Position numbers and translations under genes: made by a program. Below are positions 1 through 64,000 of a DNA stretch of 64,000 bases, one piece after another; positions within the stretch are counted from its first letter, which is position 1, and each line of letters opens with the position of its first letter. The notes beneath the pieces were generated by a model. That model searched no databases, was not told where the DNA came from, and saw only the letters and a program-made list of their open reading frames with translations. The stretch is from an uncultured Chloroflexia bacterium (lineage in GTDB: Bacteria; Chloroflexota; UBA6077; JACCZL01), in the NCBI GenBank assembly GCA_963765765.1, contig CAVXYC010000023.1:1-64000 (forward strand), given 5' to 3'.

Positions 1-3000
1 GGCCTGGTCGGCAAACGTCTCGAGCAGGGCGATCTGCGCAGCCGTGAATGGCTGTACCTCCCGACGCAGGATCGAGATAGATCCGATCGCCACCGCCACG
101 CCCTCAGAGAGTAGCGCGTGTTACTACCACTAAACTCAGTCCCCAGTCGATAAGCGTTGGCCTTACGAACTCGTCCTGGTTGGCGAAATCCTCGATGTGG
201 ATCGTTCGCCGCTCCAGCACGGCTCGACCAAGAATCCTCTCGGGAGTGATGGGAACCTCTTCATCAATAGAGGACACGCGAGAACAACAGGCTGACACGC
301 CTGATCACATTTCCGTCCACGCGCCGAACATTGGCATGTACGCCTCCGCACAACCGGGCTGCGTTCTCGGCTACGGTTTCCAGAACGGTCTGGAGATCCG
401 TCGGCGAAGGGGCCATCACTCGTAGGACCTCGCCGGTGGCTGTTCGCTGTTCCAGGGGCCAAATCTCAGCTCCCTGTTGCGATCCTCCAGCTCCTGAAAT
501 AGCCGCGTGTTCTCGATAGCGATGACCGCCTGGTCGGCGAACGTCTCGAGCAGAGCGATCTGTTTCTCGCTGAACGCGCGAGGCCCGTGGCGGCGTAGCG
601 CGATCACCCCCAGGGGCACACCATCGCGCATGAGTGGTGTTGCCACGATGGCTCGCGCTCCAAGCTCCCGTCGGCCCTCGCGCGCATTGTGACCCAGCGC
701 GCGTCGTGCCTGGTGCGGGCCTCGGCCCAGTCGTCCCCAGGAAGCGTTGCGATGTCGGCCACGTGGATCGTCTGGTGATCGATGACCGCACGGCCGACGA
801 TGACGCCGCGCGTCAGCGGCAGTGAGCCGGCCGCGGGAATCGAACCGAACTGCGCGGTGAGCGGAGCGCATCACCCTCGACACGCCGGATGTTTACGTCG
901 ACGGCATCACACAGCTTCGCCGCGCTCTCAGCGAGCGTATCGAGGACGACCTGGAGATTTCCGGGGGACCGGGCGATGACGCGCAGCACTTCGCTCATAG
1001 CGGTCTGCTGCTCCAGCGCCTCCGACTCACGCGCCAGCGCCTCAGTCAATTCGCCGTTGCGATCCTCGAGCTCCTGGAAGAGGCGCGCGTTCTCGATCGC
1101 GATCACGGCCTGATCGGCGAACGTCTCCAGCAGGGCAATCTGCTGGTCGGTGAACGGATTCACATCCAGACGCCGGAGATGGATCGACCCAATGGCAACG
1201 CCCTGGCTGAGCAGGGGCGTGACCAGAAGGGTGCGGATGGGGAGGAGATCTTGCGCCTGACGCGCCGAGCGAATGGCGAGATCATCTGGAAACTCGCTTT
1301 CAGGCTCCGCGAGCAGGTCGGGAACATGCACCGTCCGCTGCTCGATCACGGCTCGACCCCCGGGGGCCCCGCGGTCAATCGGCAAGTCCTCCCGGGCGAT
1401 CTCCAGCGAGCCATAATGGGCCGCTGTGCGCAGCCTGTCACTGTTGACTCGGCGGATGACAGCGTCATCCGCGTCACACAAGCGCGCCGCGTTCTCCGCT
1501 ACGGTGAAAAGCACTGCCTGGAGGTCAGTCGGCGAGCTGGCAATGACTCGCAGCACTTCGCTCATAGCGGTCTGCTGCTCCAGCGCCTCCGACTCACGCG
1601 CCAGTGCCTCGGTCAACTCGCCGTTACGCTCCTCCAGCTCCTGGAAGAGACGGGTGTTCTCGATCGCAATGACCGCCTGATCGGCAAAGGTCTCCAGCAG
1701 CGCGATCTGTGTGTCCGAAAACGGACGCGGCTCCATACGACGCATGCCAATCGTTCCAATGACGGCTCCCTCGCGGAGCAGCGGCGTGGCAGCACGGTGC
1801 GCCATGCGGCATCTCGTGACTGTGCGATCAGGTACTCATTCGGAACGTCCGCCAGATCGGGCACGTGGATGGTTCGCCGTCAAGGGCGGCGTGACCAACG
1901 ACTGATTGGCGGTCGATTGGGAGGGTTTCCGCGAGAGTGACCATCGGCCCGTAGTTCGCGGCCATACGAAGCTCGCCAAGGTCCACCCGACGAACCATCG
2001 CGTCAGATGCGTCGCATAGCCGAGCAGCGTTTTCGGCCACGGTCTGCAAAACGGAGTCGAGATCAGTCGGCGACGTCGCGATGACCCGCAGCACCTCGCC
2101 TGTCGCGGTCTGCGGGCCAGGGTTTCGCTCAGGTCATTGTTCCGATCCTCTAGCTCCTCGAACAGCCGCGCATTTTCGATAGCGATGACGGCCTGGTCGG
2201 CGAATGTCTCCAGCAGGGCGATCTGCTTCGGCGTGAACGGCCGTATCTCCTGGCGCCAAATCATGATAACGCCGATGCCCATTCCTCCGCATAGCGGCAC
2301 CACCAGCGGGCAACGACGCCCCATTGCTGAGCCGGCGAACTGGGCGAGGTCGTTTTATTCGGCGAAATCAGGGACGTGTGAGTTCGACCATCCCGAAACG
2401 CCAGGCCAAGTAGGGTTCCGTCAATCGGAACGCTGCCCGTCCTCGGTGGAATTGGTCCGTAGTTCGCGATCAGACGCAGGCTATCCCCGTCTACCTGCCT
2501 GATCAATGCGTCGCTCGAGTCACAGAGCCGCGCCGCGTTCTCCGCCAACGTGTCCAGTAGGACCTGAAGGTCGGTAGGCGAGCTGGCGATCACCCGTAAC
2601 ACGTCGCCCGTCGCGGTTTGCTGGGCCAGCGACTCAGACAGGTCCTTATTGCGCTCCTCGAGCTCCTGAAACAAACGTGTGTTCTCAATCGCGATGACCG
2701 CTTGATCGGCGAACGTCTCCACGAGTGCAATCTCGCGGTCGGTGAACGCTTTCACCTCAGTCCGAATCATCACCATGACTCCGAGCAGCGCGCCGTCGCG
2801 AACCATTGGGACGCCCAAAACCGAGTGATATGGCTCGAACGCGGGAAGGGACGCCCACGGATGGTCTGGGTCAGCCTGTATGTCAAGAACGTGTACGGTT
2901 TGCCTGGTCAAGGCGGCCCTGGCAGCCACTGTGGGTGACTCAATACTCAACGGGTGCTGGTTGATGAATTCACTAACGGCCGGAGTCGAGTTGTGATCGG

Positions 3001-3777
3001 CTGCTAATTGGCAGCGCCTCGCCGTTGAATCGATAGAGCCACCCGCATTCCGCCTCACAGAGTCGGGCGCCATTCTGTACGAGCGTCTGGAGAATCGGCT
3101 CCAGATCGAATGCCGAGCGGCTGATGGCCCGCAGTACCTCGCTGGTAGCGGTCTGCTGGTCCAGCGATTTTCCGCATAGAACTCGTTGATTTTTCGGGGT
3201 CTTCTAGCTCCTGAAACAGCCGCGAATTTTCGATCGCGATCACTGCCTGATCGGCAAATGTTTCCAGCAGGTCTATATGCTGTTGCGTGAATGGGCGGAC
3301 CTCGGCGTGGCGGACAAGAATCACCCCGATAGCGGTTCCCTGGCTCAGCATGGGCGTAGCTAGAACGCTGCGCAGATGCGTCAATCCGCGCGATGTGGCG
3401 ATTGGATACTCATCGGCAGGCTCAGCAAGGAGGTCGGGCACATGCACCGTCCGCTGCTCGATCACTGCCCGTCCCCCGATGGCGCCCCTATCAATTGGCT
3501 GCGTTTCGAAAGCAACATCAACAGGACCGTAGTGCGCCGCCAGGCGAAGCTGGTTACCGTCGGCTCGCCGAATCATCGCGTCGTCCGCGCCGCACAGACG
3601 CGCCGCGTTCTCAGCCACCGCATCGAGGACCGCCTGGAGGTCCGTTGGCGAGCCGGCGATGACGCGCAGCACTTCGCTTATGGTGACCTGTTGTTCCAGC
3701 GCCACGGCCAGCCCTTGCCGAAGCCGAGCGTTCTCCGCCTGGAGCTCCGCAATGGTTGGTTGAGGCTCAACGGTCAT
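1..3777 (-). CDS. Multi-GAF-domain sensor protein (at least 7 tandem GAF domains), 3' end outside the window, frameshifted in this assembly
   Basis: Starts [21 protein letters not shown] after a GAGGA RBS. The motif [18 protein letters not shown](A/T)RLF recurs near 3240, 2690, 2180, 1670, 1100, 520 and 1-36, joined by coiled-coil linkers ([22 protein letters not shown]). ORF pieces 3055-3777, 2261-3073, 1836-2324, 813-1805 and 416-883 are collinear. Confidence 0.85.
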
Positions 3778-3784
3778 GGCAGTC

Positions 3785-3916
3785 CTCGTAGCACGGGGGC
3801 TTGTCCCCTGTGCCTAATGCACCACCGCCCCACGGCGACGAAGGCAAACCGGTGAGGCACCCTCGTTTCGCATCCAGGTAACCCCAGGCACAGGGGACAA
3901 GCCCCCGTGCTACGAG
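3785..3916. repeat. GTAG-type REP doublet (REPIN-like palindromic element), copy 1
   Basis: Perfect 31-bp inverted arms ctcgtagcacgggggcttgtcccctgtgcct (3785-3815) and aggcacaggggacaagcccccgtgctacgag (3886-3916). Each arm is GTAG followed by an internal hairpin. A second copy lies at 62782-62890. Confidence 0.85.
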
Positions 3917-3939
3917 TGATTTCGGAGCTGATAGAGCGC

Positions 3940-6900
3940 TCACGATTGGCAATCCGTACGCACCGGGATCTCGAACGCGAATGTCGATCCCCGGCCCCTC
4001 CTCCGACTCCACCCAGATCCGTCCGCCATGCAGCTCCACAATCCGCCTGGCGATACTCAGCCCCAGCCCCGTCCCGCCCTTCTCGCGTGTGCTCGACGTG
4101 TCCGCTTGCTGGAACTCCTCGAAGATCTTCTCCTGCTGCTCAGCCGAGATCCCGGGCCCCGTGTCCCGCACGGTCACGAGGAATCGACTTTCGGTTGTCG
4201 GATGTCGGCCGTCGGCTGTCTGCCGATCCCTGATGGCTGAGGACTGACTGCTGACAGCCGACGACTGATGGCTGATCGCTGACGGCTGATCGCTAATAGT
4301 CGAGAGCTGAGAGCTGATGACCACCTCACCCCGATCTGTGAACTTGATGGCATTGCCCACCAGGTTCAAAATGACCTGCACCAGCCGCCGGTCGTCCCCG
4401 TATCCCATCGGCAGGTCAGTCGCGACCTCGGTTCGCAGTTCAATCCCCTTCTCGGACGCCAGCGGCTCGACGGCGGTATGCACTGTCTGAATCACGTCCG
4501 CCAACGCATACTCCTGCGGTGTCAGCAAAGCTGGCCGGCTTCCATTTTGCTCAGGTCCAGCACGTCGTTGATCAACCCCAACAGGTGCTGTCCGCTCGTC
4601 TGCACCCGTTCCAGCGTCTCGGCGATCTTCTCCGGCACGTCGCCGTAAATCTCATCCAGGATCAACTCGGTGTAGCCCAGGATCGCGTTGAGCGGTGTTC
4701 GGAGCTCGTGCGACATGTTCGCCAGGAACTGCGATTTATGCTGGCTGGCGATCTCCAGCTGGCGACTTTCTCCGCCAGTTGGTTAAACAGACGCGCGTTC
4801 TGGATGGCCAGCGCGGACTGGCTGGCGAACGTCTGTAGGAGCGCAATTCTCTCCGCTGCCACCGCGCCGGGTGTGCCGCGTCTTACAACCAGTCCACCGA
4901 TGATCTCGTCTTCTCGGATGAGCGGCACCGCCAGCATGGCCCGATAACCGGCCTGGACCAGAACGTGGCGCATCGGGCCCTGGTATGCGCCTTCGTCCAG
5001 GATGTCCTCGACCTGCAAAGGTTGACGCAGCTCGGCCGCGCGCCCCAGAAGTCCCTCGCCGGCTCGTAGTGGCGCGCGCCGCAGCACCTCCGAGACCTGT
5101 CCCAGACCCTGCGTGGATCGCTCGTCGAATATACCCGTGGCCGTGTCGTATTCGAAGATAGATCCGCCGTCCATCCCCGAAAGCTGCACGGCATGTCCCA
5201 GGACGGTATCCAGAACATCCTTGAGGTCCAGCGTTGAGCTGACCGTTTGGCTGACCGCACCCAGCGCCTGCAGCTCATCGACCGATTGCGCCAGCTCGCG
5301 CGTACGCTCCTGCAGCTCGCCGAATAGCCTGGCGTTCTCTATCGCAATGACCGCCTGGTTCGCGAATGTCTCGATGAGCGCGATCTGGGAGTCCGAGAAG
5401 GGCCGAACCCCAGATCTCCGAACGCCCAGGTTCCCAATGGCTTCGCCATGAAGGAGCAAGGGAGTACCCGCGACCGTCCGAATGTCAGACGACTCCAGGA
5501 TGCTCTTTGCTTCCGGAAACTCGTCCAGAGCCCGTTCTAGGTCTGGGACGTGGATTGTGCGTCGCTCAAGGACCTGCCGTCCCGCGATGGAGTCTCTGGT
5601 GACGGGGACGTCGATTCGCCGATTCGGAATCAAGTCGGATGTCGCAACGAGATGAAGCGTATTACCTTCCAGCCGACGAATGTAGACGTCCGAGGCGTCG
5701 AAGAGGAGCGCGGCGATCTGGAAAAGCTTGTCAAGCACGGCTTGCAGGTCCGCTGGCGCCGACGCGATAACCCGCAATACATCGCTCGTGGCCGTTTGCT
5801 GCTCCAGCGACTCACTCAATATCGCCATTCCGCTCCTGCAGCTCCTGGAAGAGTCGCGCGTTCTCGATGGCGATCACCGCCTGATCGGCGAAGGTCTCGA
5901 GAAGTGCGATCTGGGCCTCCGTAAACGGCCCGTACTTCCGTACGTCGGACGCACCGAACGATCCCGATCGGCAAACACCTGGTCGAGTAGGGACCATCAG
6001 GGCTGGTCCGCCAGCTCGTCCGATCCGGCGCGCTCTTAAACCCGCGGACATGATGAATCATTATAGAGGCCGCGATAACCGGCACGGTGCGTCGTTCGCT
6101 AGCAGGAGCCTCGGCCGTGATGCCATGTGACCGGAACAGCTCCGGTTGAGGGATACCGTTAGCCGTGCCCGTAGTGCGTCACCGGCCGGGCATGATCACC
6201 CAACGGCACGCGCGATGATGGCGTCGTTGCCGTCGCACAGGCGGGCGGCATTCTCGAGCCAGTGTGTCGAGCACGGCCTGAAGATCCGTCGGCGACTGAG
6301 CGATGACCCGCAGCACCTCGCTCGTCGCCGTCTGCTGCTCCAGTGCTCAGCAGATCGCGATTGCGATCCTCCAGCTCCTGAAAGAGTCGCGCGTTCTCGA
6401 TGGCGATGACAGCCTGGTCAGCGAACGTCTCGAGCAGGGCGATCTGCTGGTCCGTGAACGGCTGGACCCCAGACCGCCGGACGCATGAGGGCCCCGATGG
6501 GGACGCCCTGGCGCAGCAGGGGCGTGACCACCACGGTCCGAATAGTCAGGAGCCTGCGCCCTGAAGCTCCCTACGCCCGGGTATTCCGGACTCGACTCCG
6601 ATGCCAGGTCGGGGATGTGGATCGTCCGTCGCTCGATAACCGCCCAGCGGAGGAACGTCGCGGTGTGATCTGGAGTCCTCGGGCGGCGTAGGTCGGGATC
6701 GAGCCCGAGGTGGGCGACCCAGCGCGTCGTGACCCGTTGACTCCGCGCCGACACTCGGCGTCATTCGCCTCACAGAGCGCGCGCGGCATTCTCGGCCACG
6801 GTCTCGAGCACGGCCTGGAGGTCGGTAGGCGAGCGCGATCACCCGCAGCACGTCACTCGGTAGCCGTTTGCTGCTCCAGCGACTCGGTCAAATCGCCATT

Positions 6901-9085
6901 GCGCTCTTCCAGCTCCTGGAACAGGCGCGTGTTCTCAATAGCGATGACTGCCTGGTCGGCGAACGTCTGCAGGAGCCCAAGCTGGGCGTCTGTGAAGGGG
7001 CGCACCTCATGCCGCAGAATCATGATGACGCCAATAGGCGTGCCTTCCGCAGGAGCGGGGTCACCAGAACGGTCCCGACCTCGCCCGCCGAGAGGCGGAC
7101 GACCCGAAATCCTGCTGATTTGCCAGGTCGCCGATATGAATTGTGTGCCGATCGAGGAACGCCCGACCGGCGACCGTCTCGGGGGCTATGCGCACTGCCT
7201 CATTCGGTGGACGCCAGCCGTAGGAGGCACACGGCGGAGGACGTCCCCTCGGCACGGCGAATAATGGCGTTCACCGCTCCACACAGTCGCGCGGCGTTCT
7301 CCGCCACCGTATCCAGCACCGTCTGCAGGTCGGTGGGCGAGGAGGCGATTACCCGCAGCACTTCGCCGGTGGCGGTCTGCTGCTCCAGGGCTTTATCCAA
7401 CTCCTTGTTGCGATCCTCGAGCTCCTGGAAGAGCCGCGTATTCTCGATGGCAATCACGGCCTGATCGGCAAAGGTCTCCAGAAGCGCAATCTGCTTCTCA
7501 GTGAAGGGCTGGACGTCCGTTCGCCGGATCACGATGCCCCCGAAGGGGACTCCCTCGCGCAGCAGCGGCGCGGCGAGCACCGTCCGAATTCCGTAGAGCA
7601 TCGCATTGTGTGGGACTCGGGACAGCTCTGCTCAGGCACTGCCGCGATGTCCCGGGACGTGTACCGGTTCGAGCGCTGCACCAAACGCTTCCCCGATGAC
7701 GAGCGGCAAGTGGGAAAGGCGTGAAATCAGGAGATGGATCCACATGCGCTCGCAGACGCCACGAGCCTCGATCATGCCGCCAGCGTAACCGTACGGATGA
7801 CCGCGTCCTGCGCCTCGCACAGCCGGGCCGCGTTTTCGGCGATAGTGTCCGAGCACCGCCTGGAGTCGGTGGGCGACGAGGCAATGACGCTCAGATAGCA
7901 CCTCGAGGCTGCTGCTCGAGTGCTGTTCAAGAGATTCCGGAGAGATCGCGATTGCGCTCCTCGAGCTCCTGGAATAAGTCGAGCGTTTTCGATGGCGATG
8001 ACCGCCTGATCGGCAAAGGTCTCGAGTAGCACAATCTGTTTCGGAGTGAATGGACGTACGTCGTACCTGAAGATCGTAATAGTCCCTATCGCCGTGCCCT
8101 CGCGCAACAGCGGAGTCGTCAGTGCGGTCCGCTTGGCCGGCTTCGGACTGAACAACCCGCGCTCCGGGAGTACTCGGAGTCGATAGCAGCAGCGAGGTCC
8201 TCGACATGGATCGTCCGGCGCTCCACTACGGCCCGACCAGTTGTGGTCCGCGCGGTCAATCTGCATTGAGTCTGCCCGGCTGAGCTTACCATAGGGCCAT
8301 GGGATGCCACGGCGCGAAGCTCATCATCCGCAATCCTTGTGATGACCGTGTCTTGCGCGTCACATAACCGCGCGGCGTCATGTGCAACGGCGTCAAGGGC
8401 GGCATTGAGGTCTGTCGGCGACTCAGCGACGGATCGCAGGAAATTGTTCGTCGCAGTTTGCTGCTCGAGCGACTCGATGAGGTCCTGATCGCGCTCCTCG
8501 AGCTTCTCGAAACAGCCGCGCGTTCTCGATGGCGATCACCGCCTGGTCGGCGAAGGTCTCCAGAAGCGCGATTTGCGAGTCTGAAAACGGGCGGACTCCG
8601 GATCGGCGGACCATGATCGTCCCGATGACCGACCCATTTGCCAGGAGCGGCGTCCCGGCGATTGTGCGAATGTCGCTGTGATCCACAATCCCGCCAGCGA
8701 CCGGGAATTCTTCGCGAACCGCTGACAGGTCGTGAATGTGAATCGTTTGTCGCTCTGACGCGAGGCGGCCGGCAATGGAATCGGAATCGAGCGGGATCTC
8801 GGCTCGCACGTCGCGAGTTCGTCGCCACCGGCCTTGCCGACGACACGTAGCGTGTCGCTCCTCGAGACGGCGGATCCGCACATCGGACGCGTCGAAAAGT
8901 CGAAGCGCGATCTCGGCTACGCGATCGAGCACCGACTGAAGATCGCCGATCGATGAGGCGATCAGGCGCAGCACTTCGCTGGTGGCGGCCTGCTGAGCTG
9001 ACGCTTCGGCAAGCTGGGCGCGCACATCCCGAAGCTCGTTGTCCTTAGAAGGACTTGGCTTGCCTGCGCTGGCTGGTTCGGCCAT
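3940..9085 (-). CDS. Sensor histidine kinase with 8 tandem GAF domains, HisKA and HATPase_c (frameshifted in this assembly)
   Basis: GAF C-terminal motif near 8540, 8000, 7460, 6940, 6400, 5870, 5345 and 4800. H-box [14 protein letters not shown] (~4716), N-box [17 protein letters not shown]-box IFEEF and GGTGLGL. Reconstructed C-terminus [16 protein letters not shown] with stop at 3940. Confidence 0.88.
4190..4321. repeat. Heptamer tandem/inverted repeat element inserted in frame in the HATPase domain
   Basis: About 5 tcggNNg units followed by about 13 tgaNNgc units (tgatggc tgaggac tgactgc tgacagc cgacgac tgatggc tgatcgc tgacggc tgatcgc...). Translates to [44 protein letters not shown]. 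Confidence 0.8.
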
Positions 9086-9123
9086 TCGCCCGCCTTCGCC
9101 GAGCCATATCGGCGATTCGCACC

Positions 9124-9152
9124 ATAGTAGAGCCGATTGCCAGCGCGGTCAA
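9124..9152 (-). promoter_or_regulatory. Sigma70-type promoter for the GAF histidine kinase
   Basis: Minus strand TTGACC (9152-9147), 17-bp spacer, TACTAT (9129-9124), about 40 bp upstream of the ATG at 9085. Confidence 0.6.
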
Positions 9153-9607
9153 TGGTCATTCTATGCGCGAAGGTATTACGCTGCGATCATTCAGCATCAA
9201 GTCCCCCGGCGGCATCTCGCTCACGCTCGGCCAGAGCTTGTGCTATTTGTCAGTCGGGTCTCTTGGCGGCGGTTCGCGGCTTGCCTGGCCGTCGCGGGCC
9301 TCGTGCGCATCGTCGGGCTCGTCGCTGGGGCGTGACCACCTGGCTGGCGCACAGGCACGTGTTCGGGCTCTTCATCTTGATCCCGTATTCGGCTCGTCAC
9401 TTCTGCGAGCTCTTGACCGACGCGACGTTGTCGCAGGCCAGGTCTGAGCAGACACCCCGGGATCGGATGAGCGCATCACCAGTGCATTTGGGTCATGCCC
9501 GACGGCACCGCTGGAACAGTGCCAGGTGGCATCGAGACGTATCACGTGCCAGCCCTATATTGATCACACTCGTGACTCGGCGAGCGGACGACGTGACGGG
9601 AGGAACT

Positions 9608-9952
9608 ATGGCGAACACAATGGCAGGTCAGACAAAAGAGATCTTTGAGCGGCTCGGTGGTGCAGGCTACGTGCCTCGCCTTCACGGAACCACGGCGACC
9701 GTACGCTACGACATCGTTGGAGCCGGCAGTTGGCACGTCGCCATCGACGATGGCTCAGTGACGGTGACCGAGAGTAACGCTCCCGCCGATTGTGTCCTCG
9801 AGCTCGAGGAGGAAACTTTCCAGCGCATCACGAGTGGACAGATGAAGCCAATCATCGCGTTCATGCAGGGTCTGATGACGCTAGAGGGCGAGCCGGCGAC
9901 TGCCCTGAAGGTCGCTGGGCTATTTTCCGCCATGGCCCCGGCGCATGCCTGA
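9608..9952 (+). CDS. SCP2 sterol-binding domain protein
   Basis: GGAGG RBS, then MANTMAGQTKEIFERL...WHVAIDDGSVTV...ADCVL...MQGLMTLEGE, the pattern of an SCP2 fold. It sits directly upstream of the debranching enzyme. Confidence 0.75.
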   Translation: MANTMAGQTKEIFERLGGAGYVPRLHGTTATVRYDIVGAGSWHVAIDDGSVTVTESNAPADCVLELEEETFQRITSGQMKPIIAFMQGLMTLEGEPATALKVAGLFSAMAPAHA

Positions 9953-10005
9953 GTAGGGGTGGGAAACGAATCCGATAGCTAAACGTAGGGGTGGGAGACG
10001 ATCCG

Positions 10006-12073
10006 ATGGCTCAAGCGACCGTAAACATTCTTGATGGCAGCACCTTCGTAGTAAGCGATACACGTGGAGACGTGGACGCGTCGCCCACCGATGCTCATGG
10101 CCTATTCCACAGGGACACCCGCTTCCTGTCGCGCTGGAATCTGACCATTGACGGCAAAACCACCAACGCCCTGTCAACGGACGATCTGCAGTACTTCTCC
10201 GCGCAGTTCTTTCTTGTGCCGGGAGGGGGCAGCGTATACGTTGATACGCCGTTGTCCGTGATTCGGAAACGCTCGGTTGGTAACGGGTTCCACGAGGACC
10301 TGACCGTGATGAATCACAGTGCGGAGCCAGTAGATCTGGACGTGCGGATCGACGCAGCATCGGACTTCGCCGACCTGTTTGAGGTGAAGGATGCACTGGC
10401 GAAGAAGGGCGAGTATTACCACAGGATCGAGGATGGCCGACTCGTCCTCGGCTATCGGCGCGAACGGTTTGTCCGCGAGACCTGGATCTCTGCCACCGAT
10501 ACCACCGCGATCGACGAGCGAGGCTTGAGCTATCGGCTCCACCTGGAGCCAAAGAGTGAGTGGACCGGCTGCCTGGACGTGGTCGCGGCCATGGACGGCA
10601 CGGGTGAGACGCACGCCCGCACCAAGTACGGGCATGGGGACGACCAGGCCAGGCCGGAGATGGCACTGAGCCTCGACGAGTGGCTCGCGACGGCGCCGCG
10701 GATCTCCTGCGACTGGGCACCGCTCGAGCGCATCTATCGCAAGAGCCTGGTGGATCTGGCGGCGCTGCGGTTCTCCATGAGGGTGGTGCCAGGCGGCGCA
10801 CTGCCCGCGGCCGGCCTGCCCTGGTTCATGACCGTCTTCGGGCGCGACAGCTTGATTACGAGCCTGCAGGCTCTACCCTTCACGTCCGAGCTGGCCACCA
10901 CAACCCTGCGCATGCTCGCCGCGACGCAGGGTACGCGAATCGACGACTTCCGCGACGAGCAGCCGGGCAGAATCGTCCACGAGCTCCGCATGGGCGAGAT
11001 GACGGCGTTCGAAGAGCGTCCGCACTCCCCGTACTACGGGAGCGCGGACGCTACGCCGCTCTTCCTGGTCATGCTCGACGAGACCGAGCGCTGGACCGGC
11101 GACGCGCAGCTCGTGCGTGAGCTCGAGAGCGAGGCTCGAGCCGCGCTGGCCTGGATTGACGAGCATGGCGACAGCAACGGCGATGGCTACGTCGACTACG
11201 AACGCCGGAACAAGGAAACCGGGCTCGAGAACCAGTGCTGGAAGGATTCCTGGAACTCGATCATCTTCAACGATGGCTCGCTGTCTGCGTTTCCACGCGC
11301 GACCTGCGAGATCCAGGGTTATGTCTACGACGCCAAGGTCCGGAGCGCGCGATTGGCACGCGAGTTCTGGAATGATCCTGCGCTGGCCGACCGTCTCGAG
11401 CGCGAGGCGGCCGAGCTGAAACGGCGTTTCAACGCCGATTTCTGGCTCGCCGATCGCGAGTTCTTCGCCCTGGCCATCGACGGCGATGGACGGAAGGTCG
11501 ATTCACTGACCTCCAATATCGGGCACCTGCTCTGGAGCGGCATCGTCGATGACGATAAGGCTGAGGTCGGTTGTCCGGCATCTGATGAGCGACAAACTCT
11601 TTTCCGGCTGGGGCGTGCGGACGATGGCGGTAGGCGAGGGAGGGTACAACCCGATCGGCTACCACGTCGGCACCATCTGGCCGCATGACAACTCGATGAT
11701 CGCTTTGGGGCTCGCACGTTACGGGTACCGCGCGGAAGCTGCCCGAATCGCGATGGGGATATTAGAAGCGGCCGAGTACTTCGACAACCGACTGCCCGAG
11801 GCGTTTGGCGGGTACCCGCGAGCCGCGACGGAGTTTCCCGTCGAGTACCCGACTGCATGCAGCCCGCAGGCCTGGGCAACCGGCGCTCCGCTTCTCCTGC
11901 TGCGCGCCGTGCTGGGGCTCGAGCCGGTTGGCGATCACCTGCTGGTCGACCCCGAGCTTCCGCGGAGCTGGGGTCGGCTGGAGCTGCTCGACATTCCGGG
12001 GCGCTGGGGGCAGGTCGATGCGTTTGGCCGTGGCAGGCTCGACTTCAGTAATGGCAGGGTCAAGACGGTGTGA
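10006..12073 (+). CDS. Amylo-alpha-1,6-glucosidase / glycogen debranching enzyme family (one frameshift near 11565)
   Basis: N-terminal GLFHRDTRFLSRW, then AAGLPWFMTVFGRDSLITS, EQPGRIVHELR, YYGSADATPLF, GLENQCWKDS, CEIQGY. Continues in ORF 11549-12073 with YHVGTIWPHDN and ACSPQAWA. Confidence 0.9.
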
Positions 12074-12199
12074 TCCTGGGCCCGTTGCCGGTGCGAATTC
12101 GCGCTGGCCACGCGCGAAGTGCTGAAAACTGAGCCGGCCGTGTAGTGCCAAGACAAGGGCACACGCCTGGATTTGCCCAGGCGTGTGCCTTTGTGTTCC

Positions 12200-12435
12200 A
12201 CTCCGACCGACGGAACGATCGTACCGCCACTAGCGCGCTGCCGGCGATTCGGAGCATCGCCCGCGAGGCTGCCGAGAACGGGCTCCTGGATCGCGAGCAG
12301 GCGCAGGCCGTGTGTGCAGTCAAGAACGTGAAGAGCTCGGGCGCCCGTGCCGGAAACTGGCTCAGCCTGGACCAAGCGCACAGGCTGATCGCGACTCCGG
12401 CGCCGACCACACTGAAGGGACGGTACCGACGGTGA
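12200..12435 (+). pseudogene. Tyrosine recombinase/integrase fragment
   Basis: AIRSIAREAAENGLLDREQAQAVCAVKNVKSSGARAGNWLSLDQAHRLIATPAPTTLKGR resembles the core-binding/linker region of phage-integrase-family proteins. It stops just before the catalytic domain. Confidence 0.65.
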
Positions 12436-12890
12436 GCTCGAACGCCTCGGCGGTCAAACACTGGAGCACCTGACGACAAAGGACGAGTTGCTGGCCGCGA
12501 GAGACGACCTGATCGGCGAGCGAGACACCTTACAGATCCAGGTGGAGAAGCTGCGCGAGCACTTAGCGCGCGCTCAGCGGCCCTGGTGGCAACGGTTGTG
12601 GAGCTACGGGCAGATGTTTTTCAACGCATTGGTTGGTTTCCTGCTCTGGCTCACGCTGGCCGCCATCCCGGCGGCAATTTCCCGGGGAAGACCCTGCACG
12701 AGAGTTTTTACTCGTCAGACCAATGCTCGTTATCGCTGTGGTTTTGTGGAGAGGCTCCAGTCCCCCGACCACACCCCCCAAAAGTGACGAGGCGGGCGGC
12801 GGTCGAGGCGGAGATTGATCGGACGCCCCGGCGCGCCTGCCATCAGGCGTTGAGCAGGGCGAGAACGATCTTTCGAATACGAGCGTCCCG

Positions 12891-14720
12891 GTGGGTGCGC
12901 ATTGCATAGGTTGGACAGGTGGCAAAGCCGGTTCAACTGCGTGGCCCCACCATGCGGCACCGGTACGGCCGTGTCCTTTGCCCTTTAAATTGTCAATCCC
13001 CACCGCGATTCGATGGAGAGAGCTCGGCCTTCCGGCGCTTCTCTGTATCGCCGTGTTTCTGGGGGCCTACGAGTTGTTCTTGGCCCGGGCGCTCATTGCG
13101 CCACTCGTTCGTGGACTCGGGACCACCGTGGGCACGATTCAAGCAAGCATTGTGCTGTTCTCAGTCGCGACGGCGATGTCCGTGCCAACCATGAGCAAGC
13201 TTGGCGCTATGCATGGGCTGCGCTGGCTATTTCGCCTCGGGCTCATTCTTTTGGTTGTGGGCTCCGCAGTTGCCGCGCTCAGCCCTAACGTGCTGGGCAT
13301 CTTTGTCGGGTTTTCGATTCTGGGCGGAATCGGCGCCGCGCCGCTGATCGCGGTCGCCTGGTCGGTGATGCAACGCAGCTATCAAGGGCGACAGCGCGAC
13401 ATTGGTTTTGCCGCCCTTGGACTGGCGATAGGGCTCGCCGGGGCGATCTCTCCCGCAGTGACTGGCCTCATCGCGGAACATGTCGGCTGGCGCTGGGTGT
13501 TCCTCCCCCCGAGCCTCGTCGCGATGGGGGCATTTCCGTTGATACACGTACTGTCCGACGAGCGGAGCGAGACGGCGGAATCGATTGACTGGTTGGCCAC
13601 GTCGTTGTCGATGATCAGCGTATTCGCAGTGTTGTGCGGACTGTGCTTGACGAGTGAATACGGTTGGTGGGCACCGCGAAAAGACTTTTTCGTCTTCGGA
13701 ATCTGGCGGCAGCCAATTCCCATTTCTGTCGCGCCTGTCCTCCTCATCACCGGCGTGATCATGCTTGGCCTGGCGGGAGTCGAGCGGCGCAGCCCTCGAG
13801 CCCGAACGCGCCGACTCGCCTTTCGCGCTGGGCTGTTCAAAGATCGGCGATTCGTGGCCGGCAGTCTTACTGGGGCACTCCATGGCGCCGCCGTCGCGGG
13901 GCTCTTCTTTTCCCTGTTTGTCTATGTCCCATTTGCTTTCAAGCTCGATTCGGTCGCTACATCCGTTGCCGTCTTACCCTTGAACGTTGGAATGGTCGCC
14001 GCAGTAGCAGCCGTGGGTCTGCTCCATGGTCGAATCGTTCCGAAGTACGCAGTGCAATTCGGACTAATTGTCTGCGGCATTGGGACGGCGCTGCTCACGA
14101 GATCGATCTCACCGGACGGCAGCCTGTCTGATATCTACCCTGGGCTCATCGTCGCGGGACTTGGCTCCGGCCTTGTATTGGGACAGATTGCCAATCTCGT
14201 CCTCGCAAATACGCCTCCCGACGCATCGGTCGAATCAAGCGGAATCTATAACTCGTTTCAGGACCTCGGGGGTTCGCTGGGGACTGCAATACTCGGCGCC
14301 ATATTGATGCTTCTCACGTCGATGTCCATCGTGGGCCTGGTAAGCACTCTTAAGGGGATCGATGTTGGAAGAGAAGGCGATCGTGTGCTCGTCACGCAGC
14401 TCAGTGACCGGTTGCAGACACTCACCAAGGACGAAAAGCAGGAGATTGTAGAATCGCTGCCGCCAGAGACCAGGGACCTGTTGGAATCAACCGTCAAACG
14501 GGCGGGAGCTGAAGCAATGCGGACCACGCTCGTTGCGATTGATGTCACCCTGGGCCTGTCGCTGCTTGCATCCTTCTTCATGCCGATGAGCCGACCCTCG
14601 CTGAACCGGCCGGCCGATCACGCGCCCCCAAGGCCTGGAACCCACCTAGCCTCAGTCAGGGCCCGATCCAGGGCCATTGGAGGATTGAGGCGACCTGGCG
14701 GCGGTGGAGGCGGAGATTGA
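12891..14720 (+). CDS. MFS transporter, DHA2 (14-TMS)-like; true start probably near 13000
   Basis: Many hydrophobic helices, SKLGAMHGLR motif-A variant, GWRWVF, YGWW. Paralogous to the MFS at 23888-25724. Confidence 0.85.
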   Translation: MGAHCIGWTGGKAGSTAWPHHAAPVRPCPLPFKLSIPTAIRWRELGLPALLCIAVFLGAYELFLARALIAPLVRGLGTTVGTIQASIVLFSVATAMSVPTMSKLGAMHGLRWLFRLGLILLVVGSAVAALSPNVLGIFVGFSILGGIGAAPLIAVAWSVMQRSYQGRQRDIGFAALGLAIGLAGAISPAVTGLIAEHVGWRWVFLPPSLVAMGAFPLIHVLSDERSETAESIDWLATSLSMISVFAVLCGLCLTSEYGWWAPRKDFFVFGIWRQPIPISVAPVLLITGVIMLGLAGVERRSPRARTRRLAFRAGLFKDRRFVAGSLTGALHGAAVAGLFFSLFVYVPFAFKLDSVATSVAVLPLNVGMVAAVAAVGLLHGRIVPKYAVQFGLIVCGIGTALLTRSISPDGSLSDIYPGLIVAGLGSGLVLGQIANLVLANTPPDASVESSGIYNSFQDLGGSLGTAILGAILMLLTSMSIVGLVSTLKGIDVGREGDRVLVTQLSDRLQTLTKDEKQEIVESLPPETRDLLESTVKRAGAEAMRTTLVAIDVTLGLSLLASFFMPMSRPSLNRPADHAPPRPGTHLASVRARSRAIGGLRRPGGGGGGD

Positions 14721-15574
14721 TGGACAGCCCCCTTATGGATCGCCCAGCTGGGCGCGCAGCTGCTCAAGCGGGCGCAGTGCGTCCTCGGTGGCCGCCGCGA
14801 TCGCGGCTGCTCCGGTCGGAAATGGCGACGAACTCTGGTCGACGGGGCTCGTGCGGGATGCATTCGAGGCAGTCATGCGGGGCTCCTCCTAAGCGTCGGT
14901 ATAGGGGCGGTGCAATCATCATGCGACCCGGGGGCCTGTCCGGGGTCGGTGGCGCTTCATCGGGCCGTTGCGCCGCAGCGTCGGCAGAGCGCTCCGCACG
15001 CGCCCGCTTGGCCTCGGCAAGCCGATCCGCGAAGCTGGCGGGCTCGTCGGGCCCCGTGAATGAGGCGCTGGGGCGGTGCTTACTCATAACTACACCAACG
15101 GAGCGTGCTTCCCGAGCAGCTGCACGCGCCGCTCGGCCGCCGTGGGCTGGGCGTTCATGTACCGGCCCCCAGGATGCGCTCAGGGAGCCCCAGTGCCATA
15201 GATCCCGGTCCATCGTGCGCTCGGGGGCTTTTTTCTCTGTGCGGCGCTACTCCTCCTGGCGGTGGAGTTGCCTGCATGAGCTCGGCGAATGCCTGGACCT
15301 CGCCCGACCATGGAACGCCTCTGGCTCGCGGACCGGACTGCGCTGGACAACGGGATCCGGAGGCCGCCCGCTTTACGAACCCCCGGGCGAGATCCGCTCC
15401 ATCTGAATCCGCGGCTTAATGTGTGCGTTCGTGGCATTCAGCCTGCGAAGGGCCGATCCATCCCCTGGCCGAGCGCCTCACCAGGGTGGCGCTCCGATAG
15501 CCTGTCTGGGTAGTGCTGCTCCTCGGCGTGGCAGGCATGCTGGAATCGTGACGCAGTTCGGAGGAGGGTTGCTC

Positions 15575-15827
15575 ATGGGTACGTCTCTCACCACCGAGAT
15601 CTGTGGCCGAGTCACCGAGTACATCACCGGGGCGATCACCCTCGAGCAGTTCGATGCCTGGTACGCACCGGAAACATGGGATGTCCAGTGGGACGAAGAC
15701 GGCGAAGCGACCGCGATGGTCCACGCCATCGACGAGCTGCTCGCTCAGTACACCGACGGTAAGCTGGCGTGAGGACGAGCTTCGCGTGCAGCTTCAGGAG
15801 GTCTTGAAGCTCGTCTCGCGTGCGTAG
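15575..15827 (+). CDS. Small acidic helical hypothetical protein (probable frameshift near 15770)
   Basis: GGAGGAGG RBS, then MGTSLTTEICGRVTEYITGAITLEQFDAWYAPETWD...AIDELLAQYTDG, continuing in another frame as EDELRVQLQEVLKLVSRA*. Confidence 0.5.
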
Positions 15828-15956
15828 AAACCAGCCTGACCCGTTCAGGCTCTTTCGTCCAGTGCGTGCTGCTAAGCGAGGCGCGCTCACCGACTGATTC
15901 TAGATTGGTAATATACTTGACTCACGTTCTTGTGCCCATCATAGTGGTGGTGCGGC

Positions 15957-16897
15957 GTGAGTGGCGGTGTGATGGCCGCCATCATCAAAGGGTCGCGCGC
16001 GAGGTGGGCGGTGGTTCTTAACGCTTACGTCGATGAGACGAAGCCCGAAGGTGCACGTATCGTTGCTTTAGGTGGCTACGTCTTCCACGAGTCCGCCAGT
16101 AGTCGATACGAGCGACGTTGGAAGGACGTGTTAGGGAAGGCTGATCCACCCCTCGAACGATTTCACATGACAGATTGGGAAAGCGGGTGGGGTGAGTTCA
16201 AAGGATGGCCGAAGGAGTACCGCGAATTCTTTTACAAGAAGCTCGTGAACATTATCCATCAGACGGCTAAACTCGCCATCAATGTTGGCGTGGATCTAGA
16301 AGCTTTTGACGCGCTTAGCCCTGAGGATCAAGTCCTTTTAGGAAAGTATCCATATACGCTGGCTGCCGGTGGTTGGTAGGAATAGTCCATCAATGGAACA
16401 AAAACGCTGAACCCGTCCAATATTTTTTCGACCGTGTTGGACCAAAGGAAGGCAAAGCTGAAGTAGAGGAAGAGGTTGACCGCTTAAAAGAAGACCGTTA
16501 CTACATTACTGGTTGTTATTGGGCAAACTCTTATCGCGTCACTGAGTTACAAGCGGCAGACATCATCGTGTACGAGTACGGTAAAGAGGTTGCGAACAAC
16601 CTTGGTCGTACAGCTAAACACAGGGAGATGCGCAAATCTGCAGTCGCGTTAGTCAAAGCTAAGACAGCTCCGCCGATCGCACAAGAATTCTACGACGCCA
16701 ATCGATTGCAGCGGGCGGTTAGGCTACTAAAAGCAGGAAAGCCGTTGGTCTGGCATCCAGACGACGGGATGGCCGTTGGTTATGGAGCCTGGGCGCTGGA
16801 TGCTAGGACTTCGCCTGCGGCCCCCGCCGCGGCTTCTCATCCCGCTTGCGCTCGTATCTCTCGCGCTGCTCTTGCACCTCGTGCGGAGGAACATTGA
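15957..16897 (+). CDS. DUF3800-like (RNase H-fold) protein, split by a frameshift near 16370
   Basis: N-terminal AYVDET...VALGGYV, FHMTD, and C-terminal LQAADIIVYE match the DUF3800 pattern. Visibly more AT-rich than the flanks. Confidence 0.7.
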
Positions 16898-17018
16898 GCA
16901 TCGCTCGCGTGAAGCGCTCAAATTTGGTGAGCGGGCGCTTCGTACCCGTCTCCTTGTCGGGAGGTGGTGTGTCAGGCGTGGTGCGCTCCTCCGGCCTTGT
17001 CGGCGGCCGCTAAACAGA

Positions 17019-17864
17019 TTAGACAACTGCCGTTTTCCCGGTCAGGTTCTTGCAGGTCAATCGCTTCCCTACAACCTGACCGATGGCCCGCATGAATCGC
17101 TCCTGAGCGGTGCCGTGCCGTAGGCTCCCAGAATTCTCGATGCCGTTAGTGTGAACGTTCCCATCGACGTAGGCCTCGGCGTGGTCGATGACCTGACGGA
17201 TGTACTCGCGATCCAGCTGGACGCCAGCGCATCGGTCAAGACCGCGGGAGCCAGGCTGACGTGGTCGGTAACCAGAGTGTGAAGCTCACTTTGCGGCGAG
17301 CTGGGCCACGGCTGCGCGGACCTGGCTCGGTCGGTCAGCGCTATGCCGTTCCAACGGCCCCATGACCGCGACCTTGCCGCTTCCGCCAGCGCCGGTGATG
17401 ACGCGCTCGCGCTTATCTTTGTGCATGTTGCGAGCCTTGCCACCGATGGAGGTTTCATCGACTTCAACGGTGACCATCATCTTCTCAAAGGAGCCGGTCT
17501 GCATCGCCAGACGGAGACGGTGCAGCATGAACCACGCGCTTTTCTGAGTGACGCCGATGGAACGGTGCAGCTTCGTACGAGCTGATGCCGTTCTTGGCAT
17601 TGCAAATGTAGCCACATCGCGGACAGCCATTTCTCAAAGCCAATGGGGCTGTCCTCGAAGATGGTGCCGACCTTGAGCGCTGAACTGCTTCTTGCAGGAT
17701 TTGCAGCGCCAGATGCGCCGCGTGGCGATGATTCCTACCGAGACGACTCCGCAGTGGGGGCAACGAACACCGTTTGGCCAGCGCATATGTACGACGAAGT
17801 CGAGCGCTCGGTCAGGATCGGAGAAGTATTGGACGGCTTCGAGAAGAGTGGTCGGCTGCTCCAT
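17019..17864 (-). pseudogene. IS1595-family transposase, degenerate
   Basis: Zn ribbon RWPNGVRCPHCG...WRCKSCKKQFS, HTH KNGISSYE/LHRSIGVTQKSAWFMLHRLRLAM, VEVDET, HTNGIEN and terminal GKRLT. It has frameshifts and lacks the segment normally following the GIEN motif. Confidence 0.88.
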
Positions 17865-17911
17865 ACGACCACTGTAACAAGATGAGGCTAGTGTGTCACG
17901 TATGTTATACC

Positions 17912-18844
17912 CTAAAATCGGGCCATATCGCTGGCGGTCGCCCACCGTGCGCGCTCGCAGTGAGGTCGCGTCGCGCCTACCGCGGCGGCCCGGGCCGGCC
18001 TCGTGCGGGAGCATCGCCCTCGGCCGTCGGCAGCGGCACGTACAAGACCGATGGCCGACCGGTTTGTCGGCGTCGCGTACTGGCTCATCAACTCGTGCAC
18101 CTCGTTGGGGAGATCGTCGCTGACCGGCAGCCCCAGCACCTTGGCCCGCTCGAAGCTGATCGGATAGTCGTGCGTCACCGTGCCCGTCGCCAGCGTCTCG
18201 GCCAGCACCTCCGCCCGCGCCCGTTCCATGCCACCGATCGTCAGGATCGTGATCACCGTGCCCCGCACCTGGGCCAGCGCCTTACGCGCCATGTCGGCCA
18301 TCATCAGCGTCTGGTCGCTGACCGCCGCCACCGGCTTCTGGGCGACCGCCTCCAGAATCGAGGCGGCCGCGAACGGGCCGATCTGCGGGTCGACCGGGCC
18401 GAGCACGGCGTTCGGGTCCATCACGATCTGGTCGCAGGCCAGTGCGAGCAGCGTGCCGCCGCTCATCGCGTAGTGCGGCACAAAAATCGTCACCGGCGCC
18501 TGATGCCGGAGGAGCGCGTGGGCGATCTGCTCGGCGGCCAGCACCAGCCCGCCCGGTGTGTGGACGATCAGGTCAATCGGCATCTCCGTCGGCGTCAGGC
18601 GGATCGCCCGCAGGATCGCCTCGCTGTCCTCGATGTCGATGTAGCGGGACAGAGGCACGCCCAGGAAGCTCACCGTCTCCTGGCGGTGGATGAGCAGGAT
18701 GACGCGCGACTTGCGCGCGCGCTGAAAGGCATCCAGCCGGCCGCGGCGGGCGGCCGACTGGCCCGACCGCTGGAAAATCGGCATGAGGACCATGAACGCG
18801 ATGAAGAGCGCGAAGAAGATCCAGAACCCGTCCCGCAGCTCCAT
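17912..18844 (-). CDS. SDH_sah / ClpP-class (S49-like) serine protease
   Basis: N-terminal TM helix, IHRQETVSFLGVPLSRYIDIEDSEAILRAIRLTP, HTPGGLVLAAEQIA, PHYAMSGGTLLALA, LGPVDPQ, THDYPI. The C-terminal tail may be frameshifted. Confidence 0.88.
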   Translation of the reverse strand: MELRDGFWIFFALFIAFMVLMPIFQRSGQSAARRGRLDAFQRARKSRVILLIHRQETVSFLGVPLSRYIDIEDSEAILRAIRLTPTEMPIDLIVHTPGGLVLAAEQIAHALLRHQAPVTIFVPHYAMSGGTLLALACDQIVMDPNAVLGPVDPQIGPFAAASILEAVAQKPVAAVSDQTLMMADMARKALAQVRGTVITILTIGGMERARAEVLAETLATGTVTHDYPISFERAKVLGLPVSDDLPNEVHELMSQYATPTNRSAIGLVRAAADGRGRCSRTRPARAAAVGATRPHCERARWATASDMARF

Positions 18845-19850
18845 GCGACCTCACCTCCTCCCGTTATCAGCTGTTTTCTGCTCGCCACCGGCACCACTGC
18901 CCGCACGGTCAGTATGGGAACGGTCGGTCAGGGTGACGGGTGTCGAATGGCACCTGGATGAACATGCCATTGCGCACCACGTATCGCAATTGACTCGCCG
19001 GGGGGCTTCCGGGTCCTCGCGACCCTGGCCTACCTGCGGGGACTGGTCTTCGCCTCGAAGCATCGACACGCCGCTGCAGGCGTCGACTATGCGCACAGGA
19101 GATGAACATCCAGGACAGAGAAGAGCAGATCGAGCAATTCCGGGTGGCGACTGGCAACGTAGAGCGTCGTCCGCGCTAGCTAGGGTGCCAAGCTGGTTGC
19201 TGAGGATGGTAACGAGTGCGTTGCCATCGAGGTTAATCGTCGCTCGCTATCCCGGCAATGTCCCGATCCGGAATGGCGATGAATTCTGGGAGCCAGCGGT
19301 CCATGCCCTGCCGGTGATCCTCGTATGGACTGCCCGCGGCCCACGACGGTGCTGCTCTCATCGCTCGTCGGGAACGCCCCCCAGCGCCGTGCTCACCCCG
19401 ATCGCCTCGGCGATCGTCGGGAGGAAGGGCGGTAGCGTGACGAACCACAACTGGCTGGCGGCGACCGGCAGCACGACCGCGGCCACCGAGCCCTTCGGCA
19501 TGTAACAATCATCATGCGGGAACCGAGAGGAGGAGCGTCGCTTCTAACATTAGTACGAGGCAGTCTGGTGCGGAATGTCAGGCGTGATTGACCGAGCGGT
19601 AACACCTGGCCCCTGGTTCATCTGCGAGGCCGACTGCCCCGGTCCTGATCTCGCTGGCGCCGTTGCTCCACTGAGCGGCTCGGCTCATCGATGAGGGGCC
19701 GAAGGACACGCAAATCGCTCAGCCGGACGGGGAGTCGCGCGACGTTGACCGAAATGCTTTGAGGGTTGATCCTGCCCTCCTCGGGGAGATCAGCGCTCTT
19801 GACGCAATCGGCGGCGTCACCCAGCGTTGTCGAATGTCAGCACGTCGGCT

Positions 19851-20576
19851 TCACTCCAGAAGGGTCAGGGCGAATGCCAGGCCAAAGCCGAGCGTCGTCC
19901 ACAATCCGACGGCCTTGCCGCCGTGCTCATACGCCTCAGGCATCATCGTGTCGGCGAGCATGGTCAGCAGCGCTCCCGCCGCGAATGCTTGAATAAATGC
20001 GATGGTGCGCGGATCGGCAGTGTCCAGCAGCCCGTAGCCCAGGGCGCTTGCCAGCCCGGTCACCACGGCCACCGTCACCCAGAGCGCCAGAATGCGCCCG
20101 CGCCGCCAACCGGCCGCCAGGAGGCCGGTGGTGCCGGCAATGGCCTCGGGCAGGTTCGAGATGAAGATGGCGCAGAGCATGGCGACGCTGATGCCGCCAC
20201 TCAGCAACGAGCCGCCGAGCACGATCGCTTCCGGCACGCCATCGAGGACGGTCCCGAGTACGATAGGGAGGGTGTTTCCCTCGGCCTGCTCCCCGCTGGA
20301 GGCCTTGCGGCCGGAGCCGCCGAGACGGTCGATGAGGAGGTCGCCGACAAAGAACGTGATCGCGCCCGCGAACAGGCCGAACGCTACCCCTCCCCCGTCC
20401 GCCGTCTCGACAGCTTGCTCGACCAGCTCGTAGGCGATGGCGCTTATGAGGACGCCGCTGCCAAACGCCATGATATAGCCGAGCGTGCGGCGGCTGATCT
20501 TCATATACAGCGCCATGAGGCCGCCGATAATCAGCGAAGACCCGGCGATGAGCCCCCAGGCGAGCGCGAGAGACAT
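19851..20576 (-). CDS. ZIP family divalent metal (zinc) transporter
   Basis: IMAFGSGVLISA, LDGVPEAIVLG, AIFISNLPEA, AFAAGALLTMLADTMMPEA. Confidence 0.9.
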   Translation of the reverse strand: MSLALAWGLIAGSSLIIGGLMALYMKISRRTLGYIMAFGSGVLISAIAYELVEQAVETADGGGVAFGLFAGAITFFVGDLLIDRLGGSGRKASSGEQAEGNTLPIVLGTVLDGVPEAIVLGGSLLSGGISVAMLCAIFISNLPEAIAGTTGLLAAGWRRGRILALWVTVAVVTGLASALGYGLLDTADPRTIAFIQAFAAGALLTMLADTMMPEAYEHGGKAVGLWTTLGFGLAFALTLLE

Positions 20577-20919
20577 GGACTTGTGCCGATCACTGTTAGC
20601 TGTCGGAAGGTCAGCGCTTACTGACTCCCCAGCGTGGGGCGCCCGCGCATGATGCGGTCACCATATCACGACGGCAGCAGCCGACCGTTCTGCTCATCGT
20701 GCGCCCGAGTGCGCGCTGTGGCGGCTCGCCACAGAAGAAGTCGGGCGCGCCGGACAGCATGGCCGGGGGCATGCTGGGCAGCACCGGCTGTGCTCAGCAC
20801 ACGTCTGCAGAGCGCGTGCCCTATCGTGTCCAACCGCGGCTACGGCGCGAATAGCCGGCGCGGACCGTCCCCCGGCTGTCAGGAGGACGGTCCCACCAGG
20901 CTCGCCCGGACCTGGTCGG

Positions 20920-21771
20920 TCAGCGCCCTTTTGGATCGGACAGACCGTCCGCCACCGCGGCCTCGGCAGTCGCCACGCCCAGCGCCTCGGCGCCGCGCAG
21001 GCCCGATTCGAAGCCTTCGCTCCGCGCCTTACCGGCCGATTCGTCGAGCTCCTCGGCAGCGATGAGAGCCTCGACGCCGGTCGCGGTGCGCGCCGCGCTC
21101 TCCGCGGCCAGCTGTTGGCTGCGCTCAGCCAACGCTTCGGACGCGGACAGGCGGACGATGCCCTCGGCTACTTCGTTGGCACTCAGGTCGCTGAGCTGCT
21201 TACCCGTCACCGCCGTCGCCGCCGCCAGTGCCCGAGTCGCGCTGGCGAGCAGGATGCTGTCGACGGCCAGCTGGCTCACCTTCTCGCTCCGGTTGCCCAG
21301 AAACGCAGTCAGCAGCGGCATCTTCAGCTTGTCGACGAGGCTGCTCGCGACCTGCAGCTCGCCGGAGATCCGCGCCAGCTCCATCCCGCGCTCGAAGTCG
21401 GCCATGCTGGTCACGCCGACGACGGCGCTGAGGGTCTCCACGTCACCGGCCGCGACCAGCATCTCCGCCCCCTGCGCCACATCCGCGGCGCCGCTGGCGG
21501 CGACGATCTCGCTCAAGCTGGCGACCCGGTTGGCCACTGTCTCGAGGTCGGCAGCACGGGTCAGATCGTGGATGCCCGCCCCGAAGGCGATCTGGCCCGC
21601 CGAGTCGAGGACCTCCGCCGTCACGACCGCTCGGGCAGCATCCTCCATAGCGCTGGCGCCGGCCCCTGCCACCTTGGCTGCCTCCTGCCTCATTTCGCCG
21701 GCTGCCCGTTCCAACGGGTCCTGGCTCGTCAATTCCGGGGACGACGTCTGCGTTCGCGTCTTGGTTGCCAT
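20920..21771 (-). CDS. Ala-rich all-helical hypothetical protein
   Basis: Intact 283-aa ORF with a GAGGAGAG RBS and no recognisable motif. Confidence 0.7.
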   Translation of the reverse strand: MATKTRTQTSSPELTSQDPLERAAGEMRQEAAKVAGAGASAMEDAARAVVTAEVLDSAGQIAFGAGIHDLTRAADLETVANRVASLSEIVAASGAADVAQGAEMLVAAGDVETLSAVVGVTSMADFERGMELARISGELQVASSLVDKLKMPLLTAFLGNRSEKVSQLAVDSILLASATRALAAATAVTGKQLSDLSANEVAEGIVRLSASEALAERSQQLAAESAARTATGVEALIAAEELDESAGKARSEGFESGLRGAEALGVATAEAAVADGLSDPKGR

Positions 21772-21944
21772 CAGTCTCTCCTCATTCGTGCTACGGGCCC
21801 CGCGTAATGCTTGTGATGCTCGACTTACCCTGGCGCCAGGGGCCCAACCTGGCGCCAGCCGCCCACCTCTCAGGAAACAACGCCGCGCGTCCCCCGCATG
21901 ATCTCGAATGACACTGCGCAGGGTGTGTCAATCGACACGACCGG

Positions 21945-23775
21945 TCAGGCTACCGCGACGTCGCGCTCCGGGTGATCCGGAGGACTCGAAGATGGAGCCG
22001 GGTCGGATGCGAGCAGCACGGCCGTGTTGACGAGCGCGAGATGCGTGAACGCCTGCGGGAAGTTGCCGAGCAACCGCTTCCCGATCGGGTCGTACTCCTC
22101 CGAGATCAGGCCAAGGTCGTTTGCCAGAGCCACAAGACGCGCGAACAGGGCACGCGCCTCGTCCGTGCGACCGATCCCTGCCAGCGCATCCGCGAGCCAG
22201 AAGGAGCACGGCAGAAACGAGCCTTCCACACCGGAAAGGCCATCGACCGACCCCGTATCGTCCCCTGTCGAATAGCGGTCGACGAAGCCATCTCGCGTAA
22301 GCCAGCGCTGAACCGCTTCGACGGTACCGACCACACGCTCGTCGGTCGGCGGCAGAAAGCCGACCGCGGGGATCAGCAGCACGCTGGCATCGAGCTCCTG
22401 CGAGCCATAGTACTGCGTAAACGTCCGGCGCTGGGGGTCGTAGCCCTCGCGGCAGACCTGCTCGTGGATCTCGTCCCGGATCTGTCGCCAGCGATCAACG
22501 GGCCCGGGTAGTCCAAACCGCTCGATGGTTCGGACCCCACGGTCGAACGCAACCCAGGCCATCACTTTGGAGTGCGTAAAGTGCTGACGGGGGCCACGCA
22601 CCTCCCAGATTCCCTCATCCGGCTGCTTCCACGCCTCCTCCACGACCTCGAGCGTGAGCAGCGTGTTCTGCCAGCGGCTTGGCTCAGGTGGGACGTTCAG
22701 CAGCTCCAGGCCGAAGAAAAGCACGTCGGCCAGCTCCCCGAAGATATCGAGCTGAAACTGCTCAGAAGCAGCATTCCCGATGTGCACCGGCGCGGAGCCT
22801 TCGTAGCCCGGTAGCGTAGTCAACGTTTGCTCGGTCAGTCGACGCTCGCCGGCGAGGCCGTACATGATCCGTGCTTGCCGAGGATGTCCGGTCACGGCGC
22901 GGAGCAGCCACTCGCGAAACGCCACCGCTTCGGACTCGTACCCGGTGCGCAGGAGCGCCTGCATGGACAGCGCCGCGTCACGAAGCCAGCAGAAGCGATA
23001 GTCCCAGTTGCGCCCCCCGCCAATCACTTCTGGCAGGGAGGTCGTCGGCGCCGCGACGATGCCGCCGGTGGGCGCGTAGGTCATTGCCTTGAGCGTCATC
23101 ACCGAGCGCAGCACGATATCGCGCCACTCTCCCGTGTAGCTGAGACGTGCCGACCACTCCTGCCAGAGCCGCTCCGTCGCATCGAGCGCGGCGGCGGCGT
23201 CAATTGGAGCGGGCGCTGGCAGATGCGATGGATGCCATGACAGGACAAGCGGCACAGTCTCGCCAGCCACGATCGTGAACTCCGCGACGATGCCCTCATC
23301 CTTCTCTACCGACTCAACCGGGGCCCGTAGCAACAGCCTCGTCCGGCCCGGCAGTGGCGCTTATGCCGTCAGCGGTCGGCTCAATCCAGGGAACCGCCTC
23401 GCCGTAGTCGAAGCGTGGGATCAGCTCCGAGCGCAGTCGCACCTGACCGCGCAACCCCTCCACCATTCTGACCACGTGGGCGGCGTCATCGCTACGTCGC
23501 GGCATGAAATCCACGATGCGGCAGGCGCCTTGCTCCGTCTCGACCTCGCGCTCCAGCACCAGTGTGTCCTGGCGGTAGCGCCAGGACTGTGCCCGGATCG
23601 GGTCAACGGGCGCCAGCTTCCATCGTCCATGGCGGGGTTCGCCGAGCAGCGCGGCAAAACATGATCCGGAGTCGAACCGAGGCAGGCAGAGCCAGTCAAT
23701 CGAGCCGTCCCGTCCCACCAGAGCCGCCGTGTGCAGGTCGCCGATAAGGCCGTAGTCCTCTATACGAAGGGTCAT
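21945..23775 (-). CDS. Glycoside hydrolase family 15 (trehalase/glucoamylase-like), frameshift near 23330
   Basis: IEDYGLIGDLHTAALVGRDGSIDWLCLPRFDS, AAPTTSLPE..GG.RNWDYRFCWLRDA, QLDIFGE, PDEGIWEVRG, LGNFPQAFTH. Confidence 0.92.
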
Positions 23776-23887
23776 ATTACCGTCCTTTTTTACCGTCCTT
23801 GTGCGTGCGGAGTTGCTGACGCCACGGGCCTAGTGGCGTCAGGTCTTCGAGCTCGTCGTCGCGTCGAGCTCGAAGACCTAACCTCGG

Positions 23888-25724
23888 TCACGGGGTCACG
23901 ATGGGCTGCGGCTGCGGCGCAGGACTCAGTCGGCCTTTGGGTAGCTTGAGCGACACCGCGAGCCCGAGGAGCGCCACAATTCCCAGCACCGCCAGCGACA
24001 TGCCCAGTGCCTGGTTTCGGGCGTCGCTGTTGATACGAACGACCTCGTTCACGACTTCTGGTGGTTGCCCGACCAGGGCAGCCTGGACCTGCGCATCGCT
24101 CAAGACGCTCACGTCACCCTGAAGCGCCGCCGCGATTTGATCCTTGGACTCCGGGGGGAGCACCTGGCTCGCCTGGGTGAGGCTGGTGACGCCGGTGATG
24201 AGCACCGACACCATGACGGCGCCTGCCAGGGCCGTGCCGAGCGACGAGCCCAGATTAGAGACACTGCGGGATACACCCGAGATCTCGCTCTGGTCTTCCT
24301 CCGGGATACTCGATTGCACGAGGGCCACGGAGGCAGGCAGCACAGCTCCGATGCCAAGACCGAACACGAATAGACCTGGGGCCAACGCCCAATCGCCGGT
24401 CCTCGATCATCGCCGCGATGAGCATCAGGACGATCCCGACGGCCGCGGTGCCGAACCCCACGAGGAGAATCTGCCGCCCCACGAACCTCTTCATCATATT
24501 TTGAACCCGCGCTGATGCGATTAATACGCCAGCGGTCGCGGGCGTCATGAGTAGCCCCGTCTCAATGGCACTGTTGCCGCGCGCAACCTGGAAATAGACC
24601 GACACCACGAACGAGACGCCAAGGAGCACGAACCACTGGAAGTTCTGGGTGACAAGCCCGATGTTGCAGAGTTTGTTCCCGAGGACGCGGAGATGGACCA
24701 GAGGCTCTTTCCCCGCCTCCTCCCGACTGCGGATGTGCCGGAAGAACAGCCATGTCACGAGAAGGCCCGCGCCAACAAGGGGCCAGACGGGCGAGATGCC
24801 ACCCGCTGGAATCACGACGCGGTTGCCGATGACGAAGTCCTGCCGAGCCTGTATCCAGCCGTAATCGCTAGCCTGGAGCACACCGAACACCATCAGAGCC
24901 ATCCCAGCGGCGGAGAGGACCACGCCGAGATAGTCAAGCTTCGGTTTGACCCCGGTGAATGGGATGTCGACGATCTTGCGGCTCATCACAAGAATCACGA
25001 TGGCGAGAAGCACCTCACTAGCAAACGTGGCCCGCCACGAAATGGCCGACGTGATGATGCCGCCAAGCAAGGGGCCGGCCGCGGCCCCGACTCCGCCCGC
25101 TCCGCCGATCACGCCAAATGCCGCTGCGCGTGCTCGGACATCGGCGATGCCAACCGTAGCGAGAATGTAGATCGGGGGGACGAGGAGGGCCGATGCGATC
25201 CCCTGTAACAGGGAGAAGCCCACCACCATGCCGCCCATCGCCTGAGCAAGCGCGGCGATCGAGGCGCCTATTGCGAACACGCCAATGCCGAGCAAGAAGG
25301 TGCGTTTGCGACCCCAGATGTCCGTAAGCTTGCTGCCAGTGATCATCAAGGCCGCCATCACCAGGGTAAAGAGGGTGATGGAAGTCTGCACGCCCGTGAC
25401 TGTGGTTCCGAGATCCTGTGAGATATCTGAGATCGAGACGTTCAGGGCCGAATTGGCATAGCTGCAGAGGAATTGTCCCAGCGCAAGCGGGACCACCAAA
25501 GCCCAGGGTATGGCTAGCCCGGCCTCAGGCGTAGCTTGCTCGTCGATCTTCCGTGGCATTGCGCTCGCGCTGCCAGAGAGCGAGTCAGGTCCCGCTGGCT
25601 CTTGAGCTCGCTCGTGTCCGTTCGACCCGTCGATCTTCCCCGGCGGTGCGCTCGCGCTGGCATCTAGAGCTGAGACCGAGTCAGGTACTCCTGGCTCTCG
25701 AGCTCGCTCGTTCTCGTTCGACAT
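23888..25724 (-). CDS. MFS transporter, DHA2-like, frameshift near 24390
   Basis: TLVMAALMITGSKLTDIWGRKR motif A, GPLLGG.IT...SWRA.F, EISGVSRSVSNLGSSLGTA. Confidence 0.88.
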
Positions 25725-25796
25725 GTCGATCCTCCGTGGCGGTGCGCTGGCGCTCCGGTCTATAGGCGAGAGCGAATCACATCCCGCTGGCTCTTG
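25542..25796. repeat. Three imperfect tandem copies of an 87-96 bp unit spanning the MFS start codon
   Basis: Units begin gtcgatc(t/c)tcc at 25542, 25629 and 25725 and share gcgctNgcgct, gagtcaggt/gaatcacat and ctggctct blocks. Confidence 0.8.
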
Positions 25797-26264
25797 AATT
25801 CACTACGTTTGCGGCCAGAGGCATAGCCGTGGACCCGGCGCACCGGGACGTCCAACAACTCCTCCGCGCGGGCCGCCCAGCGTCGCGACTCGTCTGCGTG
25901 TCAGCGCGAGCTCTCCTCGTGGACTCGCTGCAACGAACCACCGCTGACACGGGAGGGGGATATCGGGCGATCGTCCGCCAGTCAGCGGCGTTCGAGTCAG
26001 TCTAGGGTGGCCTGACCGGAGTGCGAGTGGACGGGTGACACCATCCGGCGAATGCCGTTCGGCACCTCATCACGAGGGGCTGCAGGGCCGGCCTGGCAAC
26101 GTTCGCGATGGTACTTCGTAGCTACATTTCATCGATGACGCCCACGGAGCTCGGGCGGGGTGCACAGCGTCACCGCTGGCACAATGCCATCTGGCATCTC
26201 GACGCGTTCCCAGTCTCATCTAGACTTTGGCCATTGAGTGAACTACGGCCCAGGAGGGGACGAG

Positions 26265-26729
26265 GTGAGCAAACTCATCGCGATCACGTTTGACGGGCCG
26301 CAGCAGGCCAGCGAGGCGCTCAGGGCGATAAGAGAGATCGAGCGCCGGGGCCGGGTGCACCTGACGGACACGGCCGTTGTCACGAAGGACGCTGACGGCC
26401 GCGTCCACACCAAGAACGAGCTCGACAGCGGAGTCGAGCTCGGCATCGGCGTCGTGGGAACGCTGGGGCTACTGGTCGGGATCGCCTTCCCTGTTGCCGG
26501 AGTCGCGGCCGGGCTGGTGGGCGGAGCATGGGCAGGTTCCAAGATCCATGCTGGTATCGATAAGAAGTTTGTGGAGTCTCTCCGCACTGACCTACGTCCT
26601 GAGACGTCGGCGCTTCTACTGGCGGTGGCCGATCAGCCGCCGGCCATTCCGGAGATCCATGAGGCGATGCTGCCGTTCAACGGTACCGTCTACACGCAGC
26701 ACTTAGACGGTGATAGCCTGCCGAGCTGA
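26265..26729 (+). CDS. DUF1269 family membrane protein
   Basis: AGGAGG RBS, then MSKLIAITFD...A..AL...LTDTAVVTKDADGRVH, Gly-rich TM hairpin, GIDKKFV...L.PETSAL. Confidence 0.8.
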   Translation: MSKLIAITFDGPQQASEALRAIREIERRGRVHLTDTAVVTKDADGRVHTKNELDSGVELGIGVVGTLGLLVGIAFPVAGVAAGLVGGAWAGSKIHAGIDKKFVESLRTDLRPETSALLLAVADQPPAIPEIHEAMLPFNGTVYTQHLDGDSLPS

Positions 26730-26941
26730 CACTTCGGCACGCTGAGCTCGACTCTCCCCGAGATCGTTACCACTGCAGGATCCGGCGCGTTCGCGCTGGC
26801 TGGTTACGCTATCCGCCGCTGCCGAGCCGCGTCGGCGATTCGCGCCATAGTTGGCTGACCACTAGAGCGGTGAATGGTCGTCCATGCGCGAACGTACTAC
26901 ACTGCGATCGTTCAGCATCAAGTCGGTGATCCGGAGGAACG

Positions 26942-28006
26942 ATGGCTAAGAAACTCGCGTTCATGGGCGCAGGCGCCGTGGGCAGCTACGTGGGTGGGTA
27001 TCTTTCGAACGCGGGCGAGGACGTGACCCTCATCGACCCGTGGCCGGATCATGTAGAGGCAATCAAGCGCGATGGCATCAAGATCAGCGGTACGCAAGGA
27101 GAGCAGACTGCGCACCCGCGCGCCCTGCACCTGCACGAGGCGCAGTCGCTGGCCAAGGACCCCGTTGACATCGCATTTGTCTGTACCAAGTCGTACGACA
27201 CGGTCTGGGCCACCACGCTCATCAGCCAGTACCTGGCGCCGGGCGGATTCATCGTCTCACTGCAGAACAGCATCAACGAGGAGCGCATCGCCAGCGTTGT
27301 GGGCTGGGGCCGAGTCATCGGCATCATCGCCAGCAGCATCAGCGTCAACGCGTTCAAGGCCGGCCACGTCGTGCGCACCGTCCAACCCGGCGGCCCGGGC
27401 TACACGGTGTTCCGCGTGGGTGAGCCCCACGGCCGCATCACGCCCCGCGCGGAAGAGCTGGCGCGCATGCTGACCTGCATCGATAGCGCCAAAGTCACGC
27501 CCAATCTCTGGGGCGAGCGCTGGAGCAAGCTGGTCATCAACTCCATGGGCAACGGCGTCTCGGCCGTGACCGGCATGACCAGCAAGGAGTGCGCGGGGAA
27601 CGCGGAAGCGCGCCGCATGACCATCCAGCTTGCCGGCGAGGCCATCGCCGTGGGCCAGGCGCACGGCTTCGACCTCGAGGAGATCCAGGGCGCGGAGCCG
27701 GAGAAGTGGGTGTCCGCCGCCTCAGGTGGCGAGGCCGCGCTGAAGGAGCTGGAGGAAAGCATCGCCGGACGCATCGCGCGCATGACCGACGATGGAAAAC
27801 CCTCCACCGCCCAGGACATCGACAAGGGTCGCCGTACGGAGATCGATTTCCTGAACGGCCTGGTTGTAGACAAAGGCAACGAAGCTGGCGTCCCCGCACC
27901 GACTCATGCTGCGCTCGTCTCAGTCGTGCATGACGTGGAACGCGGCGAGCTGGAGCCGGCGCCGCGGCTGGTGGACGAGATCTGGAGACTGGCGGGTAAA
28001 GGTTGA
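26942..28006 (+). CDS. Ketopantoate reductase (PanE/ApbA) family oxidoreductase
   Basis: GAGAVG Rossmann motif, CTKSYDT, SLQN, WSKLVIN, STAQDIDKGRRTEIDFLNG. Confidence 0.88.
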   Translation: MAKKLAFMGAGAVGSYVGGYLSNAGEDVTLIDPWPDHVEAIKRDGIKISGTQGEQTAHPRALHLHEAQSLAKDPVDIAFVCTKSYDTVWATTLISQYLAPGGFIVSLQNSINEERIASVVGWGRVIGIIASSISVNAFKAGHVVRTVQPGGPGYTVFRVGEPHGRITPRAEELARMLTCIDSAKVTPNLWGERWSKLVINSMGNGVSAVTGMTSKECAGNAEARRMTIQLAGEAIAVGQAHGFDLEEIQGAEPEKWVSAASGGEAALKELEESIAGRIARMTDDGKPSTAQDIDKGRRTEIDFLNGLVVDKGNEAGVPAPTHAALVSVVHDVERGELEPAPRLVDEIWRLAGKG

Positions 28007-28094
28007 CGGCATGCCGTGACGCGGCAGTGCCGGCCAGCTGACCCCAACCGCCGGCTCGGGGTTCGTCAGCGCAAGGTCAGCTGCCCACCCTCCG

Positions 28095-28947
28095 TTACTT
28101 CGTACCGACCGCGACGATCACCTCGCCCGGACAGACGCAGCCTTCCGGCCCCTCGAATCGCCGCAGCTCCTCCTCCAGGTCGCGCACCACGTCGGCGCGC
28201 TCTGTCGGCGAGAGGTGCCCGATAGACGCGTTCAGGCTCGGGCTCGACTGGAAGGTGATCGCGGCAGCCTCAGCGGCACTCGCGAAGTGGCGCGACGCAT
28301 CCACGCGCTGCGTGCTGACATCTCGATAACCGGCGCTCCGCAGCGCCTCCTCCAGCCTCCGTGCGTCACTCAATGAGAAGATCGGCGCCTGCCGATTCTC
28401 GACTGCTTGTGGGTCGGCGTAGCGGCTGGCCACCGTGCGCGAGGCCATTTGAGTCTGGTTGCGCTCCATGGGTCCCCAGACAACGGCTGAGAAGCGACCG
28501 CCCGGCACGAGGACCCGCAGAATACCCGTAAGCGTGCGCTGGAGGTCGGGAACGAACATGAGCCCCAGCCTGGAGATCGCCGCGTCGAACGACTCGAGCG
28601 GGGAGATCGAGGTCGTTGGCATCCATCACGCGAGTCTCGAGATTGCCCAGCCCAGCTTCCCGAGCGGCCGCCTCGGCCTGTTGGAGCATGCTGGCCGAGA
28701 TGTCTGTCGCGAGTACTGAGCCCGTGGGACCTATCCGACGCAGCGCGAGCAGCGACTGCTCGCCGGTGCCCGCTGCAACATCGAGTACGCGATTGCCCAA
28801 TTTCAGGTCCGCAAGATCGAGCATCAGCTCGGTGGCAGGTCCGAGATATTGCGCCCGCTGCTCCTGCCCGAGGCTCCAGACACTAGCGCCCTCAGTGGAA
28901 ACGAAGAAGTTCTCAGCCGTCGTTTCGGCCGGTTTTTCCGCGGTCAT
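28095..28947 (-). CDS. Class I SAM-dependent methyltransferase (frameshift near 28600)
   Basis: VLDVAAGTGE motif I, TDISASML, MDA, FDAAISRLGLMF, RVLVPGGRF. Starts 45 bp after the stop of the last STAND gene. Confidence 0.88.
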
Positions 28948-28991
28948 GTGCTGCGCTCCTCTCGAACGGCAGCAATCAACGCCGCCAAGCT

Positions 28992-31900
28992 TCACTCGGC
29001 ACTGACGCCGAGCTCACGCTCGTCATGCTGCCACTTTACTCCATAGATTCGATGCGTTCCGTCGAGTCCCTTGAGCTCTACGTCACGAGCTTCGGTGAAT
29101 TCCGCCACGCCGGTACGCTCCGTGAGCTGCTTCAGCAGCGCCGAGACCAGGATCTCCCCGCCTAGCGCATGGTCCGCGATTCGCGCCGCGAGCACCACGT
29201 CGCGCCCATGGAAGTCGTCGGCATCCTCGCAGCGCCTCGCCTGTGTGCAGGCCCATGCGCACGCGGATGGGCGGATCGGCTTGCCGCGACGCAACCGCGC
29301 GCTGGATGGCCACCGCGCACTCCAGGGCTCGCGTGCGCTCTGAAAGCGAGCATAAAGCCGTCGCCCTGGCACTTCACCTCGAAGCCCTCGTGCGCCGAAC
29401 CTGCTCGCGGACGAGCGCATGGTGGGCGCGCAGGATGTCCAGCCAGCGCCGATCGCCCAGTCTACCGTAAGCCGGTGGAGTCTTCGATATCGGTGAAGAG
29501 CAAGGTGACGGTGCCATCGGGCGCGGCGTGCGGATGCAGATCGGGCGGCTCCCGAGCAACGGCCACGGTTACCGCATCGATGGACGTGCTTGGGCTGATA
29601 GCGTCGATGCCCTGAAGCTGGAGCTTGCGGCGCAGTGCCCGTTCCAGCGCTGGTTGCATGCGCATATCCCGCAGCTCCGCGATGGCCCGGTCGAGGTGCT
29701 CGAGCGCCTCGAGCCGCTCCTCGGGGTAGTGGTCCAGGAGCAGCTCGGCCAGCTGCAGATGCGCGAGTGCGATTTCGGGACGGAAGCGCACCTGCGCGCA
29801 CACCTCCAGGGCCTGCTCGATAGAATTCCCGTGCCTGCTCCGCCTCGCCCAGCAGCGCGGCCGCGTCGCCCAGGAGGCGGGCAAAGCTGCACGCACCAGC
29901 ATCGGTGCGCAGGGATGCGACGCCGAGCGGCGTCAGGCGCCGAGCCAGGGCACGGGGTCTCCCGGTCGCCCCCCGAGGATCGCGGCCTCGAACAGGTTGA
30001 TAAGGACGTGGAGACCCGATTCGTCGTCGTCGGCGCCGATGTCGCCGAACCGCTCGCGGATGGCCCGTGGCCTCGTCGTGGCGCCCCAGGTGCGCCAGGC
30101 ACATCGCCCGGGCCGACTGCGCCGGCGGCCCGGGTCCCCGAAGCTTCCATACGGCCTCGGCGGCCCGGCCCAGGTGGATCAGGGCCCTTGCCCATTGGAA
30201 GCGGTTAGGGTCTTCGCCGACGCCCAACTCGTCAGCCGCGCGCCGCGGCCGCCTCGACGCGGCCAGCGCGTCCTCGAGCCGCCCGTCAAGCAACGACAAG
30301 TCCACGGACGGCGACATGGCCACCACGGCAAGGGTCGCGTCCCGCGTGCGCTCGGCAAGCTCCGCCAGCTCGCCGCCAGATCTCCTCGCGCTCGCGCCCG
30401 GTCGCCCCGCTCCAACAGCACGCTGCCACGAACCGAAGGCAGAGACCCAGGTCGCCCGAGCGTGCCCCGTGGCGCGGGCGCCGCAGCACCTCCTCGGCAA
30501 GCTGGTCGACCGTCTCGCGGTCGCGCAGGGCGAGGAACGGAGTCCGTAAGCCGCGGCCACGAAGAACGCCGGTCATCCTCGAGCTCGTGCGCCCGCTCCA
30601 CCGCTCGCCGCAGGAAGGGTGAGCGACCGTCGGACCGGCGCCGGCCACCATATGCGACATGGCCAGCCGCACGTCGGCGTACACCGGGCCGCGGTTTCCG
30701 CCCGCGGAGCGGTCGGCCCGGGCCAGCCACTCCGGGCGCTCAGGGAACCGCCAGACCCGCGGGCCTGCGCCGCCATAAGATCGCACGAGCGCCTCGAGGG
30801 CGATAACGGCGGCGCGCGCCGCCCGCGATGAGTCGCCCAGACGCTTCGGCCAGCGCGAACGCTTCGGGAGTCGCCTCGGTGGCCGCCCGGCGTGGCTCCT
30901 CCGATGGCAGCATCGCTTCGCCCAGGGCCAGCAGTAGGTCGCACCGCTTCTCTCGATGTCTGAGTCCAGCACGGCCTGCACCTGGATGGCCTGCTCCAGG
31001 TGTCGGCCGCCTCCCCGTGGGCGTAGACGCCCATCGCCCGCTCGGCCGCCAGCTCACTGTAATGACCGCCTTGGCCAGATCAGCCGGGTCGGTCGAGTGG
31101 GAGAAATGCTCGGCCAGCTCGGCGGCGTGCTCCTCCAGCCGGCTCGCGTACTGCGCCTCCAGCGCCCGCGCCACCTGCTGGTGCAGTCGCAGTCGCCGCG
31201 GCGCGATCAGCTCCTCGTAGAGCGTCTGGCGGAAGAAGGCGTGGGTGAACCGATAACGAATCGCCCCGGCCGGGCCTGCTCTTGCAGCACGCCCACCCGC
31301 AGCGCCTCCTCCAGGGCGTCCACGAGCGCGTCCTCTCGAGAGGTCGGCCACCCGGCGAAGTATCTCCAGGTCGAAGTCCCGCCCGATGACCGCCGCGATC
31401 GCGAGCACGCGGTTGCATCCGCGGACAGGCGTGATAGGCGCTTGCCGATGACGTCCCGCAAGCCCTCGGGGATACCGGCGTCCGGCTCGCCGCCGTCGGT
31501 GCGCACCCAGCGGCCGCCCTCGCGCACCACGATGCCCTCCTCCACCAGGTAGCGCAGCACCTCCTGGACAAAGAGCGGGTTGCCCTCGGTCTGGCGATGG
31601 ATCGCCTCGGCCCGCGCCCAGGGCACGTCCTGACCGCGGATCGGTTCATCATCCGATGCACTTCGTCCACGGTGAGCCCGCGCAGCGAGCGCGGACGAAC
31701 GCCGCCGATCCGCCGCAGCTCGGCCAGCGCCGCCGAGAGCGGATGCGCGCGATCCACCTCCACATCCCGATACGTCCCGACGACGAGTAGGCGTGCGCCG
31801 GAGAGATTGCGGGACAGGTGCTGGAGCAGATCGAGCGTGCCGCGATCGGCCCAGTGGAGGTCCTCGAGCACGAGCACCAGGGGCTGGATGGTCGCGGCGT

Positions 31901-33426
31901 TGCGCAGAAAGCCGACAAGCGCCTCAAACAGTCGCCAGCGCTCCTCTTCCGGATCGCCGCCGAGCGGCCGCGGCTCAATGGCGACGCGCTCGCGGACCTC
32001 GGAGACGATGCGCGCCACATCGCCCGCGCCCGAGCCCAGCTCGGCTTCAGCGCCTCGGCGTCCGGGCCAGGACATACGTGCGCAGGGCTTCGACAAAGGC
32101 GAGATACGGCAAGGAGAGCGAGCCCTCCTCGTAGCAATGGCCGACCAGCGTGCGCCCCCACGCACCGCGGCGTAGGTGGCCAATTGCTCGCACAGGGCGG
32201 TCTTGCCGATGCCCGGTTCGCCGACCACCATGACCAGCCAGCCCTGACCGGAAGGGCTCGTCAAACGCGGCCTGGAGCTGGCGCAGCTCGCTTCGCGCCC
32301 GACGAAGGTCGGCCGGTAGAGTGGGGGCGTCGTCAACCGGCGAAGGCTGCGTGCGGCTGACGGTCGCCGCGCCACGGTCGATAGGTTGATCGCCGCGAGC
32401 GCCTGGCAGCACCTCGATTGCCGAGCGGGCGCTTGGCCGGTTCCTTCTCCAGAAGCGCAGAATCAGCGACTCAGTCCCGGCGGACAGTCCGGGCCGATGC
32501 CAGGAGGGCGCTACGGGCGGCGTGTTCAAGTGCTGGGTGATGATGGCCACGCTCTCATCGCCCACGAACGGCGGCCGGCCACACACCAGCTCGTAGAGCA
32601 CGCAGCCCAGCGCGTAGAGATCGAGCGCGCGTCGACCGACCACCGATGGCCTGCTCCGGGGCCATGTACGAGACGGTGCCGATCATCATCCCCGGCTGGG
32701 TATGGCGCGTCTGGTCCAGGGCCACGGCCAGACCGAAGTCGCCGAGCTTGGCCATGCCCTCCGCGGCTCAGCCAGATGTTGCCCGGCTTCAGATCGCGGT
32801 GGATCGATGTCTCGGGCATGGGCATGCTCCAGTGCCTGGCACAGCTCCTGTCCAAGATCCAACACCTGCGCGATGGGCAGGCGATGATCGGGCGCGTTTT
32901 GAAGAAGGTCGGTCAAGGTCGCCCGCCGGCATCAGCTCAGTGACGAGATAGGGTTGGCCCTGCTCCTCACCGAGGTCCAACACGGCGACGATATTCGGGT
33001 GGGAGCCCAGCCGGCCCATGGCCCGGGCCTCGCGGCGCACGCGCTGCCGGCCGGCTCATCCAGGCCCTCGGTCTTGATCAGGGCCAAGGCGACCTCACGG
33101 TCCAACAGGGTGTCGTGCGCGCGGTAGACCCGCTTCTTGCCGCCCTCGCCCAGCAGCTCCCGCACCTGGTAGCGCCCATTGGCGAAGGTTGGATATTGGC
33201 GTCGCGTGGGGCGGTCCAACGGGAGAGGGCTCGTGCCGCACGGCGGCTGAGACCGACGATCCGAGTGCCCGCTGCGCGGTCAGAGAACTGGCGCGTCCGA
33301 ATTTTCGGGGTCGAGAGCTGGGGCTTCGGCGCGCTCCTTTACCACGGCACCAATCTCGCTGTCGAGTGCCGCATCGGCCTCGTCGAGCAGCGCGTCGATC
33401 TGCCGCTGGATCCGCTCACTGGGCAT
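28992..33426 (-). CDS. Kinase-STAND ATPase-TPR-like-class III cyclase protein, paralog 1 (heavily frameshifted)
   Basis: [18 protein letters not shown] start, [29 protein letters not shown], Walker A GEPGIGKT, Walker [24 protein letters not shown]...[41 protein letters not shown]. Confidence 0.85.
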
Positions 33427-36400
33427 TGTGCATCTCGACTTCCGCATCATGACCAGGCCACGCTAACGCCATGCGTGAGCCGTCGAGGCCCTTGAGCTCT
33501 ACCTGCCGCCCCTCGTCAAACCGCACGTCAGCGCGGCTTTCGGTGAGCTCCTTCAGCAGCGCCGACACCAGAATCTCCCCGCCCCAGTGCCTGGTCCGCG
33601 ATGCGCGCGGCCAGCACCACATCGCGCCCGTGGAAGTCGTCGGCGTCTCGCAGCGCCTCGCCGGTATGCAGGCCCATGCGCACGCGAATTGCCGGCTCCG
33701 AATGGGCTTCGGTCACTGCCCGTTGGATAGCAATCGCGCACTCGAGTGCCCGACGCGCGCTCTGGAATGCCAGCATGAAGCCGTCGCCCTGGCACTTCAC
33801 TTCAAACCCACCGTGCGTCTGCACTTCCTTGCGCACCAGAGCGTGGTGGGTTCGCAGCACATCCAGCCAGCGCTGGTCGCCGAGCTCTAGCGTTAGGCCG
33901 GTGGAATTTTCGATATCGGTGAACAGCAGCGTCACGGTGCCATCGGGTGCGGCGTGCGAGGCGAGGCTCGGCCGCTCCGACTCCAGCACATGGCTGAGTG
34001 CGTCGATCGAGGTGCTCGGGCTGGACTCGGATAGACCCTGGAGCTGCAGCTTTCTACGCAGCGACCGCTCCAGGTAGCTCGTCATCTTCATGTCGCGGAG
34101 CTCACCGATCGCAAAGTCGAGATGGGCCACGCCCTCGGCCTTGAGCTCGTCAGGAGTGAGCGGACGACTGCCGTCCTCGGTTCTGAGAGCTGATGGCCGA
34201 TCGCTGACGGCCTCGTCCAGCAGCAGCTCCGCCAGCTCCAGGCGGCACAGCGCCAGCTCCGGCCGGTGGCGGCCATGCGTGCAGGCAGCGATCCCCTGCT
34301 GGTAATACGCTCGCGCCTTCGCGGGCTGGGCCAGGAGGCGCGCCGCGCCGCCCAGGTCACGGCCCAGGCAGTTGGTGATCGAGGGCTCGGTGAAAAGCAG
34401 ATCGGCCAGGGGCGCCAGCTTCGGCTCGATCATCGCCACGGCCTGCGTGTGGCCCGCGGCCACGGCGGCCTCCAGCAGGTAGCGGAGCAGGGTGGCGGCG
34501 GTGGTGTCGTTCGGGTCGCTCAGGTCCCGCGCGGCCAGGAACTGGTCGATGATCGCGGTGGCTTCGGCGATGCGGCCGGCGTGGGCCAGGTAGATCGCCT
34601 GCTGCGCCGCGAAGGCGCCCCCGGTGGCCCACAGGTTGGCGGGCGTCGGGATGCTAGCCAGGACCTCCGCGGGGCGTCCCAGGTAGAGCAGGGCGCGGCG
34701 GCGGGCGCGGCCCGCGGCCTGCCGACCCAGCCCGGCGCTGCCGGCCTGCTCCCCGAGCCGCTGTGCGGCGTCGGCCAGCTCCAGCGCCCGCCCGAGCGCC
34801 CCGTCCCAGGTGGCCAGGACCGCCCGAAATTCCAGATCCAGGATCCGGGCGGCGGGCTCGTGGCTGCGGGCCGCCGCGGACTCCACGGCGCGCGCGATGG
34901 CTTCGGCGCGTTCGCGGTCCCCCCAGGTCAGGAACGCGCCGCGCCATCCCCCCATCCCGCCCCCAGGGGTCGCGAGGAGGGCGTCCCCCGCGCCCATCCC
35001 GTCTGCCCCATCCTGGCTGAAGCGCAGGTCCCAGATGAGCTGGGCCGCCTCCAGGCGATGGGCGTGCTCCGAGGGGGTGGCGGTGGCGCCGTTAGGCCAC
35101 GTGGCCGGCCGCCGAGAGCTGGGCCTCCCGATCGCCGAGCTCGCGCGCCAGCTCGAACGCCTGCCGCTCCATGCGCCACGATTCGTAATGCCGCCCCGCG
35201 TCCCGCAGTGCCAACGCGAGCCACAGATCCGCGTGCACGCGGTCCACCGTCCCCGGGGCGGCATGCCGATCCGCCCGCTCGACCCACTCCCGGTGGCGCT
35301 CGCTGCCCAGCCCGCGCGGTGACGCCGCCGAACGTCGCCGAGGGCGATCATGGCGAGCTGGCACGCGGCCACGGCCCGGTGCGCGTCGTGCAGCGTCTCG
35401 GCCAGGGCGAAGGCCTCCTCCGCCACGGACGTGAACACCCGCTCCGACTCGCCGGACGGGATCAGCGCCCGACACAGCGCCAGCAGCAGGTCGCAGCGTC
35501 GATCGGCATCGTCGGGATCCAGCACCTCCTGGGCTTCCAGCGCCCGCTCCAGGTGCCGCGCCGCCTCGCCGTAGGCATAGACGCCCATCGCCCGCCGGGC
35601 CGCCAGCTCGCCGTAGCGCACCGCCTTGCCCAGGTCGTCGGGGTCGCTGGAGTTGGCGAAGTGCTCGGCCAGCTCGGCAGCATGCTCGTCCACCCGCCGG
35701 CCGTAGACCCGCTCCAGCGCCCGGCCCACCTGCTGGTGCCAGCGGATGCGCCGCGCGGCGAAGATCTCCTCATAGAGCGTCTGGCGGAAGAAGGCGTGCA
35801 TGAAGCGGAACGCGAGACCCCCGCCGCCGGGGCTCCTGCGCTCCTCGATGATCGCCCGCGCCTGGGCCTCCTCCAGAGCCGCGATCACCGCCTCCTCGGG
35901 CCGGTCGGCCACCTGCTGCAGCGCGTCCAGGCGAAAGTCCCGCCCGATCACGGCCGCGATGGTCAGCACCTGGTTGGTCTCCGGACGCAGCCGGCTCAGG
36001 CGCTTGCCAATCACGTCCCGCAGCCCCTCCGGAATCCCGGCGTCGGCCTCGCCGCCGTCGGCCCGCACCCATTGCCCGCCCTCCCGGACGACGATCCCTT
36101 CCTCGACCAGGTAGCGCAGCACCTCCTGGACGAACAGCGGGTTGCCCTCGGTCTGGCGGTGGATGGCCTCGGCGCGGCCCCAGGGCACCTCCTGGCCGCG
36201 GATCGCCCGCATCATCCGGTGCACCTCGTCCACGGTCAGGCCACGCAGGGCCACACGGGCGAAGGGGGTGGTCCGGCGCAGCTCGGCCAGGGCCGCGCTC
36301 AGCGGGTGGGCGCGGTCCACCTCGACGTCGCGGTAGGTGCCCGACCACCAGCAGGCGGCTGCCCCTCGAGGCTGCGGCTAGACGTGCTGGAGCAGGTCCA

Positions 36401-37993
36401 GCGTGCCGCGATCGGCCCAGTGCAGGTCCTCCAGCACCAGCACCAGCGGCTGCATCGTGGACGCGGTGCGCAGGAAGCCGGTCACCGCCTCCAGCAGGCG
36501 CCAGCGGTCCTCCTCGGCATCGCCGCTCGGCGGGCGCGGCTCCACCGGCGACCCGCTCGCGCACCTCGGAGACGATGCGCGCAACGTCCCCGGCGCCGCT
36601 GCCCAGGGCCGTCGTCAGCGCCTCGGGCTCCTGGCCGAGCACGTAGCCGCGCAGCGCCTCGACGAACGGCAGGTACGGCAGGCTCAAGCGAGCCTTCCTC
36701 GTAGCAGTGGCCCACCAGCGTCGTGCCGCCGCGCACCGCGGCGTAGGTGGCCAGCTGCTCGCACAGGGCGGTCTTGCCGATGCCCGGCTCGCCCACGACC
36801 ATGACCATCCCGCCCTGGCCCGAGAGCGCGGCGTCGTACGCCGGGCTGAGCTGGCGCAGCTCCGCTTCGCGGCCGACGAAGGTCTCGCGGTAGAGCGGGC
36901 CGGGCTCCGATGACCGGCGGGGACTCGGGCTCGGGGGACCCGGTCGCATGACCGCTCCGTGCGGAGTCGATCGCCGGCGAGCGCGATCAGCACCTCGCCG
37001 GCGGAGGCGGGCCGATTGGACGGATCTTTCTCCAGCAGACGCAGGATCAACGTCTCCAGGCCGGTGGGCAATCGGGCCGATGCCAGGTGGGGGCCACCGG
37101 CGGCGTGTTGAGGTGCTGGGTGATGATGGCCACCGATTCGTCGCCCACGAAGGGCGGCCGCCCGCAGACCAGCTCGTACAGCACGCAGCCGAGGGCGTAC
37201 AGATCTGCGCGCGCATCAACGAGACCTCCGATGGCCTGCTCGGGTGCCATGTAGCTGACCGTGCCGATCATCATCCCGGGCTGGGTATGGCGCGTCTGGT
37301 CCAGCGCCACAGCCAGGCCGAAGTCGCCCAGCTTGGCCGTGCCGTCATCCGTGAGCCAGACGTTGCCGGGCTTAAGATCGCGGTGGATGAGGCTTCGTGG
37401 GCGTGGGCGTGCTCCAGCGCCTGACAGAACTGTTCCTAGTACAAGCGCCTGCGCGATCGGCAGGCGATGCTCGGGGCCGCGTCCAGGCAGACTGTGAGGT
37501 CGCCCCCGGCCATGAGCTCGGTGACGAGATACGGCTGGCCGTGCTCCTCGCCGAGGTCGAGGACCGCGACGATGTGCGGATGGGCGCCGAGGCGGCCCAT
37601 GGCCCGGGCTTCCCGGCGCACGCGCTGGCGGCCGGCCTCATCCAGCCCCTCGGTCTTGATCAGGGCGAAGGCGACGTCGCGATCGAGCAACGTGTCATGG
37701 GCGAGATAGACGCGCTTCTTGCCGCCTTCGCCGAGCAGCTCTTGCACCTGATAGCGGCCATTCGCGAACGAGCGTGGGCATGTGCGGCGGCTGTGTGGGA
37801 CAATCTGCGGTCCGATGGAATCCGCTGCTGCGGGCTCGCGCACTGCCGCCGTCAGGAACTCGGGCATCCACTTGCTCGGGTCGAGCCGCGAGGACCGCGT
37901 CGCAGCACTCGGACGCGGCCCAGTCGTGACGATCCAAGGCCGCTCGGCTTCATCGAGCAGAGGTCGATCCGCGCTGAACCGCCCACTGCGCAT
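33416..37993 (-). CDS. Kinase-STAND ATPase-TPR-like-class III cyclase protein, paralog 2 (frameshifted)
   Basis: Same motif order across ORFs 37436-37993, 37047-37310, 36482-37219, 36378-36584, 33528-36320 and 33416-33622. The stop overlaps the start of paralog 1. Confidence 0.87.
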
Positions 37994-38090
37994 CGGGCTA
38001 GCCGCTTTCTATCCGCCCGATCGCGTCGGAAGACCTGATGTCGCCATCTAGCCCTGGATGGACGCGCTGTACGCCCACTGGCCATTCTCG

Positions 38091-41000
38091 TCAAGTCACA
38101 CGCCTGAAAGACGCCGTGCCGTCGGCGATCCGCGGTGAGCACGCTTCGCGGCCATCATCGAATTGAGCTCGCGCGTCACTCGACCAGGCCGCGCAGCAGC
38201 TCGGAGACGAGGATCTCGCCACCCTGGGCCTGGTCGGCGATGCGCGCGGCCAGGACCACGTCCTGCCGTGGAAGTCGTCGGCTTCTTTCAGCGCTTCGCC
38301 AGTATGCAGTCCGATGCGCACGTCGAATCGGCGAGTCTGGGTATGACGTATTCCCGGCTTCGACGGCCCGCTGAATGGCCACCGCGCAGTCCAGGGCCCG
38401 ACGGGCGCTCTGAAGGCCAGCATGAAGCCATCGCCCTGGCACTTGACCTCGAACCCACTGTGATCTGCACCTGCTCGCGAACGAGCGCGTGATGTGCGCG
38501 CAAGATCTCCAGCCAGCGCTGATCGCCCAGTCGCACGGTTAAGCCGGTGGAGTCTTCGATGTCCGTGAAGAGCAGCGTGACGGTGCCATCGGGCGCGGCG
38601 TGGGGTCTGAAGGTCGGGTCGCTCCGCTGGCGACCGCCAGGCTACCGCGTCGATGGAGGTGCTGGGCGAGACGGAATCGACGCCCTGGAGCTGGAGCTTG
38701 CGGCGGAGGGCCCGTTCCAGCATGGGCTGCATCTTCATCTCGCGCAGCTCGGCGATGGCGAAGTCGAGGTGCTCGAATGGCAGCATTTCGCTCGTCCGGA
38801 TAGTGATCCAGGAGCAGCTCGGCCAGATGGACCTGGATGATGGCGATCTCGGGGCGGAATCGCACCTTTGCACACGCCTCGAGGGCCTGCGTATAGAAGG
38901 AACGCGCGTCATCATACTGACCGAGTTGCGCGGCGGCGTCACCCACCAATCGGCCGATGCTGACATGCATCTCAAACGACCCCACGCGGCTAATCCAAAG
39001 TGAGTTCGAGAGCGGCGCAAATCGAGGCAGGAGCGCGCTCAGGGTTTCCCGGTCGGCACCGAGGATGCTCGCCTGGAGCAAGTACAAGAGAAAGCCTATT
39101 GCAGTTTCGTCGTGGTCTGATCCGATATCACCGAACCGCTCACGATAGGCCCGAGCCTCACTATGTCGAGCCAGCAACGCTAAGATGTGTGCCGTTCTCG
39201 CATTGCTGGCACGCCCCGGCATTTGTTGGTATGCCTCCCGCAATTCTTCGAGGACCGCATTCGGTACCCCGCCCGAGGTACAGGAGTGCCTGGCCGCTCA
39301 TTTCGTGTGGCGTAAACACCCCGACGCCCAGCTCCAGCGCCATCGCGGCGCCTGATTCGTATAGTGTGACCGCCTTTTCGAGACGCCCATCGACGAACGC
39401 CAGGAGGGCGGACGTGGTCAGGGCATGCGCTCGCAAACTTCGATCCTGCGTGTGATCGGCGAGCAGTGTGAGCTCACGCCACAACGTCTCCGCTTGGTGG
39501 CGCCGTCCGCTACTGAGCAGCTCGATACCCCCGGAATAGAGGCACCAGCCCAGGTCAGTCGCCCGAGCACCGTGGTGCGGGCGCCGCAGCACTTCCAGCG
39601 CCAGGCCCGTCACCATCTCACGATCCCGCAAAGCCTGAAGATTCCGAAACGCCCATCCCACGGCGGCGAAGACCACCGAGTCATCATTTAGGCTGAGGGC
39701 GCCTTCCACGGCGCGGCGCAGGAACACGTGCGCCGCCGGGCGGCCGGCACCGATCTCCGCGAGCCCCTGGTAAATATCGGCATAGACGCGTTGGGCGGTC
39801 CTCGTCTGTGCGTGGCGATCAGCACGGTCAGCCCAGTCTTGAAAGCTCTGGGCGGTCGCAGTTCGCAGGCCGGCGCCCGTCGAGCGAATCAAGGATTCCA
39901 ACGCCTGGATAGCCGCGCGGGCGGCGCGGTCTGCGTCGCCGAGCGCTTCGGCCAACGCGAACGCCTCGGGCGCGACCGTGGCACTCACGCGCAGCGGGTC
40001 TTCCAGCGGCAGCATCGCCTCGCCCAGCGCCAGCAGCAGATCGCAGCGCTTCGAATGGTCATCCGGGTCCAGCACCGCCTGGACTTCCAGCGCCTGCTCC
40101 AGGTGCCGGGCCGCCTCGCCGTAGGCGTACACGCTCAGCGCCCGCTGTGCCGCCAGCTCCCCGTACCGAATGGCCTTCTCCAGATCACTCGGCATCCGAG
40201 GAGTGCGCGAAGTGCTCGGCCAACTCCGCCGCGTGCTCTTCCGGTCGCCGCGCGTGGACGTCCTCCAAGGCCCGCGCCACCTGCTGATGCAGCCGGATGC
40301 GCCGCGGCGCGCTCAGCTCCTCGTACAGCGTCTGGCGGAAGAAGGCATGGGTGAAGCGATAGGTCACCGCGCCGGCCGGCCCGCTCGCTCCTCCACCACC
40401 GCCCGATCGCGCGCCTCGTCCAGGGCGCTGTACAGCTCCTCCTCGGGCAGCGCGGCCACGCGCTCCAGCACGTCCAGGCGGAACTCCCGGCCCATCACCG
40501 AGGCCACGCTCAGCACGCGATTGCCCAGCTCGCCCAGGCGTGACAGTCGCTTGCCGATGACATCGCGCAGTCCCTCGGGGATACCGGCCTCGGGATCGCT
40601 GCCATCGGTGCGCACCCACTGCCCGCCCTCGCGCACCACCAGGCCTTCCTCCACCAGGTAGCGCAGCACCTCCTGGACGAACAGCGGGTTGCCCTCGGTC
40701 TGGCGATGGATCGCCTCGGCCCGACTCCAGGGCACCTCCTGTCCGCGGATCAGGTTCATCATCCGATGCACCTCATCCACGGTCAGCCCGCGCAGCGGGA
40801 TGCGGCTGAAGGCGCCGCTGCGCCGCAGCTCGGCCAGCGCCGAGGAGAGCGGGTGGGCGCGATCCACCTCCACGTCCCGATACGTGCCCACGATCAGCAG
40901 TCGCGCCCCGGCCAGGCTGCGGCTCACGTGCTGGAGCAGATCCAGTGTCCCGCGATCGGCCTCGTGCAGGTCTTCCAGGACGATCAGCAGCGGGCGCACC

Positions 41001-42553
41001 TGACTGGCGTTGCGCAGGAAGCCGGTCACCGCCTGCGAGCAAGCGCCAGCGCTCCTCCTCCGGATCGCCCGGGTGGGCGCTCCGGACGGCGATCCGATCG
41101 CGCACTTCGGAGACGATGCGGGCCACGTCCCCGGCGCCGGTGCCGAGATCGCTGGTGAGATCTCCGGATCGCGCGCCAGGACATAGCTGCGCATGGCCTC
41201 GACGAACGGGAGATAGGGCAGGGAGAGCGAGCCTTCCTCGTAGCAGTGGCCCACCAGCGCCGTGCCACCGCGCACCGCGACGTAGGTGGCGAGCTGCTCG
41301 CACAGGCTGGTCTTGCCGATGCCCGGCTCGCCGACGACCATGACCAGGCTGCCCTGCCCGGAGATCGCCCCGTCGAAGGCCGCTTCGAGCTGCTTGCGCT
41401 CGGGCTCGCGGCCCACAAAGGTCGGCCGGTAGAGCGCGGGCTCGATCGACGGAGCGGGAGGCTCGTATCCGAGGCGGTGCACCATTGGCGTCAGGTCAAT
41501 CGCGCTCAGCGCCTGGAGCACTTCGCCGGCCGAGGCGGGCCGTTTCTCGGGATCCTTCTCCAGCAGCCGCAGGATGAGCGCTTCCAGGGCCGGGGGCACA
41601 TCCGGGCGATGCCAGGCGGGGTCGACGGGCGGGGTATTCAGATGCTGGCCGATGATGGCCACGGCTTCGTCGCCGACGAACGGCGGGCGGCCGCAGACCA
41701 GCTCGTAGAGCACGCAGCCCAACGCGTAGAGATCCGACCGTCCATCGACGGCGCCGCCCGTGGCTTGTTCGGGGGCCATGTAGGCCATCGTTCCGACCAT
41801 CATGCCCGGCTGGGTGTGGCGGGTTTGGTCTAATGCCACCGCCAGACCGAAGTCGCCCAGCTTGGCGGTGCCATCGGCGGTCAGCCAGATGTTGCCCGGC
41901 TTGAGGTCGCGGTGAATGACCTGGTGGTCGTGGGCATGCGCCAGCGCCTGGCAAACCTGGCCGGCGATCGTTACGGCTGCTTCAATGGGCAACCGGTGCT
42001 CCGGGGCATCCGCGAGCCGAGTCGCCAGGTCACCACCGGCCACGAGCTGGGAGACGAGATACGGTTGCCCGTCCTGCTCGCCGAGATCGAGCACGGAGAC
42101 GATGTGCGGATGATCGCCGAGGCGGCCCATCGCCCGGGCCTCGCTGCCAATCCGCAGGCCACCGGCGTTATCGAGCCCTTCCGTCTTGATCAGGGCAAAC
42201 GCGACATCGCGGTCGAGCAGGGTGTCATGGGCGAGGTAGACGCGCTTCTTCCCGCCCTCGCCGAGGAGCCTGGCGACCCGGTAACGACCGTTGGCGAAAC
42301 TCGTCGGAGCGGCCGACTTCGGGCCATTGTTTAGGGTCGAGGCGGGCCCATCAAGGGTTGGGGGAGTGGCGGCGTTGGTCGCCAGTGCGCGTTCGGCAGC
42401 CGCCAGGTAGGAGTGCGCATCCGCGCTGTCCGGGTCAAGGGCCAGAACATTCTGGGCCCGATCGCGGACCAAGCCCCAGTTCGACTCGCCAATCCCCGCT
42501 TCCGCTTCGTCGAGCAGCCGATCGATCTGCCGCTGGATGCGCTCACTGGGCAT
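38091..42553 (-). CDS. Kinase-STAND ATPase-TPR-like-class III cyclase protein, paralog 3 (frameshifted)
   Basis: ORF 40364-42562 carries an intact kinase ([29 protein letters not shown]) and ATPase ([18 protein letters not shown]). It continues through 39161-40195 and 38539-39243 to the cyclase at about 38100-38590. Confidence 0.88.
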
Positions 42554-42706
42554 GATCACCAACCCTCGAGCGCCGGAAGCTCGGACGCTCCATCACGTAA
42601 CGTGCACGCCGGAGTAGCGCCGGTCGGGATTTCTCGCCTCGCTCGGGCGTGCCTACGCCAGGGGGCATCTTCCCTGTGCTCCGAACGGCTGACGCCGGTC
42701 CGCGCG

Positions 42707-45700
42707 TCATGCCCACTGCACCTGATGTATTTGATAGAGACCGTCCAGGCCTTTCAGCTCGACCTCGCGAACGGCGTCGAATCGGAGATCGCCCCGGCCT
42801 TCGAGCAGGCTCCTGAGCACGGCCGAGACGAGGATCTCGCCACCGCGGGCCTGGTCGGCGATGCGGGCGGCCAGCACCACGTCGCGTCCGTGGAAGTCGT
42901 CCGCGTCCCGCAATGCCTCGCCGGTGTGCAGGCCCATCCGTACGCGGATCGGCACATCGATGTTCTGTGTCGCCACGGAGCGCTGGATCGCCACCGCGCA
43001 GTCCAGCGCTCGGCGCGCGCTATTGAAGGCCAGCATGAAGCCGTCGCCCTGGCACTTGACCTCGAAGCCGCCGTGATGCTGAACTTCTCGGCGGACCAGC
43101 GCGTGGTGGGCACGAAGCAGCTCGAGCCAGCGTTGGTCTCCCAGACGCACGGTGAGATCGGTGGAGCCCTCGATGTCGGTGAACAGGATGGTCACGGTCC
43201 CGTCCGGAGCGGCGTGACGACGGAGGTCGGGCAGCTCCGCATGCAGCGCCCGGGCCACCGCGTCGATGGATGTCCCGGGCGGGACGGTATCGACGCCCTG
43301 GAGCTGGAGCTTGCGGCGCAGCGCCCGCTCGAGAGCGGGCTGCATTTTCATCTCTCGGCATTCATCAATGGCGAAATCCAGGTGCTCCAGCGCCTCGGCC
43401 CGCTCGTCAGGGTACTGGTCCAGGAGCAGCTCGGCCAGCCCCAGGCGGCTTAGAGCAAGCTCAGGGCGACAGCGAACCCGCTCGACACGCCTCAATCGCG
43501 CGACGGTACCAGGCCACAGCTTTTTCAGGTTCGCCCAGCAACGCCGCCGCAGCCCCGAGGTGGCGATGTAGGCAGATGATGCCGGCACCCGCCTCTGCAA
43601 ACGCCGGTCCCTGGTCGAGCTCCGCGGCGAGAACCTCGACCAGCGCGTTGTCTTCGAGCAGAATCGCTGCTTCGAGGCTTCGGGTGAGGTAGGAAACGAG
43701 GTCCGAAGCGAAACGGGGTCTCCCAGACTCCGACAGTTTCGCCCCATCGTGCACCACAAGCTCCTGAAGCTGTCGACGCGCCTGTTCAAGGTCTCCAGCG
43801 AGCGCGTGCGCCAGGGCAAGGGAGAAATTCACCCCGGTTGCCAGCCTCGACCCGCTCAGCCAATCTCGCCATTCAGCGGGACGTCCTAGTAATGGAAGCA
43901 CCGTGCCGCACCGCGCGGCAGCCATTCCGATTCCGACCTGCGGAGAGCCAAGCTCGTGAGCCTGTTCTCGCAGTCGATACCCCAGATCGGCCGCCGCTTC
44001 GAGCCGGCCGTCCAGCGCGGCGACGACCGCCTGGTAACTCAACGCCATGAGCTGAAGCCATGCATCCCGACTCCGGTCGGCCAGCTCCGCAAGCTCACGC
44101 CAGGCTCGCTCCGCGCCATCCCGGTCACCCTTCGTCAGCAGCGCAGCGCCGCAGAACTCCAGGATCTGTCCGTGTGTGCGGACGGATATCCGCTCGCGCG
44201 GGCGCGCCAGCAGCTCATCGGCCAGGGCGACCGCCTCGCGCCACTGCCGCGGTGTCATCTCGAACCGAATCACCTGCCAGGCAGCCGCTGCAAAGAGCTC
44301 CGCGTCCCCCAGATCACGCGCGAGCCCCATCGCCCGGCGGAGCAGGATGACCCCATCCTCGGTGCGCAGCTGAACAATGCGGAGTCGCCCCATCGCCACA
44401 TCGGCGTACGCCCGCTCCGGGCTACCGGCGGCGGCGGTCGCATCCGCCAGCTCGGCCCACTTCTGCCATGCCGGGGCACTGGGCGCCGTCGAGGATAATC
44501 TCCGGTGAATTGCCTCCAGCGCCAGCCGCGACACCCGTCCCACTCGCGTGGTATCACCGTCCTGCTCGGCCAGCGCCAGCGCCTGGGGCGCGATCTCGTC
44601 GCTCACCCGCTGCGGCTCTCCGACCGGCATTAACGCTTCGCCCAATGCCAGGAGCAGATCGTACCGCCTGAGCTTGTCATCCGGGTCCAGTACCGCCTGG
44701 ACATCCAGCGCCTGGTCCAGGTGCCGGGCCGCCTCGCCGTAGGCATAGACGCTCATCGCGCGGCTGGCCGCTAGCTCCCCGTAGTGAATGGCCTTCTGGA
44801 GATCCTCAGGATCCGATGAATGGGCGAAGTGCTCGGCCAGCTCGGGGGCGTGCTCGTCGAGTCGCCGCGCGTGGATTTCCTCCAGTGCCCGTGCCACCTG
44901 CTGGTGCCAGCGGATGCGCCGCGGCGGGCTCAGCTCCTCGTACAGGGTCTGGCGGAAGAAGGCATGCGTAAAATGGTAGGCCACCGCGGCGCCGAGACCC
45001 GTCCGGACCTCCACCACCGCCCGCTCGGTGGCCTCCTCCAGCGCCTCGATCACCGCCTCTTCGGGTAGGCTGCTGACCCGCTGGAGCACGTCCAGACGAA
45101 AGTCCCGGCCGATCACCGCCGCCACGCTGAGCACCTGGTTCGTCGACTCGGACAGCCGTGAGAGCCGCTTGCCGATGACGTCCCGCAGTCCCTCGGGGAT
45201 GTCCTCTCCGGTGCCAATCTGCGGCACATAGCGGTCGCCCTGGCGAACGACCAGGCCGGCTTCCACCAGGTAGCGCAGCACCTCCTGGATGAACAGCGGG
45301 TTGCCCTCCGTTTGTCGGTGGACCGCCTCTGCCTGGGCCCACGAGACCTCATGCCCGCGCAGGACGGTGTACAGCCGATGCACCTCATCGACGGTCAACC
45401 CGCGCAGCGGCACACGCAGGAAGGTCTGGATACGCCGCAGCTCGGCCAGGGTGGAGGACAGCGGATGGCCGCGGTCCACCTCCACGTCGCGGTAGGTTCC
45501 GACCACCAGGAGCCGAGCGCCCTCCAGGTTGCGGGCCAGGTGCACCAACAGGTCCAGCGATCCGTGATCCGCATCGTGCAGGTCTTCCAGCACCAGTAGC
45601 AGCGGTTGGACCAGGGAGGCATTGCGCAGGAAACCTGTCACCGCCTGCAATAGGCGCCAGCGCTGCTCGCCCGGATCGCCGGTATCGGACAGCTCCACCT

Positions 45701-47145
45701 CGACCCGGTCTCGCACCTCACTCACGATTCGAGCCACTTCCCCGGCGCCGGTGCCCAGATCACCCTTGAGCCCTCGGGCTCGCGGGCCAGCACGTAGGAG
45801 CGCATGGCTTCCACGAAGGGCAGATACGGCAGGGAGAGCGAGCCCTCCTCGTAGCAATGGCCGACCAGGCACTTCCCGCCGCGCAGGACGGCGTAGGTGG
45901 CCAATTGCTCGGTTAGGCTGGTCTTGCCGATGCCGGGCTCACCCACGACCATGGCCAGGCCGCCCTGGCCGGAAAGCGCAGCGTCAAAGGCGGCCTGGAG
46001 CTGCTTGAGCTCCGACTTCGCGTCCGACGAAGGCGCGGCGGTAGAGCGGGTTATCCGTCGTCGGTGGCGTCCGGCGCGGGGGCAACGCCTTCCGTTCCCT
46101 GGACCGACGGGGCTGGGGTCGGATCGATCGAGTCCAGCGCCTGGCGCACCTCGGTGGCCGAAGCGGGCCGCTTGCTCGGAACCTTCTCCAGCAGCCGCAG
46201 GATGAGCGCCTCGAGGGCCGCGGGGCAGTCCGGCCGGTGCCAGGACGGGGCCACCGGCGGGGTGTTGAGATGCTGGCCGATGATCGCCACGGCGTCATCG
46301 CCCACGAAGGGCGGTCGGCCGCCGACGAGCTCGTAGAGCACGCAACCGAGAGCGTACAGGTCGCTTTGGGGGCGTGACCTCGGCACCCGTGGCCTGCTCA
46401 GGGGCCATGGCGCTGACCGTGCCGATCATCATCCCCGGCTGGGTGTGGCGCGTCTGATCCAGCGCCACGGCCAGCCCGAAGTCGCCGAGCTTGGCCGTGC
46501 CGTCGTCGGTCGAGCCAGATGTTGCCCGGCTTGAGGTCGCGGTGGATCAGGTCGCGGGCGTGGGCGTGCTCCAGGGCCCGGCAGAGCTGCTGGCCGAGCT
46601 CTAGAACCTGGGGGATCGGCAGGCGATGCTCGGGAGCGGCTGCAGGAGCGTGGTGAGATCTCCACCGGGCATGAGCTCGGTGACCAGATACGGCTGGCCC
46701 TGGTCCTCGCCCAGGTCGAGGACACTCACGATATTCGGATGCGAGCCCAATCGCCCCATGGCGCGGGCCTCGCGGCGGACCCGCTCGCGGCCGACCTGGT
46801 CCAGCCCGTCGGTCTTGATCAGCGCGAACGCGACCTCGCGATCAAGCAGCGTGTCATGCGCCCGGTAGACGCGCTTCTTGCCGCCCTCGCCGAGGAGCTC
46901 GCGCGTCTCATACCGCCCGCCGACAAACGCTCGGGGTGACGTCGCGGCGCTTATCCGGGACGGAGGGTCGCTCGCCAGTCTGGCGAGGCGTTTCAGCCAG
47001 TGACGACGCCGCACGATCCACAGAATCTGGCATGGGGGCTGACACTGCTGCCGCACGATCCGCACACGCGACTCAATGTCGCGCCGCACCCCTCGCAGAA
47101 CGCGGCTTCCTGCGGAGGCTCGGTTCCACAGGCGGCGCAGCGCAT
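42707..47145 (-). CDS. Double zinc ribbon-kinase-STAND ATPase-TPR-like-class III cyclase protein, paralog 4 (frameshifted)
   Basis: MRCAACG...FCEGCG...CGSCG...FCGSCG double zinc ribbon, kinase at about 46100-46900, [18 protein letters not shown], and a clean cyclase ILFTDIEGST...EVKCQGDG...[12 protein letters not shown]...ELKGL in ORF 42707-43819. Confidence 0.88.
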
Positions 47146-47282
47146 GGCTTTCCTCAATGAAGGACGCCTGGTCATCCCGTTGGATGGCTGGAATCCGATA
47201 GTACACCCGATACGGCACGCGCGAAAGTGACACGTGGGCCGAAAAGCGAGGAAGCCCCGGATGCGGGGTGTGCCAGTGCGAC

Positions 47283-47733
47283 TTACGGGCTGAAGGGAGT
47301 GCCTCCGCGGCCGAGGCCCCGAGTGGAGTCAACCATTCCCGGGTGCCAGGCCGGCTGGACGTCGATGTACAGCTCCACGTTGTTGCCGTCGGGATCGTCA
47401 AAGAACGCCGAGTGGGAGACGCCGCCATGATCCACGACTCTGCGTCGGCCGAACGCCTTTGCCTTCGAGGTCCGATAGGGCGTTGCGCAGCTCATCGTCG
47501 GTTGTGCCGATCCGAAAGGCCAGGTGGTTCAATCCGAGTCGTCCGCGCTCGGCATCAGGGCCGACCTCGATCAGCAGCAGCTCATGGTGCGTGCGGCCGG
47601 CTGCGCCAGCCAGGAAAGCCGCGCGGCCCATCTCACCAGTTATGTGCAAACCGAGCCGGTCGCGATAGAAATCAACTGAATCCTCGAGATTGCGCACATT
47701 GAGCACGACGTGTCCGAGCTCTTGAATCTGCAT
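47283..47733 (-). CDS. VOC (glyoxalase/extradiol dioxygenase fold) family protein, frameshift near 47445
   Basis: ELGHVVLNVRNLEDSVDFYRDRLG, THHELLL, GLNHLAF, then DHGGVSHSAFFDDPDGNNVELY. Confidence 0.85.
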
Positions 47734-47781
47734 ACTGATCCTTCCTCAATCCAGGGCGACCGCTAGAGCCGCAGCATCCAG

Positions 47782-47858
47782 AGTTAACAGTCGACAGCCA
47801 GCAGTCTATGATTCGAGCACCGGGCTGGCTCCGACTGTTAACTGTCGACTGTCAAGCT
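47782..47858. repeat. Intergenic inverted repeat built from acagtYR-like heptamers
   Basis: agttaacagtcgacagccagcagtc (47782-47806) pairs imperfectly with gactgttaactgtcgactgtcaagct (47833-47858). Confidence 0.65.
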
Positions 47859-47860
47859 AA

Positions 47861-49039
47861 CTAGTGCTCGTCACCCCACTCGCCGTCCTGCGTCGGCCCG
47901 AGCTCGCCGGTGCAGTACGGCGAGAGCGCGCGCATTCGGCACGGCACACCATGCCGCTTGAGCTCATCCTCAAACAATGGCATGTACGTCCGGGTTCTCG
48001 TCCTCGTACTCCGTCTGGATGCCACCCTGTTTCACGCTGAGATCGGCAGTGTTCCGGTCCGTGGGCATATCGTCCCACCGGCCCGAGACGTAGCGACGAG
48101 ACCTGTTCACACCCACAACCAGGTACGTGGCAGACGATTCCGACACATTAAAGTGCTGGTGGTACCACAGGCCCGGGCCCGCGCCACTCAGGAAGATGCT
48201 GCCCGGGTTTCCAGTCATAACGCACGGCTGGCTCATCATCGCCACGCTGGGTGGTGGTGTAGCCCTCACCGTTCAATATGAACAGGTGCGCGCCCGACGG
48301 GCTGCGGTGGCCCTTCTTGTAGCAGACCGGCCTGGAAACGCGAGATGTGCGAGTTGATCGTGCCGCCGGCCAGCAGGAAGAATGCGTTGGTACCGCCGCC
48401 CCCACGCTCCTTCCACTCCCACAGCTTCATTCGGCGTACATCCGGCTCGAAGTTCGTCTCCCAGAGACGACCCCGCCAGAGCTTTCCCTCTTTCCCAAAG
48501 TAGTCCGATTCACCCGAGTACCGGTCGGTAAAGGCGTAGGGATTGTCGAAGAGGAATCCTTCGTTGTGGAACTGCCGCATCATTGAGGGCAGGTTGGTCA
48601 CCGAGAAGTACCGAACTGGATCCTGGCCACTGCCATTGTGTGACTGGAAATAGGCGTTGGTCGGGATGGCGAAGAAGCTGCCCTCGGACCACTCGAACGT
48701 CTGCTTGGTGTCCTCATCGAACCAGACCGTGGTCGCGCCGCGGCCGCTCAAGATGTAGATCGCCTCATCGTAGATGTGGTGCTCAGGGACGGTGGATTGT
48801 CCTGGTGGGATCTCCACGATATGGATGTCACTGCTATCGTCGCCATCGAGATAGGCGACGGCGCCCTTGACGCCCTTGCGTGGCCAATCCCCTAGCTCCG
48901 CGGCCCGCATATCCGGGATATACACGCCGTCGATGATCGGCACGCCTTCGTTCTTCAGCCAATCATCGTAGGGATCGACCTTTTTCATAAGCGGCGCTTC
49001 GGCCGCGGCACCGGTGTAGGTCAGGGTGTTCACTGCCAT
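47861..49039 (-). CDS. Bicupin protein (gentisate 1,2-dioxygenase-like fold), frameshifted
   Basis: EIPPGQSTVPEHHIYDEAIYILSGRGATTVW (cupin 1), KKGHR...GAHLFILNGEGY and WYHQHFN (cupin 2), IEYEDE-like C-terminal motif TEYEDENP. Confidence 0.8.
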
Positions 49040-49530
49040 CTGAGAGCTCCTCATTGTGCAGCTCTGATCCTCGAAGCTATCGAATAAGAAGTCTCCTTTC
49101 CGCCGAAATGCTTGTCGTGTGTGAATGACTCTCATCATTGGTCCAACGCAGGACGCGCGTCAATAGATTGCCCAACCGGTCTCTCTATATGACGCATCAG
49201 GTAGATGCAACTTCGAGTAGTTCGGGAAAACATCATGGGCTTGAGGCGCACCACCATGAACACCATGGCAATCCCGATCGTCCCCACGCTACGACAGCTT
49301 GGATGCGGACACCCCGCACTCATCCTCGTCATGTCCGGGGAGCTCAAGTTCGTGAGAGGGAGCGGAACGTCCTACCTGCTGGTTTCTTTGACGCCGGTGG
49401 GGAGATCCTTCGCTGCACTCAGGATGGCCGGGATACTGGAATTGATCGGTGTGTACCGGCGATGGACGCCGTTGGCCGGCATTCATGGACCATAAGCGCG
49501 GCAAAGACGCACACGCGGTGTAGAGGGCAA

Positions 49531-49578
49531 CAAAAACCCGGGGCTGACTACGTTGACGTAGCCAGTCCCGGGTTTTTG
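49531..49578. terminator. Long hairpin, probable bidirectional intrinsic terminator
   Basis: caaaaacccggggctgactacg-ttga-cgtagccagtcccgggtttttg, 8 bp downstream of the stop at 49587, with T-tracts on both strands. Confidence 0.75.
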
Positions 49579-49586
49579 GACTGTAG

Positions 49587-50604
49587 CTAGACGCGCTCCT
49601 CGGCGATCATCACCGATTCGGGGAAGATCTCGTCCAAGGCCTGCTTCTTCGGCGAGAGACCTTGCTCGACTGAGATTTGCTGAATGAAGTCGATCGCCTT
49701 CGCGTTGGCCTTGACGCCGTAAGCAAAGGGATCGGGACCCATTAGCTCATCGATTTGCGCCTGGTATTGAGGCCCAAAGACCATGAGGGTCGGCGGGTGC
49801 TCGCGCTGGCGCTGAATGGCGATCTTCTTGGCGCGCTCGAACGCTTCCATCAGACTCATCGCCACCCACGGATGCTTGTCCAGGATCTCCTGGCGCACGA
49901 CGGTGGTGTGGTGCGGTGGGAAGATACCCGGTCTTCTTGTAGTAGCGCGCGCCCTCCGCAATCGGGTCGGAGAAGAGGAGCGGGAAGTCCGGGTTGCCAC
50001 GGATGTTCTTCATGGGGCGGTCAACGGATGAGTCCGCCGGCGGGCCGTAGCCCATGGCTGCATCCATCGTTCCGTCGTAGAACATCGTGCCCCAGTCCGT
50101 CTGGACATAGGTTAGGCGCACGCCCGGAGGGAGGGTGGTACCGCTGGCGCCAGTGTGGCTGTAGTTCTTGCCACGCGTCTGGTACCAATCCATGTCCTCG
50201 GCTTCAACGCCAAACTCGTGCTTGAGCACACCACGGATCCACAGACCGGCCGTCTGCTGATAGTCCATCAGTGCGAAGCGCTTGCCCTTGAGATCCTCAG
50301 GATGGTCCTGACGGATTCCCGAAGCCGTGCGGATCACAATGCTGCAATACGAGAAATTGCGGTTGTGGAAGACCGGCAGCAATCGATAAGGATAACCGTG
50401 GGCGCGCTCCACCATAAATGACGACATGGAGAACTCGGACAGATCGTACCGGTGGTACTTGATCTGATCGAAAAACACCTGGGGCACCCCGCCTGGCATG
50501 CCCAGGTACTCCAGCGTGATACCGACCGGCTTCACCTCGCCGGTGATGAGCGGCATCACCCGGTCGTACGGGGTCATGGCGAAGCTCAATGTGAGATCTG
50601 GCAT
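49587..50604 (-). CDS. 4,5-dihydroxyphthalate decarboxylase-like protein (frameshift near 49930)
   Basis: MPDLTLSFAMTPYDRVMPLITGEVKPVGITL, YDLSEFSMSSF, LPVFHNRNF, DLKGKR...YQQTAGLWIRGVL, GIFPPHHTTVVR, DPFAYGVKAN. Confidence 0.8.
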
Positions 50605-51053
50605 AGGGCTCGATCCTTTCGTCTCCCAGTTCAAAATCGCAGGCGACCGTTTGGTCCTGCATACGGTAGTGCGAGTTGAGTTTGATGTCAACTTGCACTT
50701 AGACCCCTCGCGCCCTGGGAAGGGTTTGGTGACGACTCGCGATGGGGACCAGGTTACCCTCACCAACCCTCCCCAGGCCTGCTCAAGGTGCGGACACCCG
50801 GTGCATGTAGTGTGCGCTTGAGCGCTTTTTACGAGCACCGCTAGCGAGCACAGCGATGCGACGAGCGACATTGGGAACCACACCGTCCATATCCGTCGAT
50901 CGCGGGCCGCCGCATCGCTGCGCTCGCTTGCCGACATCGCTGAAAAAGCACTGAAGCACTCACTACATGCACCGGGGTGTCCGCCATTGAACAAAGGAGA
51001 AGGAGTCGGGCGCTCTTGATTCACCGGTGGCTATGATTTACCACTGGTCTCAC

Positions 51054-51173
51054 TGTCATCCTGAGGAAGGAAGGATCTGCACGGACATCGGCGACAGCGA
51101 TTACACCTTGGGGCCTTTGGCTTCCCTCCGTGGGCATCAACATCCTGGAGATCCTTCGTTCCTCAGGATGACA
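51054..51173. repeat. Palindromic repeat element, TGTCATCCTGAG...GAAGGATCT family
   Basis: 25-bp inverted arms with one mismatch (51054-51078 and 51149-51173). A partial arm agatccttcgctgcactcaggatggc occurs at 49403-49428. Confidence 0.8.
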
Positions 51174-51269
51174 AGGAGACGTGTACCCGATGAAACGAGG
51201 CCGGTGAATAACCGGGCTAAGGAGGAACCGCACCCTTTTACGGATGCGGCTCTGTTCGACTGGTTTCTG

Positions 51270-52172
51270 TTACCGACCCTTGAGTCGTGGATCCAGAACG
51301 TCCCGCAGGGCATCACCAAATAGCGCGAATGCGAAGACGACACTGGACAGGGCAAGGCCCGGGAAGAGCGTGAGCCACGGGGCTGACTCTAGATAACCCT
51401 TCGCGCCAAACTGCAACATGCCGCCCCACGACGGATGTGGCGGCGGAACGCCCAGCCCCAGGAAGCTCAGCGTGGCCTCCGCGACAATCGAATTTCCTAA
51501 CTGACCTGTCGCGAGTACGAAGACCGGTGTGAGGCTGTTGGGAATGACGTGCTGCAGCATGATCCTGGGCGTGGTACAGCCTACGGTGCGCGCCGAGTCC
51601 ACGTAGGCCTCCTCCTTGATCGACAATGCGCTGCTCCGCGCCAGTCGAGCCACGCGAGGGAGGTACGTGATTGCGATGGCCACGGTAACACTGTTGAGCG
51701 AGGGACCGAGTGCGACAACGAGGATCAACGCCAGGACGATCGGCGGAAAGCCCATCAGCGCGTCCATGATCCGCTGAGCCAGGATGTCGAAACGACCTCC
51801 CATAAAACCGGACGCCACACCAATGAGCAAGCCGACAATAGTGCCAATCAAGACAGAGAGAATACCCACGTATAGTGACACCCTGGCGCCGTAGACGATT
51901 CGACTGAATACGTCTCTTCCGTAGATATCCGTGCCGAACCAGAACGACTCATCCGGCGGGCGGAGACGGTACGGAACGTTCTGCTGAATGGGATCGTACG
52001 GTGCAATCCAATCCGCGAAGATCGCGGTCAGACAAAGAATAATGAGAATGCCGGCCCCGAATGCACCCAGAGGCTTGTTCCGGACGAACGAAATAACAGG
52101 ATGTCGCGACAGACCGCGTCCAGTCGCGGCACGGGAGGCCGGAATTGGTTGGGCGATCGCTTCAACGGTCAT
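51270..52172 (-). CDS. dppC: Peptide/nickel ABC transporter permease (DppC-like)
   Basis: FGTDIYGRDVFSRIVYGARVSL, EAA-loop YVDSARTVG, EATLSFLGLG, FGDALRDVLDPR. Confidence 0.9.
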   Translation of the reverse strand: MTVEAIAQPIPASRAATGRGLSRHPVISFVRNKPLGAFGAGILIILCLTAIFADWIAPYDPIQQNVPYRLRPPDESFWFGTDIYGRDVFSRIVYGARVSLYVGILSVLIGTIVGLLIGVASGFMGGRFDILAQRIMDALMGFPPIVLALILVVALGPSLNSVTVAIAITYLPRVARLARSSALSIKEEAYVDSARTVGCTTPRIMLQHVIPNSLTPVFVLATGQLGNSIVAEATLSFLGLGVPPPHPSWGGMLQFGAKGYLESAPWLTLFPGLALSSVVFAFALFGDALRDVLDPRLKGR

Positions 52173-52191
52173 CGCTGACCCCTTTCCACGC

Positions 52192-53151
52192 TCATTTGTA
52201 GCTGATGCGCGGGTCAACAACCGCGTAGCACAGATCGACCAGTAAATTCAGGCACAACATCAGCAATACCAGTAGCATCGCGAGCGTCTGAATGACAGGG
52301 TAATCTCGACTGTTCGCCGCCAGCACGATCCCCTGACCGATGCCTGGCATACCGAAAATGGACTCCAGAATGACCGTACCCCCTAGCAGACCCGCAAGCT
52401 GCAAGCCCGAGAGCGTCAGCACCGGGATTAGCGCATTCTGTAGCGCGTGCTTGGAGACCACAACCTTCTCCACAAGCCCCTTGGCTCGAGCAGTTCGAAC
52501 AAAATCCTGCCCCAGCACTTCCAGCATGTTGGACCGAGTGATACGGGTGATGTTTGCGCTAAACCCCCAGGCCAATACCAGCGCCGGCCAGATCGCCTTC
52601 TGAAGATGCAGCACTGGATCCTCCCAGAGGTTCTTGTAGAACACCGGCGGACTCCAGGCAAACTGGACCGAGAGAAACAGCAAAAGCATCAGGGCGAGCC
52701 AGAAGTTGGGCAGCGCGTGTCCGCTGAGCGTGACGATTCGTACCAGGTAGTCTGGCCACTTGTCCTGACGAACGGCGGCAATGATCCCGAGCGGAATCGA
52801 GACGATCATCGAAAGTACGAGCGCGTACGCCGCGAGCTGTAGGGTAACCGGCAGCCGTCGTGCCAGGATCCCCCCAATGGGCTCCCGGTCGGCCAATGAG
52901 CGGCCACCGAATTCGCCGTTCACCAGTGACCACACCCACTTGCCGTACTGGACCGGCAATGGGTCTCGGAGTCCCAGCGCCTCGCGATACGCCTCCAGCT
53001 GCTCGGTGGCCATCGCCGAGCTGGCCTCGCCGCCGAGTATGACCAGCGCAACGTCGCCGGGCAGCGCTCGCATGATCGTGAAAATGGCCAGCGACGCCAG
53101 CAGCAGCGTTGGGCCGAAGAGGATCAGGCGCCTCAGGATGTATTGCTGCAT
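52192..53151 (-). CDS. dppB: Peptide/nickel ABC transporter permease (DppB-like)
   Basis: YILRRL, LPGDVA, GLRDPLPVQY, RSNMLEVLGQDFVRTARAKGL, ESIFGMPGIG, DYPVIQ, DPRI. Confidence 0.92.
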   Translation of the reverse strand: MQQYILRRLILFGPTLLLASLAIFTIMRALPGDVALVILGGEASSAMATEQLEAYREALGLRDPLPVQYGKWVWSLVNGEFGGRSLADREPIGGILARRLPVTLQLAAYALVLSMIVSIPLGIIAAVRQDKWPDYLVRIVTLSGHALPNFWLALMLLLFLSVQFAWSPPVFYKNLWEDPVLHLQKAIWPALVLAWGFSANITRITRSNMLEVLGQDFVRTARAKGLVEKVVVSKHALQNALIPVLTLSGLQLAGLLGGTVILESIFGMPGIGQGIVLAANSRDYPVIQTLAMLLVLLMLCLNLLVDLCYAVVDPRISYK

Positions 53152-53237
53152 CGAGCTCCTCGGGGATTGATGGAAAGTGAGTCATGAGCGATGAGCCGAG
53201 CGCAACGCGCCGCCCCATCACTCATGACTTGCATTTG

Positions 53238-55026
53238 TTACTTATCCAGCCAGACAGTCGCGAAGCTGATGTTCGCGGTGATGTCTTCCTGGGGAATCGC
53301 CATTCCCTTCACATGTGACCGATATGGGATGGTTTGAATCTGGTCGTACAGCGGCACGCCGTAGACTTGATCCACGAGCAGATACTTCTCCAACTCTCGA
53401 TAGATGGTGACGCGCTCCTCCATCGACTTTGCTCGATCGAATCGATCGAAGAAGTCCGCCACCTTCTGGTCCTCGTGAACAGCAAAGGCATTGTTTGCCA
53501 GGCTTTGCTTGTTGACCAGTACGGAAAGACCTTCCGGGAAGGTGATGGTCGCGCCCTTCCCCGTCTGGATGTAGAAATCCTTGCGAGCAGCGCGCTCGTT
53601 GTACGTGGCGACGTCCACCAGGTCCAAACGCGCTTGAACACCGATGGTGGCAAGCTGGCCCTGGAGCCATTCATGCTCCGCCTGCCAGGTCCGCTGGCCA
53701 AAAGTCGCAGTCTCGAACCCGTTGGGGTGTCCCGCTTCGGCAAGCAAACGCTTGGCCTCGGCACGGTCCCTATCGCGACCACCTTCCGCGTAGCCGGGCC
53801 AGGATCAGCCAGTCCGGATTCGGCCAGGGCGACTTCGGAGCCTGCAGAGTCGTCAGGAAGCCGTTGCCACTCTCCACAGCTTGAATACCTTCACGCTTGT
53901 CAATCGCGAGAGAGATGGCCTTGCGGACCTTGGCGTCCTGCAGCGGGCTTTCGCGGAGCGTATTGAACCAGAGCGTCTCGCGCTGACCGCCGAGCTCAGC
54001 AAACCAAACCTGGTCGCCGAACGCTTGCTCGAGAGAAGCCTTCTGCTCTGGCTTCAGCGTGAAGCCGAGTCCGCGAGTTCCGCCGTCAAGTCGGCCGGCT
54101 CGGAACGCAGCCACGACAGCCGACAGATCATTGATGATTGGGAAATCGATGCCGTCAAGATACGGAAGCTGCTTGCCCTGGGCATCCTTCTCCCAGTACT
54201 TGTCGAACTTACGCACCGATACCACGGAGCCTTTTTCGATCTTGTCGACCTTGAAAGGTCCGAGCGCGACGAAGCCGATGTCAGCCGGAGCCACCATGAC
54301 CTCTCCAGCCGCGATTTTTGGCGCCATCAGGTGCCGGGGATGGGCGATCTGCACGTTGCGCGACGCAATCAGATCCATGAAATACGGGGTGGGATTTTTC
54401 AAGGTGAAGCGCACTGTTCGCTCATCGGGCGCCTCAACCTTGTCGAGGTTTCCGAAGTACGCCTTGAAGCGCGAGACGGGGCGTGTCTTGTCCCCAGATT
54501 TGGCGCCGTTGTAGGCGAGATCTACCCAGAAGACGATGTCTTCCGCGGTCAATTTGGTGCCGTCATGCCAGAGCACATTGTCACGAAGCTTGAATGTGTA
54601 CTGAGTAAATTCGGGATTGTTCTCCCAGGATTCAGCTAACCCCGCGCAGACTTTGTACAGGTCATCGCGGCAGGGCCGTACCAGCGAGCCATCACCGAAC
54701 ACGCTCGCGGATACGTGCGTCAGACTGATCGACGTCTGGAACATAGGGTCCCAGGTCGCCGGCGGATCTTCGCGATGGGCAATGACGGCAACACCGCCAG
54801 TTTTGATGGTTGCATCAGCCGCGACTTTCGGAGCAGCTTGACGCGGGTCCGTGGCCGGGGGTTCGGGCGCCTTGGCCGGTGCCTGCGCCTCCTTGGCCGC
54901 CGGTTGAGCCGGCGCGGCAGACGGCTCCTTGGGCGCTGGGGGCACGGGACGACAAGCGAGCGTGGCCGTCAGCGCTAGCAGCGCAAAGACGCTCACGGTT
55001 CGTTTGCGGGAGTTTCCAAACATCAT
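53238..55026 (-). CDS. Family 5 ABC substrate-binding lipoprotein (frameshift near 53770)
   Basis: Lipobox TLAC, LAESWE, FKLRDNVLWHDG, GPFKV, LPYLDGI, VRKAISLAID. C-terminus VWLDK in ORF 53238-53747. Confidence 0.88.
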
Positions 55027-55066
55027 CCTCGGGGCTCCTCTCGGCGGTCAGCCCGCCTTCCCTTTC

Positions 55067-56845
55067 CTATTTATCAAGCCAGACACCGGCGAAGCTCAGG
55101 TTCGCCGTAATGTCTTCAGGCGGTACCTGCATGCCCTTGAGATGCGACCGGTACGGAGTCGTCTGGGTTTCGTCGTAGAGCGGGACACCGTATACCTGGT
55201 CCACAAGTACGTATTTCTCGAGATCACGATAGATCTTGATGCGATCCTCGAGTGATCGAGCAGAATCAAACTGCTTGAACATCTCGATGACCTTAGGGTC
55301 CTCATGGACACCGAAGGTGTTATTTGCCACGCTTGCAGCGTTGATGATCGACGAGAGCCCCTCAGGGAACGTGACCGTGGAGCCCTTGGCCGCCTGCATG
55401 TAGAAATCCTTACGGAAGCCGCGATCGTTATACGTCGCGATGTCCGCCAAGTCTAGCTTGAGCCTTACGCCCAATCCAGCCAGATTTCCCTGCATCCACT
55501 CATATCGACCGGACCAGCTCTGCTGTCCGAAGACCGGAATATCGAACCCACCGCCGTATCCCGCCTCGTTCATGAGTCGGCGCGCCTCAGTACGATCGGC
55601 ATCGCGAGTCGTCTCGTTGTAACCGGGCCAGGTCAGCCAATCCGGATTGGGGAAGGGTGACCGAGGATCCAGGATTGTTGATAGCTGGCCGTTTCCGCCC
55701 TCAATCGCGTTGAGCCCCTCGCGTTTGTCGACCCAGAGCGAGATGGCTTTACGGACGCGAACATCCTGCAGCGGGCTGTCCTTAAGTATGTTGAACCAGA
55801 GCACCTGGCGCTGACCGTTGATGGCCGCGAACCAGACCTGATCGCCGAACGCCTTCTGAAGACTTTCAATTTGATCCGGTAGCAGCGTAAAGCCGCCGCC
55901 TCGCGTCCCGCCGTCAAGGCGACCGGCGCGGAATGCAGCGAGTACGGCAGAGAAATCGGTCATGATCGGGAAATCAATCCCATCCAGATACGGGAGCGGG
56001 CGCCCTTGCGCGTCTTTTTCCCAGTACTTGTCGAACTTGCGGACCTGGACCACGGAGCCCTTCTCAACCTTATCCATCTTGAAGGGACCGAGAGCGACGA
56101 AGCCTACGTCTGCCGGTCCGATGCTGACTTCGCCCGCCTGAATCCGTGACTCCATCAGGTGCCGTGGATGGGCGACGAGTCCCTGACGGCCGGCGAGGAG
56201 ATCAAGGTAGGAAGGAGTTGGCGAAGCGACGGTGATGCGAACCTGGTTGCCATCCACAATCTCGGTCTGCTTGATCTCACCAAGATTTGCCTTGAACCGA
56301 GCCGGCGGCCGCGTCTTGTCACCGACTTTCGCGCCGTTATAGGCCAGGTCCAACCAAAATTTCAGGTCGGGCGCCGTGAGCGGGGTACCGTCATGCCAGA
56401 AGACACCGTCACGGATCTTGAACGTGAACTGCGTGAAATCGGGATTGATCTCCCAGCTCTCAGCGAGCGCAGGGCAGATCTTGTAGATGTTATCGGGACA
56501 CGTCTTGACCAGGTTGCCGTCGCCATAGATGCTCGTTCCCACGTAGGAGAGTGAGATCGACGTCTGGAACATCGGGTCCCAGTTGGACGGCGGGTCCTCA
56601 CGGGTGGCAATTACCGCGACGCCGCCAGTCTTGACCTGGCCGGTTGTTGCCACGGTGGGTGGCGGGGCAACGGCCACTGGCGCCTGAGGAGCCTGGGTGG
56701 CCGCGGGCGCAGCGCCCGAGGCTGGCTGGGCCGGTGCCTCCTTAGGTGCGGGCGGAACTGGCCGGCAAGCAGCCAGAACAAGCGCTGCGATGAGCAGCGC
56801 AGAAGCGCGACGAGGCAACGACATAGGTGGTGTTCGCCCGGGCAT
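55067..56845 (-). CDS. Family 5 ABC substrate-binding lipoprotein, tandem paralog
   Basis: Lipobox LAAC and the same motifs as the neighbour (WDPMFQTSISL, LAESWE, WHDG, LPYLDGIDFPI, VWLDK). Intact ORF. Confidence 0.92.
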   Translation of the reverse strand: MPGRTPPMSLPRRASALLIAALVLAACRPVPPAPKEAPAQPASGAAPAATQAPQAPVAVAPPPTVATTGQVKTGGVAVIATREDPPSNWDPMFQTSISLSYVGTSIYGDGNLVKTCPDNIYKICPALAESWEINPDFTQFTFKIRDGVFWHDGTPLTAPDLKFWLDLAYNGAKVGDKTRPPARFKANLGEIKQTEIVDGNQVRITVASPTPSYLDLLAGRQGLVAHPRHLMESRIQAGEVSIGPADVGFVALGPFKMDKVEKGSVVQVRKFDKYWEKDAQGRPLPYLDGIDFPIMTDFSAVLAAFRAGRLDGGTRGGGFTLLPDQIESLQKAFGDQVWFAAINGQRQVLWFNILKDSPLQDVRVRKAISLWVDKREGLNAIEGGNGQLSTILDPRSPFPNPDWLTWPGYNETTRDADRTEARRLMNEAGYGGGFDIPVFGQQSWSGRYEWMQGNLAGLGVRLKLDLADIATYNDRGFRKDFYMQAAKGSTVTFPEGLSSIINAASVANNTFGVHEDPKVIEMFKQFDSARSLEDRIKIYRDLEKYVLVDQVYGVPLYDETQTTPYRSHLKGMQVPPEDITANLSFAGVWLDK

Positions 56846-57027
56846 CCTGTACCTCCGTGGACACGCGCCTGCCGGTTTGGGGCGCGAAGCAGCTCACTAA
56901 ACTCTGTTCAGGGGAGTCCAAAGCTCACCCGAAGAATTGATCTCCTACCCCGTCCTTTCTGTTTCTGGCCAGCTGACACGTGTGGCGTGTGCGGCGACTT
57001 TCGACGCGCATGCCTGAAAGGTCTCGT

Positions 57028-58146
57028 CTAGGCGGGAACCGGAACCCGACTAAACGCCGGGATCACTTCCTTCCCGAACAACTCGATTGATTTGCTCACG
57101 AGCTCGCGAGGCATGGCGCCAATCTCAAAGTTGCCACAGAACACGTCATAGCCAATGTTCTCGCGGCCCTCTTCCAGCTTGCGGATGACGGTCTCAGGAC
57201 TGCCTACGATCGCCAGACCGCTGTCCAGTGTGAAATCAAACGACTGACTCATCTCCTGGAACACGCGCGCGCGCTCTGCGTCATGAGGTCGTTCGCTATC
57301 TCGACCCATTCCACGCGCGTTGGAGCCCCAGCCGACGCGCGTATTGTTGATCTTGCCGCGGCCAGTGGTATTGGCATCGCGCATAGTCATCACATACTGC
57401 TCGGCCTGCTCGCGAGCCCTGGCATCAGTCTCGGCAACGAAAATCGCGCGCTGAAGGAAGATCCGAGGCATCGGCCCGGGATGGTTCTGCTCGCGCCATA
57501 CCTGACGGTAGTACTCAAATTTTTCCGCCACCACCGCATCGGTATCGAGGTTTTGCGAGACGTTCCAATTATTCTTGGCGGCGTATTCCATGGACGCGTT
57601 GCTGTGCGCGGCAATCCAGACGGGCGGGTGCGGTTGCTGGTACGGCTTGGGCGCGGGCAGGGCCTCGTCAAAACTCCAGTACTTGCCCTGGTACGTCACC
57701 TCTGGCTCTGTCCAGGCCTTGATGATGATCTCCATGGCTTCCAGGGACATAGGCGCACGCTGGTAATAGTCCAACCCCCAGCGAATGAACTCGTGCTCGT
57801 GAACGCCGATGCCGCTGCCGAACTCCACGCGTCCGTGCGAGAGGTGGTCAAGCATGGCCACTTCTTCTGCGAGGCGCATGGGGTTGTGAAACGGAATTTG
57901 CCAGATCATCGCGCCGAAGCGGAGGGTGCTGGTTCGCATCGCGATCGCGGTGAGATAAACGCTGGGAGAGGTGATCTCGCCCACGGGTGAGTTCTGGTGC
58001 TCGATGATCCAGTAGGAGTGAAAGCCGAGCTCCTCCAACCGCACGGCTCGATTGACGTGGTAGTCGTACACATCGGCGGTGCGGGGCGCCTGGGACATCT
58101 GATAGGCACCCATTGAGTCCCAGAACGCGAGGTCCAGTTCAGTCAT
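57028..58146 (-). CDS. LLM class (luciferase-like) flavin-dependent oxidoreductase
   Basis: GFHSYWIIEHQ, NPMRLAEEVAMLDHLSHGRVEFGSG, PKPYQQPHPPVWIA, IVGSPETV, SIELFGKEVIPAF. Confidence 0.92.
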   Translation of the reverse strand: MTELDLAFWDSMGAYQMSQAPRTADVYDYHVNRAVRLEELGFHSYWIIEHQNSPVGEITSPSVYLTAIAMRTSTLRFGAMIWQIPFHNPMRLAEEVAMLDHLSHGRVEFGSGIGVHEHEFIRWGLDYYQRAPMSLEAMEIIIKAWTEPEVTYQGKYWSFDEALPAPKPYQQPHPPVWIAAHSNASMEYAAKNNWNVSQNLDTDAVVAEKFEYYRQVWREQNHPGPMPRIFLQRAIFVAETDARAREQAEQYVMTMRDANTTGRGKINNTRVGWGSNARGMGRDSERPHDAERARVFQEMSQSFDFTLDSGLAIVGSPETVIRKLEEGRENIGYDVFCGNFEIGAMPRELVSKSIELFGKEVIPAFSRVPVPA

Positions 58147-58175
58147 TCATTGTCCTTTCGAATTTCTCGATATCG

Positions 58176-58261
58176 GAGCCGCATCCCGTAAGGGTGCGGT
58201 TCCTCTTGTGTCATCCTCATGTCCTGGAATGAAGGAACCGCACCCTTACGGGATGCGGCTC
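58176..58261. repeat. REP-like doublet, GAGCCGC...GCGG family
   Basis: Perfect 29-bp inverted arms gagccgcatcccgtaagggtgcggttcct (58176-58204) and its reverse complement (58233-58261). A single variant arm lies at 51223-51252. Confidence 0.85.
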
Positions 58262-58273
58262 TGTTGTGTCCGG

Positions 58274-59647
58274 CTACGGAACAATCGTTTCCATCATCTT
58301 CCGGGCTTCCGGATCGCTCAAGAAGTTGTCATTACGGCGCAGCAATCCCGACCACGCGCGATCGCGATAGGCCGCGCCGTGGCTCGGCCCAAACGGCTCT
58401 TCTCCGTTCTGCATCTTCTTGGCTTCCCGAAGGAGGATGCGGCGCAAGGCGATCACGGCCATATCGGCGGTGCCCAGATGCTCCTTGGTGCGATCCACGA
58501 TGGGGCCCATGCCCAGGGTCACGCAGCCGTCTTGCTCCCGAATGCCACGGACTCCTGAGAACGACTCGGTCTTCTGCAACTGGCGATCCTGGAAGAAATG
58601 ATTCTCCCGATTCGCGAACAAACCGCCCGTCTCCGGGTTGTACGTTCCAATGTGAGCGTAAGGGCCGCTGAACATCATTGCCCGTTCTTCATCGTTCAAG
58701 GGACTCTCGGGACACCAGTACACCGTCCAGATGTCCGTGTGGTGGTCGTCCGTGGGAACCCAGAAGTGGGCCAGAAACATACTCTGGTCTAGCGCCCCAG
58801 CGACGAGCGTGTAATACGGGAAATAGACCTGGTTTATCCGCCAGTAGTACGTGTCCGGATCGGCGTCACGGCGCGCGGCGATCATCATGCCCACATCATT
58901 CGGCTGAATGATCCAGCGCGGTGCAGTGTCTTTCCCTACGTAATAGCCATCCTGCTGGCCGACGAAGAAACGCGACTTGTAGGCCGGCGGCGAGTCATAC
59001 CTGAGCTGGGAATGCAGGAAGGGCACATGGCTGGAATCCACGTCGCCCTCCATCGCCTGGACCCAGTTGCCTTCCAGATTGAACTTGGCGATGTTGCGGT
59101 GGCCAGGCTGGACGCGCATCCACTCCATGTCCGGAACTTCCGGCTGCAAATGCTTCGGGCCCATGTAGACCCAGATCACGCCGGCAACTTCCCGCGCCGG
59201 GTACGAAGTTGTCCGCACCTTGTGCTTGAAGTCTGAATCCGCGGGCTCGTTTGGCATGTCAAGGCAAATGCCGTTCACATCAAACTTCCATCCGTGGTAG
59301 ATACAGCGGAGGCCGTTTTCCTCATTTCGCCCGTAGACCAGCGGCGCTTGACGGTGCGGGCAGAGCGGCTGGATGACCCCGATGCGCCCGCTGGTGTCTC
59401 GGAACACCAGCAAGTCCTCGCCGAACATGCGCGCCTCTTTGGGCGCACCGTCGGCCTCCGGTAAGGCATCAGCCAGCATGAGGGGTGTCCAGAACCGTCG
59501 TAGCCATTGGCCCATCGGTGTATCCGCGCCGACGCCGGTGAGGAGTGCGTTGTCAGTAGCGTTGAGCACGGTGAAGCTCCTGGGGGTTGAGGCGAGAGTC
59601 GGCGGAGGGCGCCAACTGCTCGCCGGCGAGTGAGATTGCGTGGTCAT
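58274..59647 (-). CDS. Rieske non-heme iron oxygenase alpha subunit (phthalate 4,5-dioxygenase/LigX-like group)
   Basis: TPMGQWLRRFWTP, Rieske motif CPHR-x16-CIYHGW, mononuclear iron motif EGDVDSSHVPFLH, EQD, DRTKEHLGTADMAVI..RR. Confidence 0.92.
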   Translation of the reverse strand: MTTQSHSPASSWRPPPTLASTPRSFTVLNATDNALLTGVGADTPMGQWLRRFWTPLMLADALPEADGAPKEARMFGEDLLVFRDTSGRIGVIQPLCPHRQAPLVYGRNEENGLRCIYHGWKFDVNGICLDMPNEPADSDFKHKVRTTSYPAREVAGVIWVYMGPKHLQPEVPDMEWMRVQPGHRNIAKFNLEGNWVQAMEGDVDSSHVPFLHSQLRYDSPPAYKSRFFVGQQDGYYVGKDTAPRWIIQPNDVGMMIAARRDADPDTYYWRINQVYFPYYTLVAGALDQSMFLAHFWVPTDDHHTDIWTVYWCPESPLNDEERAMMFSGPYAHIGTYNPETGGLFANRENHFFQDRQLQKTESFSGVRGIREQDGCVTLGMGPIVDRTKEHLGTADMAVIALRRILLREAKKMQNGEEPFGPSHGAAYRDRAWSGLLRRNDNFLSDPEARKMMETIVP

Positions 59648-59786
59648 CGTAGACCGCGACGGCAAATCTCGTCAAAGAAATCGAGGACCATTGTTGGGTA
59701 TGTCCTCATGTGCGTAAGCACCACGTCCATCACCTGTCTTTGCAGGGGATGGATGGCGGGCGCGGTTGCGCGCCGCACTTCAAGGC

Positions 59787-61034
59787 CTACTGCGGAATCG
59801 TGATCTCCCCGCCCGTCTGTCCGTTCTGCTTACTCTCCCATTCTTTGATGGCGGCGTTAACTTTGGACTCGAATTCCGCCAACGGAATTCCGTCCGTCAG
59901 CTTCTGGAAGATGTCACCATTGTTGAGCTCAGCACCGAGCACCGTCTGAGCGGGACTCGCGACCACGATTGGACCAAACTTCCCTCCGCCAATGACCTCG
60001 CCCTTGAGTAGGTCCGGCACGTAGCTGGGAACGTCGCGTCGTGGCCCGTCGTCGCTGCCCTTGAGCTTCTTGATGAACTCCTGCCCTTCACGACTCGACA
60101 TCCAGTTGATAAAGACCATCCCGGCATTCGGACGCTGCCCGGTCTTGAGCACGCCCATCATCTGTGGAAAGCCCACGATGGGCGTATCAGCAAACGCCAG
60201 GATCTTGATCGGCGCGCCCGCTTCAGCAATGCTGCCCAGCCGATCGCTGCCCGAGCCAATGGCTATCCAGGCTTCGCCGCGCGCCACAGCGGCTTCCTGA
60301 TCCCCCGGCCGAGCAAAGAGCATGGATTCCTGCCTGGCATATAAGGACCAGACATCCTCGAGCGTCATCGTCTTCGAGATGTAGCCCTGCTTGACGAAGT
60401 GCGCGGCGACATTACCGGTCGTCTTGGGATCGTTGAAGGCGATTCTGCCCTTGTACTTCGGATTGGTGGCCAGATCGTGATAGCTGGTCGGGTAGTCGGC
60501 GGGCTTCAGCAGGTTGGTGTTGATGGTCAGGTGTCCGTCTGCCTTGGTCGGGCGGCTGACCACCACGTCCACCATGTCGCCCATGAAGGTGGGCGGCGTC
60601 CGCCAGGCATCTGGCGGGTCGTTGAGGATCGGCATCGGCTGGTCTTTGAGGGGGACGAACCCGCCTTCCCGCCGAAGGTCCGACAGGAACTGCGGCGAGC
60701 CTTCAATCACGTCGGCAGATGGAACGCCGCCCTTGGTCTCCGTGTAGTAGCGCTGAACCAGCACGGCACCGTTGCCCGTAATGAAGTCGACAGGAATTCC
60801 GCTCACCCGCTTGAACTCTTCCGCGATGGTGGTTGCCTCGGTGCCGGTGAACCATTGGGCGTAGACCAGCAGCGTTCCCTCGGTTTTGGCCTTGTCCACA
60901 ATTGCCTGCCAGCCGGTGCTGCTCGGCGCCGCCCCGGACTGGGAGCTGCTTGGAGCGGCGGGTCCGCCCATGCAGGCGGTGGACAGGAGCACCGCGATCA
61001 CGCCGAAGCTGAGACTCGAACGAAGCGTGCGCAT
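59787..61034 (-). CDS. ABC extracellular solute-binding lipoprotein (Fe3+/polyamine-like cluster)
   Basis: Lipobox STAC, WQAIVDKAKTEGTLLVY, INTNL, DLATNPKYKGRI, VARGE, PNAGMVFINWMSSREGQ. Confidence 0.85.
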   Translation of the reverse strand: MRTLRSSLSFGVIAVLLSTACMGGPAAPSSSQSGAAPSSTGWQAIVDKAKTEGTLLVYAQWFTGTEATTIAEEFKRVSGIPVDFITGNGAVLVQRYYTETKGGVPSADVIEGSPQFLSDLRREGGFVPLKDQPMPILNDPPDAWRTPPTFMGDMVDVVVSRPTKADGHLTINTNLLKPADYPTSYHDLATNPKYKGRIAFNDPKTTGNVAAHFVKQGYISKTMTLEDVWSLYARQESMLFARPGDQEAAVARGEAWIAIGSGSDRLGSIAEAGAPIKILAFADTPIVGFPQMMGVLKTGQRPNAGMVFINWMSSREGQEFIKKLKGSDDGPRRDVPSYVPDLLKGEVIGGGKFGPIVVASPAQTVLGAELNNGDIFQKLTDGIPLAEFESKVNAAIKEWESKQNGQTGGEITIPQ

Positions 61035-61094
61035 CAGGACGACCTCCTTTGCATGCGGGCCAGCGCGATGCGCGTTACATCGCGCTTGAGAACA

Positions 61095-61805
61095 TCAATG
61101 CTGTGAGAGCAATCGACCGTAGCCGGGAATTGACTCCGTTAAACCCACGAGCCGCATGGCGTGCCAGATGATGGCCTGGCTGGCGCTGAGCACGTTGACG
61201 TTGAGCTCGTCTTCCAGCTTCTGGATCTGGTCCAGGGTGGCCCAATGGGCGCACTTAAAGAAGACCGTGTCTGTTTCCGGGTGGTCGCCCACGACCTCGC
61301 GCGCAAGCTGGGCCGGCACGTCACTCGGGATCGCGCCAACCTGGATGAACGGGTAGTCGGCGCCTCGCTCGTCCACCACTTCGCAGCCCTCGCGAACCAT
61401 ATGCTCGGACACGGCCGACCGATTGCCGGGTGATACCAGCGCCACTTTGCGAGCGCCGACGGCCTCGAGGGCTCGCATCTGAGCAGTAAGGCTGGTGGTA
61501 ACGGGCACACCGCATTCGTCCGACGTGCGGCGCATCAGGTCATCCACGTTATCGAGGCCGACCGACAAATTGACTGGCGCGCCGCCCAGGACCACGGCGT
61601 CAACGCCGGCGTGAGCCATCTCCTTAGCCGCGCGCAGGCTGAGCGCCAGGCTCTGATCGATCTCGTCAGACTTGACTTCCAGCACTGCCAGCGTTGTAAA
61701 CGCCAGCGTCACCCCCTCGGGAGCAACCTTGTAGAACTCCCGAGGAAAAACCTCCGTCACCATTGGCGGTGACGTGTACCCAATTCGTGCCTGGTGACCG
61801 TACAT
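61095..61805 (-). CDS. Arylmalonate decarboxylase / maleate isomerase (Asp/Glu racemase superfamily) protein
   Basis: ARIGYTSP, EFYKVAPEGV, AGVDAVVLGGAP, HPETDTVFFKCAHW, LEDELNVNVLSASQAIIW, PGYGRLL. Confidence 0.85.
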   Translation of the reverse strand: MYGHQARIGYTSPPMVTEVFPREFYKVAPEGVTLAFTTLAVLEVKSDEIDQSLALSLRAAKEMAHAGVDAVVLGGAPVNLSVGLDNVDDLMRRTSDECGVPVTTSLTAQMRALEAVGARKVALVSPGNRSAVSEHMVREGCEVVDERGADYPFIQVGAIPSDVPAQLAREVVGDHPETDTVFFKCAHWATLDQIQKLEDELNVNVLSASQAIIWHAMRLVGLTESIPGYGRLLSQH

Positions 61806-61860
61806 CGCTGTCCCCTTTCAAATGACCGCGTCTGCTAGGTCGTCTAAGTCGGGCTGATCG

Positions 61861-62647
61861 CTAGGTCGCCTCCTGGAGCAGCCGGCCATATCCGGCGACT
61901 CGTGGTGAAACGTGGGCAAGCCGCAGCCCAGCCCAGAACATCGCCTGCATGCTCGAGACCACCGGAACGCCCAGGTCGGTCTCGAGAGCGTCGATCATGC
62001 CGACACTCGGCAGCGCAGCCCCGGTGATCCAAACGCCGTCCGCGCTCTTTGCCGATTGAAAGAGGGCCCGCGCGGCGCGATATGGGTAGCTCAGCGGCGC
62101 GATCGTGAAGTCAGCAAACTCCGGTGTGCGGCAGGAGCGCGCCGAGACAACGTCAATGCCCGGCGTTGGCGACGTATCGGCTCAATTGCTCGTGCAGCGC
62201 ATCGTCGAATGGGGTAAGCATAGCCACGTGGCGCATACCGAGCGCCTGCATCGCCGCGATACACGCCCCGATGTCGGTGGCCACCGGGAGGGCGGTAACC
62301 TCCGCAACGACATCGCGTAGGCGGTCCTCGAAGCCCCACCCACCCGTGACGATCTGCGGTACGCCGGCCTGGACGAGGACATCGACCTTGCGATTCACCA
62401 GCTCGCGCGTCGCCGCCGGCAGACGACTCAGAAAATCATCAGCCGCACCGGGCGCAAAGACGTCCATCCCCATCGGCGTGAGTGCGATGGTCACACCGCG
62501 CGGGGCCATCAAGTAGAACTCGTAGGCATTGTTCTCGACCACCGCCGACGGCGTAATAAAGCCAATGCGAGCGCGCCACCCGTACGAGGCGCCCTGCTCG
62601 GAAGTAAGTGTCGCGGGCTGATCCCCGACTGGCCGATCCTGGTCCAT
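61861..62647 (-). CDS. Arylmalonate decarboxylase / maleate isomerase superfamily protein (frameshift near 62150)
   Basis: YGWRARIGFITPS, YEFYLMAPRGV, VDVLVQAGVP. Reconstructed C-terminus ADGVWITGAALPSVGMIDALETDLGVPVVSSMQAMFW...GYGRLLQEAT*. Confidence 0.82.
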
Positions 62648-62689
62648 GGCGACTCCTACAATCGCGCGACTCGCCCGCTACCTGGCCGC

Positions 62690-62750
62690 ACTGTACGACC
62701 GCTCCCGGAAGCTGTCAATTTGGCTGTCTGTCTCAATTTGGCTGTCTGTC
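62690..62750 (-). promoter_or_regulatory. Sigma70 promoter with an overlapping 18-bp direct repeat (possible operator)
   Basis: Minus strand TTGACA (62718-62713), 17-bp spacer, TACAGT (62695-62690). tcaatttggctgtctgtc is repeated exactly at 62715-62732 and 62733-62750. Confidence 0.7.
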
Positions 62751-62781
62751 TAATGAGCGCCCTCGAGCATGTGGGGGCGCT

Positions 62782-62890
62782 ACACGTAGCGCGGGGGCTT
62801 GTCTCCTGTACCTGGGAGAGACCGGGTTTACTAAACGGACGTGGGGCGAGGGCGCTCCAGGCACAGGGGACAAGCCCCCGTGCTACGTGT
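62782..62890. repeat. GTAG-type REP doublet, copy 2
   Basis: acacgtagcgcgggggcttgtctcctgtacctgg ... ccaggcacaggggacaagcccccgtgctacgtgt. The right arm matches the arm at 3886-3914 and the spacer is unrelated. Confidence 0.85.
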
Positions 62891-62940
62891 GACTCTGCGC
62901 TATTGGGAAATGGCGAGACTCGCCGACTCCGAAAAATGCG

Positions 62941-62969
62941 TTGACAGGGCTCCGACCCGGGTCTAGAGT
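62941..62969 (+). promoter_or_regulatory. Sigma70 promoter for the plus-strand operon
   Basis: TTGACA (62941-62946), 17-bp spacer, TAGAGT (62964-62969). Confidence 0.7.
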
Positions 62970-63063
62970 GCTAGCGCGCCCGCAGGTCTCGTGATCCGCA
63001 GACAACCGGGCCGGACACGTCCCGGCCCGACCCTGGTGTCCATCAAGTCAACCGGAGGTTTCA

Positions 63064-63780
63064 ATGTCTGTCTATGGTTATCGCGCTCGCATCGGCTATA
63101 CGTCGCCGCCAGTGGTGACCGAGGTCTTCCCGTACGAGTTCTATCGGATGGTGCCGGAGGGCGTGACGCTGGGCGTCACTACGCTCGCCATCCTCGATGT
63201 GACCGCGGATGAGATGCAGCAGAGCATGCAGATCAGCCTGCGGGCCGTCCGAGAGATGGGCAAGGCGGGCATGAACCTCGCTGTGCTGGGCGGATTGCCG
63301 ATCAATCTCACCGTTGGCGTTGACAACGTGGACAATTTGATCAAGGAGACCGAACAGGCTGCCGGTATCCCCATCGCCACTAGCTTCACTTCGCAGATGC
63401 ACGCGCTCGAGACACTCGGAGCTAAGAAGGTAGCCATGGTCCAGCCCGGCGCCCCGGGCGGCTACGAGTTCATGGAGAAGAACGGCTACGAGGTCGTCGG
63501 CTGTGCTGGCGCCGGATTTCCGCTGGCCAACGACTGGGGCAAGGTCCCGATCGACAAAGCCAGAACGATCGCGCGCGAGCTGGTGAAGACGCACCCTGAC
63601 GCCGACACGATCCACTTTCTCTGCCCCCACTGGGCCACCAACTCGGTCATCGATGAGCTGGAGCAAGAGCTCGGCGTGAACGTGTTGACGGCGAGTCAGG
63701 CCATCATCTGGGAGTCCTTGCGCCGCAGTGGCATCGATGATCGGCTTCCCGGCTGGGGCCGGCTGCTACGCGACCACTGA
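63064..63780 (+). CDS. Arylmalonate decarboxylase / maleate isomerase superfamily protein, close paralog of 61095-61805
   Basis: YGYRARIGYTSPPVVTEVFPYEFY, AVLGGLP, HPDADTIHFLCPHWAT, VLTASQAIIW, PGWGRLL. Confidence 0.88.
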   Translation: MSVYGYRARIGYTSPPVVTEVFPYEFYRMVPEGVTLGVTTLAILDVTADEMQQSMQISLRAVREMGKAGMNLAVLGGLPINLTVGVDNVDNLIKETEQAAGIPIATSFTSQMHALETLGAKKVAMVQPGAPGGYEFMEKNGYEVVGCAGAGFPLANDWGKVPIDKARTIARELVKTHPDADTIHFLCPHWATNSVIDELEQELGVNVLTASQAIIWESLRRSGIDDRLPGWGRLLRDH

Positions 63781-63845
63781 TCACTGGTTTTTGACCGCGG
63801 CGCCGGCGAGTCAGCTCGCGGCGCATTCGTGCAGGAGGTCCATCC

Positions 63846-64000
63846 GTGATCACTCACACCGCGCGCCACGCCATTTTGATAATCGCTGCCGCGCTACTCG
63901 TCGCCTGCAGTTCGGCCGCCCCCGCGGGCAAGCCAACTGGCGCTGCCAGCGAGCCAAGCACCGCCTGGCAACAGGTCCTTGACGCGGCCAAAACCGAGGG
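63846..64000 (+). CDS. ABC solute-binding lipoprotein, 5' fragment (paralog of 59787-61034)
   Basis: AGGAGG RBS and GTG start. Reads MITHTARHAILIIAAALLVAC (lipobox)...WQQVLDAAKTE, matching WQAIVDKAKTE. Not in the ORF track because it runs off the window. Confidence 0.75.
   Translation, partial: MITHTARHAILIIAAALLVACSSAAPAGKPTGAASEPSTAWQQVLDAAKTE

Follow-up and report, generated by a model that had tools for sequence, protein, structure and literature searches.

A bacterial kinase clade with a WNK-type lysine layout, found in a tandem kinase-STAND-cyclase array of a soil Chloroflexota-like bacterium

Four kinase genes of a soil Chloroflexota-like bacterium, which lie in a stretch of 64,000 nucleotides (the window), have no lysine at the usual place in strand beta3 and carry one in the glycine-rich loop, as eukaryotic WNK kinases do. 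Are they working kinases, and does the likeness to WNK reflect common descent? WNK is treated in one account as the sole functional family of protein kinases without a beta3 lysine (PMC1821047), and an independent relocation with all other catalytic residues kept would be a clear-cut example of convergence in the rewiring of an active site. Taken as a whole, the evidence is best explained by an active kinase with a relocated lysine, part of a cytoplasmic STAND-cyclase protein, that arose apart from WNK (probability about 0.7).

Four kinase genes in tandem and their broken frames

The array was delimited by tblastn with two intact homologues, P0015 and P0022, and consists of four tandem paralogs of ~4.4-4.6 kb each, all on the minus strand.

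28995..47145, minus strand: array of kinase-STAND-TPR-cyclase genes, copies A, B, C, and D
42707..47145, minus strand: copy A; all three frames used, longest open stretch 825 aa (45938-43464)
38094..42553, minus strand: copy B; kinase ORF 42592-40367 (742 aa, P0001), with breaks farther downstream
33419..38008, minus strand: copy C; several frame changes, N-terminal limit approximate
28995..33415, minus strand: copy D; most fragmented of the four, N-terminal limit approximate
46814..46894, minus strand: 27-residue motif of copy A; loop Lys codon 46876-46874, beta3 Ala codon 46825-46823
42185..42265, minus strand: the same motif in copy B; loop Lys codon 42247-42245, beta3 Ala codon 42196-42194
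37655..37735, minus strand: the same motif in copy C; loop Lys codon 37717-37715, beta3 Ala codon 37666-37664
33073..33153, minus strand: the same motif in copy D; loop Lys codon 33135-33133, beta3 Ala codon 33084-33082
41486..42307, minus strand: kinase domain of copy B (274 aa), the only unbroken one of the four, used as query and for the fold
41846..41914, minus strand: catalytic loop HRDLKPGN (41914-41891) and DFG (41854-41846) of copy B

Six-frame translation and a codon check bore out the original prediction that all four copies share the motif [10 protein letters not shown][LR]AHDTLLDR[DE]VA[FL]ALIK and, with it, a WNK-type layout: the third position of the glycine loop is lysine (codon AAG in every copy), beta3 has no lysine, and HRD, DFG, APE, and the alphaC glutamate are kept. 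The motif ends in VAFALIK in copies A, B, and C, and in VALALIK in copy D. The catalytic motifs [11 protein letters not shown] and APE were found in all four copies, in different reading frames in A, C, and D. In the numbering of the copy B kinase domain, the residues concerned are Lys20, Lys21, Ala38, Lys41, Glu56, HRD 132-134, Asn139, and DFG 152-154. The motif is not a chance match, because it recurs in two extra copies with the same lysine layout on contig C20 of the same assembly, in 72 database domains, and in 112 of the 117 domains of a second set. The layout was also rightly held not to be a sequencing error, because a large clade conserves it.

Every window copy changes frame several times, and with all four broken in this way the window genes may fail to yield complete proteins. 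The breaks could mean that the four copies, as part of an array that once worked, are now decaying into pseudogenes, so that this genome retains the layout only as a relic. Besides the number of breaks per copy, this reading is favored by their density, which looks much higher in the array than in the flanks, by indel sites that fall outside homopolymers when the array is compared with a short contig, and by the three canonical kinases encoded elsewhere in the genome, which are unbroken. However, splits also affect genes in the flanks (GH15/TREH_N, a methyltransferase, a glyoxalase, and an SBP_bac_5 protein), which points to general indel errors in a metagenome-type assembly of 33 contigs. A short independent contig, 96% alike, has an extra base at 37065, with which the homology to P0015 runs in one frame across the break, and no catalytic motif is damaged in any of the four copies. 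We therefore regard decay as unlikely, though a serious alternative, and the frame breaks as probably assembly indels. When the five indels of one contig were applied, the frame was restored at a single break, the one near 37065; the next break coincides with the end of that contig. Homopolymer errors were rejected as the cause of the breaks, since the indel sites lie outside runs and the array is not enriched in runs. One sequencing run (share 0.07) gave short contigs that are 90-99% alike and come from relatives. The GC content of the array is 0.68-0.71, as compared with 0.612 for the genome.

Related genomes carry intact open frames of 1310-1358 aa with the motif, and the databases contain many full-length proteins of 1200-1500 aa.

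One clade with a displaced lysine

From 280 domain hits, less 44 partial ones, 237 aligned kinase domains were obtained, query included. The loop lysine is combined with alanine (64) or serine (9) in beta3 in 73 of them; 152 have the canonical beta3 lysine with Gly, Ala, Ser, or another residue in the loop, and the remaining 12 are degenerate in other ways. The two lysines were never found together (0/237). A kinase phylogeny, as had been suggested along with the original prediction, was built from the 237 domains (FastTree, LG+gamma); the 73 swapped domains are monophyletic with a support of 0.998 and no canonical member inside. On this tree, the lysine layout defines one bacterial clade with a single origin. 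After midpoint rooting, four domains from the bacterial-kinase search hits adjoin the clade, with weak support (0.615). The clade was seen mainly in metagenome genomes of Chloroflexota/Dehalococcoidia, and a scan of genome contigs, with 80 loci listed and most of them canonical, showed the swap in one (L011, from a Dehalococcoidia metagenome genome).

Within the clade, the loop lysine, the HRD aspartate, the catalytic-loop asparagine, and the DFG aspartate are each present in 73/73 domains, the alphaC glutamate and the HRD arginine in 72/73, and the activation-loop Thr165 in 66/73. The 112 swapped domains of the second set all keep the glutamate, the aspartate, the asparagine, the second aspartate, the phenylalanine of DFG, and Thr165 (112/112), although the two sets are mutually related and are not independent samples. 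As to the lysines of GGKK, both of which the original prediction had singled out, only the second is invariant (73/73); the first varies among K (30), R (26), S (6), Q (4), T (3), N (2), Y (1), and F (1).

Position of the lysine and probable catalytic competence

The copy B kinase matches the Pkinase profile PF00069 at 3.8e-46 (158.1 bits against a cut-off of 31.7), and its AlphaFold2 model has a mean pLDDT of 87. By sequence, the nearest solved relatives are PknB, StkP, PknE, and PknA (phmmer against PDB, E 8.6e-58 to 8.4e-46), and PknB is also the closest fold (TM 0.88). The profile, the bilobal fold, the HRD aspartate, the asparagine, the DFG aspartate, and the alphaC glutamate of Hanks-type kinases are all present, and only the VAIK lysine of beta3 is missing, with Ala in 64 and Ser in 9 of the 73 domains.

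In the phmmer alignment with PknB, no gap interrupts the stretch between the glycine loop and beta3, and GGKK pairs with GGMS and VAFA with VAVK. The second lysine of GGKK stands opposite the serine of GGMS, which is the third glycine-loop position, and the alanine of VAFA is aligned by HMMER with the catalytic lysine of both PknB and StkP. The model has beta1 at 9-17, beta2 at 21-28, beta3 at 33-40, and alphaC at 47-61, so that Lys21 opens beta2 and Ala38 lies inside beta3. From loop lysine to beta3 alanine there are 17 residues, as between G55 and K72 of PKA. In WNK, the positive charge was moved from position 72 to 55 (K233 of WNK1), and K233 is needed for catalysis (Kannan et al., 2007, PMC1821047). 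Judging from the WNK position given there, the second lysine of GGKK occupies the site of WNK1 K233 in beta2.

We propose that the ATP-anchoring lysine has moved from beta3, where Ala or Ser now stands in place of PKA K72, to the residue that opens beta2, the place of PKA G55. The loop lysine would cross the beta2-beta3 hairpin, passing above the small side chain of Ala or Ser, to reach the phosphates of ATP, and it may pair with the conserved alphaC glutamate as K233 does in WNK1. The kinase would then be active and controlled through its activation loop, rather than a pseudokinase.

A different lysine, that of LIK, might be the working one if a beta-bulge or a register shift brought it into place, and the loop lysines would then be accessory. 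The LIK position is K in 64, R in 8, and Q in 1 of the 73 domains, and K in 111 and R in 1 of the 112. It is thus basic in 72/73 clade members as compared with only 38/152 canonical relatives (K or R), and the LIK lysine therefore also appears to be under clade-specific constraint. However, it is not invariant, as Arg or Gln occurs in its place, whereas the loop lysine is found in 73/73 and 112/112 domains. Arginine is generally no substitute for the catalytic lysine. The alignment with PknB needs no gap and sets the LIK lysine opposite an arginine of PknB, three residues past the catalytic lysine; such a step along a strand would put it on the opposite face. Residue 40 is the last of beta3 in the model, which leaves Lys41 at the strand end in a block of lower confidence (41-50, mean pLDDT 68). 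A working LIK lysine is thus very improbable.

Alternatively, the swapped domain could be a pseudokinase that, without the beta3 lysine, transfers no phosphate and serves as a nucleotide-binding or scaffold module of a STAND protein. Absence of the VAIK lysine is the usual sequence rule for such a call, and bacterial pseudokinase families linked to predicted ATPases do exist, e.g., CP1 with COG3899 (PMC12599244). However, the described bacterial pseudokinase families, as far as their account goes, mostly lose the HRD aspartate and/or the DFG aspartate as well (bioRxiv 10.1101/2025.01.12.632604), whereas the swapped domains keep these residues, the asparagine, and the alphaC glutamate in the proportions given above, and their compensating lysine is invariant and sits at the WNK position. 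The family descriptions of ActPs1-3, GLW, CP1, DYD, and DLHK, so far as they extend, also set these families apart from the swapped domains, which have lost the VAIK lysine only. We consider a pseudokinase improbable. An active relocated-lysine kinase would show that automatic 'pseudokinase' calls in surveys of bacterial kinomes can err, and the swapped kinases would offer a simple soluble system in which the cost and benefit of the relocation could be studied, e.g., with reverse-swap mutants.

Likeness to WNK and the proteins around the kinase

The original prediction left it open whether a bacterial WNK-like configuration was convergent or homologous. Comparison of structures, which it had proposed, placed PknB nearer (VIA-align: Z 34.5, rmsd 1.8 over 257 residues, 38% identity) than WNK3 (PDB 5o2c: Z 27.3, 26% identity), which ranked 37th and was tied with many unrelated eukaryotic kinases. 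There was no WNK among the best 60 PDB sequence matches listed or among the top 50 Foldseek matches, though either absence is weak evidence. Because the domain is PknB-like by both sequence and fold, the relocated lysine looks like an independent bacterial reinvention, convergent with WNK, and the homologous half of the proposal falls away.

Like the swapped kinases, WNK1 and WNK3 have Lys at PKA position 55, a small non-Lys residue at position 72, the 17-residue spacing, and the alphaC glutamate, HRD, catalytic-loop asparagine, metal-binding aspartate, and APE. They share the position of the lysine, but the nearest relatives of the swapped kinases do not indicate common descent. WNK has Cys in beta3 (PMC12599244) where the swapped kinases have Ala or Ser, and DLG where they have DFG; the middle residue is Phe in 69, Leu in 3, and Tyr in 1 of the 73 domains, and Phe in 112/112. 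The swapped kinases are bacterial, and their partner domains are unlike those of WNK: a Pfam scan of P0022 and P0015 found zinc ribbon, kinase, AAA, TPR, and cyclase families only, with no WNK-type accessory (CCT-like) domain after the kinase.

Ion or osmotic regulation, which had also been suggested, gained no support. The swapped kinase could in principle be a WNK analogue in regulation too, the emptied beta3 site binding chloride or another anion with inhibitory effect and so passing the ionic or osmotic state on to cyclase output. The lysine layout is the same, a review considers that the odd placement of the lysine may allow chloride binding in WNK (PMC7606576), and the three members with Leu have a WNK-like DLG. 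However, in WNK1 the Leu369 of DLG is among the residues in contact with chloride, and autophosphorylation increased with the mutation L369F (PMC7606576). The swapped family carries precisely the phenylalanine that L369F introduces, so chloride sensing is unsupported. In addition, no transporter or osmotic gene linked to the array was found, and the accessory domain is missing from P0022 and P0015. Regulation by chloride is thus extremely unlikely. There is a very slim chance that, more broadly, bacteria have repeatedly placed the lysine in the loop as a way of freeing the beta3 site for a regulatory anion or small-ligand pocket, and that STAND-cyclase proteins are kinases gated by ions or metabolites and control cyclic-nucleotide output. 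If so, ligand-gated swapped kinases would be a bacterial functional counterpart of WNK signalling, beyond a look-alike.

Another relocation is known in CAK-chloro, where the positive charge moved from position 72 (Met) to 55 (Arg), according to PMC1821047. As described there, CAK-chloro is a choline/aminoglycoside-type subfamily on the small-molecule kinase-like branch, different from the swapped kinases; it has Arg rather than Lys, and its alphaC Glu is replaced by Phe, whereas the swapped kinases keep the glutamate.

The closest relatives PknB, StkP, PknA, and PknE resemble the swapped kinases in being RD kinases with an activation-loop threonine and RREA in alphaC. They have the canonical VAVK lysine with Gly, Ser, or Ala in the loop and are membrane receptor kinases, whereas the swapped kinase has a relocated lysine and belongs to a soluble STAND-cyclase fusion. 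This protein is cytoplasmic and consists, in order, of an optional double zinc ribbon, a Hanks-type Ser/Thr kinase, an AAA_16 STAND NTPase, TPR, and a class III nucleotidyl cyclase.

47008..47139, minus strand: double zinc ribbon, N-terminus of copy A (PF12773 DZR, 2.2e-11)
40889..41422, minus strand: AAA_16 STAND-type NTPase of copy B, Walker A GEPGIGKT (PF13191, 2e-28, residues 391-568 of P0001)
42746..43207, minus strand: predicted class III nucleotidyl cyclase, C-terminus of copy A (PF00211, 2.6e-18)

The AAA_16 domain scored 100.4 bits against a cut-off of 32.6, with Walker A present. As a guess, oligomerisation driven by the STAND module might gather the cyclase domains, with the kinase as input or feedback.

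In PknK-type proteins of Mycobacterium tuberculosis, a Hanks kinase is joined to an AAA domain and MalT-like TPR, and PknK carries the canonical lysine. The swapped protein shares this order, i.e., an N-terminal Hanks kinase followed by an AAA_16-type ATPase and MalT-like TPR, but ends in a cyclase that PknK is not known to have. The PknK family is described as having multiple linked domains (bioRxiv 10.1101/2025.01.12.632604). In the literature searched, no description of the present kinase-STAND-cyclase family was found, and the swap clade would mark an abundant, unstudied signalling protein of soil Chloroflexota. Among the best 25 PADLOC matches listed, those on the kinase region were generic kinase models only (PD-T4-6, mad6, MkoA, and PglW), and no cyclase or STAND defence model was among the 25.

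The cyclase itself scored 66.7 bits against a PF00211 cut-off of 21.9, and residues 20-203 of the 206-residue cyclase query matched the class III adenylyl cyclase Ma1120 of Mycobacterium avium (PDB 4wp3) with an E-value of 9.5e-45. Ma1120 is a small stand-alone cyclase, whereas here the domain closes a protein of ~1450 residues.

The tandem kinase-cyclase array

Six-frame translation of the window yielded four minus-strand occurrences of the motif [10 protein letters not shown][LR]AHDTLLDR[DE]VA[FL]ALIK, at the very coordinates of the original prediction. The sites fall one to each of four tandem paralogs of ~4.5 kb (copies A to D), delimited by ORFs and tblastn.

Paralogs of the array and their motif sites
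47145-42707, minus, copy A; motif site 46894-46814
42553-38094, minus, copy B; motif site 42265-42185
about 38008-33419, minus, copy C; motif site 37735-37655
about 33415-28995, minus, copy D; motif site 33153-33073

The readable pieces of these copies matched Pkinase, AAA_16, MalT-like TPR, and a C-terminal class III cyclase in Pfam, and copy A starts with an N-terminal double zinc ribbon (47008-47139), as do most database homologues. Copy B opens at 42553-42390 with a helical, unrelated segment ([18 protein letters not shown]...), and the same seems to hold for copy C, so that the paralogs differ in their N-terminal module. P0022 and P0015, two intact database homologues, showed the Pfam order DZR, Pkinase, AAA_16, TPR, with an additional C-terminal Guanylate_cyc domain in P0022; Ma1120 (PDB 4wp3; 9.5e-45) is a close match to the cyclase domain. 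Two further motif-bearing copies at the start of another contig of the same assembly (C20) bring the total to six. Family members are named at source as "protein kinase", from metagenome genomes of Dehalococcoidia or Chloroflexota, or as "serine/threonine protein kinase/class 3 adenylate cyclase". Judged by its relatives, the organism of the window would itself be Chloroflexota-like.

Position and conservation of the relocated lysine

The kinase domain of copy B (window 42307-41486, 274 aa), the only unbroken one among the window copies, served as the query. Its best PDB matches in phmmer were StkP (8.6e-58) and PknB (6e-52), then PknE and PknA; the best eukaryotic kinases in the same search reached about 1e-29. 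The alignment with PknB is ungapped between the glycine loop and beta3: GGKK aligns with GGMS, VAFA with VAVK, and the Lys of LIK with an Arg three residues past the catalytic Lys of PknB. The second Lys of GGKK (Lys21) therefore stands at position 55 of PKA numbering and the Ala (Ala38) at position 72, the beta3 site, which is residue 250 in WNK. An AlphaFold2 model of the domain, run on a 25-row alignment (mean pLDDT 87, pTM 0.86), has beta1 at 9-17, beta2 at 21-28, beta3 at 33-40, and alphaC at 47-61, which makes Lys21 the first residue of beta2 and puts Ala38 inside beta3; Lys41, the Lys of LIK, lies directly past beta3 within a lower-confidence block. According to the account of Kannan et al. 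(PMC1821047), the charge in WNK is shifted to position 55 (K233) and is required for catalysis there, and the beta3 residue of WNK is given as Cys (PMC12599244).

PknB was the top Foldseek match of the model (TM 0.88). Comparison with 48,161 chains by VIA-align gave Z 34.5 for PknB (rmsd 1.8, 257 aligned, 38% identity) and Z 32.1 for S. aureus PknB; WNK3 (5o2c) came at rank 37 (Z 27.3, rmsd 2.6, 257 aligned, 26% identity), level with many unrelated eukaryotic kinases.

A HMMER scan over 1.84 billion representatives supplied the best 150 proteins, in which 280 kinase-domain hits were re-detected; 44 not spanning query residues 16-200 were dropped, and the remaining 236 with the query made an alignment of 237 domains. 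The loop Lys occurs together with beta3 Ala (64) or Ser (9) in 73 of these, 152 have the canonical beta3 Lys (loop residue Gly in 107, Ala in 28, Ser in 11, other in 6), 12 are otherwise degenerate, and none has both lysines together. Within the swap group (the query plus 72 domains out of 71 proteins), the loop Lys, HRD-Asp, Asn, and DFG-Asp are each present in 73/73 domains, the alphaC Glu and HRD-Arg each in 72/73, the activation-loop Thr165 in 66/73, and DFG-Phe in 69/73 (Leu 3, Tyr 1), the three Leu members thus reading DLG as in WNK. The residue preceding the loop Lys is K30, R26, S6, Q4, T3, N2, Y1, F1. In a FastTree phylogeny (LG+gamma, query columns 5-269, midpoint rooted), all 73 swap domains formed a single clade with support 0.998 and zero canonical members within. 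A second set, drawn from the best 120 matches of a word-indexed search with P0022 (117 new proteins, 122 domain hits, 117 used), had the swap in 112/117 domains, with the Glu, Asp, Asn, Asp, Phe, and Thr165 kept in 112/112, the two counted sets being kin and not independent samples. The WNK-type active-site layout of the original prediction is thus borne out by the PknB alignment and by the covariation in the 237 domains. Judging from the equivalence with WNK1 K233, the unchanged 17-residue hairpin spacing, and this covariation, Lys21 would reach the ATP site.

The position three past beta3-72 is K64, R8, Q1 in the clade and K/R in only 38/152 canonical domains. The LIK Lys (window 42187-42185 and the paralogous codons) is accordingly K/R in 72/73 members, and its position is a second clade-specific constraint. 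The protein P0005 (3024 aa) has two tandem kinase domains with the relocated lysine in both. A locus of a Planctomycetaceae metagenome genome (L027, match at 1501) has a normal GGMG loop and VALAMLPA where VALK is expected; with neither the beta3 nor the loop lysine, this kinase is possibly an ordinary pseudokinase.

Relation to WNK and the chloride question

The swap clade has the same active-site layout as WNK but a different descent. Because sequence, fold, and tree all mark it as PknB-like, the relocation is convergent; of the two origins first proposed, convergent or homologous, only the former stands. In WNK1, as described in a review (PMC7606576), chloride is contacted by the Gly370 and Leu371 amides and by the side chains of Phe283, Leu299, Leu369, and Leu371, and L369F raises autophosphorylation. 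Chloride sensing fails this residue test in the swap family, where the residue equivalent to Leu369 is Phe in 69/73 domains of the first set and in 112/112 swap domains of the second. Array neighbours are methyltransferase, glyoxalase, cupin, ABC peptide-transport, and MFS transporter genes and a GH15 enzyme; genes for ion transport or osmotic functions are absent from the flanks. With this Phe and these neighbours, the earlier suggestion of ion or osmotic regulation is wrong or at least unsupported.

Among the papers listed by our full-text literature search, no description of a bacterial Hanks-type clade with a glycine-loop lysine turned up. The pattern is absent from the seven pseudokinase families described in the sections drawn on here of two recent bacterial kinase surveys (bioRxiv 10.1101/2025.01.12.632604; PMC12599244), where WNK is mentioned solely as a parallel from eukaryotes; the supplementary tables of these surveys could place the proteins elsewhere, e.g., in PknK. 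The most likely reading, at a probability of about 70%, is an active PknB-like kinase using a glycine-loop lysine within a STAND-cyclase signalling protein, which is testable with a handful of point mutants.

Frame breaks and distribution of the array

None of the four window copies reads in one frame. An open frame extends at most 825 aa in A, 742 aa in B, 949 aa in C, and 526 aa in D; homologues, by comparison, have 1200-1500 aa. With P0015 and P0022 as queries, tblastn required several frame changes per copy. Genes outside the array are split as well, so that indel errors seem general in this assembly (33 contigs, 91.8% completeness, 6.85% contamination).

Split genes outside the array
21948-23775, minus, GH15 plus TREH_N part
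28098-29013, minus, methyltransferase
47286-47745, minus, glyoxalase
53241-55026, minus, SBP_bac_5 binding protein

At 816-5828 (minus), successive open frames (GAF, GAF, HATPase_c, GAF) resemble the pieces of a single large GAF-rich sensor histidine kinase.

The density of breaks looks higher in the array than in its flanks, and breaks are absent from three canonical kinases located elsewhere in the genome. One soil-metagenome run yielded short contigs 90-99% alike to the array, among them a 293-base contig covering 36910-37198 with 11 substitutions, in which single bases are missing at 36941, 36947, 36965, and 36972 and one G is added behind 37065; none of these indel sites is a homopolymer. 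With the extra G, the P0015 homology spans the break in one frame (query 110-256 becoming 110-289), which mends one break, and the following break persists. Errors of the consensus in a repeat-rich region are, in our view, the probable cause of the breaks; that the copies are real pseudogenes is rather unlikely, though to be taken seriously. The layout is a property of the family whether the breaks are errors or pseudogenization.

A survey of 41 genomes, the window's own and 40 relatives (G006 enters only this tally), gave >60% identity matches in the window's own genome, in G001 of the same genus, and in G029, G018, G035, and G012 of another family of the same order. The motif was verified in the loci of G001, G029, G018, and G035, the G012 match resting on its identity of >60%; in G029 and G018 the frames run unbroken over 1310-1358 aa. 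From the remaining eight genomes of the family to which the window belongs came matches of 41-47% identity only, and the two inspected were both canonical. The GC of the array is 0.68-0.71 (window 28001-48000) versus 0.612 for the genome. Such a patchy distribution and composition would fit transfer, and the array could have been acquired horizontally.

In the soil-metagenome sequencing run X1, summed contig depth peaks (197-769) at 46288-46908, 36973-37593, 41320-41940, and 32626-33246, the conserved kinase segments, and many related genes of the kinase-cyclase family appear to be present in this soil sample.
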